Assembly: GCF_964213995.1 (NCBI RefSeq)
Contig: NC_135804.1
Span: forward strand, 59,768,001 to 59,832,000
DNA from: Mustelus asterias
Taxonomy: Eukaryota
Direction of reading: 5' to 3'
DNA length: 64,000 bases
Shown: piece after piece, positions 1 through 64,000 of the stretch
How the letters are laid out: every line of letters starts with the position of its first letter
Numbering within the stretch: position 1 is the first letter of the stretch
Position numbers and translations under genes: made by a program
The notes under the pieces: model-generated
Database searches by the model: none
The model's input: the letters and a program-made list of their open reading frames with translations, nothing else
Told to the model about the DNA's origin: nothing

Positions 1-1334
1 GTACGTTCTCAAACGTTGTTCCGTGCAGGGTCAGAAAGAAAAGGCTTGTTTATGTTGGTGGTTCAGAGTGTTCAGCAGCATATACATTGCTGACCAAACT
101 TCGGATGGATTGACCTGAACGGGAGAACAACTGGGGAGGCAATAATTCACGCACAAAGCGTAGAGTTAGCCCACTCAATGACAATGGAGGGAGGTTATGC
201 GTGGGGCAGCAGAATGAGTATATTCGTAACACAATTAACATCAAAACCACCACATGATGGGAGGATTTGAGAAATTGGGGAATTCATGTAAATATTTATC
301 CATGGGCTAAGATTATATCTCATGTATTGGCCTTTGAAGCATCAGAAGATGGAGTGTAATTGATGGACATAACACCTGGTTGATCGCAGATGAGAAAACA
401 CCATCAAGTGCTACGTCATTTGCCGGAATATTGCAATCGCTGCTTTACTTTGTGATCCCTGTGAGAAGAACTGATAAGAGCTGAAGTTGATTTGGGGAAA
501 GACTGCATAACAGGCCTCCAGAGAATGGAATGTTGTTAAAAAATAAATTTAAACAGACGTTGCCTTAGAGACTCACCGTTTACATATTAAAAATTATAAT
601 TATCATGTTATTAATATCATTAGTCAATATTTTAAAAACGTTGTATTAACACAATACTTGTCATAGTCACTCATTCCTGCTGTGTCAAACAGTACGGCTT
701 CGAACATAAGTGAGACTCTAAAAGGGACAATCTGTTCTCATGACATTGCCTCAAACTCTGCAGTGAGGGTTCGGCGGAGCTGCATAAGTTGCTCCTATGC
801 TCCTCTTGCACGGTTGGACGTAACTACAAATGCAAGTGAGTGGTGTTCTGGCGAATCCCGCAACTTGTACATACTCCGCGATCCCCCACCCTCCTCTCCA
901 AATCCTTCCCCTCCACAACCGCGAGGCGGTGCCGGAATGGAGTGATATGGGCGATGGGCGTATGGGCACACCATGTTACCCTCGAAGCCACACAGCATCC
1001 GGATTTGGAACAATACCACTCGTGCTTCACTGTCACTGGGCCAAAAACCAAGAACTTTCTTTCTAACAGCATTGTGAGTATACTCTCATCAGTTGCACTG
1101 CACCCTTCAACGTCAACTTCTGAACAAGTACAGATACACAACAATTGATGCCCATGTGAGGACCCGATCCCATGAAAGAATGTAAAGAAATCTGGCGCTT
1201 ACAAGGCGGCTGGCCCTCACTTGCAGTAGGCATGCTTTACACAGAAGCCATGCTTTACACAGAAGCCTTTCCAGTTGTCTATTTCTGATATTCCAGCAAT
1301 CCTTGGATTGCCCTGTGTTATTTTTTCTCCATGA

Positions 1335-1498
1335 TGGGGAGATGCCGGCGTTGGAGTGGGGTAAACACAGTAAGAAGTCTCACAACACCAGGTTAAAGGC
1401 CGACAGGTTTATTTGGTAGCAAAAGCCACTAACTTTCGGAGCGCTCGCTGCTCCTTCGTCAGGTTGGACTTTAACCTGATGTTGTGAGACTTCTTACT
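1335..1498 (-). mobile_element. Short Penelope pseudo-LTR hairpin element with hammerhead core
   Basis: Inverted arms 1369-1404 / 1463-1498 matching 57140-57180; - strand CTGACGA-A-GGAGC..GCTCC-GAAA. Confidence 0.75.
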
Positions 1499-1904
1499 TA
1501 TTTTTTCTCAGTATTGCTTTATCTCACGGGAATTTCGTGTTCGCTTTTTACATGTGTCGAAATTTGAAGTGAAGGGGTAGTCACTTTTAGACTATCCCAA
1601 AAGGTATCATCGTGCGCCTCCGCAAATGTCAAGTCCCGATCAATGCATACACATTGGCGAAACAAGTTTCGATCTCTTCTAGGAGGTACTAAGCCGTTAA
1701 CATTGTTTATGCGGCGCACAGACCATATGATTCCAGTCCCTAATATGTACTCATCGTTGATGTTGGTGAAGATATATTGACTTTTCTTTGTAATCTATCA
1801 TCCGTGATCATGCTTGATAACTTTGTTATGGACGACAGACCCCTCCGCGATCTCCCACCCTCCTCTCCAAATCCTTCCCCTCCACAACCGGGAGGTGGAG
1901 CCGG

Positions 1905-2237
1905 AATAGTATTTTCACTGGTCTAGTAATCCACAGACTCAGAGTAAAACGCTGGGGACCAGGATTTAAATCCCACCGGAGTAGATTGCGATATCTGAAT
2001 TCAATAAAATCTGGAACTTAATAATCAGTGATGACCAGGAAACTACAATTCACTGTCGTAAATACCGATCTCGTTCACTCATGTCTTTCAGTGCAAGGTT
2101 TCTGTGGTCCACCCCTGGTCTTGTCCACATGTGACTGCAGACCTTTACAAATATGGTTGACACTTAAATGGCCTCCGATGGGCAATAGATGCTGGCCCAG
2201 CCAGCGACCCCCACATCCTATGAATGAATAAAGAAAA
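1905..2237 (+). mobile_element. Deu-type SINE (SacSINE1-like)
   Basis: tRNA-like head CACTGGTCTAGTAATCC..AAATCCCACC; core ACATGTGACTGCAGACC; tail GGGCAATAGATGCTGGCCCAGCCAGCGACCCCCACATCC..AATGAATAAA. Confidence 0.75.
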
Positions 2238-2299
2238 CACGAACGTGTCTGCAGTTCGAATTTGTTCCAAACAGTAGACATCGTGCATTCACTGTTTTA

Positions 2300-2610
2300 A
2301 AGTAATAAAGCTTATTTATTAGTCACGAGTAGGCTTACATTCACACTGCAATGAAGTTACTGGGAAAATCCCCTCGTCGCCACATTCTGGCACCTGTTCG
2401 GGTTACACTGAGGGAGAATTTGGCATCGGCAATTCACCTAACCTGCACATCTTTAGACTGTGGGAGAAAACCGGAGCATCCGGAGGAAGCCCACGCAGAC
2501 ACGGGGAGAATTTGCAAACTCCACACAGACAGTGAACTCAAGCCTGGAATCGAACCTGGGTCCCTGGCGCTGTGAGGCAGCAGTACTAATCACCGTGCCA
2601 CCGTGCCGCC
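2300..2610 (-). mobile_element. tRNA-derived V-SINE (HE1-like head and core)
   Basis: - strand GGCGGCACGGTGGCACGGTGATTAG (A box)..GGTTCGATTCC (B box)..V-core TCTGTGTGGAGTTTGCA..GGGCTTCCTCCGG; tail AAGCCTACTCGTGACTAATAAA. Confidence 0.85.
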
Positions 2611-2719
2611 TGAGTTTTGTACATCAAGACCAACACTTTTTGCGATCTCAGCTTTGAACACAATTGTTAATCCACTGCTCTCTGTTCGTTCATTTGATAA
2701 TACCTGCCAGATTTAATTT

Positions 2720-3035
2720 TTGCTGGACAGTTGTGCTGTTTTTTTGATTTTGATATTCTTTCCATTTGGGTCCGTTTTCGTGCGGGCGGTGAGAGACAAG
2801 GGCCAGCACCTGGATCTAACCAAGCTATCGATTATCAAATTCAGGCAGCGTGCGATCGAGGGGTCCTCTGTCCCGACAGTCTGCTCCTCTATCGTGGCTA
2901 TTTTCGCGGTCAGATGTCCCTGAAAATGGAGCACACCGTGCCCACCGGCAGCACTGAGGCCTTCTGCACTCAATGGGCACCGGGGGACTGAGGTGTTTTA
3001 CCGATGCCTTTAATCACATTATCTTTTCTTTGATA
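2720..3035 (+). mobile_element. Tx1/L1-clade LINE 3' fragment
   Basis: Frameshifted C-terminus LTKLSIIKFRQRAIEG / LLYRGYFRGQMSLKMEHTVPTGSTEAFCTQWAP, recognised as Tx1-like ORF2 end. Confidence 0.55.
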
Positions 3036-4409
3036 TCTATTTACGTTGATGCAATACCCCTCTGACGGGTTGCCTTTTAATTGAGCTCTGAACTTGTTTA
3101 TTTGATGAATGCAAAAGTAACACGCAACATTGCTGTTGGTGTCTTCAAGCTTCCTTTTCATTTGGAGGCAAATGTGGGTTCCTTCCTGCCATCATTTATT
3201 ACCTTTGCCTTGCCGCCGTTCTCAGAGTCAGAAAGTCTTAAATTTTCGTCTAATTACATTTTCATTGGTGTTTACTTTGTGTAAATATTTAACAACGGAA
3301 AGGTTTGTGTTCTGATTGGTTGTTCCATTTTCATTTCAAATTTGGAGTACATGTTTGCTGCAACATGGATCTTCCCGTTGCGGTGGGTGAGTGATCAAAT
3401 GTCTTCATTAAACTCCGGGTCAAGTTTTACAGGGTGAACTGGTAACGGTACCATAATGGGAGGCTGTAGCAGATACTATGTGGATTACCGTCATCCTTCA
3501 GAGCTCTCATCAATGCAAAAACCTACCCTCTTTGAACACACTGCGCACAAAGGAGTATCAGTAAAATTTAAATTAATGATTTTAGATTAGTTCTCCACTG
3601 GCGTATTCCTATCAATGATTTAATTGCAGGCAGGGGGTCAATCGCCCCAGCCACTGGGCAACGCTGCGGGAATTCGTCAGGCTCGATGACCAGCCATCTT
3701 GAACATTTTATCTGTTTATCAATGACCTTCACCTCATTGTAAAGTTAGAAATAATAATGTTCGCTAATGCTTATTAAATACTAATTTTTCTTCGCAGTTC
3801 CTCATATAATGCAAGTCCTATGGACGTATGCAGCAAGGCCTCGAAAACTTCCGTATATTCACACCGCACAGATGCCAGGCAATGACAATCTCTCACATGA
3901 AAAAGGACAACTCGCACGTTCTGATATTAATTGGGACTTCCATCATTAAGCCCCCACCATTAAATTCGCGAGATCATATGGGATTGTAGTTCCTATTACT
4001 CAGAAATTAATTTAATTAGACCTCTCATATAAATGCAATCGCTACAGCAACATGCCAGAGGTTAGTAAATCAGCAATGGGTAACTCGCCTCCCCAAAATC
4101 AGTTCCACAATACCAATTGGCACATGGTGGAATGCTCTGAGTGCGTGGACAATTGTATCGCCAACAATATATAGGAAGGTTGTAAGCAACCAGGACCAAG
4201 CAGGAAGCTAATTTATATGGCTGCAGTGTGTACCATCTAAAAGCAAGTACATTTCATTCCAACAAATTGCCAAGACTGATTCGACTTAAAAGGGCAAGGA
4301 ACATAGATGTGTGGTAAAAACATCGCCTCTAATTTCCATTGCAAATCACACATCACCTTGAGAACTATCACCCTTCCTTTATTGATAATGATTCAAAATT
4401 TTGGAAGTT

Positions 4410-4793
4410 GGTTCCTGCCACTGCCAAACGAACAACCCCCTTGCCCCCAGACGCCCCACGGCGCCCCAGTGACCTCCAGTTCCACCGCCGTGAACCTCGC
4501 ATCTGGGGACCAGCTGTGATTCTTGCTGGAGAGAAGCACTCCCGGCGAGACCACAGAGACAACTGAGCCCCGACGATAACGTCCGGGCTCGTTAATTCAA
4601 TGCAACATGCATTTACATTTAATTTAAATGATTTATTCACCCTTGCAGCGGAAATGGGCAAGAGCATGACCTCGCTGGATATCCGGTGCCGGTATATTTG
4701 CAAGTGGTATCGGCGAGATATCGGGCTCTCTCGCAATCTTACCCGTTCGCTCCGCCCACCGGCTTGTGGGGCACAACGGTATGATCGCCCCCC
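4410..4793. mobile_element. GC-rich MITE-like fragment
   Basis: GC-rich block with a central AT-rich core and a GATCGCCCCC end, similar in layout to 8261-9302. Confidence 0.4.
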
Positions 4794-7700
4794 AAGTGTC
4801 AGATCAAGCGAAAGATAAGGTTCAATGCTTCATCTTGGACCTATGAATTGGATTCAGTCGCATTCTCATTTGGTTTTTGGAGCAAGCAAGGAATGGATTT
4901 TGGTCTGTCTGGTCTTCTCTGAGCATTGACTTTGCAACATTAAGAATGGAGCAACAACACAGAATTAAAAAGAACGAATGAATTAGCTTAAATGTTACCA
5001 ACTGAAATATTTAAATATGGCAAGATGCAATTCTTAACGGCTAACATATGTCTATTAGTCCCAATTTAAAAAGGATTCCTCACAGACTTAAACTCCTCTT
5101 TAAAATCAGATGGCAGTATTGCAGGCTTAGGAGCTGGTTGGTTGGCTGCCCGGCCTCAAAGCTTTGAAGACTTCTGCAGATTGAGAGACAGAATTACACC
5201 TGTCTTCTGACACTCAAGCAGCAGCCTCCAGAGAGAAACAGCGAGTTCTCTTGCTTCTTTCAAAGCCAAGCCAAGCCCACCTGATTTTCTCAGTCCATAG
5301 CTAAACTTTAAATATACCCAACTCAAGAAAGATGACGTAAATCAATGTCTTAAAGGTACAGTATCATCACACATTCCTTTATAAAATGAATCAACAATGT
5401 CAAAAGATGGCTTCTTTTTCAAAACATCTAGTTTCATACGATAAGTTCTCTACAATATATATATTTTATTAAATCGAACCATGCCACCATAACAGTGGTA
5501 TAATCCAGTTCAGTTCATCTTTTCCAACATTGACATTCCTTCTCCTTTCATCGATGTCATGATAAAGCATCAGCAATAGCAGTCTCTCTTCGCGTAATTT
5601 TCAAATTAAGTGGCTAAAATAATAAATTCCATGTACAAAGTCTTGCATTCTTATCTTTAAATTTCTCCAGAAACGCCCATGTATTATTGTTAGTCAAAGC
5701 AATTGTCTCTGATGAATTGATGGCAATATAAATGTTAATATGTTGCCATGCCAATGCCAAGTTCAACGTCTCTTTCTCAGTGGTAAAATATCTCTTTAGA
5801 GGATTATTTAGCTTTCTGGAAAAACACCCAATAGGCCTTTCCATCCTTTCATCGTCTTCTTGCAATAGTACAGTACCAGTACCCACATTACCCCCATCAA
5901 TAGCCACCTCAAAGGGATTTACATAATTCAGTGTTGTCAATACAGGTGCAGTTGTGATCACAGCTTTCAGTGTGTCAAATGCCTACTGACGCTCAGCCAT
6001 CCACAGAAAATTTCAGGGTTTTTTGAAAGCTTTTCAATGCAACCACAATGCTAAAACTTGGCACACATTTCCTGTAGTAATCACTTAGACCCAGGAATTA
6101 CAGTAGTTCCCTTTTCATCGACAGTTTTGAGAACTCCCCCATAACCTTTGCTCTTACGTTCTATGGGGCCATCTATCTATCCATCCGATTTTATGTCCGA
6201 GGAACATGAGTTAGGCTTTTGCAAATGCAATCTGAGCCAAGTTTGCCACCAAGTCCACTTCTTGAAGTTGATCAAACAATTCCTTTAGATGTTCCAAGAG
6301 TTCCTTCCAAGTCTGAATGAAAACGACCAGATCATCTATGTATACTGCACAATTTGTTAGTCCAGAAATGACCTTATTGGATAGTCTTTGGAATTATGCT
6401 GATGCATCCTCCATTCCAAAATGGCAAGACTTTAAACTAGTATAGATGATTTGCTGTCACGTCAGCTGAAATCTCCTTCACTCTTCTGGATAATGATACT
6501 TACCAGTATGCTTAAGTAAGTCAAGTCTAGGGATGTCATTAACTTGTCCCACCTTCATAGTGCAGTCTTGCCATCGAGGAATGGGACACAAATGTAACTT
6601 CACTTCTGCATGATATTTCTATAGTCGACACACAAGCGTTGGGTACCATCTGGTTTTGGTATCATCACGATGGGTGAGCTCCACTCCCTACAACGCACAA
6701 CGCAATGTAGGAAATGCTGTTCCAATTAAGCAACATCTGTCTAGACTTAATACACAAAAGTTGGCATACGTTCAAAAGCAGATTGAAAGGTGCTTAAAAA
6801 TGATACCATTGCCTACATCTATTCCATGCACAATTCCTTCAGTACTTCTTTGTTTATTCCCACATCTATCACCATGTGATTGTCATAACACTTTGTGATC
6901 ATTTTGATCTTTCTCGGGAACATGCCTTCATAGTATTTTTTATCTATTTTGAATGCTCCCTTATTGTTCAATCTACTTTGAGGAAGGCAGAATTCAGAAT
7001 CACCTGGGATGGTTTCTTCACCCTAAGCTATATCGGATATTACATCCTCCTTCTTCTTACCTCTCCTCTCGCCTGACTCAATTTTCTCTGCAGTTGATAA
7101 CGCCCACGAAACCTTACTTCTAATGGCTAACCTACCACTGGTAATAATATTAGTACTTTGTCCCCCATGAGCAATATTACGAATTTTTGATTTCTTTTCG
7201 GTTTCCTATTTCATGCTGTGCCACTTTAAAATGCGGTCTAGCCAAATCACCAACACTTGTGAATTTTTTCCTGAAGTTTGACACATACTCCAAAAATATG
7301 TTCTCAAAACGCCGACTCATCAATTTCCCCTTTATCAATTTCAATGGTTCTCTTACCTGATGACAAAAATTGAAATTAAAACAACTGAACTTAGTTGATT
7401 CATAAGATTTATCCCGAATTGCACAAATGATAATTGTAATTCCTTCATCCCAATCCTCTAGATAGGCCTGACTCAAGGCACTCAACATGGTCTTTAAGCT
7501 TGAATACCATCGTTCCAATGCTCCCTGTGATTCTGGATGGTAAAGAATTGATTTAAACTGCTTTACTCCTGAGTTATGCATCACACTCTGAATATCTTCG
7601 ACAGAAAATTTGACCATTGGGCTGATTAAGTTTTTCTGGGTAGTCTATATCTGGTAAAAAAAAACAATTAACTCTCCTACAGTCCTTTTAGCTGTAATAC

Positions 7701-8260
7701 TACGTAATGGAATGGCCTCTAGAAACCTAGTAGGCACATCCATTATGGTCAAGAAATATTAATTCCCAAATTTTCTTTTCGGTGGGAGGGAGTCCCACGC
7801 CATCAATTAGGATCCTCATAAAGGTTCCACAAATGTCAGAATGGGCGTCGATTAACCCTTAAGGTTTTTCTATTACCTGATATGTGTGACATCTGTGCAA
7901 AATTCAGCTAAGCCAATAAAAACGTTTCTGTGGTTTTGTTTGAGTATTTCTCACTCCTTAACGATCTCCTACTGGTACCTCTTGTGCTATCTACAACACC
8001 TCCTTTCTATAACTTACTGGTAATACAACTTAATAAACAGTATTCATCTGCCTGAACATGGAAAGCTCTCCACTTCCTCATCAACATTTAATTTTTAATG
8101 TAACAACACTCTAATATTCACTCAGATTCTTCCCATGTATATGCGTTCTCATACAGCTCCCTTACCTCTACATCTTTCCATTGCAATTCCTCCAACATCC
8201 CTGACCTAAAGATATCTAATTCGTCCTCCGTATGTACTTGTTTTTTTATGGTTGAGCATT

Positions 8261-9302
8261 GGCCTCGATTCTCCCATCGCCACCCGCAATTTTTCTGTCG
8301 GGCGTCGAGATGCGCGTCGCCGGCCTTGAACAGGGATTTGCGCATGTGCTGGGAACGCATGCTCATCTCCCAGAGCCGGCGAGCAGTCGCTGGTCAGACC
8401 ACGCTGGAAGCCGGCGGGAAGGCAAGTAAGTAATTTAAATATTTATGAAATATCTTTTAAATATGTTAATTAGTTCGTTATCAGGACCGTTCAGGTCCCG
8501 ATCGAATCTCCCACCCCGCCAGGAGTACTTCATGCCGGCGGGGTTCAGACTTGGTCCCCACGTTCGGGGAACTAACGGGAGACCGCGCTGGAATGGAGGC
8601 AAACTCGGGACCCCCCAGGCGTTCGGGCGGCGGGGGGGGGGTGGGGGGGAGGTGCCCCTGAGCATGGGCACCCTGACAGTGCCAGCCTGTGCCCCCTGGC
8701 ACTGCCCAAGGGACAAAGTGCCCATGCCCGTGGGCACCTTGGCACTGCCCATCGGGCATTGGGCAGTGCCAAGGGAGAGGGGCATATTGTGGGCGGGGCC
8801 TTGGGGCGATCGGTGGGGTGGGAGGGGGGGGGGGTCCGGCTGCTTCAGGATCGGCCTGGGATGAAGGGAGGGCAGCGATTGCGGGAAGCTGGGGGGGCGT
8901 GTTCTGCGGGGGGGGGGGGGCTGTCTCCGGTGGGGGGTCTGACCCCGGAGGGGGTCGGGGGTGTCTTCCGGGGTGAGAAGGGTAGGGGGATCGCCACTGC
9001 TGGGAGGGTTGCGCATCGGGGCGCTCGGGGGGCGGGGGGGGGGGGGTGCAGAGGGGCGACGGGGACGGTCCGCGCTGGCCAGGAAATTGCTGTGAGGGCC
9101 ACGATCGGGCCATAGCGGGAAAGGGGAGTTGGAGGAGCAGCAGTGCGGTGGTCCCGGACTGGCCAGCGATCGGGTTGGATTCATGACTGGGACCTCTGCA
9201 GTGCGCAGATTGCGGAGAATCAGGTGAGAAGCTGAACTGTCAAAGCAGCAGGGATTTAGAACAGTTTTGCTACCAATTCAGCACTTTTGGGAAAATCCGC
9301 CC
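8261..9302. mobile_element. GC-rich non-autonomous DNA transposon (MITE, PIF/Harbinger-like ends) inside the Gypsy element
   Basis: Imperfect terminal inverted repeats GGCCTCGATTCTCCCA / TGGGAAAATCCGCCC; abrupt GC shift; long G-runs; Gypsy sequence on both sides. Confidence 0.6.
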
Positions 9303-9691
9303 CCCTCCCCCTCCCCGCCAATTATTTCTGAACTTCAACGTCTTTATCGTCACTGTGTTTTCTCCTCCTGCCTCAAAATGTGACTTTGTGACTTTGTTCC
9401 GAAACATCTCATCATATGATTCATGCAACAGCTCAGTTGTTTGATTTTCCACTGGCTTTTCAACTACAGTAGGCGCTGCTGTCCTCCAGCTACATCGTTC
9501 GGCAGGATAAACTGTATTCCTGAAAAAGATAATTTCTTTGTCACTTATATCAGCACTTCAGCCTTTTTCACCGGGCTTTCCAGCCTTAACTTAAATATTG
9601 GAACACAGCTCTTTTCACAATGAATTCCATATATAACCAAGTTTCCCGACAATACTCCTTCTCAACTACATCTCTGCTCATCACTCACCAT

Positions 9692-12600
9692 TAGAACATA
9701 ACATAGAACAGTACAGCACAGAACAGGCCCTTCGGCCCACGATGTTGTGCCGAGCTTTATCTGAAACCAAGATCAAGCTATCCCACTCCCTATCATCCTG
9801 GTGTGCTCCATGTGCCTATCCAATAACCGCTTAAATGTTCCTAAAGTGTCTGACTCCACTATCACTGCAGGCAGTCCATTCCACACCCCAACCACTCTCT
9901 GCGTAAAGAACCTACCTCTGACATCCTTCCTATATCTCCCACCATGAACCCTATAGTTATGCCCCCTTATAATAGCTCCATCCACCCGAGGAAATCGTCT
10001 TTGAACGTTCACTCTATCTATCCCCTTCATCATTTTATAAACCTCTATTAAGTCTCCCCTCAGTCTCTTCCGCTCCAGAGAGAACAGCCCTAGCTCCCTC
10101 AACCTTTCCTCATAAGACCTACCCTCCAAACCAGGCAGCATCCTGGTAAATCTCCTCTGCACTCTTTCCAGCGCTTCCACATCCTTCTTATAGTGAGGTG
10201 ACCAGAACTGCACACAATATTCCAAATGTGGTCTCACCAAGGTCCTGTACAGTTGCAGCATAACCCCATGGCTCTTAAACTCCAACCCCCTGTTAATAAA
10301 AGCTATCACACAAAAGGCCTTCTTCACAGCTCTATCCACTTGAGTGGCAACCTTCAGAGATCTGTGGATATGGGCTCCAAGAACTCTCTGTTCCTCCACA
10401 GTCTTCAGAACCCTACCTTTGACCCTGTAATCCACATTTAAATCAGTCCTACCAAAATGAATCACCTCACATTTATCAGGGCTAAACTCCATTTGCCATT
10501 TTTCAGCCCAGCTTTGCATCCTATCTATGTCTCTTTGCAGCCTACAACAGCCCTCCACCGCATCCACTACTCCACCAATCTTGGTGTCATCAGCAAATTT
10601 ACTGATCCACCCTTCACCCCCCTCCTCTAAGTCATTAATAAAAATCACAAAGAGGAGAGGACCAAGCACTGATCCCTGTGGCACTCCGCTAGCAACCTGC
10701 CTCCAGTTCGAAAATTTTCCATCCACCACCACCCTCTGTCTTCGATCAGATAGCCAGTTACCTATACAATCGGCCAACTTTCCCTCTATCCCACACCTCC
10801 TCACTTTCATCATAAGCCGACCATGGGGGACCTTAGCAAACGCCTTACTAAAATCCATGTATATGACATCAACTGCCCTACCTTCATCAACACACTTAGT
10901 TACCTCCGCAAAATATTTAATCAAATTTGTGAGGCACGACTTGCTCTTCACGAATCCGTGCTGACTATCCCGGATTAATCCGCATCTTTCTAAATGTTCG
11001 TAAATCCCATCCCTAAGGACCTTTTCCATCAATTTACCTACCACCGAAGTAAGACTAACCGGTCTATAATTACCAGGGTCATTTCTATTCCCTTTCTTAA
11101 ACAGAGGAACAACATTCGCCACTCTCCAGTCCTCTGGCACCATCCCCGTGGACAGTGAGGACCCAAAGATCAAAGCCAAAGGCTCTGCAATCTCATCCCT
11201 TGCCTCCCAAAGAATCCTAGGATACATTTTATCAGGCCCAGGGGACTTATCGACCTTCAGTTTATTCAAAACTGCCAGTACATCCTCCCTCCGAACATCT
11301 ATTTCCTCCAGCCTATTAGCCTGTAACACCTTCGCTTCCTCAAAAACATGGCCCCTCTCCTTGGTGAACACTGAAGAAAAGTATTAATTCATCACCTCGC
11401 ATATCTCTACTGACTCCATACACAAGTTCCCACAACTATCCTTGACCGGCCCTAACCTCACCCTGGTCATTCTTTTATTCCTCACATAAGAGTAAAAAGG
11501 CTTGAGGTTTTCCTTGATCCGACCCGCCAAGGACTTCTCTTGTCCCCTCCTCGCTCTCCTAAGCCCCTTTTTCAGCTCATTCCTTGCTAACTTGTAACCC
11601 TCAATCGAGCCATCTGAACCTTGTTTCCTCATCCCGACATAAGCTTCCCTCTTCTTTTTCACAAGACATTCCACCTCTTTCGTGAACCATGGTTCCCTCA
11701 CTCGGCCATTTCCCCCCTACCTGACAGGGACATACCTATCAAGGACACCCAGTATTTGTTCCTTGAAAACGTTCCACTTTTCATTAGTGCCTTTCCCTGA
11801 CAGTTTCTGTTCCCAACTTATGCCCCCTAATTCTTGCCTAATCGCATCATAATTACCTCTCCCCCAATTGTAAACCTTGCCCTGCCGTACGGCCCTATCC
11901 CTCTCCATTGCAATAACAACAGACACCGAATTGTGGTCACTATCTCAAAAGTTCTCTCCCACAACCAAATCTAACACTTGGCCCGGTTCATTTCCCAGTA
12001 CCAAATCCAATGTGGCCTCACCTCTTGTCGGCCTATCCACATATTGTGTCAGGAAACCCTCCTGCACACACTGCACAAAAACTGCCCCATCCGAACTATT
12101 TGACCTACAAAGGTTCCAATCAATATTTGGAAAGTTAAAGTCCCCGACGACAACTACCCTGTGACCTCCACACATATCCATAATCTGCTTAGCAATTTCT
12201 TCCTCCACATCTCTATTACTATTTGGGGGCCTATAGTAAACTCCTAACAACGTGACCGCTCCTTTCCTATTTCTAACGTCAGCCCATATTACCTCAGTGT
12301 GCAGATCCCCCTCGAAGTGCCTTTCCGCAGCCATTAAACTATCCTTGATTAACAATGCCACTCCTCCATCTCTTTTACCAGCTTCCCTACACTTACTGAA
12401 ACATCTACACCCTGGAACGTCCAACAACCATTCCTGTCATTGTTCTACCCACGTCTCCGTAATGGCCACAACATCGTAGTCCCAAGTACCAATCCACGCC
12501 CCAAGTTCACCTACCTTGTTCTGGATGTTCCTTGCATTGAAGTAGACACGCTTCAACCCACCTTCCTGTCTAACAGTACCCACCCTTGACCCTGATACCT

Positions 12601-13112
12601 TCCCCAATACCTCACCACCCTCACTGACTTCTGGACGACAACTCCTTTTCCCACTCCCCTGACAAATTAGTTTAAACCCCCCTGAAGAGCCGTATCAAAT
12701 TTCCCTCCCAGGATGTTGGTGCCCTTCTGGTTCAGGTGCACCCCGCCCTGTTTGTACAGGTCCCACCTTCCCCAGAATGTGTTCCAATTGTCCACGTATC
12801 TGAAACCCTCCCTCCTACACCATCCCTGCAACCACATGTTTAACTGCACTCTCTCCCTGTTCCTCAACTCGCTATCACGTGGCACCGGCAACGTACCAGA
12901 GATGACCACATGTTTTGTCTTGGCTCTCAGCTTCCAGCCCAGCTCCCGAAATTCCTGTTTTAAATCCCCGTCCCTTCTCTTACCTATGTCGTTGGTACCA
13001 ATGTGTACCACGACTTGTGACTGTTTCCCCTCCCCATTAAGAATCCGGAAAACACAGTCTGAGATGTCACGGACCTTGGCATCCGGTAGGCAACATACCA
13101 TCCGTGAGTCTC
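9692..13112 (-). mobile_element. CR1 LINE, near full length (ORF1 SGNH-esterase C-terminal part, APE, RT), inserted in the Gypsy protease
   Basis: VVVHIGTNDIG (12667-13101); YYRPPN/VGDFNFP endonuclease; 532-aa RT ORF 9773-11371 with PQGSVLGP and FADD; ATGTT/CTATGTT-type 3' tail. Confidence 0.95.
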
Positions 13113-14614
13113 TTAAAAATTAAAGATTAACTTGCCCCCGTATCTCTTAAAACCTTAACTCATTTACATGCTTCTTCTTGTACAGATGAGTAAGTCTTGT
13201 ACACTCAAGTAAATTATTCAAGGAGACCTGGTACTCGCTTATCAACCAACCCCTGAGCATGCTTTACGTCCTTTTTCACCTGTTTATCTTCAGCCATGAT
13301 TTCCTTTACCACTTTAACAAAACCCACTGGATTATCCTCCATCTTTTTACTAAAATTGCTATTCAAACTCTCATTTCCTTCCCACATCTGTTTTCCCAAA
13401 GCTGTTCTTAAGCCACCAACACTGTCATTTTGTGTGTCCAAATTTATTACGAGACACCTGAGGCTTTTCATTTCTCTTCCATCCTCATATGTTTATTTTA
13501 TCATCTGAGGTAAGCTATCTTTACTATCGCCAACAAGATCTCCTTTGCCTTCCCCACCTGAGAATTTCTCTTTTTGCCAGTTCTTATCCCACGCAGATTA
13601 AAATTTATGCCAAAAAATCAACATTCATTCACGAAACAATGGAAAATCATCTGCCATTTTTGCTTCTACTCTTGCAGCTTTATACATTTTGATTTCTAAC
13701 ATTTCAAGTTCAAATTTTCATTCCACTTGCTGATGTCCTAATACTCTCTGTTCTATTTCTTCTTGCAGTGCTACTCCGTGTTTTTCATTTTTGTTCTGCC
13801 AGGGCTATTCGGTCCTTTTCCTTGGCTTCCATCTCTCTATTTTCTCCCCTGGAATTGCCACTCTCTCTCTCTATCTTTTTATTAAAATTGCTATTCAAAT
13901 TGTCTCATTTCCTTCCCATGTTGTAACTGTCTCAGTTCTTAGTCCTGTTCAAGCTGTTTCATTATAATTGAATTTTAGCCATTTCCAATGAATTAGACTG
14001 TGTTGCTGGCACATGCAAATGTTGAGCTGTCACTGAAATTATCTCTGCATTCCCCACCATTTCACATATGGTCAATCCCATCTGCACTGCCAATTCCAAA
14101 AGCTTTGTTCAACGCTTTTGGCAAACCACTCCGAGTGACCTCTTCCACAGCCAGGAAAACTTCAGCCACTGAAAGAGTTATTATTCCACAAAGCACTCCC
14201 TATTTATACTAACTGTATGCATCATCTAAAAAAAAACACCACTACTTAACGCCCACTGTCCTCGTGTTTAATAATCCTTAGAAAAACAAAGAATTATAAT
14301 TTTTAATCTCAACCAAGCCCCCAATTTTGTTAGGGACCAGAGCAGAACCCCCAAGGTATATTTTGAAGATAGACTGGACCACACCGATTTTTATTTTCGT
14401 ATTAGTGTGAGGATAGGTTGCTCAACTTCAGGTGTGATTCTCTTGAGACACTCGGAAGATTTAACAAAACAAACTTTATTTTAACAATACAGTCTAAATA
14501 TGATGAATGAATTAACTTTCAAACCTTTGAATGCTTCTGGAGATAGAAAGATAGAAAGACAGCTGTCTTCTGATACTCAAACAGTAGCCTCCATAGAGAG
14601 AGGGACCTCTTTAT

Positions 14615-14960
14615 AGTTATTCTTTGTTCATTCGTGGGACATGGGTACCACTGGTTTGCCAGCATTTATTGCCCTTGTTCAGAGGGCAGTTGAGAGTCAA
14701 TAACATTGCTGTGGGTCTGGAGTCACATGGAGACCAGACCAGGTAAGGATGGCAGATTTCCTTCCCTAAAGGAGTTTAGTGAAGCAGATTGTTTTTACCA
14801 ACAATCGACAATGGTTTCACGGTCATCAATAGATTCTTAATTCCAGCTCTTTCTTATTAAATTAAAATTCCGTCTGCTGTGTTGGGATTCAAACTCGGAC
14901 TCCAGAATTTTAACTGCGTTTCTGGATTAATATTTTACCGACAGTATCACTAATCAATCG
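14615..14960 (-). mobile_element. Deu-type SINE inserted in the Gypsy 5' LTR
   Basis: Reverse-complement similarity to 1905-2237; LTR-like sequence resumes on both sides. Confidence 0.75.
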
Positions 14961-15334
14961 CTTGCTTCTTTCAAAGCCACGAAGAAACCAGCTGTTTTTC
15001 TCTGTGAACTCAGCTCCTCCTCTTCACATGCCTTTACCTCTGTCAATCAACCCAATCAATCCCTACTCTGAAGCCCAGGGGAAGAAAAACATAAACAAAA
15101 AATAATTAGCTCGGATAAAAGCAAACGCCCCATTATGTAGGATCAATTATTCTCCGTCATTCTCAGCATGGACCTGCTTGGTATGATGACAGATCAGCAC
15201 TCGGTAATGCGGAGTTGGATTTTAAGCATACCCTTCACAAGAAGAATGATATAAATACCTTTTTTAAAGGGACAGTATGATCACAGCTTTGAGCTCTAGT
15301 CCGTTCCCTAGAAAAACACGTCAGCTTGATCAGA

Positions 15335-15658
15335 AATCATAGAATCACTACGGTGCAGAAGAAGGTCATTCAGCCCATCAAGTCTGCACTGCCAATAATC
15401 CCACCCAGGCCCTATTATCGCAAACCCCCATATTTACCCTGCTAACTCGCCGACACGAGGGTCAGTTTAGCATGGCGAATCCACCTAACCTACACATCTT
15501 TGGACTGTGGGAGGAAACCGGAGCACCTGGGGGAAAACCACGCAGACGCAGGAATAATGTGCAAACTCCACGCAGGCAGTGACCCGAGGCCAGAATTGAA
15601 CATGGGACCCTGGTGCTGCAAGGCAGCAGATCTAACCAGTGTGCCACCATGCCGCCCC
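15335..15658 (-). mobile_element. V-SINE (HE1-like, CR1-type tail)
   Basis: tRNA head plus V-core; 3' end resembles the CR1 stem and (ATGATTCT) tail. Confidence 0.85.
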
Positions 15659-16539
15659 AAGCTAGTCCGTAAGTTCTATGTATTATTTGAACTCAAATAT
15701 TACTCGTTATCCATTTAGGCAAAATGAAACAGACTGGCGAAATGACTTGGAAAATCTTTAATAAATTGCAGATGTGCAAATATTAAAAACAAGGTAGGAC
15801 CTGACTACCATAGTATGGCTCTTGATTTTTGGATCTGCCTTGCGCACAGGTTGACTCGAAGTAGCACCATGCATTCCATACAGAATGTCAGTGTATGGAG
15901 ATTGCATGCAGCACGAGTGTCGGGACAACACGGAACTCCCAACACATGGTCATGCATGCTGAAAACGTACAACCAGTATTAACACCTGATTATTTGTTCC
16001 CCTCCTGAGTCAGAGAGCAGAGGCAGGACAATATTTGAGTGGATTGGTCAGAGGGCTAATCTTTTAATGTTTAAAAACCACACAGGCGAAAGAAAGATAT
16101 ATATTATACATTTTAAAAGTTCGCTTTGTCATGTAGCTGTTAGGAACTATAATGGAGAGAGTGGGCTTGGAGTGCATGAAATAAGCTTTAGCTGAAGTGC
16201 ATTTTGCAATGGACTTTATACTGAGTTGTTTAAGTGCATTCCTGATGTAATGTTGATCCTTACAAACCTCAGTGATTACTTCAGATGATGTAGGGAAGTT
16301 TATTGCCGTAGTTGATGTATGCAAGCCTTCTTGAAGGTAATGTGAACTATATATCTGACAGGTATTGTAGAATCCAGTGTAGATTGAACACCTGCAAGTA
16401 ATGTTCCAAAAATGCTGGCACATCACAACTTTAACTTGATTTCTTAAAATCACTGAATTCTTTTGAGGTTTTGACGCAGGCACAAAGATCATAAGAGAAG
16501 GGTCAGTCGACCTGTAAAATGTATAATTAATATGTCCAA

Positions 16540-16685
16540 ACCTTCCCTTCCTTTACACTCCCTTCACCTCCTCTTCCTTCCTCGTCCCTCATTTCCCTCC
16601 CTTTCCCTCCCCTTTATTCCCCTCCCCTCATTTCCGCTCCCCTCCTTTCCTGTTTCCTCTCCTCCCCTTTATATCCCTCCCGTAC
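16540..16685 (+). repeat. Polypyrimidine low-complexity tract
   Basis: CCCTT/CCTC-rich run. Confidence 0.8.
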
Positions 16686-17131
16686 CACTCTGTTTACAGA
16701 AAGACAACACACAATTGTGTTAAAGTAAAAAAAAAGTTTCATTGATCGTTTTGTGAAAGTGAGCAATATTTTATTGATCGTCATGTTGAAGTGAAAAACT
16801 ATTTTTTATTAAAAGGAAATTTGGAAAAGTTGAGCTAATTAAACGAAATGTCACCTGCAGCTGTTAAAGTTAGATGTTTCGTTAAATGTTAACATGGTAT
16901 GAAAGTTTGGCATTCATAACATTATTTTTGTTAATGAATGCTTTCCATTAAACGTTACAAAATTCTGCAGATGCCTTATTCAAACATCGAAACACAACAC
17001 CTAATATGGAATTCTACAAATGCTTTATTGAAACATCAAAACACATTTCAACGTGAGATAATTGCAAATCAAGAACATAATTGAGATTTTAAAAATGCAG
17101 CAGAATACCAAGGATAATCACATGGTGGTTT

Positions 17132-17511
17132 ACAAAGAACAACGAACTGTATAGTACAGGGACAGGTCCTTCAGCCCGCCAAGCCTGCCCCGATACATGA
17201 CGCCTTTCTAAACTAAAGAACTTTTGCTTATATGTGGTTCGTATCCCTCTATTCCTTATCTATTTATGTATCTGCCAAAATGCCTCTTAAATATTGCTAT
17301 TTTGTCCATGCCCGTCAAAATTTTGTAAACTACTATCAGATGGCCTTCGAAGTTCAAGTGGAAGCAAACCAAGTTAATCCAGTGTCTCATCATACCTAAT
17401 ACCCTTCAAAACAGGCAACATACTGGTAAACCTTTCTGTACACTCGCCAAAGTTTCCACATCCTTCTAATAGTGTGGCAGCCAGAACCTTATGCAGTATT
17501 CCAAATGTGGC
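17132..17511 (-). mobile_element. CR1 LINE 3' part (split by ERV insertion)
   Basis: CR1 3' tail and RT end; sequence ...CCAAATGTGGC resumes at 26993 CGAGCTAAAATTCTGTACATCTGC, as in the uninterrupted CR1 copy near 48440. Confidence 0.85.
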
Positions 17512-18186
17512 TGTTGTAGGTAAAAAACCTCTGACACTAATAGTAGATCAAACTGCAGTGTTTATTTTCACAATTGTGGGAGAAGTGAGGTTCCTAACAG
17601 TGGACCCCTGGCCTTCTCCTCGAACACAAGTAAGCACAGAGTTTATATATGTCCCGGGCCCCGCCCTCATTACATTGCAATTCTCTAAGATGTCTGTCAT
17701 TGTTCATGGTGAGATTCTTGTTGTATTAGCAGTATCTTCCTCTGCGTAGTTTGTTCGATCTCCAAGGCCACGATTGTTCGGCATTTATATCCTTGAAACA
17801 ACATCACAGGTTTTGCACAAACAAGTTAACTAATCTACATGCAGGTTTGTACAATAATTTATATCAGGATAAGATGAATAACGTATGATGAATATATATA
17901 TATGAATCTATGGTGATTCAAAGACAGAAGGCATACATGTCAACTTCATCGTGTTAAACAAAGGTACATGAAAATGGAGACTGTTTAGCTTATTTCGAGC
18001 TGGGTTAATCGGATTTCTTGATAACAAATGGAGACAGAGGAATAGCTGTTCCTTTTATCTGGCACAGACATGAAAAACACCGAACTCTGACAAAAACATG
18101 GACTCTGCAGTGTTCTCAACAAAATTACAGAGTTTGGGTCTTAATGCTTAAGTGTGACAAAGTTCATTAACCCATTCCCGACTGCA
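17512..18186 (-). repeat. ERV 3' LTR (675 bp)
   Basis: Direct repeat of 26311-26987, preceded on - strand by the PPT; retains a GGGCGGGG GC box next to the TATA. Confidence 0.95.
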
Positions 18187-18198
18187 CTCCCCCTTTTT
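18187..18198 (-). promoter_or_regulatory. Polypurine tract
   Basis: - strand AAAAAGGGGGAG abutting the 3' LTR. Confidence 0.9.
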
Positions 18199-18237
18199 GA
18201 TCGGATGCCAGGTCCAAACATGGCAGTTATGACCAAC

Positions 18238-19644
18238 TCAGAACCACATGTTATCGGGGAATGGGCCTAGCTCCTTAGTCGGGAGGTCTGCCCCCTCCGC
18301 CTGTACACTTGCGACTGTCATAATTCGCGCTGTTACTGTTTTGCAACAGGCGTTCAATAATGCCATACAAACACAGCAAGTAATTACAATTACAATTAAT
18401 ACAATCAATCCATGCATCAGGTATGGACCCCACGACCCGAACCATTGCCCCAGCCAGCCCGGAGGGTTATAATCATGATATTGGTTCCCTTCTTCCTGTA
18501 TTGCTTTTGCTACTTGTTTAATATGATCTGCTAAGCGAGTTATATTCTCCGAAGCTTCGGGAATATATGTACAGCATTCGAAGCCAACTATGGCACATGT
18601 TCCACCTTGGAAGGCTAGCACATAATCGAGTTCCAATCAGTTCTATAACGCCACAGTCCGAATAGCTACGACCTCTGCTGACATTTCAGAGATGGCCATG
18701 CTCACCTCCTCGAACCCATCCTTAGACTTATTTGTAACTTTCTCTAGGGTTGAGGACATCCGTATAAGTTCCTGTGCTGTCTTTGCCGTCCCATAAAATG
18801 GGTAGGCTATCATGAAGAATCGTTCTGTCTCACTAATGGGTCGCTTAGCCCTAAGCAGGTGTATTTCGGGGTGGTCCCGTAAGTCAATGTAATGGTGAAC
18901 ATAAGGCACCACATATGCCAAATAACACGATCCTGTTCAATTCCAGGGAAACCACGGATAGGCATTGTTTCCACAGACAAAATAGGTACCATTATATGCA
19001 GTCATCTCGCTTACATAAGCGGAGGAGAGGCTAACTGGGACAGTGACTATGGGGCACTGGATTGTGACCTGTATCATGGCCTCAGCGTCATCAGTGATAT
19101 CAATCTGCTGTATACAGTAGCTACGGCCAACAGGTATGGTTCCATTTCTTATCAGGCAGATAACTCCCCTTTGTTCACAATGAAGTAGGGTGGGGAATCT
19201 GATCTGTTGTAGCTGGGCTGGTAATTCTTCTTAAAGGACGATAAAGTGCACCCTCCGCCCCCTAGCCTTGAAACAACATCACTGTTGCTGATACCCTGCA
19301 TAGTGGTACCCGATGGGGTTTTAAATGTCAGTTGTCTTGTCCCTTTCTGGGTTCCATTCCTTATTTAAAACCCATTCAATTACTTCTGGAGCTGATAAAG
19401 GGATAGGAAATAAGGGAATTCCTCCCTTTCCTCCGTGCATGGGAATGTGTGAACAGACCCAGCACTTGCTCAGATTCGATTGTGATGCATACAGATAAGA
19501 CATATACACAAAGGTGTTCATACAATAGACAGAGTCATCATTACAGAGATGATCACTGTGCTTCACCCCTAACTCATAATTCAATTTATATTCTCCTGCT
19601 ATGGCTAACAGGGCCAGGGTCCTGAGTATCAGCATGAGAAGCAT
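18238..19644 (-). pseudogene. env: ERV env, gamma-type (SU CWVC; furin RAKR; ISD plus CX6CC; TM anchor), with multiple stops/frameshifts
   Basis: Signal peptide MLLMLILRTLALLAIAG; SKCWVCSH; LLRAKR|PISETERFF; VAL*N*LELDYVLAFQGGTCAIVGFECC; hydrophobic anchor LMHGLIVLIVIVITCCVCMALL. Confidence 0.92.
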
Positions 19645-19789
19645 CTTATCACTTACTAATATCCCGCGCGACCGTTATACAATGGTCCAAAGGCTATATC
19701 GCCCACGCGCAACACCGCGGATCCGCGAACCCGTTCAGCTTGTTTGGAGGTCACTCGTTGTTTGCTTATATCTGTAAGTGGAGTATATC

Positions 19790-20250
19790 ATATGTTTTTC
19801 CAATTAATTTCAGCATATTCAACTGAGTATATACAGGCACAGATATCTCCACTAATTATAACTTCATACGGCTCATTTCATTTTTGTACAAGCCCTGATT
19901 TGTTAGGTAATATTTTTACTAGGACATCCCACTGTTGGGACTGTCAGGGAGCATTTCAAGCTCTCTCTGCATCTCTTACTTTTTGATTGTCTTTTACCGA
20001 TTTATGCATCCCTTTTAGTTGGGTGCTTAGTTCCAAAACATATCTCTTGATTTTATCTTTTAGTGGACCTACATCGGTCCCACCTGTTATGATGCTTTTT
20101 GGTAATTGCATCGTCCGTCCTGTCATTAGCTCATAAGGGGTTAATCTGGTTGTTTGGTTTGTAGCAACCCTTAAACTCATTTAGTATGGTGGGCAATACC
20201 TTCATCCACGTTTTTTTTCCCGATGTCTGTATGGCCTTCGCCAGTGCAAA
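19790..20250 (-). pseudogene. Second, divergent integrase C-terminal fragment
   Basis: ALAKA..WMKVLPTILMSLRVATNQTTRLTPYELMTGRTMQLP..DVGPLKDKIKRYVLELSTQLK..EPYEVIISGDICAC, paralogous to ~22850-23156. Confidence 0.85.
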
Positions 20251-22748
20251 GTAGTTTTGCCCAATGTAATTAATTGTGCTATGCTTTAAGTTAATTTAAG
20301 CTAATTTGGCCTCGGCAGCTTGGAATTCTGAGTCCAATTTAGAAACCTAGCTGCATTCTCTGATAGTACGATGTAAGGTAAACAAACTTTCTCATGGCCA
20401 AGTTGTTGATGTAGCTGGAGACTGCTTGTATGTAATAATCAGTTATGCTTTAGAAACAGATGTTTTGTTTTTTTTAATCTCAGTACTGGTTTTTGGTTGG
20501 TCTCCCTCTCCTTTCTCCAAAATAACCGTTATTTCAAAAATAATGCTTAAAGAAAGGCATATTTACTTCAGATCAGTCGAGTTTATTCTGAAGAAATAAA
20601 TAGACCCTTCAATTGGCTTGGGGCGAATCACACAACACTTTGCACTGGCTGCAGCTGGACATTTTATCAAAAGACATCGCTTTTCTCATTTAGATCACAT
20701 ACCATACAACTCTGATCATTATATGATGTATTTTTACATTATATCTAATTTGATCATTTGCTTGTCCATATTTAAAAGTGCAATGTTTAAGCAGAAATGA
20801 TCCTTCTATAGACAGATTGTCTCACAAGGTAAACACCAGTGTTTCGTGTTCATAGATGCCAATTGTATGCTGCCATACACAGCTCTTTAAAAACACAGAT
20901 AACCGAATAAGCCGTTTGTTGTGTGCAGTCGAATGCTGCAAGATTTTTGAGTCTGGCTGCAAAGCCAGTCTCCAACTCTTTTTCTCTCTCTCTCAAGTAA
21001 TCCGGTTTCACTTCCTGTCATGTTAATGTTAATTGTGCAAGCTATTACAAATTATGGCAAAGAATGGTTACATGTTTGGAATAACTAGCCTTTTTTTCAC
21101 AGACTTATGTTTTTATCAATACACAATATATATTATGTCGGGTATCTCAAAACCCTCTTAATTTAATTTTTAATTAATCTGTTTCCATTTTTAAACTGAG
21201 CTCCAGATCAGAATTCCTTCATTTTCAGAACGATAACAAGCACAATACATATAACAATAACAAGAGTTACTTGATTAGAAATGTTTTGGTTTGCTTCCTA
21301 GCTGGCTAGGTTTTATGCTTTGCAGTGTTCTTAGATTTGGAAAACCTTGAACAATAGATAGAACAATTCCAACGGCAGTATATAATTTTAACTAGTTACA
21401 CTATCAGAACTATCATCAATGTTAGATGATTTAAATGATGTAATTTGTTGCATGTTATCGGAACATCACATATGTCTTGAATTTCATATCGGTAACTAAC
21501 TGGCAACACAAGTTCAAATAATTCATGGTGTTCAATGGTTGGCATCAAATGCAAATTAAAAATACTCAAGGACAACATCTTTATTTGTATTAACAACTGA
21601 GGTTTTAACTGATTTAATCTCCTGCTGTAACTTGGGATAATCGGAACTACGATTCATTGATTTGATAGACTTAAACTGACTCATAGACAGTATATTCACC
21701 TCATTCTTTTGTTCCTGCTTTTCTATTTTTCATCAAATTACTTATTATTTTTTTAACTTCTCAACTATACTCTTATAATTTCAACTTCAAGACAAGGAAA
21801 GAGCACATGGTCCTTCCAAGGTCTAACTCCTTTCTCAACATTAAAACGAACAACAACAAAACATTCACGCAGTTAAACACACAGATACACATGGAAGCTT
21901 CCAACATTTATTCAGACTTAACATCTTAAACTGGAATGGAAGTAAAACATTTAAGAATACAGACCGTTGATTAACAGTCGCTCTTATGCTGCTGCCTTCC
22001 AAACTGTAATTCAACTCAAAACAGAAGTAAATTCAAGAAATCTTATCACTTTAATCTTTAACCGTTTGTAACAAATACTTCCGCAGCATTTTCTTATCTC
22101 ATTATTCCACTGAATTATTTCCCTCATCTCTAATTATATTGATTTGTCAATTTGGTATTATAGGCGGGCACTCCCTTTTAGCCCGTCTGAAATTTAATAC
22201 AGTTTCATGGTTGATCCACGTAACACATTTTAATTCGAATGCATTATGGCAGTACAATAATTCCCAGTATGACACACACACTGCCATTCTACCTTATGTA
22301 ACTCCCTTCTCTGTTAAATTTTGACTATATCTTAAAATTACTGCAAGTCTTATAACTCAGAGGAACATAAACAAGTGATTCATCATCATTTCAAATACGC
22401 AGGAATAATTCTTTCTATTTATCTTTTCAACTTCAGTTCTATCAAAAATACATTTTCAAATTTAACAAAAGCCTGATCCAAATAATCCATTTATTTTATC
22501 ACTTTTAAATATCCCTCCTAAAATAATTATCTTTACACAGGCAGATGCAAGATCGAATCTACTGTGTGCTTAAATGGCTAACTCTCCTTACGACTCTTCA
22601 GATGTAATCTAATGCTATTATTCCCACATTCCCCAAATCTCTGTCCGATGCATTATCGTAAAATTTACTGGGGAACGTAATTTATTAAACTCGCATTGAT
22701 CTGCTATACCCCATTCCAGCACATGAGGCTCTCGATCGCAATTATATC

Positions 22749-25060
22749 TTACATCTCTCCCTCTCTCTCTCCCTCGAGTGAGAGAAACTTACAACCTGCT
22801 TGTTTTCTTTCAACCTTTATTCCCCTTTTAACTGTTTTGTTGCGGTAATTGGTGTATTCCTTTAACTGAGTCCAATGCTTCCAGACACCCCTACCTTGCA
22901 TATCTATGCAGGCACAGGTGTCTCCACTGATAATGACCTCATAGGGGCCTTTCCAAATGGGGGCAAATCCAGGTTTTCCTGGTAGTGTTTTTACCATAAC
23001 CTTGCTGCCTGCCGGTGGTACCTCCGGGGTCTGTTCTAGTTTGTTGTGCTCATCTATCACTATTTGTTTGTCCCATACTGTTTTCCGCATATCTTTCAAT
23101 TGGGAGCTTAACTCTAATACATATCGTCTAATCCTGTCCCTTAATGGGCCTACATCTGCATATTTCCCTGATCCATCCACAAACAGGGCCAAATCTGGTG
23201 CCTCCAGGGGCACATCTTTTATTCTACTCTCCTCTACCTCTTCGTCTACGTCCCCACATGAGTGGGGAGACCCTTCACCTAACATTCCTTCTACGGGGTT
23301 CATTCCCATGTCTCGTGCAATGGTGATGGACTTAGTGGGTGGGAGAAGCACTGCCTCCCACTTCGCCCTTCTCATGTTTGAGACAGACCGCAATTTTCCT
23401 GTGTTCAGCATTTCCACCAAGGTATGTTTGGTGCGTAAAACAATATTCCCCGTCATTATGATGGGCTCGCTGACCTTTTTACTACCCATGCCGCACAATC
23501 TAGTGCGGCTATACATCTGGGTAACCCGGTTACTACGGGGCCCTCCGCTGTGGAATAATAACCCACGGGTCGCTGTTTGTCCCCATGGACCTGTGTGACT
23601 ACTGCCGATTAAAACCCCCCTTCGTTATTACAATAAATATGAAAATCTTTACTAGCGTCAGGCAGTCCAAGTTCTGGAGCCTTCATTAGTTCTACTTTTA
23701 GTTTACTATGTACCCTTTCCTGTTCTGATCCCCATTCTATAACTTCTAGAGCGGGTTTCCCCCCTTTTACTAGCCTTTGTATTGGTTCGACGAGCCTTGC
23801 GAATTCTGGTATAAAGTGGCGGCTGTAATTAAACAACCCCAAAACCTTCCTTACCCCTCGGACGGTTACTGGTCTTGGCATTTGCTGTCCAGTGGCATTT
23901 CTTTGGTCCCCTGGGATATCAGGTGTCCCAAATATAATACCTGCGCTTTCCCTATTTGGGCCTTCCTGGGGCTCGCCTTTAGTCCCTGTTCTTTGAAGTG
24001 TTTCAGGTCTGAGTATAGTGCCGTCTGGTGTTCTGCTCTAGTTTCGGAGGCTATTAAGATGTCATCTACATACTGCAGGATTGTGCTCCCCCTCGGGACC
24101 TCTACTTGTTCTAATATCTTACTCATGACCCGGTGAAATATAGCCGGGCTATTGTGGAAGCCTTGCGGGAGCCTCGTCCATGTGTACTGTTTATCACCGA
24201 CGGTAAATGCAAATTTATCTTGTGAATTAAAGTCCAGGGGAATGGACCAAAATCCATTGGCGATGTCTAATACCGTAAAGATTCCATGGGATGGTGATAA
24301 CCCGTTTAAAATGGTAGATGGACTAGCCACGATGGGCTGTAACTTGGGGGTCACTTTATTTAAAGCGGTATAATCAATGGTTAATCTATAACTCCCGTCT
24401 GGTTTAGGCACCGGCCAGGTGGGGGAGTTGGTGGTATTTGTGGTTTCCCGTAGTATCACTCTTTTTACCAATCCCTTTACAAGTTCTTCAACTGCTTTTT
24501 TGGCCTCGGGCTTAATCGGGTATTGTCGGTGTGGTTTATGTTCTGGCCCTTCCATGAGTATAAGGGGAATTTTGACTAATCCAGTATCCAGGTTTGTTTC
24601 CGCCCATACCCCGAGGATTGAGGCGCAAATGGTGCCAAATCCATTACATTCTAACTGCCAGTTGCGTCCAGTTGCAGATGCTGCATGGATGGTTTCTAAA
24701 TGGTTAACATATGTTCCTACCCTGTCTTTTCTCCCATCGGGGCGGGGCCAAATCAATTCGCCTTTCCCGCAATCTATTAAGACTTCGTATTCTTTCATCA
24801 GGTCATTTCCCATAATAGTTCCTTCATTATTTTGACATACATAAAATCGCATAGGTATATACAGGTTATTAATTTCTACTAGGGTGGTTTCCCTTAAGTA
24901 GGCAGGGTCTTCTGTCCGTTCACACCCCTTATATAAATCATTTTGTTTGTGGTGGGCAAGGGTAGATCAGTGATAGATATGGAGGCTCCCGTGTCCACCA
25001 GCATTTCGCATGTCTGCCCCCTACTAGTGCAGACACGTAGATTCTACCCTCCTGTTCATT
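22749..25060 (-). pseudogene. pol: ERV pro-pol (frameshifted; RNaseH/IN core deleted)
   Basis: Protease MLVDTGASIS (~24975-25008) and GTIMGNDL; RT NSPTWPVPKPDGSYRLTIDY, LDIANGFWSIPL, WTRLPQGFHNSP, YVDD; tether; RNaseH LFVDGS fused to IN C-terminal WKGPYEV. Confidence 0.92.
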
Positions 25061-25249
25061 CGTATCGGGATTTTGGAACAACATTGGCAAGCCTATTATC
25101 TCCGGTTTGTTATCTTTCCTTTGTTTGGCTTGCTGTTCTAATCTTTTTCTCGGTCTTGTCTTTCCTTTGCAGTCTCTCTCATTCTGGTCTATCTCTTTTG
25201 TCTTTCTCATACGCCTCACATTCTCACTTCAACATTACCCAAGTTTAGG

Positions 25250-26010
25250 GTTTCCCTCATTATCACATACACATACCCTCTTCTACGTGCATTATCCCCC
25301 TTTGGAGCCCTACAGTGCCTGACAAAGTGACCCAGTTTCCTACAATTATGGCACGCAGCCTTTGGTTTATCTTCTCTACTGTTTGCCCTAACGTTTTCCT
25401 GTTTTATTTGTAGGTATGGTTTCTCATCTGGTCCATCTCTAATTCCAGATGCCCAATTCCACTAATTCATCATAAGTCTGGGTATTGAGAACTCCCATTT
25501 TAAGGATTTTTTGGTGAGCTGGCGACAGCCCGTCTTTAAATGCTTGTAAAAAGGCTCTATCTGTTCGGGCAGCTTCGGGTACTCCCCAACATTCTTGGTA
25601 TATTCTAAAGAGTCGCTCCCCAAATTCGGAGGCTCTTTCACCCCTTTGTTGATTAACATTTTAATTTTTTTTTTGACATCAGCCCATTTCTTACCCGAGA
25701 CTGAAACCTGTTCAATTAATCCGGCCAATTGATGAACTAAGAGAACTCCAATTTTCTTAGTTTTGTTTTTCTTTTCCTTTTCCAACCATTTTCGTTGTTG
25801 GTCTAGTGGATGGTCTAAATCCCATCCCCCTTTTATCATCTGTTTTATGAGTCTGTACCTCTTGATCATAAATTCATTTATTAGGGACCCAGGGGGTCCC
25901 CACTGTCTTTGTCCCGCCATAACACTGATAAGTTTATACTCACCACCTGGAGTGACTTATTCTCCCTTCTCACTCTCCCTCTCCCAGGTCGCTCTTATCG
26001 GAGTCTGGTG
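25250..26010 (-). pseudogene. gag: ERV gag remnant (short, disrupted) with NC zinc knuckle
   Basis: ORF 25462-25920 plus downstream KAACHNCRKLGHFVRHCRAPK (CX2CX4HX4C) at ~25300-25360. Confidence 0.75.
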
Positions 26011-26290
26011 ATACCTGTAAGGGTTGATCAGATCCCTCCGTACCACCGCTTATACTATTTTTTTAAAGCCGGCTTCTCCTTAGAAGGCCTTTCCTTCTAA
26101 CTCTTACACATGAAGGCTTTTCCTTCAAACTCCGGCGATCACTCAGACAGTCTCTATCTCACTCACGTCTAAACATCACACACTCTTATCATAGATGATT
26201 ACGCACTGCATTTTGACCCACTCTATTTAGAGTTCGATAATTTATTCCGGTGTCCCGGTCGTGGCCATTCAACCGGACCGTAAACAGATT

Positions 26291-26308
26291 ATCCCGGACG
26301 AGCCCCCA
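26291..26308 (-). promoter_or_regulatory. Primer binding site, tRNA-Pro
   Basis: - strand TGGGGGCTCGTCCGGGAT, 2 nt after the 5' LTR; the same 18-mer as the MLV tRNA-Pro PBS. Confidence 0.92.
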
Positions 26309-26310
26309 AT

Positions 26311-26987
26311 TGTTGTAGGTAAAAAACCTCTGACACTAATAGTAGATCAAAATGCAGTGTTTATTTTCACAATTGTGGGAGAAGTGAGGTTCCTAACAGT
26401 GGACCCCTGACCTTCTCCTCGAACACAAGTAAGCACAGAGTTTATATATGTCCCGGGCCCTGCCCTCATTACATTACAATTCTCTAAGATGTCTGTCATT
26501 GTTCATGGTGAGATTCTTGTTGTATTAGCAGTATCTTCCTCTGCGTAGTTTGTTCGATCTCCAAGGCCACGATTGTTCATCATTTATATCCTTGAAACAA
26601 CATCACAGGTTTTGCACAAACAAGTTAACTAATCTACATGCAGGTTTGTACAATACTTTATATCAGGATAAGATGAATAACGTATGATGAATATATATAT
26701 ATATGAATCTATGGTGATTCAAAGACAGAAGGCATACATGTCAACTTCATCGTGTTAAACAAAGGTACATGAAAATGGAGACTGTTTAGCTTATTTCGAG
26801 CTGGGTTAATCGGATTTCTTGATAACAAATGGAGACAGAGGAATAGCTGTTCCTTTTATCTGGCACAGACATGAAAAACACCGAACTCTGACAAAAACAT
26901 GGGCTCTGCAGTGTTCTCAACAAAATTACAGAGTTTGGGTCTTAATGCTTACGTGTGACAAAGTTCATTAACCCATTCCCGACTGCA
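26311..26987 (-). repeat. ERV 5' LTR (677 bp)
   Basis: TGCAGTC...CCTACAACA on - strand; about 9 substitutions plus one 2-bp (TA) indel versus 17512-18186; TATA-like CATATATAAA and AATAAA on - strand. Confidence 0.95.
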
Positions 26988-26992
26988 GTGGC

Positions 26993-28240
26993 CGAGCTAA
27001 AATTCTGTACATCTGCAACATGACTTCCATGTTTTTATACTCTCGGCCCCGATTGCTTCAGGCAAGCTTGCCATAGACCCTCTTGACCAACTTATCCACA
27101 CGTGTTACCACTTTCAGGGAACTGGAGACCTGTATGCTTAAATCCTTTTGTATGTTAATTCTTCTCAGGGTTCTGCCATTTACTGTATACTTCCCTCCTG
27201 CCTTTGACCTTCCAAAATGCATCACCTCACCTTTGTCTGGGTTAAATTCTATCTGCCATTTCTTCACTCATGTCTCCACCCTATCCATATCCTGCCGTAT
27301 CCTCTGGAAATCCTCTTCACTATCCACACGCAGCTCCCCGAATCTTTGTGTCGTCCACAAACCGACATTCTCCTCCAAAGCATTTACACACATATTACAA
27401 ACAACGGGGTCCCAGCACTGATCCCTGTGGACACCACTGGTCACATAACTCAAGTCAGAAAAACACACTTCCACCGCTACTCCCTGTCTTCTATGATGAA
27501 GCCAGTTCTGTATCCATCTTACCAGCACACCACAGATCCCATGCTGCACATTCTGTATCAGCCTGCCATGAGGTACCTTCACAAAGACCTTATTAAACTC
27601 CTTGTAGACATGTCCTCCTCAATCACCTTTGCCGCTGACTCAAAATACTCATTCAGGTTTATGATAGGCGACCGCCCCAGCACAAAGCATGTTCCTATCG
27701 CTAATAAGTCTATCTTTTTCCAAATGTAAGTAAATGCTGCCCCTACGTATGCTCTCCAATTATTCCGCTACCATTGATATAAGGCTCAGCAGCCTGTAAT
27801 TTCCTGGATTATCCCTCTTGCCATTCTTAAACGAAGGATCAACACTGGCTATTCTCCAGTCCTCTGACACGTCTCCTATGACTAAAATGGAGAGAACGTT
27901 TTCCTCCAAGGCCCTAGAAATTTCCTCCCTCAGTATTCTGGGATAGATCCTGTTAGGTCCACGGGACTGCTCTAACTTAATGCTTTTCAAAACATCCCAC
28001 ACCTGTTCCTTTTTAAATCAACATGACATTCTCTAGCCTCACCATCCACTATGTCCTTCTCCTTTGTGAATACTGATGCAAAGTATTCGTTAAGCACATC
28101 ACCCACTTTCTTTGGTTCTACGCATAAATTCCTCCTTTGTCCTTGAGTGAATCTATCCTTCCACGAGCTACACTCTTGCTCCTTGTACATATACATAATG
28201 CCATGGGATTTTCCGTAATCCGTAATGCCAACATGCCATT
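26993..28240 (-). mobile_element. CR1 LINE RT, degenerate (5' part of the ERV-split copy)
   Basis: ORF fragments KVPHGRL, WQIEFNPDK, PGNYRLLSL, NEYFASVFTKE. Confidence 0.88.
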
Positions 28241-28734
28241 GCCCCCATTCAGCCATCCAAACTCACTGTTTGAGTTCTTTCTTAGATTTTCCAGGGCCCA
28301 GAATGTGAACTCTCCTTTCTCACCCTCATCCAATAAAGTATCCAAATCATGGTCCGCGAACTTCTGATCTTTCTTATTCGCAATTGCATTTTCAGTTTCC
28401 ACAATATAAATGAGAACAAACAGAAACATTTAAGCGTGTCACACGTAAAGTTATATGGTAATATAACACGGATTGCAATAGTAGCTTCACAGATTTAAAA
28501 CAAGTAACAAAGCCATGATAATCATCCTTAATCATAAAAATAAATTAGAAAAATACACTTTGAATGAATAAATGAGAATAGGATTAACGGTTCAAAGGAT
28601 AAACTTCAACATGCCTTTAAGATAGTGGAGTCTTTTGAGCGGTAGTGGTAATATTGGGAAATATTGCACTAGAATTCAGAGATGCATGTTTAAATGAACA
28701 TATGTAATTATGGGCAATTTGAATCTGTAGAATG

Positions 28735-31185
28735 ATTGGGAGACTCTAACTAATCAAGAGTACAAAAGAGAAGGAAATTCTGGAGTGGTGATGGGATAGA
28801 TTTCCAAAGCAATACATTGGGGAATCGACAAGGGAAGAGGCCATCCGAGACAGTGCAATGAGAACTGATTAGTTGGCAATCTAGTTGTGAGGGAACCCTT
28901 GGGGACGTGTGACCTTAATATGATAGAATTCTTTCTCAAGATAGATGGTGATGCAATTGATCCTGAGATCAGTTTCCTGAATCTCAGCAAAGGTAACTGT
29001 GGTGGTATGAGACATGAATTGGCACTGATGGACTGGGAAACATTACCGAAAGGAAAGACAGTGGACAGGCAAAGCAACCATTTAAGGAACAAATATGTGA
29101 ATCCAGAAGTTGTTTATTCCTGTTTTGTACAAGGGTGGTAAGGGAACTGTGGCCAAACCATGGCTTACAAGGGGAATTAGAGATACTATTAGACGAAGAA
29201 GCATACAAATTGCCAAGAAAAAGCAATAGACCTCCATTGGGAACAGTTTAAAATTCATCAAAGGAGAGCCAAGGGATTGATTAAGAATGGGAAACTGGAG
29301 TTTGAAAGAATGCTAGCGGGGAGCATGAAAACTGACTGTAAATGTTTCTCTAGATATGTAGACAGAAAAAGATTGACAAAAATGGATGTTGGACTCTTAC
29401 AGTCAGAAGTGGGAGAATTCATAACGGGGAACACAGAAATGGCTAAGGAATTAAATTCGTAGTGTGCTTCAGTCTGCACAAAGGAAGACATGAACAATGT
29501 ACCAGACGTTCTGAGAGAAACAAGTATTAATGAGGAGCGGAAGGAAATCAGCATTAGTAGAGACATCGTACTGGGGAAATTGATGGGATTGATGGTGGAT
29601 AAATCTCAGGGCCTGATAATCTTCATCCCGGAATATTTAAGGGAGTGGCCCTGGAAATAGTAGATCGATTGATGGTTATTTTCAAAAATTCTTGGGACAA
29701 CAGATTGGAGGGTAGCTAGTGTAAGCCCGCTACCTAAAAAGGGAGGCAGAGCGAAAACAGGAAACTATAGACCAGTGAGCCTAACACCACTAATGTGGAA
29801 GTTGTTAGAATCCATTGTCAAGGATTTCATGACTCAACATTTGGAAAGCAGTCGTACAATCAGACGAAGTCAGCATAGATTAACAAAGGAGAAATCATGC
29901 TTGACGAATCTATTGGACTGCTTTGAGATTGTAACTAATTGACTGGACCGAGAAGAACCAGGGGCTGTGGTTTATTTAGATTTTCAGAAGGCTTTCGACA
30001 ATGTCTCGCATAGCACACTATTATGTAAAGCAATAGCACATGGGTTGCCGGTAATATCTTGAGATGGATAGAAAACTGGCCAGGAGATAGGAAGCAAAGA
30101 GTAAATGCATCTTGTTCTGCTTGGCAGGCAGTGACTAGTGGGATACTGCAAGGATCTATGCTAGGACCCCAACTATTCATATCATATATTCGTGATTTGG
30201 AAGATGGAACTAAATGTATCAGCTCTAAATTTGCAGATGATACAAAGTTGGGTGGGCGGGTGTGCTGTGAGGAGGATACAGGACAGGAGAGATTGTTCAG
30301 GGTGATTTGTAAAGGCTGTGTGTGGGTATACGCATGGCAAATGCAGTACAACACGAATAAATGCGACATTATCCACTCTGGTAGCAATAATAGAAAGACC
30401 GATTATTACTCGAAGGGGTGTAACGTGAGAGATACTCGGCGGAGCCTTGGCGTCCTCATGGATCAGTCGCTGAAAGTAAACACGCAAGTATAGTTGGCAG
30501 TAAAGCAGGCAAATGGTATGTTGGCCTGCATAGCGAGAGGATCTGAGTAGAGGAATAGTATATGCAATTGTATAGGTCGCTGGTGAGGCCACACTTGGAG
30601 TATTATGTGCAGTTTTGCTGTGCTTTTCTGAGGAAGGATGTCTTTGCTACAGAGGGAGTGCCATGAACGTTTACATTGCAGATTCCTGGGATGGCATGTC
30701 TGTCACACGAGGAGAGATTAAGTCGGTTAAGAATATATTCACAAGAGTTTAGAAGAGTGAGAGGGGATCTCATAGAGACTTTAAAAGTTCGAACCGGGTT
30801 AGACAGGGCAGATTCTGAAATAATGTTGCTGATGGTGGTAAATTCCAGTGCGGGAAACATAGTTTGAGGGTGAGGGGTAACCATTTCAGAACTAAAGTGA
30901 GGAGACATTTCTTCACCCTAAGGATGGTGAATGTTGGTAATTCACTACGACAGAAAATAATTGAGGCCAAAATTTGTGTGATTTCAAGAAGAAATTAGAT
31001 ATAACTCCTCGGGCTAAAGGATCCAAGGGATATTGCGGCGTGGGCGGGGGAGGGGGTAGGTGCGGGGACGAAGGGGGTATCAGGATATAGAATTTGATGA
31101 TTAGCCATGATCTTCACCGGCGAAACCGTCTCGAAGGGCCGAATAGCCTACTCCTGCTTCTAGTTTTCATGTTTCTATCTCTCTG
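28735..31185 (+). mobile_element. CR1 LINE, degenerate, 5' truncated
   Basis: Fragments [34 protein letters not shown]; 3' stem GAAGGGCCGAATAGCCTACTCCTGC plus tail. Confidence 0.9.
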
Positions 31186-32559
31186 CCTTCACTTTAAAAT
31201 TGTTGTTTCATAGCATGAACTTATGGGCGTTCCCAATCTGATCCGTCCGTCGGGGGCTTGGCTACTCTCCCCTTGCGTCGCACTATCGCTGTAGAATGAA
31301 GGCTGCGGCAGCAAAGGGGAGTTTAATCGGGATTTTTCAACGCAGGTCAGTAAATTGGTAAGGAATCCCTGGCGGCTCTTGGCTTTCCACCGCAAGGCGG
31401 AAGGGTGTGTATGCTCTCTCTCCGTAACTTCTGCTTCCCTCTGAATAGCAGTCACTTGCTGCTCAACTTGCTCACTGAAAATGTCTGCTTTCCAACTCAT
31501 TTCAGGCCATAACCCACAGCGAGATCAATGCTGTTACTGAATTGTAATTGGCTTTACTGAGGCGAACTTAATTCTTAGTTGCCTTAAGGGGGCGGTGATC
31601 AATGTATTGTTCGAGGTGGGCATGGTTAGTTTTAAATCAGTTTCTCGAGTGCGATGGTCATCTATTGATATAATGTCTCATTGTTCCTTGACTGGCCCTC
31701 CAAGTTGTCAATTACTTGTCGGACCATCAGCTCATTAAAGTTTGTTCATTATTATAATTCTTGCTAAGAGAAAATAATGCTTCGTGATATTTTCATTGCC
31801 CAGCTATTCAGATTGGCGAACATTATATGTAACGGAAAATGATTGGGAAAAATAACAGTTCGGGTTCTTTTTCAAAGATTCTGAAGAGAGGAAAGGCGAA
31901 TAAAAGCAATAATTGAAAAACGGTCAAAAGATGGAGCTTGTAGATGGTTTTAAGACCCAGAGGAAGAGGTTAGCTGCAAATGGACGTGGTAAGTTTATTT
32001 AGATAAATGCCGAGTAAAGGACACCCTGGTCAAGGTTCAAAGACACGCTACTCTTCGCACCATTCTAGTTCAACCCGCTGTACGTTTGTTGTCACCCTTT
32101 GCGTTCCATGGACAAGACATCCACCCACTCTTTCTCCTTGATACGGGATATAATTGTAAGTGTTCATGCTTGCAATTATAGAGATTTAACGAAATATCTG
32201 GGGGCTGAGAAACTTCAACTTACACACCCCATCGTATTCCACCCTATCATAGAACTTCCTTTCCATCCATCCTTCAACATATTTAAACATTTTAGCATCT
32301 ATTGCATTTCTACAAAATGCAAGTACTGCTGATGCCGGAAATCTGAAATCAAGGTAGAAAATGTTAGAGCTACCCAACAGACTTGGCAGCATCCGTGGCG
32401 AGAAAAATAGAGTTAATTGTTCAGGTCAAAAAATATTTCCTAACCATCGACTGTATCCCCTCCCTGGCAAATATCTGGGGAGAATCAGGCTGTTTGCAAT
32501 ATTGATGTTATGTTTGATTCTTAGATGATATTCTGACCATGTATTAGCAACTGCACGAA

Positions 32560-33110
32560 ATTTGTTTACTTTTATCTTTGCAATATAGCAAATTCCGTCC
32601 TGATCTAATACAATCTGTCCCTGCAAAACTCACCTATGTGTTTGCAACATCCAAGTTTTACTACTCTGATTAACTTCTGGCCAGCCACACACACCGAACG
32701 CTCTATAAACATACAGTTACCTAACAGTTTGCTGGCAATTCCACAACTCTCATCAAATCGTTTCATCCATTAGCTATGTGTTCGCTGATCTACATTTGCT
32801 CCCAATTAAGCAATGCCATTTGAAATACTTATCCTTCCTATTTACACAGCCTCCTTCCAATCTCTGTGATGTTCTCTAGCCGTAAAGCCGTCGGCTGTAC
32901 CGCACTCTCCAAATTACGGCTCTTTGAGGATTCCAAAACTCCATTATTCCGCCATTGGCAGCCTACACGCCGCTTTCAACGCACCAAGCACTGTATTGCA
33001 CTACCAAAACCTTAATCTCCCCGCCTTTTTCCTCCTCTAATAAACACCTTAACACTTCCCTATTTGAAGTTTTACGGCCCAAGATACCTCGTTGTTCGAT
33101 GAGGTGTCAA
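32560..33110 (+). mobile_element. L2-like LINE 3' fragment
   Basis: Degenerate CTGATCTACATTTGCTCCCAATTAAGCAATGCC motif resembling L2 ORF2 ends. Confidence 0.5.
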
Positions 33111-33144
33111 TTTTTACATTACCATGGCGCTTTTAAACATTTCG

Positions 33145-35619
33145 ACTCAAATTGGACGTGGAGGGCTTGAGGAAGAGTTCTTGGAATGCTGTCGGGATTG
33201 TTTCATTGAACAGTATGTTACAGAACCTACGAGAGAGCGAGCTATCTTGGATCTGGTTCTGTGCAATGAGACAGGTAGGATTAAGGATCTTCTTGTGAAG
33301 GATCCTCTTGGGATGAGTGATCATAATATGGTGGAATTTCTGATACAGATGGAGGGTGAGAAAGTAGGGTCCCAAACCAGTGTCCTCTGCTTGAACAGAG
33401 GGGAGTACGATAGGATGAGGGTGGAATTGGCTAATGTAGACTGGGCGAGCAGACTGGTAGGTAGGACAGCTGAGGAACAGTGGAGGATTTTTAAGGAGAT
33501 TTTTTTAAGTACTCAGCAAAAATATATTCTGGTGATAAAGAAGGACTGTAAGAAAAAGGATAACCAGACGTGGATAACGAAGGAAATAAAGGAGAGTATT
33601 AAAATAAAATCAGATGCGTACAGAGTCGCCAAAAATAGTGGAGAATTAGTGGATTGGGAAAGCTTCAAAGAAAAACAAAGAACGACTAAGAAAGCGATTA
33701 AGAAAGGAAAGATAGATTATGAAACTGAACTAGCTCAAAATATAAAAACTTATAGTAAAAGTTTTTACAAGTATATAAAAAGGAATAGAGTGGCTAGAGT
33801 GAATGTTGGACCCTTGGAAGATGAGAGGGGGGATTTAATAGTGGAAAACGAGGAAATGGCTGAGACTTTAAATAAGTTCTTTGTGTCGGTCTTCACGGTG
33901 GAAGACACAAATAGTTTGCCGAATATTAGAGATCGAGAGTTGGTGGGAGGGGAGGTCCTTAATACAATTACTGTTACTAAGGACGTGGTGCTTGGTAGAC
34001 TAATAGGACTGAAGGTAGACAAGTCCCCGGGCCCGGATGGAATGCATCCCAGGGTACTGAAAGAAATGGCTGAGGTAATAGCAGATGCGTTAGTAGTAAT
34101 TTATCAAAATTCGCTGGACTCTGGGGTAGTGCCGGCTGACTGGAAAACAGCTACTGTTATGCCGCTGTTTAAAAAAGGAAGTAGACAAAAGGCGGGTAAC
34201 TACAGGCCGGTTAGCTTAACGACCGTAGTTGGGAAGATGCTAGAGTCCATTATTAAAGAGGAAATAACAGAGCACCTGAATAAGAATGGTTCGATCAAGC
34301 AGACGCAGCATGGATTCATGAAGGGAAAGTCGTGTTTGACGTATCTACTGGACTTTTATGAAGATGTCACCAGTGCGGTTGACAGAGGGGAACCGGTGGA
34401 TGTGGTGTTTTTAGATTTCCAGAAGGCGTTCGATAAGGTGCCTCACAAAAGGTTGCTGCAGAAGATTGGGGTACACAGAGTTAGGGGTAAGGTGTTGGCG
34501 TGGATTGGGGATTGGCTATCTAACAGGAAGCAGAGAGTTGGGATAAATGGGTGCTTTTCTGGTTGGCAGTTGGTGACCAGTGGCGTGCCGCAGGGATCGG
34601 TGCTGGGGCCTCAATTGTTTACCATTTACATAGATGATCTGGAGGAGGGAACTGAATCTAGGGTATTCAAGTTTGCTGATGACACGAAGGTGAGTGGGAA
34701 AGCGAATTGTGTGGAGGACGCGGAAAGTCTGCAGAGAGATTTGGATAGGCTGAGCGAGTGGGCGAGGATCTGGCAGATCTAATATAACGTTAGCAAATGT
34801 GAGGTTATCCACTTTGGAAGAAATAATAGTAAATTGGAATATTATTTAAATGGAGAAAAATTACATCGTGCGACTGTGCAGAGGGACCTGGGGGTCCTTG
34901 TGCACGAATCGCAAAAACTCAGTCTGCAGGTGCAGCAGGTGATCAAGAAGGCGAATGGAATGTTGGCCTTTATCGCGAGGGGGATAGAATATAAAAGCAG
35001 GGAGGTCTTGCTGCAACTGTACAAGGCACTGGTGAGGCCGCAACTGGAGTACTGTGTGCAGTTTTGGTCCCCTTATTTGCGAAAGGATATATTGGCCTTG
35101 GAGGGAGTGCAGAGAAGGTTCACCAGGTTGATACTGGAGATGAGGGGTGTAGCTTATGAGGAGAGATTAAACAGATTGGGTCTGTACTCGTTGGAGTTTA
35201 GAAGGATGAGGGGTGATCTTATAGAGACATATAAGATAATGAAGGGGCTGGATAGGGTAGAGGTGGAGAGATTCTTTCCACTTAGAAGGGAAACCAGAAC
35301 TAGAGGGCACAGCCTCAAAATAAGGGGGAGGGCCGGTTCAGAACAGAGTTGAGGGGGAACTTCTTCTCTCAGAGGGTAGTGAATCTCTGGAATTCTCTGC
35401 CCATTGAAGTGGTGGAGGCTTCCTCGTTGAATATGTTTAAATCACGGGTAGATAGTTTTCTGATCGATAAGGGAATTAGGGGATATGGGGAGCAGGCGGG
35501 TAAGTGGAACTGATTCGCTTCAGATCAGCCATGATCTTGTTGAATGGCGGGGCCGGCTCGAAGGGCCAGATGGCCTACTCCTGCTCCTATTTCTTATGTT
35601 CTTATCTTATGTTCTTATT
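33145..35619 (+). mobile_element. CR1 LINE, young, 5' truncated (APE C-terminus plus RT), ending ~290 bp upstream of the IgSF gene ATG
   Basis: 552-aa ORF 33124-34782 plus 34834-35352 with PQGSVLGP and FADD; tail (CTTATGTT)n. Confidence 0.95.
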
Positions 35620-35713
35620 TCATTGCTTCACAGGCGCGAAATAAAACAAAATGATGTTGTAAATCATCCATCATCTTTTGTTGCTGGTCGCGCTACAAGT
35701 CATTCCAAAAGTT

Positions 35714-35775
35714 GAGGAAGAGCGGAATGGTTACAAATAAATGATTCTATGAAGAGCGGAATGGTTACAAATAAA
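35714..35775 (+). promoter_or_regulatory. Candidate proximal promoter: 25-bp direct repeat GAAGAGCGGAATGGTTACAAATAAA x2 with GAGGAA/GGAA ETS-like cores
   Basis: Copies at 35717-35741 and 35751-35775, 135-195 bp upstream of the leader ATG. The regulatory role is inference only. Confidence 0.35.
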
Positions 35776-35910
35776 ACGTATTTTCTTACCAACGGGCATA
35801 GGACTTCAAACGTCACTGCTCTCGTCTCAGATTCAATACTCAGCAGACAATTTGCATAGTGGCAAACACATGGTCAGTGCAGCCAGACATCAGTTGAGCT
35901 TTATCTTGCA

Positions 35911-35971
35911 ATGTTGCCGAATTTGATCTTTCTCTTCATGTTCCTGTCTCTCCCGATGATCATTTTAACAG
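35911..35971 (+). CDS. Leader (signal peptide) exon of VJ-C1-TM gene
   Basis: ATG...MLPNLIFLFMFLSLPMIILT-G then donor ACAG|gtattg; hydrophobic 20-aa signal peptide, phase 1 as is typical of IgSF leaders. Confidence 0.8.
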
Positions 35972-36171
35972 GTATTGAGATATTCTCTATCCCAGATGAC
36001 TTATTAAATAAAGCATTTTTCCACAGTTCTCACATCAGTTCTATTAAATGTAATTCGTATGTATGTAATCGTTTTCTTTTTTGCATTTCCATGCAGAAAT
36101 GTGTACCAAAGTCTCTGGTTTCACATTGAATACAGTTAATTAATACAAACCTTAAATATATTTTCTAACAG

Positions 36172-36492
36172 GTGCTCCAGGAGCTTCGATCAGCGTGTCT
36201 CAAAATCCTAAACAGGTAACTATATTGAGGGGGACAAACATCACCTTCTACTGCATAATCCCCCTTTCTCATGACAATGTGGATGTCGAGGTGCTTTGGT
36301 GGAAACAGGGTGAGAATAAATATATGACAAATGGAACCGATGACAGAAAACGATTCGATTTCAAAATTAAAGGAGGTGGTTTATTTGAGCTGCGAGACGC
36401 GACGCCCCAGGATTCAGGAATCTATCACTGTGCAGTGATCCGTCAGGGAAAAAATAGTGGAAATGGAACAGGATCAAATTTAATTGTCTGCG
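36172..36492 (+). CDS. Ig V-set domain exon with germline-encoded J-like G strand
   Basis: Acceptor ttttctaacag|GT, donor CG|gtaagt. Translation ISVSQNP..TFYC..VLWW..LFELRDATPQDSGIYHC..GNGTGSNLIVC shows B-strand Cys, C-strand Trp, D-x-G-x-Y-x-C and a G-x-G J-like motif. Confidence 0.92.
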
Positions 36493-37098
36493 GTAAGTGA
36501 CTGAAACGACCGGGAATGTCAAGCACTCTGTTTTGCCATTGTTTTATTGTGCTGCCTTTGATGTTGTAAAGCTCTGTGCACAACTGCTAATTACGCAGCG
36601 CAAATGTGGCATTTTATTTGCTGTGTTATTCCACACGGCTTGAAATACTCAGCAAATCAGGGCATGTCTGCGAAGAGAGAGGCAAAGTTAAAGTCTCAGG
36701 TCTATCAACTTTTTGAGTAAAATGTTACCTGATTCATCTCAAAATGTAATTTTTACATCAGATTTCTTAGCCCGAGGTTGGCCCACGTAGTCTCGATTCC
36801 CCAGTCAGAGGAAACAACCTCGCCGAATCTATCCTGTCAAGCACATTTACAATCTTGAATGTTCCAATGACATCACTTTATTCGAACCTTTTCATTCTTC
36901 GCCTGTATGAGTTTCCATAAATTTATATAACCTTGCTTTTATTACCGGTGTCGGACAGATTGTTTTTCTCTTGCGGACGCTGTTGACTGATCTATTCTTA
37001 CGAACATAAAGGGAAGCGAATGACGATATAATTCATCTCTCATTCCTTACTCTGAATATTTCTCCACCAACCTGACTTTCCCCATGTTTTGTTCGCAG

Positions 37099-37410
37099 GT
37101 ACACCAACTCCGTTAAAGATTTTCGCTAAGCATCCCGCAAGCAATTCAACTACGTTCCTGACTCTTGTGTGTCAGACGGCTGGATTTTAGCCGGGTGATT
37201 TGACCCTCCTTTGGTATAAAAATGGCATCAACATCACAACGGAGGGAAATTCGATCAAACACCAGAACGCAGAAGGACTGTATGAAGTTTCCAGCTCTTT
37301 TGAAGAGCAGCACTTTGTGCGGAACGAAGCTGTTTACATCTGTTTGGTAACTCACATCTCCCTCCGGACTCCCGCCATTACCATTCACACTGTTACCAAC
37401 TCCTGCTCAG
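37099..37410 (+). CDS. Ig C1-set domain exon (premature TAG at 37188-37190)
   Basis: Acceptor gttcgcag|GT, donor TCAG|gtatgt. TLVCQTAGF*PGDLTLLWYKNG...GLYEVSSSF...VYICLVTHISL matches the C1-set motifs C-x3-GFYP, W-x-K-N-G and Y-x-C-x-V-x-H. Confidence 0.9.
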
Positions 37411-38712
37411 GTATGTGGCCAACAGGTCAAGAAACAATCTCCAAATTCAGTAAGGGGCATTTCTTGGAGTTTATTGGCACTGGCAATTTTAAAATAATAT
37501 CTCGAAATATCCAATCGAAGAAAATCTTATGTTTTCAGTCAAGATATATTGAATCAAACATATTGTCAAACCTAAGTAATTGTACTGACTTCCGACTGAA
37601 TGCTGTATTACAGCAGGTTCTTAGTTGTTTGAAAATAAAAAAAGAACAAGTGAGTTTTCTCTCCCATCCAATTATTTTACACTATTAACCTATTATTAGA
37701 CATTGAGTTACTTCTTATTTTATTTTCCCAGTATCAGTTTTCCTCCCACGATTTTATAGAAAATGAAGCGCCAGTTTGTTTTATTGGCCTCATGTGAAAG
37801 TGTCAGAAGCCAGCCGTTTAGATAACTCCTATTGGGCTTGTTTCTGTAGAAAGGTAATTACGACCCGTAACGTTAACTCTGTTTCTCTCCACAGATGCTG
37901 CCAGACCTACACCATTTTCTGTTTTTATTTTTCTTTATGCAGCGTTTTGGAGCGGGGAGGCATTTCATAAAATGCATTTCGACTTTAACTGTGATTTGCT
38001 TCCATTAAATGTAACTGAAACTCGTCTGATTAATGATAGCTATTTCCGTTTAATTAATAAATAACCGAAATTTAATTTGAGGGTGAAAGGTAAGCATTAC
38101 TTTGACAGCGATCTCCTTTCCGATGTAGTGACCGTCTGCAGTTAATAAACTGCAGACAACTGAGCATTTATTTTGTTGAATTGAAACAAAAACTACTCCT
38201 TTCAGCCTTGGCAAGTCCAAGTCTCACTAATTTGCCGCGAATTAATCAAATAAGAGTGAAAGAGGCAAAGAAAATTGAAGTTGCAGAAAACGTCCTTCTG
38301 TCAAATGGAATGTTAACCCTCTCACGCCAATGTTTAGAACATCCGAAACTGGTAGTCTCCCTGGCAGATAATTATGGCCTTGTGCCACCATTTGTGAAAG
38401 TAAGTTACTTTTACTTGCAGCTTTTGGTGGTAAATGTCATGGCCCCTGGAGTTCTGGAGTTAAGTCTTTAATTAGAAATACTATATGTAAAATGATTGGG
38501 AGACAAAGATGATCCGGCTGCTCGTTTGTAGTTTTTCCACATCATATCTAGAAAAATGACTTAGGGTTATTTTTAAACGTCCTTCTCCTAGGGCTGTCGT
38601 ACAAAGCTGCTGTTAATATGAGCAGTAGTTTACCCAATCGATTATAGTGAGAGTCAAGGATAGGTAATGCAGAAACAAATTAAAACACAGAACCAACCAT
38701 TTTTTCTTGCAG

Positions 38713-38823
38713 ATTCTGATGGTGGATGTCATTACCTCTGGATTTCTCGGTGTGTCATGGGTGGATTGGTGTTTCTGATGCTTATAATCATCACTGGGGC
38801 GAAATTGATTTCGAAGAATAAAG
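38713..38823 (+). CDS. Stalk/transmembrane exon
   Basis: Acceptor tttttcttgcag|AT, donor AAG|gtaat; 111 nt, phase 1-1. DSDGGCHYLWISRCVMGGLVFLMLIIITGAKLISKNK is a hydrophobic span followed by basic stop-transfer residues. Confidence 0.8.
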
Positions 38824-38889
38824 GTAATCCATAATTTTCATTTTGAGATAAATCTTCAGGGCGATCGTAAGGGCGCCCTCACGTAATCC

Positions 38890-39345
38890 CACATGTCTTT
38901 AGAATGCAGAAGGAGGCCTTTCGGCCCACCCAGATTTCATTGGTTCGCTGAAAGTGCATTCTACCAAACCCCACTCCGTCCCTTTTCTCCGTAATTTTGC
39001 ATGTTATTTCTTTTGAGATATCAATCAAATTCCCCTTCGAATACATCGATCGAACTTGCCTCCAACATCCTTTAAGGAAATTCGTTCCAGACTCCAACCA
39101 CCCTTTGGGTGTACAAAATCCTCACGTAATTTCTATTGCTTTGCCTATTATTTTGAAACTGTGCCCCGTAGTTTTTGATGTACATCTGAGGGAAAAGTGT
39201 TTCTCACTGATTGCCCTGTCCATAGCCCCCAGGACGTGGGATACCTTTATAAACTTTCCTCTCAGCCATCTATTTTCCAAGGAAAACAGACCCAATTTAA
39301 ACAATCTATGCTCATATCATGTTTCCTCAGAATCATTCTTGTGAA
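38890..39345 (-). mobile_element. CR1 LINE 3' fragment
   Basis: LGLFSLENRWLRGKFIKV..TTGHSFKI; CR1 3' stem GAAGGAGGCCTTTCGGCCC. Confidence 0.8.
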
Positions 39346-39880
39346 TTTCCTCAGCAGCCCCACACGATAACTATTCAATTAATATTTATTTGAAGCAAAA
39401 ACAATCTTTTTCTCAAACTCCAGCTGAATTCAGAATGTTAAAATGAAAGAATTGCCACAAATTGAAAAGAATCACATGATTTGGACAACACCAATGACGT
39501 TTTCAAGTAAAATGCTATCAACGTCTCTTCCAGTCGCTGTTCCCGAATGCTGATGAATTCATCGATTCGGATTTCCAACAAAGCACGGAAAATTTAACAC
39601 CTCAAAATCACTGCTGATAGTAATCCAACTTGATCCACCTCGAAATGTGGATTGTTCACTTCAATGTAGGATGCGATTCTTTATTGTGGGATCTGAAGAC
39701 GCTTCACACACTGGTCTACCTAAAAGTTTATTCCTCATATCTTTCTCTGTGGAAAGAAAACGATCTGCGGGTATTATTAATAAAATGATAATTTTCGTTT
39801 TGTTTTACCAATTATCTCTGTATTGGCACTCGCAGCGACACATGTCATACTATGCTTGTAGGGAAATGTCGTGCTTATAT

Positions 39881-40089
39881 TACTGCAGCAATAGTTCAAA
39901 GATGTGGATTCGTAATGCCGAGCAAATGGGGTAAAACTTGCAATGGGATGGTGAGAGTTTGAATTCAGCTGATATATATATAATATATATATATATATCA
40001 GCTGAATTCAAACTCTCACCATCCCATTGCAAGTTTTACCCCATTTGCTCGGCATTACGAATCCACATCTTTGAACTATTGCTGCAGTA
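39881..40089. repeat. Perfect inverted repeat (~100-bp arms) with (TA)n centre, followed by a (TA)n tract
   Basis: 39881-39981 is the reverse complement of ~39989-40089; AT microsatellite continues to ~40135. Confidence 0.95.
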
Positions 40090-42184
40090 TATATAATATA
40101 TATATATAATATATATATATATGATATATATATACATAACATGTGATCAGTAAAAGATTTGTGATTTGAGAGATTAGCATAACATGTTAAGTATCCGTTT
40201 AATATACTTCGGAGCCGAAAACTCGACATATCGCGATCCATCTATATGTGACTCCAATCCTACAACAGTATGGTTAGCTCTTAACAGGCCTTTGAACTGG
40301 CCGTGCAAGCAGTTTACTTCTCTCCAACGAAAGATGGAGAATAAATATCTGCGTCAGTGTTGCCCACGTGCAAAGAATAAATAAAACAAAATTCTTTGGT
40401 TTAACGTTTTTTGCATTCTTAGCATTCTCGTGCATTTCCAAAAAAAAATCACTTCCTTTGCAGTTTAAGATTACAAATATATTCAGGGTGTCCACATAAC
40501 TCAATACCCTGACAATGGGAATGCAATCTTGTGGCTCTTTGAACAGTTTTTAGTAGATGAGACAAACATTTTTCACAATATTATTGGTCCACTTTACACA
40601 TTGGTTCCCGCTTGTTTAATCTATATTATAGTGTCTTGCCTTTGTGATTTAATATCCAGCGATCTTTCCCATTACTGCTCTTCACTGACTGCTTTGCAGC
40701 CAGAATCCGGTGTCTCTTTGAATTCTATCCTTAGATGTTATCAACATAATCAACTGATAATTTTCTTCATGGTTGGAAAGCTCTACTGTTCTGTGCGCTG
40801 CATTCCCCCGTCATATAAATTCCTTGGAAAGCACAAGCATGGAGACTGACTGAATATCATGATCATGAAATGTATTTAAAATGCATTAATCCGGTTAGGT
40901 ATGAAAATGTAACAATACTGGACCGTGAGCTGGTAAATTCTTATAATTTATCCAAGAAGAGGATTAAAATTTATATAAATGTTGTGGAAATGGAAATTGT
41001 TTACTCCGACTTATTTCACAAAAGGTCTTTATCTCTCTTTCATGTCCATTAAAATATTGTTTTGATAAGCATTTGGTACTTCTTGAGATGTAGGTGCAGG
41101 TGGTTAAAGAAATACTGAAAATTACATTGGTAGTGTCATCGACACACAGCTCTGTACTAATTACATACAATTATCGGAGCGTTGCTTTTGCGAGTTGGCA
41201 TTGCATGTCTAAGATGTTGAAATTGCCTGGAATTGTGTTCTAATTGTAACACTGTAGTTTAGTGAAAATCGACAGAACGAAATGTCAGTCACAATAGGCG
41301 CCCGAATTTCCGGAATTAACATTGACACATCAATATGTATATTAACTGTGGTTGATGCATTTTTTAGGAGATGAAGCATAACACACTTGTGAGAGCATTG
41401 AGAAGATTAACACGTTGTAGCGACGCGCCGCTTGTGTTTTTACTATATTAGCAATTGTTGCGAAATATGTACCGCATGGGCGGGTTTATAAAACTAAATA
41501 AAGAAAATGCTCATTCGCTCATCTCGCTGCGGTAGTGCTTTTTAAAATTTAGACGTTAATGATTACAACATTAAAATGTACCTCGTGTTACCTATCAATA
41601 TAATGCTAGCGGTTCTGCTTACTTGCAGAATCATACAATTTTCGGATGAAATTCTACACCATGTTTTCCATTGTAAACTTTTCTAACTCACGAACAAATG
41701 GAAGCTTCAGCCGGTTCGCCTTAAGACCCATTAATTTTCCTAATCTGCTAATATTATGCTACATGTCGGAGTATGTTCTTAAATACATTTTTAGGTTGTT
41801 TGTTTATTTCTCGATACATATCTATTAGCACACATCTGCTAAACTCGTGACACTTGCCTTTGTGTAACGCACTGAAATGTTGTAATGATGATCAAATTAT
41901 AGATAAGTAGGATTTCAGGTAACTGGGAGCACAACCGCCTGAAAATTCCTTTTCAAGTCACTTATCATACTGATTTGGAAATACATCGCCGTTTATTCAT
42001 CGTCGCTTAGTCAACATCCTGGAACTCCTTCCATAACAGCTCTGTGGGCATGCTGGGCTGCAGTGGTTTCCTATGACAGCTCACTGTCACCTTCTCAGGA
42101 GTCGCTGGCGATGGGCAGTAAATGCTGGCCGAGAAAGAGACACCCAAAGCCAAAATCAGATGGATTTTTAAGTCTGCAATCAAT

Positions 42185-42335
42185 ATATAGAATCCCTATA
42201 GTGCAGAAGGAGGCCAAACGGCCCAACAAGTCTGCTTCGACTCTCCGACAGGGCATCTCACAGACAGTCACCCAAGGCCAGAATCGAACCTGGTCCCCGG
42301 GCATTGTGTTAACCACTGTGCCAGCGTTCCGCCTT
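42185..42335 (-). mobile_element. Internally deleted V-SINE
   Basis: CR1-type tail joined to CAGACAGTCACCCAAGGCCAGAATCGAACC and a tRNA head remnant. Confidence 0.6.
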
Positions 42336-43561
42336 TTCCCAAATGACAAAAAACTGTTGGAATTGTGCAAATTTTATTCAATCGCCTTTCGATTACAACA
42401 AATTTTGCGAAAGCCAACTATTGTTGCTCAAGCACTGTATTGTGTGAAAAAATACCTGATGGGATGTGTTGCTGTTCAGCTTCATCCGCAGCGTGATCCT
42501 TGCACAGGTTCGAAGGTAATTGTGAGGTCACATTCGGGGAAGTTCCCTGAATATATTCATGCTCAAGAATCCCTTTCAGTCACAATTTAACGTGTATAAA
42601 TAACGATTCAAAGCGGCTGCCAATGTATCCATAATTCCCTGTTTCACACTCAGGTGTCTTGTATGGTTTGAAAGATTGCCCTTTTCTTTTAAGAACGCTC
42701 TGAAATTTGCTACGGTCGTGACAATGGAAACGTTCGTGCTCACAAAGAGAGGCGAATACTGCTCAACACACACGCATGAGAACGTACCCGCAGAGTGGAG
42801 TGAAAAAATACAGACGGCAAATGCGTTGACAGTATGCACGCCCAGTGAAAAGATATCTGTCCCAGAGAATTAAAATACGTACACTATGAGAAAGACGAGC
42901 ATATCAAAGATAATCGATAGACGTTTTGGAAAACAAAAACATGGCAACATTCATTCTTTCATTCTGTCTTAATTCATCGCGTACTCGCTGAATTTCTCAC
43001 TCATCACTATCAGAAGCTATTTACTTCATGATTTTGCCGTCATGGCGAGCTATGCATTTCAGACCGCAGATGTAAACTTGCCAGGGAATGGACTGGGTAC
43101 TGTTTATCCAATCCATCATTATTAGACCTAAATGTCAGCACGTCGGCTGTATAGATGGCGTCATCCAAACTTACCGAGGTGTCCTAAATTTTAGAGATTC
43201 CATTGACTGCTTAAATGCATATAGATAAAATGACATGTACAGAACGCATACTTTTCAAACAATAGGAGCAACGTAGTATGGAGACTGCAGCATATCCAAC
43301 TGTAAGGCGATGGCCTACGCAGCTGAGATGCAGAGAGCCTTCTACTAGCAGGACTTATTGTCCCACCTGCCTACTAAGCCAGAAACCAAAGCAGCATCTG
43401 CACCAACTTGTAATCACAGAGTTAGATACAGGCAGTTGTACATTCGCAATATCCTCTACTTCTGTCAAATAAACCTGCATCCTGGTGAAACTGGTTCTAC
43501 GTTTTGCAAAGAAAAGTTGTATTCAGCTATATTTCACAGATATGCAGGATCAACCGCGCAT

Positions 43562-43893
43562 CATAGAAACATGCTGATAGAATCATAGAATTTCTCCAGT
43601 ACTGAAGACCATTCGGGCCCGTTGAATCTGTACAGTCTCAGCATTTTTCCAAGGCCATCCCCAATCCCCTGCCCTACCCCCATTATCCCACGCATTTATC
43701 ACGGCTCATCCACCTAACGCACACATCTTGAGACAATAAGGGGCAATATATACTGGCCAATCCATTTAATCCTCACATCACTGGACTGTGGGAGGAAAGT
43801 GGACCCCTGTAGAAACCCACAGAGACACGGGGGAACGTACAAACTCCACATAGTCAGGAATTGAACCCGGGTCCCTGGCGCTGTGAGGCAGCA
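43562..43893 (-). mobile_element. V-SINE (HE1-like), head truncated by adjacent CR1
   Basis: GGACTGTGGGAGGAAA..AAACTCCACA..GAACCCGGGTCCCTGGCGCTGTGAGGCAGC on + strand. Confidence 0.8.
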
Positions 43894-45175
43894 GAAACAT
43901 AACATAGAAACATAGAAAATAGAAGCAGGAGTCGGCCTTTCGACCCTTTGAGCCTGCTTCGCCATTCATTGTGATCATGGTTGACCATCAAACTCAATAT
44001 CCTGATCCCAACGTTCCTCAATGTCCCTTGATCCCTTTAGCCCCATGAGCTATATCTAATTTATTCTTGAAATTACACAAAGTTTTGGCCTCAACTCCTT
44101 ACTGTGGTAGTGAATTCCACACGTTCACCACTCTCTAGATGAAGAAATTTCTCCTCACCTCAGTTTGAAATGGTTTACCCCTTATCCCCAAACTATGACC
44201 CTTATTTCTGGACTAACCCGCGATCGGGAACATTCTTTCTGAATGGACCCTGTCTGACCCATGATTGGGAACATTCTTTCTGAACCTACCGTGTCTAACT
44301 CAGTTAGAGCCTTAAAATTTGTATGAGACCCCTTCTCACTCTTTAAAACTCCAATGAACACACTCATAGCCGACTTAGTCTCTCCTCACACGACAGACCT
44401 GCCATCCCAGGGATCAGCCTGGTAAACCTTCGAAGTTCTCCCTTTATAGCAAGGGCATCGCTCCTCAGATAAAGACACTGGAACTGCACATAATACTCCA
44501 GATGTGGCCTCACCACGCCCTATGCAATTGCAGTAATAAATCTCTCTTCACATACTCAAATCCTCTCGCTATGAAGGCCAACATGCCATTTGACTTCTCT
44601 ACTGCCTTATGTACCTGCACGAGGACACCAAGGTCCCGTTAATTTCACACATTAAAGTAGTAATCGGTCTGCCTATTATGGCTACCAACGTGAACAATCT
44701 CACATTTATCCACATTGCACTGCATCTGCCATGTATATACCCACATACTCAGCCTGTCCAAATCACGCGGAAGCATCTCTGCTTCTCAGCTCAACCTCCC
44801 ACCCAACTTTGCATCATCTACAAATTTGGAGATAATACATTTAGTGTCCTCTTCCAAATCAATAATCTATAATATGAACAGTTAGAGTCCTAGCCGAGAT
44901 CCTTGCGGTGTCCCACTAGTCACTGCCTGTCAATCAAAAAAGATCCATTAATGCCAACGTTTTGCTTCCTCGCTGCTGACGAGCTTTCGATCTATCTCAG
45001 GAAATTACCTGCAATCCCATGCGCTTTAACTTGACATCGTAATCTGCTATTTGAGACGCTGTCGAAAGCCTACTGATATTCTAAATGAACCACATCCACT
45101 GATTCTCCTCGGTGAACTCTACGAGCTACATCCTCGAAGAATGCCAATTTCCCCTTTGTAAAGCCATGCTGATTT
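43894..45175 (-). mobile_element. CR1 LINE, degenerate, abutting/inserted into a V-SINE head
   Basis: Tail AAACATAACATAGAAACATAGAAAATAG; RT remnants similar to the reverse complement of 29900-31180; small internal duplication at 44222-44285. Confidence 0.85.
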
Positions 45176-45179
45176 AGCT

Positions 45180-45860
45180 GTGCTAAGTGAGGGATAAATG
45201 AGGGACTGAAACATGGATTTCATGGAAAGATGGATAGGAAATTAAAGGGGGAAGCACGTTCATGGACTTTGGAGGGGCAAATATGTTGGAAATAGGATAG
45301 TGGTTTGCATGAATGAAGGGCGGAATGATTGATCAGTTGAGAAGACGGATTATGTCGGCAAATTGGCAGAAGTGTGTAATCGTAAAGAGAAGAACTACCA
45401 ACTGTATCAGTTACCATAGATAGCAGGAATGAGGGATTGCGTTATCACCAGTTTAGTGGGAATAGAGTCAAGGATGTAGGCGGTTGGCTTCATGATGAGT
45501 TCGAAGACGGCAAGTGGAGAAGCTGGAAGGAAAGTGGAGAATAATGTGATTTTAGGGAAGAGGTGAAGGGTATGGCGGGGTGCGCATTCCTTAGAGGACA
45601 ATGGGGAAATGGATGCGACGGAGGCAGCTGAGCAGATGTTTTCAAGTTTAGTAACTGAAAAGTCCATGCAATCCTCGGACTTGTAGGAGATGGCGCGTGA
45701 GAGGAGATAAAGGTTTACGGAGGCGGTTTGAAGTAGAAGAAAGATGCCAGAGGTCAGTCAACATTGCTTTCTGGGTGATTCGCGAAAATTGAATAATTTT
45801 GGCAGACTGTAGCAGGACCCTGTGGTTCTTTATATGGCCCATAGTCATCAGCCGATCAAT
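45180..45860 (-). mobile_element. L2-like LINE fragment
   Basis: MDFSVTKLENICS..LIMKPTAYILDSIPTKL, an L2 ORF2 mid-region pattern. Confidence 0.55.
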
Positions 45861-47449
45861 AAACAAACCCCAGTTTAATTATATTGCTGTAAATTAAGTT
45901 GATAATTATTGCCCAGTCGCAATTAGAGGATATAAAATAACCCACGTCCTTTCAAGTTAATAAGAGTTTGATATGGGTGCAGCTGCGTGCGCCTGACCGT
46001 CTAATTATATTGACGCCGTGCAGAGTTTGACAGTGTATCTAACGATGCCTATGCTTGCCACCTCAAACACATAGTGTGTGTGTGGATGGAATCTAGAAAA
46101 CGTTAATAAAGCAATTCAATACTTGAAACATAGTTCAGAGTTTTTTTATGCATGGTGAATATGACTTAAAACACACAGTTCAGAATTTTGTTTTTAATTA
46201 TTAAGTAAACACAGTTGATCATTTCTGCCTCTGCTGCACATAATTCCACGAGTGCAATACCATAGTGTTTGAACAAGAACAGAACGTTTCCAAATACAGT
46301 TGGAAGCGCAGAGAGCAGAAAGATTCAAAAGCTGAGAACAAGACGAAGGAGCCACCAATGAAGAGAATCGAAGGTTCATGCAGCATTCGCTTACAACTAT
46401 TTCACCTTGAAACTTACGACATATTCGTCCTCTAACATTAGATCATATAATCTTAACTGCTGGTTGAATTCTATATAGAAAATGAGCTTGATTCTATGCA
46501 AACGGCTGTAATATGAAGAGGGAGAGGGCTGTGGTTGCGTTTTCACGTCTATTCTTTTTTACAGGCTGTCAGGTAACTTGATGGATGAATGGTGCCAGAT
46601 GACGTTACTTTTTAAATAAATCTATTTGATAATTGTGCATACGATGCTTCTGAGTGTGCAAGCATTTCTGTTGTCTTACGTTTTATTGATATTAATAGAA
46701 GTGCCCCACAGACAATTCTCCGTTCATAGAATGATAAATACGAGCTGCGTTAAAAGACCATTAAAAACAACACACACTTCTTGTATTTCTGCCTCCATCC
46801 ACAGTCACGATATAAATTCCGAAGGTATGCAACATTCTTAGTTTGCTCTCTTTCCTATCAGGTCATAAGCGTAGATTCGTCGTTCTGCTTCTGGCCGTTG
46901 AATTGCCCGGAAAAATTAACACAGGCCCTGTTTGGAATATGAAGAGCGAGATTTACCGATAACACGATCTGTATTTTCGCAACAATCAGCCGTTTAAACA
47001 AAATAAATCATCAATAACTTTATTAATGTATGTATGTAGTCTCTTTTCCGCAAGTTGGTTCCATATTTTACGATGACTGCACTCCACAGAGAATTAATTG
47101 TTTCTGATATGTTTTGGAATGTCCCGGGTGAGTGATTAGGGTATAATTTTAAAGCAACATCTTTATTATACTTTACGGTAGTAAGTCTTTGGACCAATAC
47201 CCCTTTACTGTGGCAAATGTTTTGTAATCTGCAGTTGTGCAGTTTTTCAACTATCAAATTTCAAGTATTTAATCTTATTTAGTGCTGAATGATATGTTTC
47301 AGTCAAGCCTTCGAGGGGACGCAAAAAGGTCTATCATTTTTCAACCCGACCCATTATCTTAGCGCGTCAGCTTCCATCAATATTTTGCCAGCGTCCTCTT
47401 CCTTCATTAAGACTAAGACACAATATTTATCCAGAGTTCTACCTGTTAC

Positions 47450-49512
47450 AAAGAACAAAGAACAATACAGCACAGGAACAGGCCCTTCGGCCCTCCAAGC
47501 CCGCGCCGCTCCCCGGTCCAGGATTGAATCCTGAATCCAGGATCCCCGCCCAATTTTCCAGCCTATCTACATACCAATATCCTATCCACCGAGCTGTCCC
47601 TCACAGCTACGATGCTTTGTTCATTACAACCTATTAACTTACCCCCACCCCCCCATTCCAGACCATGTGATCTCCAGGGAGAGGCGAAAACCCAGAGTGA
47701 AAAACCCCAGGGCCAATATGGGGAAAAGAAAATCTGGGAAATTCCTCTCCGACCCCCTGAGGCGATCGAAACGAGTCCAGGAGATCACAATGGCCCCGAT
47801 CGGAAAATGCTTCCCAACCCTAGTCATTTCCACTTCCACGAACACCATATGAATTCCCTGTCCCCGAGACAGGTTCCCAACTATCCGCAGTCTCACTCTG
47901 TACTGGCACCAGCAAGATGATCGTAGAATGAAGCCTTGAAACGAGAAACCAGGAACAATTAGCCCGCGCCGCTCCCTGGTCCAAACTAGACCACTCTTTT
48001 GTATCCCTCCATTCCCACTCCGTTCATATAGCTGTCTAGATAAGTCTTAAACGTTCCCAGTGTGTCCGCCTCCACCACCTTGCCCGGCAACACATTCCAG
48101 GCCCCCACGACCCTCTGTGTGAAATATGTCCTTCTGATATCTGTGTTAAACCTCCCCCCCTTCACCTTGAACCTATGACCCCTCGTGAACGTCACCACCG
48201 ACCCGGGGAAAAGCTTCCCACCGTTCACCCTATCTATGCCTTTCATAATTTTATACACCTCTATTAAGTCTCCCCTCATCCTCCGTCTTTCCAAGGAGAA
48301 CAACCCCAGTTTCCCCAATCTCTCCTCATAACCAAGCCCCTCCATACCAGGCAACATCCTGGTAAACCTCCTCTGTACTCTCTCCAAAGCCTCCACGTCC
48401 TTCTGGTAGTGTGGCGACCAGAACTGGACGCAGTATTCCAAATGCGGCCGAACCAACGTTCTATACATCTGCAACATCAGACCCCAACTTTTATACTCTA
48501 TGCCCCGTCCTATAAAGGCAAGCATGCCACATGCCTTCTTCACCACCTTCTCCACCTGTGACGTCACCTTCAAAGATCTGTGGACTTGCACACCCAGGTC
48601 CCTCTGCGTCTCTACACCCTTTATGGTTCTTCCATTTATCGTGTAGCTCCTCCCTACATTATTCCCACCAAAATGCATCACTTCGCATTTATCAGGATTG
48701 AACTCCATCTGACATTTCCTTGCCCAAATTTCCAGCCTATCTATATCCTTCTGTAGCCTCTGACAATGTTCCTCACTATCTGCAAGTCCTGCCAGTTTTG
48801 TGTCGTCCGCAAACTTACTGATCACCCCAGTTACTCCTTCTTCCAGATCATTTGTATAAATCACAAACAGCAGAGGTCCCAATACAGAGCCCTGCGGTAC
48901 ACCACTAGTCACAGGCCTCCAGCCGGAAAAAGACCCTTCCACTACCACCCTCTGTCTTCTATGACCAAGCCAGTTCTCCACCCATCTAGCCACCTCCCCC
49001 TTTATCCCATGGGATCCAACCTTTTTCACTAGCCTACCATGAGGGACTTTGTCAAATGCTTTACTAAAGTCCATATAGACAACATCCACGGCCCTTCCTT
49101 CGTCAACCATTTTGGTCACTTCTTCAAAAAACACCACCAGGTTCGTGAGGCATGACCTCCCTCTCACAAAACCATGTTGACTATCGTTAATGAGTTTATT
49201 CCTTTCTAAATGCGCATACATCCTATCTTTAAGAATCTTCTCCAACAACTTCCCCACCACGGACGTCAAGCTCACCGGCCTATAATTACCCGGGTTATCC
49301 TTCCTACCTTTCTTAAATAACGGGACCACATTGGCTATCCTCCAATCCTCTGGGACCTCACCTGTGTCCAGTGACGAGACAAAGATTTGCGTCAGAGGCC
49401 CAACTATTTCACCTCTCGTCTCCCTGAGCAGCCTTGGATAGATTCCATCAGGCCCTGGGGATTTGTCAGTCTTTATATTCTCTAACAAACCTAACACTTC
49501 CTCCTTTGTAAT
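47450..49512 (-). mobile_element. CR1 LINE, young, 5' truncated, uninterrupted 503-aa RT ORF, extended 3' UTR
   Basis: ORF 47986-49497; tail (TTCTTTG)n; candidate TSD TGTTAC at 47444-47449 / 49514-49519. Confidence 0.95.
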
Positions 49513-52424
49513 ATGTTACCTTAAACATATATCACATTCTTCGTTTCAATAGATGACACCACTCCCACAACCAGATTGCTACGGACATACTGGGAGTAGA
49601 TCTTTGATTCCGTTTTATGCTAACTGCTATTCTATTCTCATGTTATGTATTTTCCAGTCTCGATTTCCTCTTCCCGTCCCCTTTCAACTTATTGTATCTG
49701 CCCTATTTCTTGTTTGAGTAATCCACCTGACATGCATCTTGCACTGGTTTTGTTTCAGCATAACGTCTACCTTCCTAACACCCAGCAGCCCTGCTTAACA
49801 TTGACTGTCTTTATCTCTTGTTGAAATGTATCTATCCTGGACCCGAAATGTTTCTTCCTTAAAGATTCCCCTATTGTTTCCTGAATTAACTTGTGCTCAA
49901 TTTTCATGTTGTAATATAGTACAGGCTAAATATAATCTCTTAATTAAAGCAGAGATAAATAAAACCACACATTTTTCACCCATGTTTCCCATCTCCTTAA
50001 AGACATTTCGGGTGGAGTACAATAGACCTTTTATATGGCTTTGACACAGAACGTGCGTTGGGGAGGTCAACCAAAAGACAAATTTTACCCTCATCAGAGG
50101 CCTACAACTTCAGGTCACTGATGAAAGATCAAGAATGGAAACCGTAACTTTGTATCCACCTCTTTGTTTCAAAGGAGTGTAAACCCAGTTGTCGCGTTCC
50201 ACCACTGACTGGTTGAAATTGAACAAAATCAAGAAATCCACATTGAAATGTTGGTGACCGTATATTCTTGTCAGATTAACCCATTATGAGGAGTCGTTGG
50301 ACGTCTCCCAAGAGAGGAATGCTGTGTAAAAGCAAAGCATTTGTTTGTGTCACAGTATCACAGTCAAGTGCATTGCTTATCTGTTTTTTTCTTCAGACGG
50401 AATGACTCTGAGGAAGCGTACGAGGCTATTCAACCTTTCAGTTCGTTTCTGACGTTAACTTAAAGCTTGGCTGATCCATGCCTGAACCCCCAATTTATTC
50501 ATTGTTGCGCCACATACCTTGAAATCTTTATCCAAGAAACATGTGTCCATCTAAATTCTTGATTAGCTCAACGGGTTTCTGAGAGTTGCAAATATCCATT
50601 ACAATTTGTTTGAAAATGAATATGTGCAATATTCATATTATAGTAGTTCTTATTAACTATTAACTTGTATTTGCTCAAGTGATTTTTGTATTTATTATCT
50701 CACCCTACACTAGGTTCATTTAGGCGTTTATTTTATAAATATGATTAGCATTCCACAATGCCATGTGCAAGGCGACAAAATATGGAGAGCTGTTTTTCAG
50801 CATTTGAGTGTGTACAGTGTTCTGGTGGTAAGTCATCAGCCTGACTATTTCTCCCCTTACAAATTTCTCCCGGGTTGCACTACAGGTCCAGCATTTTGCT
50901 GTTTTCGCTTCCGATTTTCAGCATCATCTATGTTTCATTTCTTATTTCATGAGGTGGAATGTTTTGGGAGATAACTAACTGCAGCCGAAGTGCTGACGAC
51001 TCAGGCTTCTGCTACAGATGGTGGAGTGCATTGTGAATGAGCTGTGGGGAGAGCAAGGGTGAAGAAGAGTATCATCATATATTGTGATGGGGTTGAATGT
51101 AACCAAATGGAGTGGGATTTATTTCCGGTGGAAATTAATGCCCGGCATAGATCATTAGGGATCAGTGTCAGTTTTATTTATGGCATGAATTATTTGTGGT
51201 TTTGTATGCACCCCAAACGTTCGGTTAAAGGGATTATGTCGACGTAAGGGCAAGGTAAAACGAACCGGTCGTGTTGCAATCAACCTCAGCGTAAGTTATA
51301 CCTGAATACTATGTGCCAACTTCTATATATAAAAGTTTTCACTTTGCAGACCTCTATAAGATACATTGCATTTCCCGACTTTACTCTGTATTTACGGCAG
51401 ACTGATTTTTTTTCAACAATTGCTCCAAATACAAAGTACTGCGGATGCTGGAAATATAAAACGATTATCCGACATCTGAAGAATAATCACGACCTGAAAT
51501 GTTGTCTCAGTTTCTCTTTTCATAGATGCTACCAGAGCCCCTTAACACTTCTACATTTCCGTTTTTATTTAATATTATATTTGAAATGAACAGACACTGG
51601 TGAAAGTTCTAGGTGTTATTTGAACTTAAATTCTACTCGTATTCATTTGAGACTTTAACCATTTAGGCAATACGAGATAGTTTGGCGAATGAACTCAGGA
51701 AATCTTCAACAAATTGCAGATTAATTCCTCCTAAAGACAGGGCGGGAATTGGCGAGCGTCCGAGGGCTTTTGCATTTCGGTTCAGACTTTGGGCACACAC
51801 TAAATCTCCAGGCGGCATGTTACGGGACCGTCCCGTCCATCGATGGGCGGTTCGAGCCCGGAAATGGGCGAGAGGCTGAATAATTTATCTAAATATACTT
51901 AAATGTGAATTTACATTTTAGCGAGTCCAGCGCTCATATAAATGAGAACAAGCACAAAGACAGAACACGCCTTAAGCCAATTGAATATCAGCCTTGCCGC
52001 AATTAGGCCAGTTAGAATGCAATAACAACATTGCCCACCATATGAGTTGTGACTTGGAATAAGTTAAATGGCAGAAGCTTTCACTGACCAAGTTGCACAG
52101 CAAGTGCCGCTGCACTGAGGGAAACAGAAATTACAGTGAAAGAAATGTTAAATTAAATTGATCTCCGACCCAAAAGTAGAAGTCTAGCATGGATCACTGA
52201 CTTTTGATGGAGAGAGGGGTGATAAAGTAAAAGGGAGAGGGGAGAATTAAAAGGGATCAGTTCCGAAAAATGTAACAATATTTTTCTGTTGACGCCATTG
52301 TTTTCAGTGCACATGGATGGATACCCAGTTTTGTCTTCTTTTAGCGGCAACGTATTAGCTACACAGATAATATTTTGTTATCTTCAGTCCATTGGTGGAT
52401 ATTCAGATGATAGATAATAATATA

Positions 52425-54949
52425 TAGGCCGCCCAATCGTGACACGGAGGTGGAGGAGCAGATAGGGAAACAGATCCTGGAGAGTTGCAATAATAGCAGA
52501 GTTGTTGTGATGGGAGACTTTAATTTCCCAAACATAGATTGGAATATCCCTCGGGTAAGAGGATTGGATGGGGAGGAGTTCGTTAGGTGTGTTCAGGAGG
52601 GTTTCCTGACACAGCATGTGGACATGCCTACAAGAGGAGAGGCTGTACTTGATCTGACACTGACCAATGAGCCTGGACAGCTGTCAGATCTCTCAGTGGG
52701 AGAGCATCTTGGGGATAGCGATCATAACTCTATCTCCTTTATGCTTGCATTGGAAAAAGAGAGGATCAGGCAAGATAGGAAAGCGTTTATATGGAGTAAG
52801 GGGAAATATGAAGACATGAGGCAGCAAATTAGAGGAGTAAATTGGAAGGAGGTATTCTCGGGAAAATCTACTCAAGAGAGGTGGCAGTTTTTCAAGGAAT
52901 GTCTGTCTAGGGTTCCACAGGACAATGTTCCGAGCAGACAGGGAGGAGTTTGTAGGTTAAAGGAACCGTGGTGCACGAAAGCTGTGCAGGACCTAGTCGA
53001 GAAGAAAAGGAAAGTGTACAAAAGGTTCAGAGAGCTTGGTGAAGATAGGGATCTGGATGACTATACGGCTTGTAGGAAGGGACTAAAGAAGGAAATTAGG
53101 AGAGCCAGAAGGGGTCACGAAAAGGCCTTGGCAAGGAGAATTAAGGAAAACCCCAAGGCATTCTATAAATATGTGAAGAGTAAAAGGATGAGACGTGAAG
53201 GAATAGGGCCTATAAAAATCAGTACGGAACCAGTAGAAATGGCAGAAGTGCTAAATGAGTATTTTGCCTCGGTTTTCACAGGAGAAGGACATGGGTGGAT
53301 GTACTGTGGGCTTGCGGTAGACTGAAAAGATTGAGTATGTGGACTTTAACAAAGAGGTTGTGCTGCAATCTTTGAATGGCATTAAGATAGATAAGTCGCC
53401 GGGTCCGGATGGGATGTACCCCAGGTTACTGTGGGAGACGAGGGAAGAGATTGCAGAGCCTCTGGCGATGATCTTTGCGTCGTCGATGGAGACGGGAGAG
53501 GTGCCGGAGGATTGGAAGATTGCGGATGTGGTTCCTATTTTCAAGAATGGGAATAGGGATAGCCCAGGAAATTACCGACCAGTGAGTCTAACCTCAGTGG
53601 TTGGTAAGCTGATGGAGAGGATCCCGAGGGACAAGATTTATGAGCATTTGGAGAGGTTTAGTATGCTCATGAATACTCAGCATGGCTTTGTCAAAGTCAG
53701 ATCGTGCCTTACGAGCCTGGTGGAGTTCTTCGAAAATGTGACAAAACGCATTGACGAAGGGAAAGCGGTAGATGTGGTTTATATGGATTATAGCAAGGCG
53801 TTCGATAAGGTCCCCCATGCAAGGCTTCTAGAAAAAGTGAGAGGGCATGGGATCCAAGAGGCTGCTGCCCTGTGGATCCAGAACTGGCTTGCCCAAAGGA
53901 GGCAGAGAGTGTGTATAGATGGGTCTTTTTCTAAATGGACGTCGGTCACCAGTGGTGTGCCCCGGGGATCTGTTCTGGGACCCTTGCTATTTGTCATTTT
54001 CATAAATGACCTGGATGAGGAAGCGGAGGGATGGGTTAGTAAGTTTGCCAATGACGCGAAGGTTGATGGGGTTGTGGATAGTCTGGAGGGATGTCAGAAG
54101 TTACAGAGGGATATAGATAGGATGCAAGACTGGGCGGAGAAGTGGCAGATGGACGTCAACCCAGATAAATGCGTCGTGGTCCATTTTGGCAGGTCAAATG
54201 GGATGAAGGAGTACAATATTAAGGGAAAGACCCATAGTACTGTGGAGGATCAGAAGGACCTTGGATTCCGAGTCCATAGGACTCTAAAATCGGCCCCGCA
54301 GGTGGAGGAGGTGGTTAAGAAGGCGTATGGTGTGCTGGCCTTTATCAATCGAGGGATTGACTTTAGGAGTCCGGGGATAATGATGCAGCTATATAAGACC
54401 CTCGTCAGACCCCACTTGGAGTACTGTGCTCAATTCTGGTCGCCTCATTACAGGACGGATGTGGAAAAGATTGAAAGGGTGCAGAGGCGATTTACAAGGA
54501 TGTTGCCTGGATTGAGTGGCATGCCTTATGAGGATAGGCTGAGGGGGCTCGGTCTTTTCTCCTTGGAGAGACGTAGGATGAGAGGAGACCTAATAGGGGT
54601 ATATAAGATGTTGAGAGGCATGGATCGGGTGGACTCTCAGAGGCTTTTTCCCAGGGTGGAAATGGCTGCTACGAGAGGACACAGGTTTAAGGTGCTGGGG
54701 GGTAGGTACAGGGGAAATGTTAGGGGGAAGTTTTTCACACAGAGGGTGGTGGGCGAGTGGAATCGGCTGCCGTAAGTGGTGGTGGAGGCAAACTCAATAG
54801 CATCTTTTAAGAAACTCCTGGATGAGTACATGGGACTTAATAGGATAGAGGGTTATAGATAGGCCTAAAAGTTAGGGATATGTTCGGCACAACTTGTGGG
54901 GCCGAAGGGCCTGTTTTGTGCTGTAGTTTTCTATGTTTCTATGTTTCTA
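52425..54949 (+). mobile_element. CR1 LINE, 5' truncated (APE partial plus RT, frameshifted)
   Basis: ORFs 52450-53325 (VMGDFNFP) and 53339-54775 (PRGSVLGP, FAND); tail (CTATGTTT)n. Confidence 0.95.
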
Positions 54950-55776
54950 ATGCATTTGATCATCTGATCTTCTCTGCATCTGCGATCGGCTGAAGAATAC
55001 TATTAGCTTCCGTCGATTTGAACAATGGCCAGGGTTTAGATAAAGTGACCATCTTGCTCTGTGTGACACATTAGTACATTGTGGGTACAATATACGCTTA
55101 GTGTTTCTCTCAGTGTCAAATATAACGTGCTGCAGTTGGTCACAGTATCAACAGGCACAGTTCTTCCTAATTTACGGTGAACGACTCTACTGGTAAAAAA
55201 AAAGCCTCAGGATCTGAGAAAATATTTCGTCAGATAATTGTGCAAGGTGTATTTGTATAAAAATGCATGTTCCAAAACTATGATTGGTTTAAGATGATCT
55301 TTCTTCGCAAAAGTGGTGGCCGCTCCATATTTGCTTAATTGCAGATGAATGCTCTTATAAATCTTCACAGACCATGTGTCTGTGTGTGCCTGCTAATTAT
55401 GTAAGTAGCTTCAGCATTCGTTCATGGTCGGGGCAACATTTTCTGCTTTGAGAAGCAGTTCTGCATCGCTCTGTCCAGTAGGAAGATAGGTTAATTTAAA
55501 AAAATTTGAGAAAATGTTGTTTATCTGTTCACACAAAACGTGCCATTGTGTTCAGTAAGCATTGATCTGTAGCACGCAAGCTCCTTGGAGTGGCAATCAC
55601 CGGCGGATTGCCACTCCGGAGGGACTTACATGCGTTATAATTCCAAAGCCACTGTCGTGCCCAACATTCGTCTCTCAGAACTGGTGAGGCAGGTGCACAG
55701 GCAAAGGAAGGCACGCCCCTTTCTGGGCACAAGCCAATCCTGTGATTTCACAGCCTGATTTTAGTTCTCTGTCGTT

Positions 55777-55902
55777 CTCCTCCCGGTCAGCTTCACAGTG
55801 ATCCTGGCCTGATTCACACTCCTCCCGGTCTGCCTCATAATGATCGTGACCTGTTCCACACTCCTCCCGATCAATGTCACGCCGAGGTTAACCTGCTACA
55901 CA
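55777..55902 (+). repeat. Degenerate ~42-bp tandem repeat, ~3 copies
   Basis: Unit CTCCTCCCGGTC..CAC..TGATC..G(G/A)CCTG..CACA repeated. Confidence 0.6.
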
Positions 55903-55919
55903 TCTTCAATATGTCAACA

Positions 55920-56560
55920 ATCATTGATGAAGCTGACCACACTGTTCTTCTACAGCCTCTCACCATGGCCCAAATGAATGTCTATGCAGTTGCGTGGTTC
56001 CATTCTTCTATTATTGATTCCTAATCAGTGAATAACAATCGATGATTTCTCTCCTCGTTCCTGTAGTGCTGCTATTGTCTCCCAAAGAAGGTACTCTGGC
56101 TTTGTGCTTGTTCTCATCTATATGCTTCCCCGCTGAGATCTCATCCTAATACAGTGTCAGGGTTTACATCTAGGTTGATAACACACAGCTGTACCTCACC
56201 ACAGCCTCTCTCAATGCCTCCCCATCCCTAAATTGTCACAATGATTGTACAACCTCCAGTACTGGAGAAAATAATCCTGCAACTAAGTATTAGGAGGCCC
56301 AAACTGTTTGTATTTGGTCTGCCGCGCCATCCGTCCCCATGTCTTTCTCGCTGGCAAGTGTTTTGGATTGATTAGAAATGTCGAAAAAAAATGTTCTTAT
56401 ATTTCTCCGTGAAATGTCTTTCCGATCAGAAATCCATGCCATCAATAAGACCATCAATTTTAACTCGTAACATTTCCTGACTCAATTGCTGCTCCAGCTG
56501 ATTTGCTTCCAAATCCTCATCCGTGTCCTTTTTACCTCTGCATGTAACTCTACCAATGCA
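55920..56560 (+). mobile_element. L2-like LINE RT fragment
   Basis: Degenerate DHTVLL..AWFHS..GFVLVLIYMLP..DNTQLYL-like RT region. Confidence 0.5.
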
Positions 56561-56564
56561 TTCA

Positions 56565-57181
56565 TTAACGACCTCTTGCAACTCGGGAAACGTTGTCTGC
56601 CTGATACGCTGCAAGAAAGGGTGTTCCGAGGCATGGTAGATTGGCGAGACCATGCAGACACTAGGACAGTGGATGAATGGACACCACTCGAGGATCACCA
56701 GGCAGGAGTGTTCCCTTCTTGTCGGGGAACACTTCAGCAGTCGAGGGCATTCAGCCTCTGATCTTCAGGTAAGCGTTCTCCAAGGCGGCCTTCAAGACAC
56801 ATGACAACGCACAATCGCCGAGCAGAAACTGATACCCAAGTTTCGCACACATGAGGACGGCCTCAACCGGGATCTGGGTTCATGCCACACTAACTGCAAG
56901 CCCCCACGCTTGCCTGGAATTGCAAAATCTCGTTAACTGTCCTCGCTTGAAACAATTCACACCTCTTTAATCTCTACTTAACCCTCTCTCCATTCGCATT
57001 GTCTGCACCTGTTCAGACTCGCATTCCAACCATTATCTTGCAAATTGAGTCTGTGTCTCTATATGCCCCATTTGTGAACCCAATCCTCCACTTGCCTGTT
57101 GAAGGAGCAGCGCTCCGAAAGCTCGTGCTACCAAATAGGCCTGTTGGACTTTAACTTGGTGTTGTGAGACTTGTTACTGTT
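56565..57181 (+). mobile_element. Penelope-like element 3' end: GIY-YIG endonuclease remnant plus pseudo-LTR with hammerhead-like motif
   Basis: SCNSGNVVCLIRCKKGCSEAW*IGETMQTLGQWMNGH..VGEHF..EQKLIPKFRTHEDGLNRD; 3' segment CTGTTGAAGGAGCAGCGCTCCGAAAGCTCGTG..GTTGTGAGACTT. Confidence 0.85.
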
Positions 57182-58194
57182 TTAATTCCATGAAGGTGTT
57201 ATTTGATACTTTTCGCCATATAAACCTCTGAAGCACTTATGTCATCCAATTCAGATTTCTGCAGCATCCGCAGTTTGAAATGGTCCTGTACTGGTGGCCC
57301 TGCCTTCATGAGTGACTTTCCTAAATCGTGGCATTCTCTCCCTAATCCATTCCGCCTGCATAATGTAGAACTCCAAGCTAAGATAACAAGAAACTATCTA
57401 ACTTTAATCAGGCTGCACCAGCACTGATACTCGAGAAATTATAACAGTTGTTATGCAAGGCTAGCTCGTTTTCAGGCTGTTGCACTCAACAGATAAATGT
57501 ATTCTGCTGTAGCAGAGATGAGCTAAAGAGGCATGTTCCTTAATTAGCTTTCGAAACCCACGCGTCCATATCAACATTTAGCAACACGTGTTAGTAATAG
57601 CAGAACAAACCCACCAGCACTTCACCTTATCGTTTCAATGTGTTGACCTTTCCATTGCTGTTCATGAATCCCTACTTTGAATGTTAAAAATCTTGCTGAT
57701 CCGAGGAAGGTATCATAGACAGGTTTCATTGTTCACAGCCAACGTTGCGGTGGAGCGAGCACGTCAGGCTCCTGGGATTGTTCTCGAGTAAAACATTAAT
57801 CTGGGCACGACTGTTGATCAATTTGAGGGTTTTCACTCCCAGTGTACATTGCTGTTTCTTTTTAGATAAATACTAATCTGGAAATCTGCCTGAAGGCAGA
57901 AAGCCAACATATGCTCCCACTTGCATTCCAAGTTGGACACTTTGTCAATAAGCATTCACAGCCACTTATAATTGCCATGTACGTTCGAGTCACCATATTT
58001 CCTTTTTTTATCTGTTTGCGTATAACCTTTTCAGAACATCTTTAGAATAATCATTAGTGTGTTTCTTAAAAGGAATGCAAATTTCTCAAGAGAGTTGTTT
58101 TATATTCGTTCAGTTATGTAGTGGGAAATATATTTTAACGTATTATTAATCCCAAGTCCCATTTTATGGAGAGATCTGGCAGGAAGGCCGATGC

Positions 58195-58520
58195 CCAGTG
58201 AACTAGGAATGCAGGAATCCTAAGCAATGCTCTGCGGCCTCGGGTTCGATTCCCACTATGGCCCATGAGGAACTTTGAATTCAATTGAAAAAATCTGGAA
58301 TTGAAAAGTCGAATGATGACCATGAAAGCATTGTCGTAAAAAACAACCTGGTTCTCTAATGCCCTTCAGGGAAGGAAATTTGCCATCCTTTCCATGCCTG
58401 GCCTACATGTGACTTCAGAAACACAACAATGTATTTGACTTTAAACTGCCCTCTGATATGACCTAGTAAGGCACTTAGAAGGGCAACAAATGCTGGCCTG
58501 GTCAGCGATGCCTTCATCCT
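58195..58520 (+). mobile_element. Deu-type SINE
   Basis: GGGTTCGATTCCCAC..GAAGGAAATTTGCCATCC..GGCCTACATGTGACT..GGGCAACAAATGCTGGCC. Confidence 0.75.
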
Positions 58521-59485
58521 GACAGAAACAGTCTATCCGTGATCAGTAGTGACAGGCAATAACATCTCCTTCGTGATTATCCTCAACACCGGTGCCCCAC
58601 AAGGCTGTGTCCTGTGCACCCTACTATGCTCCTTATACACCAATGACTGTGTGGTCAAATTCCTCTCCAACTCGATTTTCAAGCTTGCTGATGACACCAT
58701 CATAGTGGTCGGATCTAAAACAATGATGAGACGGAATACAGGACCTAGTGAATTGGCGCAACAACAATAATCCCTCCCTCAATGTTAGTAAACCGAAGGA
58801 GAGAGTCATTGACCTCAGGAAGCGTAGTGGAGAACATGCCCCTGTCGAAATCAACGGGGATGAAGTGGAAATGATTGAGACCTTCAAATTTCTCGGTGTC
58901 CAAATCACCAACCACCTGCCCTGGACACTTGACACCGACGTTATAGCGAAGAAAGTCCACCAACACCCCTACTTTCTCAGGGGCCTCAGGAAATTCGGCA
59001 TGTCCGCTCAAACTCTCACCAAATGTTACAGATGCACTAGAGAAAGTAATATTTCTGGATATATCACAGCTTGCTTTGGCTCCTGCTCTGACCAAGACCT
59101 CAAGGCATTAAAACGGGTCGTGAACGAAGCCCAGTCTATTACACAAATTAGCCTTTCATACATTGACTCTGTCTGCACTTCCCGCTGCCACGGAAAAGTA
59201 GCCAGCATAATCACGGACCCCATGCACCCCGGATATACTCTCTTCCATCCATTGGGAAAAAGATACAAAAGTCTAAGGTCACGTTCCAGATGAATCAAGA
59301 ACAGTTTCTTCCCTGCTGCCATCGAACCTTTGAATAGACCTACCGTATATTAAGTTGATATTTCTCGACAGCCCAGATAGGACTGTAACACTACATTCTG
59401 CAGCGTTATGCTTTGTCTCTCGAGGAGCAACAAACAATACTTTTACTGTGTGCTAATATATATGACAATAAAAGATCAATTTAAA
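58520..59485 (+). mobile_element. Rex1/Babar-clade LINE, 5' truncated
   Basis: LNTGAPQGCVL..LYTNDC..KLADDTIIV; LNVSKPKERVIDLRK..FKFLGV..YFLRGLRKF..CTRESNISGYITACFG. Confidence 0.85.
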
Positions 59486-62285
59486 AGCAGGGACTTAAAG
59501 TGGAAGTCCCTTGCCTGTGTGTTTACAAATGGGAGTGTGCTACCTCTTCAATGAAATTGGATGACAAGATGTTGTGATGGTTTTGCTTTTGCAAAACTCT
59601 TCATCATTTCCATCTCCAAATTTACGATATACAGTGGGAGGATAAGAATCAGCTTAATAAGGAAGATTCCTCACCAAGTGCCCAGAATTTGTTTAAAGTT
59701 GGCTTTTCTGGCTGATTTTGGACCATATGCAGAAGCTGTAACTTCTGAGTCACTGAGATCAGTGTTACGGTATTTTAGCATATAGAAAAAATGCAATACG
59801 TGTGGGAGATGTAAACTTAACTTTCCTAAATCTTGTGCAATCATTAGTAAAAAATAAAGACAGACAATGTATGCAGGAAGATGCCTTCAGTCATAGAAAG
59901 AAATTAATTAAATAATTAAATGTCAATAGACGAAACGGTTAGATTTTTCCTGTTGTAACGATAGTGCTGTTCGGAAAGGTACAGTGACGTGTAAAATAGG
60001 ACATCCGTTGCACGTGTGTGTCGCTATAATTATACATTGAAACGCGATGTAAAATAACTGCTGCTATTGAATTTTAGATACGTCCACAGTGTGTTGCAAT
60101 GTTGTTACATTTAGAACCGACATGTTCGCATTTAGAGAAGACCGAGTGAAATACGTCCACTGCCAAGTTCCAATCGTCAATACGCCTTGTCAGTATTTCG
60201 CAATGTATAAGTGTAGCTCAAAGCAGAAACTTACAAACCCCCAGCAATTGGTTTGCACGTTATCAGCTTATCCAGATAAAGAGCCAACACAATAATCTTT
60301 TACATACCGTAAGTAGAGGTGCCACTATTTGGGTTAATTTAGCATCAAAATTATTTACACTACTTTGTTTCCGTATTGAGTCAATTATTGTTTTTCAGGT
60401 CAGAAAATTAAATGTTCGGTAAACCAAAGTATTATGACAGTTGAACAGTTGCCCATTTACTTGCATTTTTCAGGATCCATCTCTTTCCGGACAAATGTTT
60501 TGTCGTCAGCCTAACTAAACGGATCAAATCCCAACGGATTAAAAAGAAAGAATGAACATGGCTTCATCTGTGGAAGTATTTGAAGAAACAAATAAGACAA
60601 CAGAGAAAGAAGCTGCAGAAAATGCCGACTGTCTGGAGAAAGAAAATGACAATCTAGCACTATAGGAGAATGACGCTTGGATGAAGAATACATGGACTTA
60701 ATTGCAAAATGGAATTCGATGCGTACCCATGAAGGAGAACTTTGATTGCTCTGGAGAAAAAATCAGGAGTGGGAATAATTGGGCAATGCTGTCAAATTGC
60801 CAGCACGGATCAAACGGTCGCCTTCTCAGATGCAGGATTCCATAATTCGACATGGTGTCATGTGGGAATAGATGTTTGTAAAGCAAGAAACAACTCGAAC
60901 CTACTTTCAGTAAGTTGATAGGGAAATCCAAGTATTCAGCTTCACCCCTTTTCTATCAGGAGCATCAGCTGAACTGGATGTGACGCACTGGCATGTACTC
61001 AACGTGATAACGGGACGTATGAATCTACACGCAGGTTTTTCTGCGTTACTGAACAAAGTGAACACTGATCGTTAATTTGTTAGAATTCGTAGAAAACCGA
61101 TTTTTAAATTTTACTTTACTATGCAGATAATTAGGTACCACAAGACACAATGTATCGTTGTAGCCGAAGGAACATATTTGTCATTATTTAAAAAAAATAC
61201 TCATTGAACAATACTGTATGACAAGAAAGTTACTTTCTTCCTAAAGCAACGAAAATAAACTTCTTAAAATAACTGAGTAGCAAGTGACTACCATGTACTG
61301 CATTATCTGATAGACACGGTATCATACAGTACAAATACTCCTGCTAGCGGTACGGCAAAGGGACGCGATCAGTGTAGACCACAGAAGTGAATTTCGAAAT
61401 TCAATGGCTAATTGTTTTTCGCCTCCATATACCCAGTCTCTTTTACTCCATTTTGTTTCGCTCTCCGCAGTTGGGCATATTCAGTGCACCTTTCGTTAGC
61501 TTTGCCTTTGTCTGAGCCAGTCAACGCTACACGTGAGTATATCAGGTCATTACCGACTTCCTTTTGCTGCGTCTGCAAGGTCAATGTTTGAAAATATTGT
61601 TTATTGGTTGCTTCGCAAGTCCGCTGTTCAAAAGATTCATCAGAAAGACACGCAGATCATCTTAGAGACAGCATACGGGCAAAGTCAACAGAGACATATT
61701 TACTGCTTTGTCGCATGGGTGTTGATGTTACTTTGTTTCCCCTGATCGATTACTCGGCCCCACCTGAGCATACTCACCTCGTCACGTTTGTGTTTTGGAG
61801 TTTTGCTCAAATCTAATGCGGCATAATGCACACATTCAGACGCATTTTCCTGCTTGGACAAAACGGAAAATTTCTGTTACGCGGCTGGTTCAATGTGTTC
61901 ACCAGTTGACAGTAATTTTGGTCAAACATTGAGTGGATTAACCTGGGATCGAATAGACGTGAGCAAAATATAATTAATTTACATTTTCCTAAGTGCGAGT
62001 ATTAAGACACTCGACACTTTAAACTCCGATACCAAATATGTAAACCAGCCAATTTCACTCGACATAATTGTTACACAAATGTTGAAACAGGCGGCAGCTT
62101 CATTACGTACAACTTATTTTCGATCTGAATGAATAAATGAATTGATGAAAACGCATTAACTGTATTTTCAACGAGGTAAGCAGTTCTCTTTTCTAAGCGT
62201 TTATCACTGTTTGCCAATAAAGCACTCGGTGGCAACTAAATTTCCACATCCGATTGAAATGTAGAATCTCATTGAGACAAAACAA

Positions 62286-62443
62286 GATGCGGAGATGCCA
62301 GCGTTGGACTGGGGTGGGCACAGTAAGAGGTCTCACAGCACCAGGTTAAAGGCTCACCTGATGCAGGAGCAGCGCTCCGAAACCTCGTGATTCCAAAGAA
62401 AAACCCGTTGAACTTTAACCTAGTGTTGTGAGACCTCTTCCTG
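62286..62443 (+). mobile_element. Short Penelope pseudo-LTR hairpin element with hammerhead-like core
   Basis: Same head as 1335-1400; inverted arms ~62321-62351 / 62413-62442; TCAC-CTGATGC-AGGAGCAGCGCTCC-GAAACCTC-GTGA. Confidence 0.75.
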
Positions 62444-63664
62444 AGACAAAACAAATACATTTATTAAGTGGACTTAACCTGGTCTGACGTGATTATATTA
62501 AGTTTCCATTATATCAATCTTTCCTGGTGTTTCAACAAATTGCCTGTAAATGAATGAACGTACCAGTTCCTCGCTACGGTTCCCTCCTGTTAAACGCCCG
62601 TCATAACCTGGAAATAAGTGAAATCTCATGATATTGAAAGAAAAAGTTCTGAAGAAGAGTCTTGCGGACCCGAAATGTTAACTCTGTGTGCTTCGACACA
62701 GACGCTATCAGAAGTGTTGACTTTGTCCAGGATTTTCTGTTTTTCAACTCATTTTTCACATCAGAGATTGCAAAGATACGTCTATGGTCAGAAAAATGCC
62801 CAAGAGGATTTCCAATTTCGTAATGTGCGGAAAATAATTGAAATCCTTCCCAGCAGCAGGGTGCTTTAAAATATTTCGCGGAAACTACGGTAATATTTCG
62901 CATTGTACGAGAAGGCGGGCAAGTGTCGAACATCAGCAATGGTAATATTGCGTGACGGAGCAGGCCCGAGGAGCCATCTGGCCTGCTACTGCTCCTGTTT
63001 GTTTTGTAGCTCTGTGCACAACCGTTCCCGGACCAGAGCCACAGTTAAAGCTAATTGTGACTCCACCACGCAGAGGTTTGGAAACTAATTTTGTGTCAGA
63101 GCGCATTTCGTTCATCTGGTTCCAAAAGGAAATGTATTTGGAAACATCTGGATAACGGCTTTCATCTTTATTATATCTCTCTATGTCCTAAAACATATTT
63201 TCAACAATTAGTGCTTCCTCAACACCATACGACTCTTTCCAACTTTAACTCCGAACTGTTCTTCCTGTTGTGGTCCCTGGAAACTCTCAGTCGTCCCAAG
63301 GGTATGTACGAAAATCAAGTGTAATCTTACCTTCATTCTTTAGCATTTGTTGCCGCCTCGTAATGACGATCGCAAGCACGAGGAACGACAATCCAACCAA
63401 CGCGCACACTGGAATCGAATAAAGTAATTTCGGGATATTTTCTGCAAGATTAATTGTAACATGAGGTAATAGTGGATATTAAATCAACAAAATTAGGCTC
63501 CAATATAGTTTACTATTTAAACTATAGTGATGGTTGCACTAATCCCGCAGTGTTCAATGGAAGTAGAACGTTTGAATAAAAAGCTTGTTTGCAGCTAAGT
63601 ATCTGCTGTATCTTGTTCCTCGAACATTTCGCGCGTTATTGATTAATCTACGAAGACTAAAAGG

Positions 63665-63895
63665 CAGGAGTCACATGTAGGCCAGACCGGGAAAGGGTGA
63701 CTGATTTCCTTTCCGAAAAGTCATCAGAGAGCCAGATCGGTTTTTGCGTCTGAATTATAGTTTCATGACACATTACTAAAACGAATGTTTAGTTCAGTAT
63801 TTATTAATTGGTTTTAAATGTCATGATGTGATTTGAACCGATATCCTTACAGCTTTAGCCTGCACCCCTTGAGTAATAGGCTAGTGATATTAAAA
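63665..63895 (-). mobile_element. Deu-type SINE, partial
   Basis: GGAGTCACATGTAGGCCAGACCGGG..GATTTCCTT on + strand. Confidence 0.65.
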
Positions 63896-64000
63896 TCTCG
63901 CCAGCATCTTCCATTAGTAGAATGCCATTGGAGATAATCGGACAACAACCAAATGGTTCACTCTTAACTGTCGCCTGAAAGGGTCTAACAAGCTACTCCG

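Follow-up and report, generated by a model that had tools for sequence, protein, structure and literature searches.

What kind of retrovirus occupies positions 17512-26987 of the Mustelus asterias DNA that we analysed (64,000 nucleotides, hereafter the window)? A sequence-only reading had described a mosaic, in which a foamy-like or ERV-L-like (class III) reverse transcriptase (RT) stood beside a gamma-type Env, a tRNA-Pro primer-binding site (PBS) and a CCHC Gag, and had proposed a recombinant or deep-branching chondrichthyan lineage, perhaps undescribed. Our results show that the element is a provirus on the minus strand. Its LTRs, which end in TG...CA when read on that strand, are 98.7% identical, differing at 9 substituted positions and by one 2-nt indel. 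The 5-bp duplication noticed earlier is GTGGC, present on both sides. The insertion, into a LINE, is real, since both flanks are collinear with a single LINE copy elsewhere in the window. The parts of this copy are listed below in the sense of the provirus; families A, B and C are groups of relatives defined further on, family A being that of the window LTR.

26988-26992 (right) and 17507-17511 (left), no strand: target-site duplication GTGGC, 5 bp, from both flanks
26311-26987, minus: 5′ LTR, 677 nt, from the LTR pair comparison
26291-26308, minus: PBS, which we take to be of the tRNA-Pro type; the 18-mer is identical in reference records L047 and L057
25270-25935, minus: gag remnant, frameshifted; N-terminal part, ~180-aa deletion, MHR at 25610-25651, one CCHC at 25312-25353
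25053-25304, minus: 252-nt stretch replacing the second knuckle, common to other family A copies
24897-25054, minus: protease, frameshifted, LVDTGA at 24984-25001
23869-24966, minus: RT core, open frame of 366 aa, RVT_1 E=4e-35
23145-23929, minus: RT connection and RNase H start, frameshifted, ending at a ~1.29-kb deletion (Pol aa 653-1078 of family B)
22836-23159, minus: integrase C-terminal tail, copy 1, 83% to family B
20300-22750, no strand: AT-rich non-coding spacer, 2.45 kb, 34% GC, conserved in family A copies
19827-20248, minus: second integrase end, 83% (nt) to family C, 67% to family B, 65% to copy 1
18241-19674, minus: gamma-type env, broken; signal peptide, CWVC (19453-19464), RAKR (18841-18852), ISD (18625-18654), CX6CC (18571-18597), membrane anchor
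18187-18206, minus: polypurine tract
17512-18186, minus: 3′ LTR, 675 nt, from the LTR pair comparison

The three RT motifs quoted earlier are all present (24370-24429, 24235-24270 and 24136-24186), with YVDD at 24061-24072. The envelope description stands for CWVC, RAKR and CX6CC, but the ISD is not the open LQNR-type one announced, as two in-frame stops interrupt it. Measured against family B, this copy has lost Gag aa 119-301 and Pol aa 653-1078, and with them most of RNase H and integrase; the second knuckle is gone too, and the gag-pol junction is damaged. These deletions, the spacer and the second integrase end had escaped the sequence-only reading. The spacer gave no Rfam match and no match to the proteins or leaders of families B and C; its longest frame (85 aa) falls inside the shuffled range and is hence not unusual. 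From the 1.3% LTR divergence, the provirus would be, as a rough estimate, 3 to 30 million years old, a range given by a mammalian rate and an assumed shark rate, both as quoted in the accessible part of PMC4422223.

In a genome search with the window RT, 150 of 18,784 candidates were scored; they were tiered and all at least 79% identical. Comparison of 37 stretches, taken around RT matches and LTR matches, sorted the relatives into family A, family B, family C and several intermediates. Family B has an RT ~88% identical in amino acids, another LTR, a Phe-type PBS, two CCHC knuckles, gag-TGA-pol in frame and a gamma-type env. In family C the RT is ~80% identical, the PBS is of the Ser type, there are again two CCHC and the env is different. 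Gag-TGA-pol was found in one frame in L015, L008, L009 and L010. PBS type (Pro in A, Phe in B, Ser in C), knuckle number and env type hence vary among close sister families in one genome, and this variation makes all three unfit as class markers. Indeed, the Pro-type PBS had been correctly read at this locus, but its use as a sign of gamma-like class I elements fails, since a deltaretrovirus-type record has the same PBS and the sister families carry others.

The single zinc knuckle was also correctly observed, but it is the result of loss, since the longer same-LTR relative L065 and families B and C have two. The 252-nt stretch that takes the place of the second one resembles, at 82%, the sequence that immediately follows pol in relative L075. 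The window env is 80% identical to that of family B, of which aa 47-141 are absent; this absence is a lineage trait, as it is common to L072 and to five longer relatives that keep mid-pol. Furthermore, since integrase tail copy 1 and env are family B-like and the second integrase end is family C-like, the element is a mosaic of sister families, with parts from two of them, and not of virus classes.

Most of this damage is not private to the window copy. The best 40 of 1509 candidates in the LTR search were all at least 95% identical, and in the spacer searches the best 40 of 2067 and the best 40 of 1748 candidates were near-identical, these match numbers being lower bounds and not copy numbers. 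The family A LTR was present in 21 of 30 loci selected by RT or LTR. The RNase H-integrase deletion junction is common to 18 of these 21 (one is cut short), and mid-pol and the full-length gag region are kept in two (L065 and L068). One ISD stop is common to 15 of the 18 deleted copies; two are unreadable at the ISD, and in one, L017, the TM core is free of stops. Both flanks were available for 11 copies, of which nine are each bordered by a perfect 5-bp duplication of their own; in one the duplication contains a mismatch and in one the two sides do not match. LTR pairs diverge by 0.2-4.3% (13 copies). From these data we infer that the gene defects preceded amplification, in which case integrase, RNase H and capsid would have come from helpers. 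Family A is likely a non-autonomous subfamily that relied for its spread on the proteins of related elements, acting in trans. The longer same-LTR elements are natural candidates for this role, and the differences of families B and C from family A in LTR and PBS count against them as helpers. Non-autonomous deleted ERV subfamilies have already been published.

Scanning viral contigs gave 40 records, with L018 at the top, and the window RT was compared with 39 records. L018 (10,688 nt) has one CCHC and gag-TAG-pol, and we identified it as SnRV by its length and features, not by record name; the length of SnRV in GenBank is 10,688 nt (PMC12193657). L018 was the best exogenous match of the window RT (44.6%, 182 bits). 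The highest-scoring foamy record reached 152 bits (41%), two epsilon-type records 150 and 134, and gamma-type records no more than 135. Among PDB sequences the best matches were foamy Pol, with 131 bits versus 129 for MLV RT. A structure model of the RT reached a pLDDT of 96 when alignment-based and of 36 from the single sequence, and the best BFVD match of the former was Q88285_1, an unnamed 1007-aa piece (42% identity). No Pfam match to Gag_p30 was obtained in the sister-family Gags, and the Atlas look-alikes of Gag were a mix of Gag_p24 and Gag_p30 clusters.

In all trees but the RT-only ones, family B Pol was used as a stand-in (RT 87-88% identical), together with family C in the 42-row tree, and the trees had no named ERV-L, ERV-S, CmiERV or lokiretrovirus rows. 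The Pol tree comprised 42 rows and 897 columns, 18 of 60 rows having been removed as redundant or short. In this tree the lineage lies between crown class I, from which it is set apart by three branches with supports of 99-100, and the SnRV/foamy group, from which two branches at 96-100 divide it, and the lineage of families A-C joins P0210, a minnow protein and a herring-cluster protein (98/97). The AU test (27 rows and 842 columns) was performed under LG+F+G4, a simpler model that is more prone to long-branch effects. It rejected two placements of the lineage, inside crown class I (p=1e-7) and as sister to the foamy viruses (p=0.014). Four others passed: on the class I stem (p=0.34), in an SnRV-like clade (0.11), as sister to SnRV (0.08) and in a broad class III clade (0.85), which had the best likelihood. 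When class II was included under a mixture model, the lineage fell on the stem of class I, and in another mixture tree foamy and class II rows moved beside the epsilon rows. In a gypsy-rooted tree of RT and integrase, class I and II formed a clade (97) with the lineage outside, basal supports being 41-59, and RT-only trees gave no resolution of its position among SnRV and foamy rows. The class label depends on the long foamy and class II branches; the exclusions hold stably. Judged by sequence comparison, Pol would attach near SnRV or on the class I stem, both compatible with the AU test. A Pol outside crown class I (gamma/epsilon), as first proposed, is upheld; its foamy-like character is not, as sisterhood is rejected and the quoted motifs also occur in the SnRV-matching record. 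Nor is a CCHC Gag beside such an RT a sign of mosaicism, since L018 has one too.

The gamma-type nature of Env was confirmed, the env of family B having a TLV_coat match (E=2e-18). Its env search yielded 20 relatives, those of sharks and rays being the nearest. In the TM tree the window sequence sits beside family B, with a looser tie to the envs of Pristis, gar and pike; this company of shark, ray, gar and pike envs is distinct from the MLV-type ones. The nearest non-family env in this tree is P0318 from Pristis pectinata, which is perhaps also the species meant by "Ppe" in the element name ERV-SA.a-Ppe. The window Env is of the non-mammalian gamma type that is common throughout anamniotes, and the gamma type (CXXC, ISD, CX6CC) is not exclusive to class I. 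The family C env differs from the classic CXXC/CX6CC type, and among TM sequences it comes nearest to filovirus GP2. In the Pol cluster of family C, the named protein closest to it is from Mustelus asterias; together with the envs from sharks and rays, it makes the proposed chondrichthyan host probable.

The class-level puzzle therefore dissolves: a CCHC Gag is normal with an SnRV-side RT, the PBS varies among sisters, and the pairing of Env and Pol has been published. Indeed, a class III-side Pol with a gamma-type Env has already been reported in fish and frogs. The suggestion that the element is undescribed accordingly holds only in part: class III Pol with gamma-type Env is on record in the accessible text of two sources (PMC8278194; bioRxiv 2021.11.23.469661), but the family itself may be unnamed. 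A literature search on an elasmobranch SnRV-like family and on Pristis ERVs found no description of family A, the elements of published surveys being compared by description only.

We consider it likely that the provirus belongs to a defective multi-copy ERV subfamily with a gamma-type Env and a Pol that lies outside the gamma/epsilon crown, is not foamy and most probably comes from a fish SnRV-related (class III-side) grade, and that this subfamily was mobilised in trans. This explanation draws on the anatomy, the deletions and env stop common to copies, the longer same-LTR relatives, the open genes of two sister families and the placements that the trees exclude. The parent lineage would have had a Gag with two knuckles, made Pol by reading through a stop codon and carried an Env whose SU and TM are covalently linked. 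If reverse transcription switched templates between sister RNAs packaged together, this may have produced the two integrase ends and, separating them, a spacer that has since decayed; parts of capsid, RNase H and integrase would have been lost later by deletion. The RNA would have retained LTRs, PBS and polypurine tract, and could so have been packaged, copied and integrated by helper proteins.

That the lineage is instead an early class I branch (epsilon-related, Pol-LE.1/LE.2-like), with congruent RT and gamma-type Env and no class-level mosaic, seems unlikely to us, even though the stem position passes the AU test and, when class II is included under the mixture model, receives an SH-aLRT of 95-99. 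The best Gag match in the reference comparison, epsilon-type L031 (E=2e-10) ahead of L018 (3e-7), and the MLVIN_C match of a teleost member, P0006, point the same way. Against it, the class III grouping is better by 14 log units, the lineage lies outside class I and II in the gypsy-rooted tree, and the motifs IDY and D-I-x-NGFWS are common to L018 and the foamy rows and found in none of the crown class I rows shown. The strong form of the sequence-only reading, a recent recombinant that joined a pol of foamy or ERV-L origin to a gamma-like gag, PBS and env, is hardly credible. The narrow lead of foamy Pol among PDB matches speaks for it, but the rejection of foamy sisterhood speaks against it, as does the presence in family B of gag, pol and env together at 77-83% identity. 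Sister families have gag-stop-pol in frame and two CCHC, their proteins give no dUTPase match, and the RT has YVDD, not YIDD; fish foamy-like ERVs, as far as the available text of PMC5210030 and PMC5512871 goes, lack Cys-His boxes and have Lys/Asn PBS.

A major clade hitherto unrecognised, between class I and the SnRV/foamy group, is very improbable. Families A-C do form their own clade with P0210 and the minnow and herring-cluster proteins, tied to no exogenous reference, but large surveys of shark and teleost ERVs, in their accessible parts and compared by description only, already describe groups related to SnRV and others ancestral to class I (PMC6001957, PMC8672886, bioRxiv 2021.11.23.469661). 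It is possible, if somewhat doubtful, that families A, B and C are an unnamed fish lineage branching between class I and the SnRV/foamy group, recently active in one shark genome and exchanging three kinds of PBS and envelope types (classic CXXC/CX6CC, or with a TM closest to filovirus GP2) at ~78-88% Pol identity. If so, they would be a close-range model of envelope swapping at the base of the retrovirus tree. On the reading that we prefer, a trans-mobilised subfamily with a class III-side Pol, no established view is overturned by family A. A shark family is added to a region of the tree, between class I and the SnRV/foamy viruses, from which few elements have been sampled, and the remaining interest lies in the position of an unnamed intermediate lineage and in the exchange of env and PBS among young sister families.

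Among known systems, SnRV is similar in being the best exogenous RT match, in its RT motifs, its CCHC Gag, its gag-stop-pol in one frame and its fish host. It differs in having one knuckle, a PBS that in L018 we take to be of the Arg type, a long Env without gamma-type signature (L018 Env gave no TLV_coat match) and extra 3′ frames; these SnRV-specific traits (Arg PBS, SnRV-type Env, 3′ accessory frames) are absent from the provirus and the sister families. The lokiretrovirus Env resembles the fusion protein of paramyxo- and pneumoviruses, whereas the Env studied here is of the TLV_coat type. Epsilon-related class I ERVs (SSSV, ZFERV and Xen1 types) share the non-mammalian gamma-type Env, CCHC Gag and stop read-through, but their RT motif is DLR/DFR where we find DY, and nesting of Pol in their crown is rejected. 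Foamy viruses have the DY and NGFW motifs and YVDD, but they and fish foamy-like ERVs differ, beyond Cys-His box and PBS, by accessory genes and another Env (accessible parts of PMC5210030 and PMC5512871); no env match to foamy record L020 was obtained. Foamy Pol also occupies a frame of its own, unlike the in-frame gag-TGA-pol of the relatives.

XtERV-S of Xenopus tropicalis, as described in the available portion of PMC8278194, combines class III pol with gamma-type env and resembles our element in CWxC near the SU start, CX6CC, the 5-bp duplication and its many internally deleted copies. It differs in having YIDD, a dUTPase, GQR without zinc finger and a Ser PBS; of these ERV-L/ERV-S traits, neither dUTPase nor GQR was found in the sister proteins. 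As far as the accessible texts go, an SnRV-related clade has been named Huo (PMC6001957), an elephant shark lineage, CmiERV lineage I, clusters with SnRV (PMC4422223), and most ERV RTs of cartilaginous fish belong to clade III (PMC11089739). A parallel in make-up comes from the available text of bioRxiv 2021.11.23.469661, where six cartilaginous fish have ERVs with gamma-type Env, including a group with class III SnRV-related Pol, and ERV-SA.a-Ppe has a class III Pol with a class I Env. Compared by description only, ERV-SA.a-Ppe and the provirus share a class III-side Pol joined to a gamma-type Env in anamniotes, the hosts surveyed there including cartilaginous fish.

The provirus under study is inserted in a LINE copy: its two flanks are both collinear with the LINE at window 48292-49366. 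Elsewhere in the window lie four further RVT_1 frames, mutually 65-70% alike and, judged from their motifs, presumably CR1-type LINEs.

Window 17355-17511 and 26990-27880: LINE sequence flanking the provirus
Window 9776-11383, 33103-34779, 47989-49515 and 53321-54772: further RVT_1 frames

Separately, the stretch 8438-9277 of the window has 57% GC and overlapping frames of 179-280 aa, and is possibly a CpG island; the one frame tested from it had no match in Pfam.

Within the provirus, the region between the two integrase ends is occupied by a spacer.

Window 20300-22750: spacer

Spacer and second integrase end, in varying length, are also present in longer relatives that keep the mid-pol region (stretches L065, L068, L069, L075 and L076), some of which bear other LTRs. 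Both are hence older than the deletions seen in the provirus, which belongs to family A. The cluster of protein P0067 includes bird-type retroviral Pol sequences listed as Klebsiella pneumoniae, likely from contaminated bacterial assemblies.

Comparison of L002, L009 and the window provirus (primer site at 26291-26308) shows that the three sister families differ in their LTRs and have three kinds of primer site, which we take to be of Phe-, Ser- and Pro-type tRNA. Identity between paired LTRs reaches 99.4-99.7% in copies of families B and C.

The Pol sequences of these two families are 78% identical; their envelopes can be aligned in the TM only (36%).

L003:2704-4215, minus strand: family C env, 504 aa

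No CX6CC pattern occurs in this family C envelope, which matches Pfam Ebola-like_HR1-HR2 (E=7e-6). In sequence comparison, its TM is best matched by GP2 chains of filovirus (E=2e-15), whereas syncytins match more weakly (7e-6).

What the first reader, a model, noticed from the sequence alone, without database searches (positions are those of the whole stretch)
19790..23156. Two divergent integrase tails in one provirus: possible record of env capture by recombination
Seen: the IN C-terminus occurs twice in the same orientation. Copy 1 is DVGPLRDRIRRYVLELSSQLK..KGPYEVIISGDTCAC (~22850-23156) and copy 2 is DVGPLKDKIKRYVLELSTQLK..NEPYEVIISGDICAC (~19790-20250). They differ far more than the two LTRs do, and only the second leads into env (candidate - strand acceptor CCACTTACAG at ~19772-19781). 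Inference: the duplication predates integration, i.e. a template switch joined one virus's gag-pol-3' region to a related virus's IN-env cassette, and the chimera was then mobilised.
Basis: partly seen in the sequence, partly recalled or inferred. Interest (0 to 1): 0.7.

Follow-up and report, generated by a model that had tools for sequence, protein, structure and literature searches.

The report
Shark retrovirus carrying a recombination scar
A multi-copy endogenous retrovirus of a likely shark genome carries a second, broken integrase tail from a sister virus, likely picked up by recombination with a defective element, while its envelope gene belongs to its own lineage rather than being a captured one.

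Summary
The doubled integrase tail is real: 165/245 nt (67%) between copies versus 666/675 between LTRs. It recurs at many loci of a provirus family with a 5-bp target-site duplication, so it predates integration. The env-capture reading fails for this element. Copy 1 is the normal end of its own pol, shortened here by an ~870-bp deletion. Copy 2 comes from sister lineage S2, whose own env (E2) is only distantly related. The window's env matches a single-integrase parent (X0) as closely as its pol does (87-93% versus 90-93%). The genome holds likely parents and intermediates: defective elements (truncated gag, AT-rich block, S2 integrase stub, env) whose 20248 junction occurs 437 times. Some keep E2; others cross into an X0- or S1-type env at five or more positions. 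The double-integrase family likely arose when X0 jumped from the end of its integrase (~22850) into such an element's truncated gag, probably twice. Net effect: a ~3-kb insert between native pol and native-lineage env. This is a well-resolved case of known ERV mosaicism (Harlequin, recKoRV).

The parts
26311..26987 (-). 5' LTR (TG..CA); target-site duplication GCCAC at 26988-26992
26291..26308 (-). primer-binding site; the tRNA-Pro assignment is recalled, not from a call
   Evidence: sequence
25301..25956 (-). gag remains with internal deletions; zinc knuckle
   Evidence: 82-84% to sister family S1
25048..25300 (-). piece of the gag MA-like region of a third, distant ERV lineage (T); in donor elements this piece opens the intervening block
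   Evidence: 70-74% to L316-L319; 85-89% to donors
23160..25047 (-). pro-pol (PR, RT, start of RNase H), broken by frameshifts; ends at the ~870-bp RNase H-IN deletion junction 23160/23159
   Evidence: RVT_1 E=3.8e-35; 90-93% to single-integrase parent X0; deletion seen against siblings
22850..23159 (-). integrase C-terminus, copy 1: native end of pol
   Evidence: 91-93% to X0, 83% to S1, 66-69% to S2/S2b; tree
22830..22850 (-). junction J1: jump from the end of integrase into the truncated gag (RITTTKQL region) of a defective donor
   Evidence: same letters follow gag in donors L279, L281, L282
20249..22829 (-). AT-rich block (about 31-38% GC), non-coding since the subfamilies split, origin mostly unknown; 20626-20249 is specific to the window's subfamily among fetched loci
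19828..20248 (-). integrase 3' half, copy 2: S2/S2b-lineage stub starting at junction J2 (20248)
   Evidence: 88% to S2b, 89% to donors, 67-68% to X0
19772..19828 (-). crossover back to X0/S1-type sequence in the conserved end of integrase, then the candidate env splice acceptor (AG ending 19772), which lies on the X0 side
   Evidence: diagnostic-site painting; splicing not tested
18238..19644 (-). gamma-type env E1 (short SU form), broken by stops and a frameshift
   Evidence: 87-93% to X0 env, 80-81% to S1 env
17512..18198 (-). polypurine tract (18198-18187) and 3' LTR (18186-17512); target-site duplication GCCAC at 17507-17511

Best explanation
The provirus is a copy of a mosaic class I-like endogenous retrovirus whose second integrase tail comes from a sister lineage (S2) and was likely brought in by template switching with a defective element, while pol and env both belong to one parent lineage (X0). 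Shown: the lineages of each segment, the junction letters, and the coexistence of X0 (single integrase, same short env), S2/S2b (copy-2-type integrase, env E2) and single-integrase defective elements (gag cut in CA, intervening block, J2, S2 stub, env). Inferred order: (1) an S2b-type virus had the stretch from gag CA to the integrase core replaced by the block, leaving the stub and E2; (2) such helper-dependent genomes, co-packaged with X0 or S1, crossed over in the homologous stub and exchanged E2 for E1, several times; (3) an X0 genome jumped from the last codons of its integrase into the cut gag of such an element (J1), gaining block, stub, env and 3' end, hence two tails; this likely happened twice; (4) the window's subfamily later lost ~870 bp of RNase H-IN and so would have spread with helper enzymes. 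The stub itself is not predicted to make a protein.
For: IN-tail tree: first copies group with S1, second copies with S2/S2b/donors, 100/100, 55 rows. X0 found at 4 of 20 fetched loci. Window versus X0: RT 90-91% (one partial 97%), IN1 91-93%, env SU 90-93%, env TM 87-90%, but copy 2 only 67-68%. Four-fold sites versus S1: pol 0.34-0.42, env SU 0.27-0.34, env TM 0.36-0.46 for window-type and older double-IN copies. Env tree puts the window inside the X0 env clade, 100/100. J2 27-mer: 437 places, control 0. Of 30 exact-J2 loci, 15 continue into E2, 9 cross to E1 in the stub, 3 cross ~530 nt inside E2, 3 could not be classified. J1 letters match donor gag. A 5-nt deletion in the stub is shared by the window, older double-IN copies and donors L277-L281, L283. 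Window-type pol groups with X0 copy L296 (97/95), apart from other double-IN copies, and has a different J1.
Against: The order of steps 2 and 3 is not fixed: E1-bearing single-IN donors could instead derive from double-IN elements by a crossover in the block. Several inner branches of the trees are weak (open forks; segments of 200-700 nt, midpoint roots). The 30 J2 loci were the first exact matches listed, not a random sample. Searches score only the best 40-150 candidates, so rarer parents can be missed. The last ~370 nt of the window's block differ from the donors' version, so its J2 neighbourhood has been reworked by an event I could not explain. Gene conversion between integrated copies could mimic some stub crossovers. 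Co-packaging and template switching are inferred from established retroviral biology, not observed.
Confidence: 0.8

Rival explanations
1. One reading: a gag-pol-plus-AT-block virus captured the integrase-env cassette of a related virus at 20250, so the env is foreign.
For: Copy 2 is from another lineage, and J2 did join the block to a stub followed by that lineage's own env E2 in 15 of 30 loci. Formally the 3' half, env included, did come from another genome.
Against: The window's env is E1; E1 and E2 align only over 187 aa of TM at 36%. It is as close to X0 env as pol is to X0 pol. No full S2-type IN leading into E1 in 30 loci. No block ending in its own LTR: 3 hits, each J2 with one changed base. 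None of 15 IN1-plus-block loci showed E2.
Confidence: 0.06
2. Same parts, other order: X0 took up block plus stub in a double crossover (out at J1, back in the integrase end), and the single-integrase E1-bearing elements are later derivatives.
For: Double-IN copies and donors L278, L280, L283 share the same crossover position and the 5-nt deletion, which fits either direction. None of the data polarise it.
Against: It needs two switches in one cycle, twice over if the two J1 junctions are independent. L281 has the 5-nt deletion while still carrying E2 sequence, which places E2-bearing donors first.
Confidence: 0.1
3. The AT-rich block is a decayed first env that was replaced by a second integrase-env cassette.
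For: It sits where env would, has a pyrimidine-rich AG at 22787-22773, a hydrophobic stretch near 21260 and an 85-97 aa frame open in many copies.
Against: No Pfam family in 6 of 6 frames at E<=10. One frame searched against 1.84 billion representatives hit one unannotated 104-aa protein only. Indels between subfamilies are mostly not multiples of three, with no codon-position bias. The block follows gag, not pol, in donors and opens with gag remains of a third virus.
Confidence: 0.03
4. Nested insertion or misassembly.
For: No single contig or read in the 4 runs laid spans the whole stretch.
Against: No internal LTR or second LTR pair. 16 of 61 listed matches cover both tails in one alignment at different places. 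Contigs of two runs labelled as other organisms bridge the 20248 junction (records 18 and 26).
Confidence: 0.01

Closest known systems
Harlequin and other remobilised mosaic HERVs; 'env snatching' (Vargiu et al. 2016, PMC4724089; passages seen)
   Same: Same-sense mosaic of related class I ERVs, repeated at many loci with different flanks, one LTR type at both ends, no third LTR; explained there by co-packaging and template switching, with defective forms spread by helpers.
   Different: Here parents and intermediates are resolved at base level in one cartilaginous-fish genome, a duplicated integrase end is retained, and the window's env is of its own pol lineage.
recKoRV (Löber et al. 2018, PMC6112702; passages seen; author name recalled)
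   Same: Defective recombinants made at microhomologies, with the same breakpoints reused independently, then amplified with target-site duplications.
   Different: recKoRV replaces KoRV's interior with a dissimilar element. Here the defective element's 3' half was taken back up by a full-pol virus, lengthening it.
Anamniote ERVs with gamma-type Env (bioRxiv 10.1101/2021.11.23.469661; passages and section 8 seen)
   Same: Class I pol with gamma-type env in cartilaginous fish; pol/env incongruence attributed to frequent recombination.
   Different: That work compares deep pol and env trees; the parts I read show no junctions or doubled integrase. Its supplements were not seen and may list these families.

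Membership tests
Endogenous retrovirus (integrated provirus) | Paired TG..CA LTRs, target-site duplication, PBS, PPT, gag-pro-pol-env order | tested here: met
Class I (gamma/epsilon-like) ERV | Pol closest to gammaretrovirus-type RT among solved structures | tested here: met
   Sister-family pol (S1): best PDB hits are RT/RNase H p80 chains, E=4e-102, ahead of Ty3 and foamy chains; that p80 denotes MLV-type RT is recalled
Class I (gamma/epsilon-like) ERV | Placement in a Pol tree with named genera | not tested
   No named reference set was fetched; genus-level assignment is left open
Gamma-type env | SU CXXC, furin site, TM CX6CC, membrane anchor | tested here: met
   CWVC, RxKR and CX6CC in the S1 env and in the window's env frames; weak TLV_coat hit below cut-off
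Env capture (env from a lineage other than pol's) | Env more distant from the pol parent's env than pol is from its pol, or grouping with another lineage | tested here: not met
   For the window's family. It is met for the defective donors, which exchanged E2 for E1
Remobilised mosaic ERV (Harlequin/recKoRV type) | Same mosaic at several loci with different flanks, all in sense | tested here: met
Remobilised mosaic ERV (Harlequin/recKoRV type) | Same LTR at both ends, no third internal LTR | tested here: met
Remobilised mosaic ERV (Harlequin/recKoRV type) | Origin by co-packaging and reverse-transcriptase template switching | not testable with these tools
   Inferred from junctions in homologous or microhomologous sequence
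Nested (secondary) integration | Internal LTR(s) and an internal target-site duplication around the insert | tested here: not met
   Self-comparison finds only the LTR pair and the IN repeat; insert ends lie inside gag and integrase of donors

The most novel reading that the evidence does not exclude
A defective retroviral satellite acted as an envelope exchange hub: its dead integrase stub served again and again as the crossover zone through which envelopes of helper viruses were swapped in (five or more breakpoints, two env lineages), and its cut gag end was a hotspot at which full-pol viruses twice took the whole cassette back, so that hundreds of proviruses record a reciprocal gene traffic between autonomous and defective retroviruses, caught with parents and intermediates in one genome.
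Probability: 0.4. Interest if true: 0.6.

Novelty: new variant of a known kind. Interest (0 to 1): 0.4.

Why it matters
Env exchange among retroviruses is mostly inferred from conflicting pol and env trees. Here the junctions, both parent lineages and several intermediates sit in one genome, so where and how often crossovers fall can be measured. It also warns that a second integrase in front of env does not by itself show env capture: here the scar remained while the env returned to the original lineage. The mechanism is known; the case is unusually complete and from a little-studied host group.

Tried and rejected
Parent B (full copy-2-type pol plus this env): 20 of 28 listed variant places of the copy-2 start were fetched and all 20 had the block upstream; 0 of 30 loci found with an env segment had it. 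Parent A (block ending in its own LTR): a PPT-like run before J2 suggested it, but an exact pattern gave 3 hits, each J2 with one changed base, and none of 15 IN1-plus-block loci showed it. Family N (IN1-type end, block, E2-like env tail, other LTR) was considered as a relic of an X0-pol/E2 chimera; its env tail is only 69-77% like S2 or its nearest relatives, so I read it as a separate capture of the block. Block as a decayed fusion protein: Pfam blank, one unannotated hit, Rfam blank, no longer homologue for its 5' frame. The source of the AT-rich 2.2 kb was not found; only its first ~400 nt trace to a third ERV's gag. Expression and splicing remain untested: no RNA holder listed. No age in years is given because no calibrated rate was used. 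Earlier scan notes: nothing found.

Full report
Observation. The window holds a provirus on the - strand with LTRs at 26987-26311 and 18186-17512 (666/675 identical), the 5-bp duplication GCCAC on both flanks, a PBS at 26308-26291 and a polypurine tract. The integrase end occurs twice, at 23156-22905 and 20075-19830, 165/245 nt identical. The host is inferred to be a cartilaginous fish: a 74%-identical pol piece is named from a sawshark and two runs holding a small share are labelled shark metagenome.

It is a family trait, not a local accident. A search with 19900-23300 listed 61 matches, 16 of which cover both tails in one alignment; 14 of those share the window's deletion at 23160/23159. 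All 40 of 40 matches to 19400-20330 span the 20248 junction. The start of copy 2 occurs 117 times (control 0). Copies with the missing ~870 bp of RNase H and integrase exist, so copy 1 is simply the end of pol. Contigs of two runs labelled as other organisms bridge 20248, though no record spans the whole stretch. Counts include near-identical copies in segmental duplications and small contigs, so they overstate independent insertions; pattern counts also miss diverged copies.

Where each part comes from. A protein search with the integrase core led to two single-integrase sister families among 20 fetched loci: S1 (7 loci; pol ~81% to the window, integrase running straight into an env ~80% like the window's, called E1) and S2/S2b (10 loci; pol ~70%, integrase tail 81-86% like copy 2 from exactly 20248, followed by another env, E2). 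E1 and E2 align only over 187 aa of TM at 36%. A tree of 55 integrase tails splits first copies plus S1 from second copies plus S2/S2b at 100/100. Diagnostic sites show that copy 2 is S2-type up to the DIRGKG/WKHW region and S1/X0-type afterwards, including the candidate splice acceptor and env. A closer parent then appeared: 4 of 20 loci fetched with an integrase-end pattern (61 places) are single-integrase proviruses, X0, with the same short E1 env and no block. The window matches X0 at 90-93% in pol and 87-93% in env, but only 67-68% in copy 2. Four-fold-site distances to S1 are alike for pol and env, and the env tree places the window among X0 envs at 100/100.

The donor. The older form of the 20248 junction (J2) occurs 437 times. 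Of the first 30 exact matches, 15 continue through the S2 stub into E2, 9 cross into E1 within the stub, 3 cross about 530 nt inside E2 at a 9-nt shared word, and 3 could not be classified. In the 13 E2-type loci fetched whole, 12 showed S2-type gag running into the block with no pol, and 10 had paired LTRs 94-97% alike. Crossovers to E1 fall at five or more positions, into env of X0 or of S1. In donors L279, L281 and L282 the block follows gag cut at RITTTKQL; the same letters follow the end of integrase in double-integrase elements, including the window at ~22850. The join that created two integrases is therefore J1, not J2. The window's subfamily has a different J1 from older double-IN copies, and its pol groups with one X0 copy at 97/95, apart from them, which suggests two independent jumps. 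A further family, N, carries an IN1-type end plus the block in another LTR backbone with an E2-like env tail.

The block. In donors it opens with ~400 nt of gag from a third, distant ERV lineage (75-82%); in the window that piece lies inside gag (25300-25048). The AT-rich remainder has no Pfam or Rfam match, and one frame hits a single unannotated 104-aa protein. Indels between subfamilies are mostly frame-breaking. Its origin is unexplained, as is the ~370-nt part specific to the window's subfamily.

Mechanism. Shown: segment lineages, junction letters, parents and intermediates. Inferred from established retroviral biology: co-packaging of helper and defective RNAs, non-homologous or microhomology jumps at J1 and J2, homologous crossovers in the stub, and helper-dependent spread of the deleted form. 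The order of the env swap and the J1 jump is not fixed by these data, trees are short and midpoint-rooted, and gene conversion between integrated copies could account for some crossovers. Splicing at 19772 was not tested; its AG is conserved in S1 and X0 and lies on the X0 side of the crossover.

Comparison. It works like Harlequin-type mosaic HERVs and recKoRV (passages of PMC4724089 and PMC6112702 seen), and env recombination is a known theme (passages of PMC10536682; passages and section 8 of bioRxiv 10.1101/2021.11.23.469661; its supplements were not seen and may list these families). Searches for a duplicated integrase or env capture in such proviruses gave no paper, and the listings showed none describing this family; the library lacks most subscription journals, so this is weak evidence of novelty. 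Verdict: observation confirmed, interpretation partly supported, a new variant of a known kind; interest 0.4.

Noticed in passing
window 39881-40089: Perfect inverted repeat, 102-nt arms 5 nt apart; a hairpin element or an assembly artefact.
   Followed up: no
window 17344-17511 and 27003-27496: The provirus interrupts a LINE-like repeat that has other copies in the window; the CR1 label is recalled from its translation.
   Followed up: partly
window 8500-9000: A 70% GC stretch in a ~42% GC background, possibly a CpG island.
   Followed up: no
S1 and S2 families: Sister families include very young insertions, with LTR pairs 99.6-99.8% alike and long open pol frames at many loci.
   Followed up: partly
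G000:C8:50.16-50.81 Mb; G000:C26:19.03-19.13 Mb: Clusters of near-identical proviral copies (97-99% on C8; ~6-kb spacing on C26) suggest segmental or tandem duplication after insertion.
   Followed up: no
L144:1566-6679 and relatives (family N): About 25 copies of a defective element with its own LTR and PBS carry the same AT-rich block, with an S2-type RNase H piece inserted in it; LTR pairs up to 98% alike. The block has thus been kept in several backbones, which hints at a cis role but does not show one.
   Followed up: partly
L048:5920-7050 and L041-L051: One branch of the window's family has a ~120-nt pyrimidine-rich insertion at the candidate env splice acceptor and a different U3 in its LTR.
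   Followed up: no
L316-L319: A third, distant ERV lineage (T) with a different gag-pol carries an env related to E1 (70-84% in short stretches), a further env exchange.
   Followed up: partly
L149:4890-5148; L110:4708-4881: Some copies have moved or deleted parts of the second integrase stub.
   Followed up: no

Follow-up and report, generated by a model that had tools for sequence, protein, structure and literature searches.

A likely dead activating-type gene from a large non-rearranging VJ-C1 receptor family of cartilaginous fish

The window, the 64,000-nucleotide stretch of Mustelus asterias DNA analysed here (C4:59,768,001-59,832,000), contains a gene of activating type that is likely dead. 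The gene belongs to a large family of non-rearranging VJ-C1 receptors of cartilaginous fish, whose members likely form activating and inhibitory pairs. The interest lies in the family rather than in the window copy, itself only a broken member. To our knowledge, little is established about which receptors set the balance between activation and inhibition in NK and myeloid cells of sharks. In excerpts from a review (PMC6795676), no passage on SIRP, ITIM or NKp30 was found. The 58-gene cluster described here, with its activating/inhibitory split, provides candidates for the on/off switches of shark white blood cells, and matched pairs such as L032/L033 are material for ligand screens.

Gene structure and domains

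The following features were assigned.
35911..35971, + strand: leader exon (ATG, signal peptide) with phase-1 donor; peptide identical in paralogues L031 and L034
36172..36492, + strand: V(J) exon, whole VJ-type domain in one exon with J-like end NGTGSNLIV; donor used in a contig of run X1
37099..37410, + strand: C1-set exon with five private non-synonymous codons including a stop; V-C1 joint present in the X1 contig
37188..37190, + strand: premature TAG in the C1 exon, replacing the Tyr of GFYP (codon 158, GF*P)
38713..38823, + strand: TM exon of activating type; its helix has an Arg (codon 38748-38750) at the N-terminal end
39534..39553, + strand: predicted last exon (prediction only), short tail KNKVAVPEC* with no tyrosine motif, homologous to the last exon of NCBI model P0001 (found in L032)
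61411..63441 (ends approximate), - strand: 3' half of a neighbouring inhibitory-type paralogue, NCBI model P0009 (XP_078066559.1)

The leader, VJ, C1 and TM exons are genuine. The introns between them are all GT-AG and in phase 1, the window V exon is recognized as a Pfam V-set domain (37.9 bits, cut-off 26) and the C1 exon of an intact paralogue as a C1-set domain (47.7, cut-off 21). This confirms the original prediction of one exon for the V domain including its J-like strand, followed by C1 and TM exons, all in phase 1. Scanning of the window revealed a single C1 domain in the gene. For the intact paralogue P0001, an NCBI protein that matches locus L032, an AF2 model based on a 58-row alignment consists of V, C1 and a TM helix, with a mean pLDDT of 86.9. 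The predicted last exon lies outside the originally given range of 35911..38823. The minus-strand paralogue has an uncharged TM exon and tail exons with VHYAAL, LIYSRV and TEYAQL; its V and C1 exons are located just beyond the window end.

The absence of an RSS or a separate J segment was likewise corroborated, as a scan of 35801-38900 gave no credible site and only a weak one, intronic and on the minus strand, with three nonamer mismatches. The J motif of the window V exon reads N-G-T-G-S-N-L-I-V, with the Asn of an N-glycosylation sequon where a true J has Phe or Trp. This site is NG[TS] in 34 of the 56 family V exons and F/W-G in none of the 56. Because the Phe/Trp position is usually a glycan sequon, Fab-like V-V pairing of chains is probably absent.

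An 899-nt contig from run X1, whose RNA nature is an automatic guess, joins position 36492 to the start of the C1 exon with the intron absent, at a depth of 63.9. Since 20 differing letters are listed between this contig and the window, it stems from a paralogue or relative and is not a window allele. RNA support comprises this one contig from one run: of the predicted exon joints, V-C1 is seen in a close paralogue, and no X1 contig spans leader-V or C1-TM.

Fate of the window copy

The original prediction described a full receptor gene and overlooked the in-frame TAG at 37188-37190. The four closest paralogues have TAC at this site, and the Tyr of GFYP is present in 44 of the 50 family C1 exons matched by pattern. 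In four of four runs, position 37190 is C in every contig that covers it. Because of the premature stop, the window copy is unable to make the full receptor. A stop well upstream of an exon junction leads to decay of the transcript; with 220 nt from the stop to the next junction, the window transcript is a predicted NMD target. The window copy has five private non-synonymous C1 codons as compared to 0-4 in its four siblings. Its V exon carries no private change, and identity to the V exon of its twin, an intact gene at C4:59.63 Mb (V 99% identical), is 99.7%. As judged from the sequence, the window copy is probably dead; the stop may be limited to one allele.

It is unlikely that the copy is still functional, be it as a V-TM isoform that skips C1 and acts like the activating NKp30, as a secreted V-only decoy, or because the stop is an assembly error or minor allele. 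Skipping of C1 would preserve the frame, since all exons are in phase 1 and C1 measures 312 nt, and a family model without C1 exists (P0072). The unchanged V exon also fits a working copy. However, C1 is present in the only spliced contig, which has Tyr at the GFYP site, the position of the stop falls under the NMD rule, and the four other private replacements in the same C1 exon argue against a single-base error.

Gene family and species range

A search of the genome with the V exon gave 58 matches, all on contig C4: 28 at 58.79-59.95 Mb, 29 at 67.67-70.02 Mb and one at 54.66 Mb. A C1 exon is present within 10 kb of V in 56 of these, and about seven of the 58 are visibly broken. A poorly characterised shark family of non-rearranging VJ-C1-TM genes, in a cluster continuing beyond the window, had been anticipated and is borne out by these matches. 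Because tandem copies are 92-97% identical over kilobases, with at least three in tandem and in both orientations, we take most of them as real rather than as false haplotype duplicates; the 58 could include a few artefacts.

Among proteins, the V profile returned 46 sequences: the best 25 come exclusively from sharks, rays or Callorhinchus, and the remaining 21 belong to the multi-domain DSCAM/LRIG type. With the full-length profile, 39 of the 45 proteins found are family members, the remainder being a turtle multi-V protein, owl and turtle SIRP-like proteins, a whitefish protein, an unnamed protein and a ray sialoadhesin. The representative library contained 65 clusters at E <1e-30. Automatic database names are inconsistent (SIRPA-like, SIRPB-like, NCR3LG1-like, IgL-like, tapasin-related, CD276), and the family is hidden behind at least six contradictory names.

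A literature search, with several key papers outside its reach, gave no description of the family. A supplement file of PMC3964593 makes no mention of SIRP, ITIM or VJC1; Supplementary Note XI (immunity) of that paper may bear on novelty. A term search of PMC11372145 also gave no match. There is a modest chance that the family has already been described somewhere.

Genomic position

Linkage to an MHC paralogon, which the original prediction had raised, was not found: all 140 MHC class I matches are on C8, and the PBX paralogon marker gave 10 matches on C8, C13, C19 and two small contigs and none on C4. One PBX copy may be unplaced. The Ig, TCR, MHC and UrIg-like loci are on contigs other than C4. 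The neighbours of the cluster were identified from flanking DNA. The left flank of the first cluster contains BBS2, AMFR and NUDT21, which we take to be human 16q13 genes, with NUDT21 within ~10 kb of the cluster edge. In the right flank, only a weak GST match below the Pfam cut-off was found.

Activating-type and inhibitory-type members

The DNA downstream of each gene was searched with tblastn for TM and tail exons, and classes were assigned by eye for 48 of the 58 genes; the ten left out had no TM found or too little downstream DNA. Absence of a tail means that there was no tblastn match in the downstream DNA examined. A basic TM segment (Arg/Lys at the N-terminal site) without a tyrosine-motif exon was present in 20 of the 48 genes, including the window gene. 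An uncharged TM segment combined with a tyrosine-motif tail (LTYAAL ... TEYAEL type) was found in 21. The remaining seven are mixed, two having a basic TM plus tail and five an uncharged TM and no tail. The original prediction was right about a receptor family and overlooked this split. L052, L047, L048, L055 and L080 were scored uncharged although an Arg is located a few residues away from the aligned position, and L054 and L041 have a non-canonical or partial tail.

TM charge and tail type are associated (Fisher p 5e-7 for 48 genes, rows that are not independent). On the ectodomain tree, which has 45 rows after dropping three broken genes, the TM trait needs 13 changes. Of 10 independent tree pairs, an average of 7.1 show the tail changing along with the TM trait and 0 show it changing in the opposite sense, with a median sign-test p of 0.016. 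An inhibitory-type partner at 88-98% ectodomain identity exists for 13 of 18 activating-type genes, and the other five lack a near inhibitory-type relative (44-57%). L033 and the window gene share 93.3% identity. The family thus has the predicted anatomy of a paired receptor class, with near-identical ectodomains carrying opposite putative signalling ends.

Both types of ending occur in other species. Tyrosine-motif tails were found in Callorhinchus P0012 and P0016 and in sawfish P0007, and short tails following an Arg-containing TM in catshark P0002 and P0039. P0228, from the same accession series as Callorhinchus and with the species not printed, also combines an Arg in the TM segment with a short tail. 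The genome carries two zeta/gamma-type adaptor TM exons with Cys...Asp in the TM segment. Members of the window gene's subgroup have a Cys in the stalk, through which they could form a disulfide-linked dimer.

Sequence exchange between paralogues

Identities of the V exon, the intron and the C1 exon were compared for pairs of opposite type. These were 97.4, 82.4 and 97.0% for L075/L076, 97.4, 82.1 and 97.3% for L068/L069, 98.4, 81.3 and 96.6% for L070/L072, and 94.8, 72.3 and 97.0% for L064/L061. For L037/L038 the values were 98.1, 76.9 and 84.0%, and for a sixth pair, L049/L043, 94.0, 76.4 and 90.1%. In same-type control pairs, the V-C1 intron is 96-98% identical. L032 and L033 share 98% identity over a stretch that begins upstream of V and ends just past C1; beyond it, identity is 74%. 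This pattern, taken from identity comparison, is as expected for gene conversion between activating and inhibitory paralogues, and points to it. Pooled pN/pS over 13 close pairs was 0.39 for V and 0.33 for C1, with no pooled sign of positive selection.

Relationship to other Ig-type families

Outgroup rows for the trees were taken from the same genome and from the representative library. NKp30-like, UrIg2-like and B7H6-like labels were checked against the PDB; the Ig, TCR and IgL labels are our own reading. The family forms one clade in the V tree (95/84), the V+C1 tree (100/98, no TCR constant domain included) and the C1 tree (92/95). When the V tree was repeated with five new rows and without 13 of the earlier ones, the B7H6 rows fell within the family, and a 99/98 branch still set the family apart from SIRP, NKp30 and Ig. 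Monophyly of the family on V alone is not stable. The best-tree sister consists of the reptile/bichir VJ-C1 proteins P0131, P0132 and P0152, with weak support (86/73). A turtle VJ-C1 protein matches the C8 NKp30-like exons best with its V domain and the C4 family best with its C1 domain, all at weak E-values. In PDB sequence searches, most of what the V and C1 profiles matched was multi-domain proteins, and relatives were left unranked; structure searches gave ties among Ig-fold proteins.

AU tests rejected groupings of the family with IgL (p-AU 0.0004) and with the UrIg-like genes (C16 UrIg2-like genes, 0.005). Groupings with SIRP (0.23), B7H6 (0.33), the C17 VJ-C1 genes (0.15), NKp30 (0.107) and the turtle multi-V protein (0.38) were not rejected, and the family together with bony VJ-C1 proteins and NKp30 gave 0.16. 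The TCR/Ig-light-chain architecture originally proposed therefore holds as domain order and not as close kinship, and nesting within the light chains, which the original prediction had itself considered, is rejected.

That the family consists of germline-joined Ig light chains or TCRs, or of a UrIg-type relic near the RAG-invaded gene, is hardly credible. It shares the domain order V(J)-C1-TM with them, IgL and TCR-beta chains were the top Foldseek rows (rmsd about 9-16), and UrIg2 is the second-ranked PDB entry for the C1 profile, as a multi-domain sum. The rejected groupings speak against it, as do the positions of the Ig, TCR, MHC and UrIg-like loci off C4 and the missing J Phe/Trp, and light chains have no TM segment or ITIM tail.

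Several specific identities found no support. For germline-joined IgL, this was based on the Asn at the J Phe/Trp site, the TM exon and the AU test against the genome's own IgL; for TCR, on the single-exon V(J) with no credible RSS instead of split V and J. UrIg/UrIg2 was discarded in view of one C1 instead of at least three, the AU test, and location on C4 versus the MHC contig C8. NKp30/NCR3 in the strict sense was set aside since C1 is present and the family is off the MHC, with NKp30-like V exons on C8.

A reading as B7-family ligands (B7H6-like V-C1) instead of receptors is very unlikely. Some members bear the automatic names NCR3LG1-like or CD276, and B7-H6 is the best structural row (Z 15.2, rmsd 3.1 over 193 residues), with many Ig proteins within about 1-2 Z. 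The AU result and the attachment of B7H6 in one V tree also fit. On the other hand, a separate B7H6-like gene is found on C9, its V without a GxG J motif, and ITIM tails versus charged TM segments are a receptor trait.

It is possible, though rather doubtful, that the family represents cartilaginous-fish SIRP co-orthologues with one C1 instead of two, relocated from the SIRP locus and binding CD47. SIRPA-like is the commonest automatic NCBI name in the family, SIRP-alpha clusters come 3rd-4th in Atlas at 0.95-0.96 (a tie with IgL-like and other clusters), the AU test allows the grouping, and the C1 tree places SIRP within the same unresolved group as the family (81/36). However, the window gene and the NCBI models have V-C1 only, not V-C1-C1, and SIRP forms its own starred clade in three trees and is not sister of the family. 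All four SEP-domain matches are on C7 and C20, whereas the C4 cluster is flanked by NUDT21-AMFR-BBS2; NSFL1C, a gene of the SEP-domain type, is a SIRP neighbour. With pig SIRP as query, the C4 genes are reached only with E 2e-4 to 1e-3, behind loci on C9, C16 and C24, and a V-C1-C1 protein from a ray, named SIRP-beta-like, maps to C17. SIRP membership would be compatible with a paired-receptor mechanism.

Proposed mode of action

We consider it likely, by analogy, that the family works like paired receptors of the SIRP/LILR type. The V domain would bind a cell-surface ligand. In inhibitory members, the ITIM/ITSM tails (LTYAAL ... TEYAEL) would recruit SHP-1/2-type phosphatases. In activating members with their short tail, the TM Arg would pair with the TM Asp of an FcR-gamma/CD3-zeta-type adaptor. 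By conversion from inhibitory partners, activating copies would retain a matching binding face, much like the mammalian paired receptors directed against decoys of pathogens. Activating copies may undergo frequent birth and death, and the window copy would be one such death.

A wider reading is tentative: a paired system of all cartilaginous fish that predates the shark-chimaera split and is not SIRP, a so far undescribed shark counterpart of KIR/LILR/Ly49 outside the MHC paralogons, built on a never-split VJ-C1 unit of the kind found in antigen receptors too. Its members might recognise self ligands, among them the greatly expanded MHC class I, and conversion limited to exons would hold the activating decoy-catchers in step with their inhibitory partners. 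In the C4 cluster, the single-exon VJ-C1 unit, usually discussed as antigen-receptor precursor, has expanded separately into germline receptors off the MHC.

Comparison with known receptor systems

SIRP-alpha/beta/gamma resemble the family in a single-exon VJ plus C1-set ectodomain, clustering, and ITIM/ITSM tails versus charged-TM members. The family differs in having one C1 instead of two, 58 genes, no adjoining SEP-domain gene and a separate tree clade. Charged-TM members of SIRP have a central Lys for DAP12, whereas the TM Arg of the family is near the N-terminal end (FcR-gamma type). Excerpts from published work describe the joined VJ (PMC11599192) and the pairing (PMC4770912) of SIRPs.

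Like the family, NKp30/NCR3 has a single-exon VJ ending in GxG and a TM Arg, and it is multigene in sharks. It differs by lacking C1 and by MHC linkage, while the family is on C4, has C1 and includes inhibitory members. NKp30 signals by its TM Arg through zeta/gamma.

PRARP/VJC1 of bony vertebrates are also non-rearranging VJ-C1 genes; the reptile/bichir proteins that form the best-tree sister are unnamed. PRARP is said to have ITIM/ITSM tails and to be a small family. It is linked to the MHC region according to PMC10751288. The family, with 58 genes off the MHC contig, would differ from PRARP as so described. The VJ-C1 genes on C17 are other PRARP/VJC1 candidates.

UrIg and UrIg2 resemble the family as elasmobranch non-rearranging VJ-C1 genes; according to PMC12227049, UrIg is a secreted protein with 3 C1 domains, UrIg2 contains at least 9, and both are antigen-receptor-related and linked to MHC or Ig/TCR.

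LILR, KIR, Siglec-5/14, chicken CHIR and teleost NITR would be comparable in that opposite signalling ends are carried by near-identical ectodomains, with conversion and birth and death. Their domains are C2-type, V-only or V-I, and we know of no V-C1 ectodomain in any of them. The likeness of the V-C1 family to these systems may lie in mode of working rather than in homology.

Sequence context and layout of the C4 genes

Five long open reading frames resembling retroelements, all labelled by eye, occur in the window that holds the receptor gene:

9776-11383, minus strand, LINE reverse transcriptase-like
22752-24966, minus strand, a different retroelement-like frame
33103-35352, plus strand, LINE reverse transcriptase-like
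47989-49515, minus strand, LINE reverse transcriptase-like
52414-54772, plus strand, LINE reverse transcriptase-like

Immediately 3' of the receptor gene lies one further feature:

39881-40089, perfect inverted repeat of 102 nt flanking a (TA)n tract

The alignment between the window gene and its intact twin copy breaks off at this repeat, which reflects either an inverted duplication that arose locally or an assembly artefact of the fold-back type.

At the scale of the left cluster (C4:58.79-59.95 Mb), activating-type and inhibitory-type partners have a mirror-like layout. The inhibitory-type loci L076, L069, L072 and L061 occupy the left end on the minus strand, and their activating-type partners lie opposite, at the right end on the plus strand.

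Other immune-type genes and proteins

The MHC contig (C8 of the same genome, G000) carries large expansions of both MHC class I and NKp30-like sequences. MHC class I gives at least 140 exon matches, almost all within 21.6-43.4 Mb, and the NKp30-like V exons number 12 or more; for the two sets jointly, the ranges are 21.6-43.4, 7.1-7.5 and 20.4-21.2 Mb. A series of light-chain-like V and C exons of the rearranging type is also found on C8 (50.1-51.1 Mb), where PBX is represented nearby, at 53.5 Mb, and we read these exons as kappa-like.

A head-to-head pair of UrIg2-like genes with the G strand motif WCGC (L152-L153, 64.41-64.43 Mb) is located on C16, a contig different from the MHC contig. Among the best 150 V-set matches, no Ig/TCR match lay on C16.

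In the family profile search, the V domains of two turtle multi-V proteins, P0147 (which has a tyrosine-motif tail) and P0238, were the top scorers among bony-vertebrate V domains, and these proteins are possible distant relatives.

On C17, two more VJ-C1-TM genes (L097-L100, 53.31-53.42 Mb) are similar to the ray protein P0106 and share the contig with a CD3-zeta-like exon; they are possible PRARP/VJC1-type candidates. At 70.917 Mb of C17, the V exon of locus L155 contains an EIPPP motif and is followed 1.7 kb on by a C1 exon. According to PMC11599192, this motif is reported for chondrichthyan CD28HL1 and CD28-family members have one V domain each.
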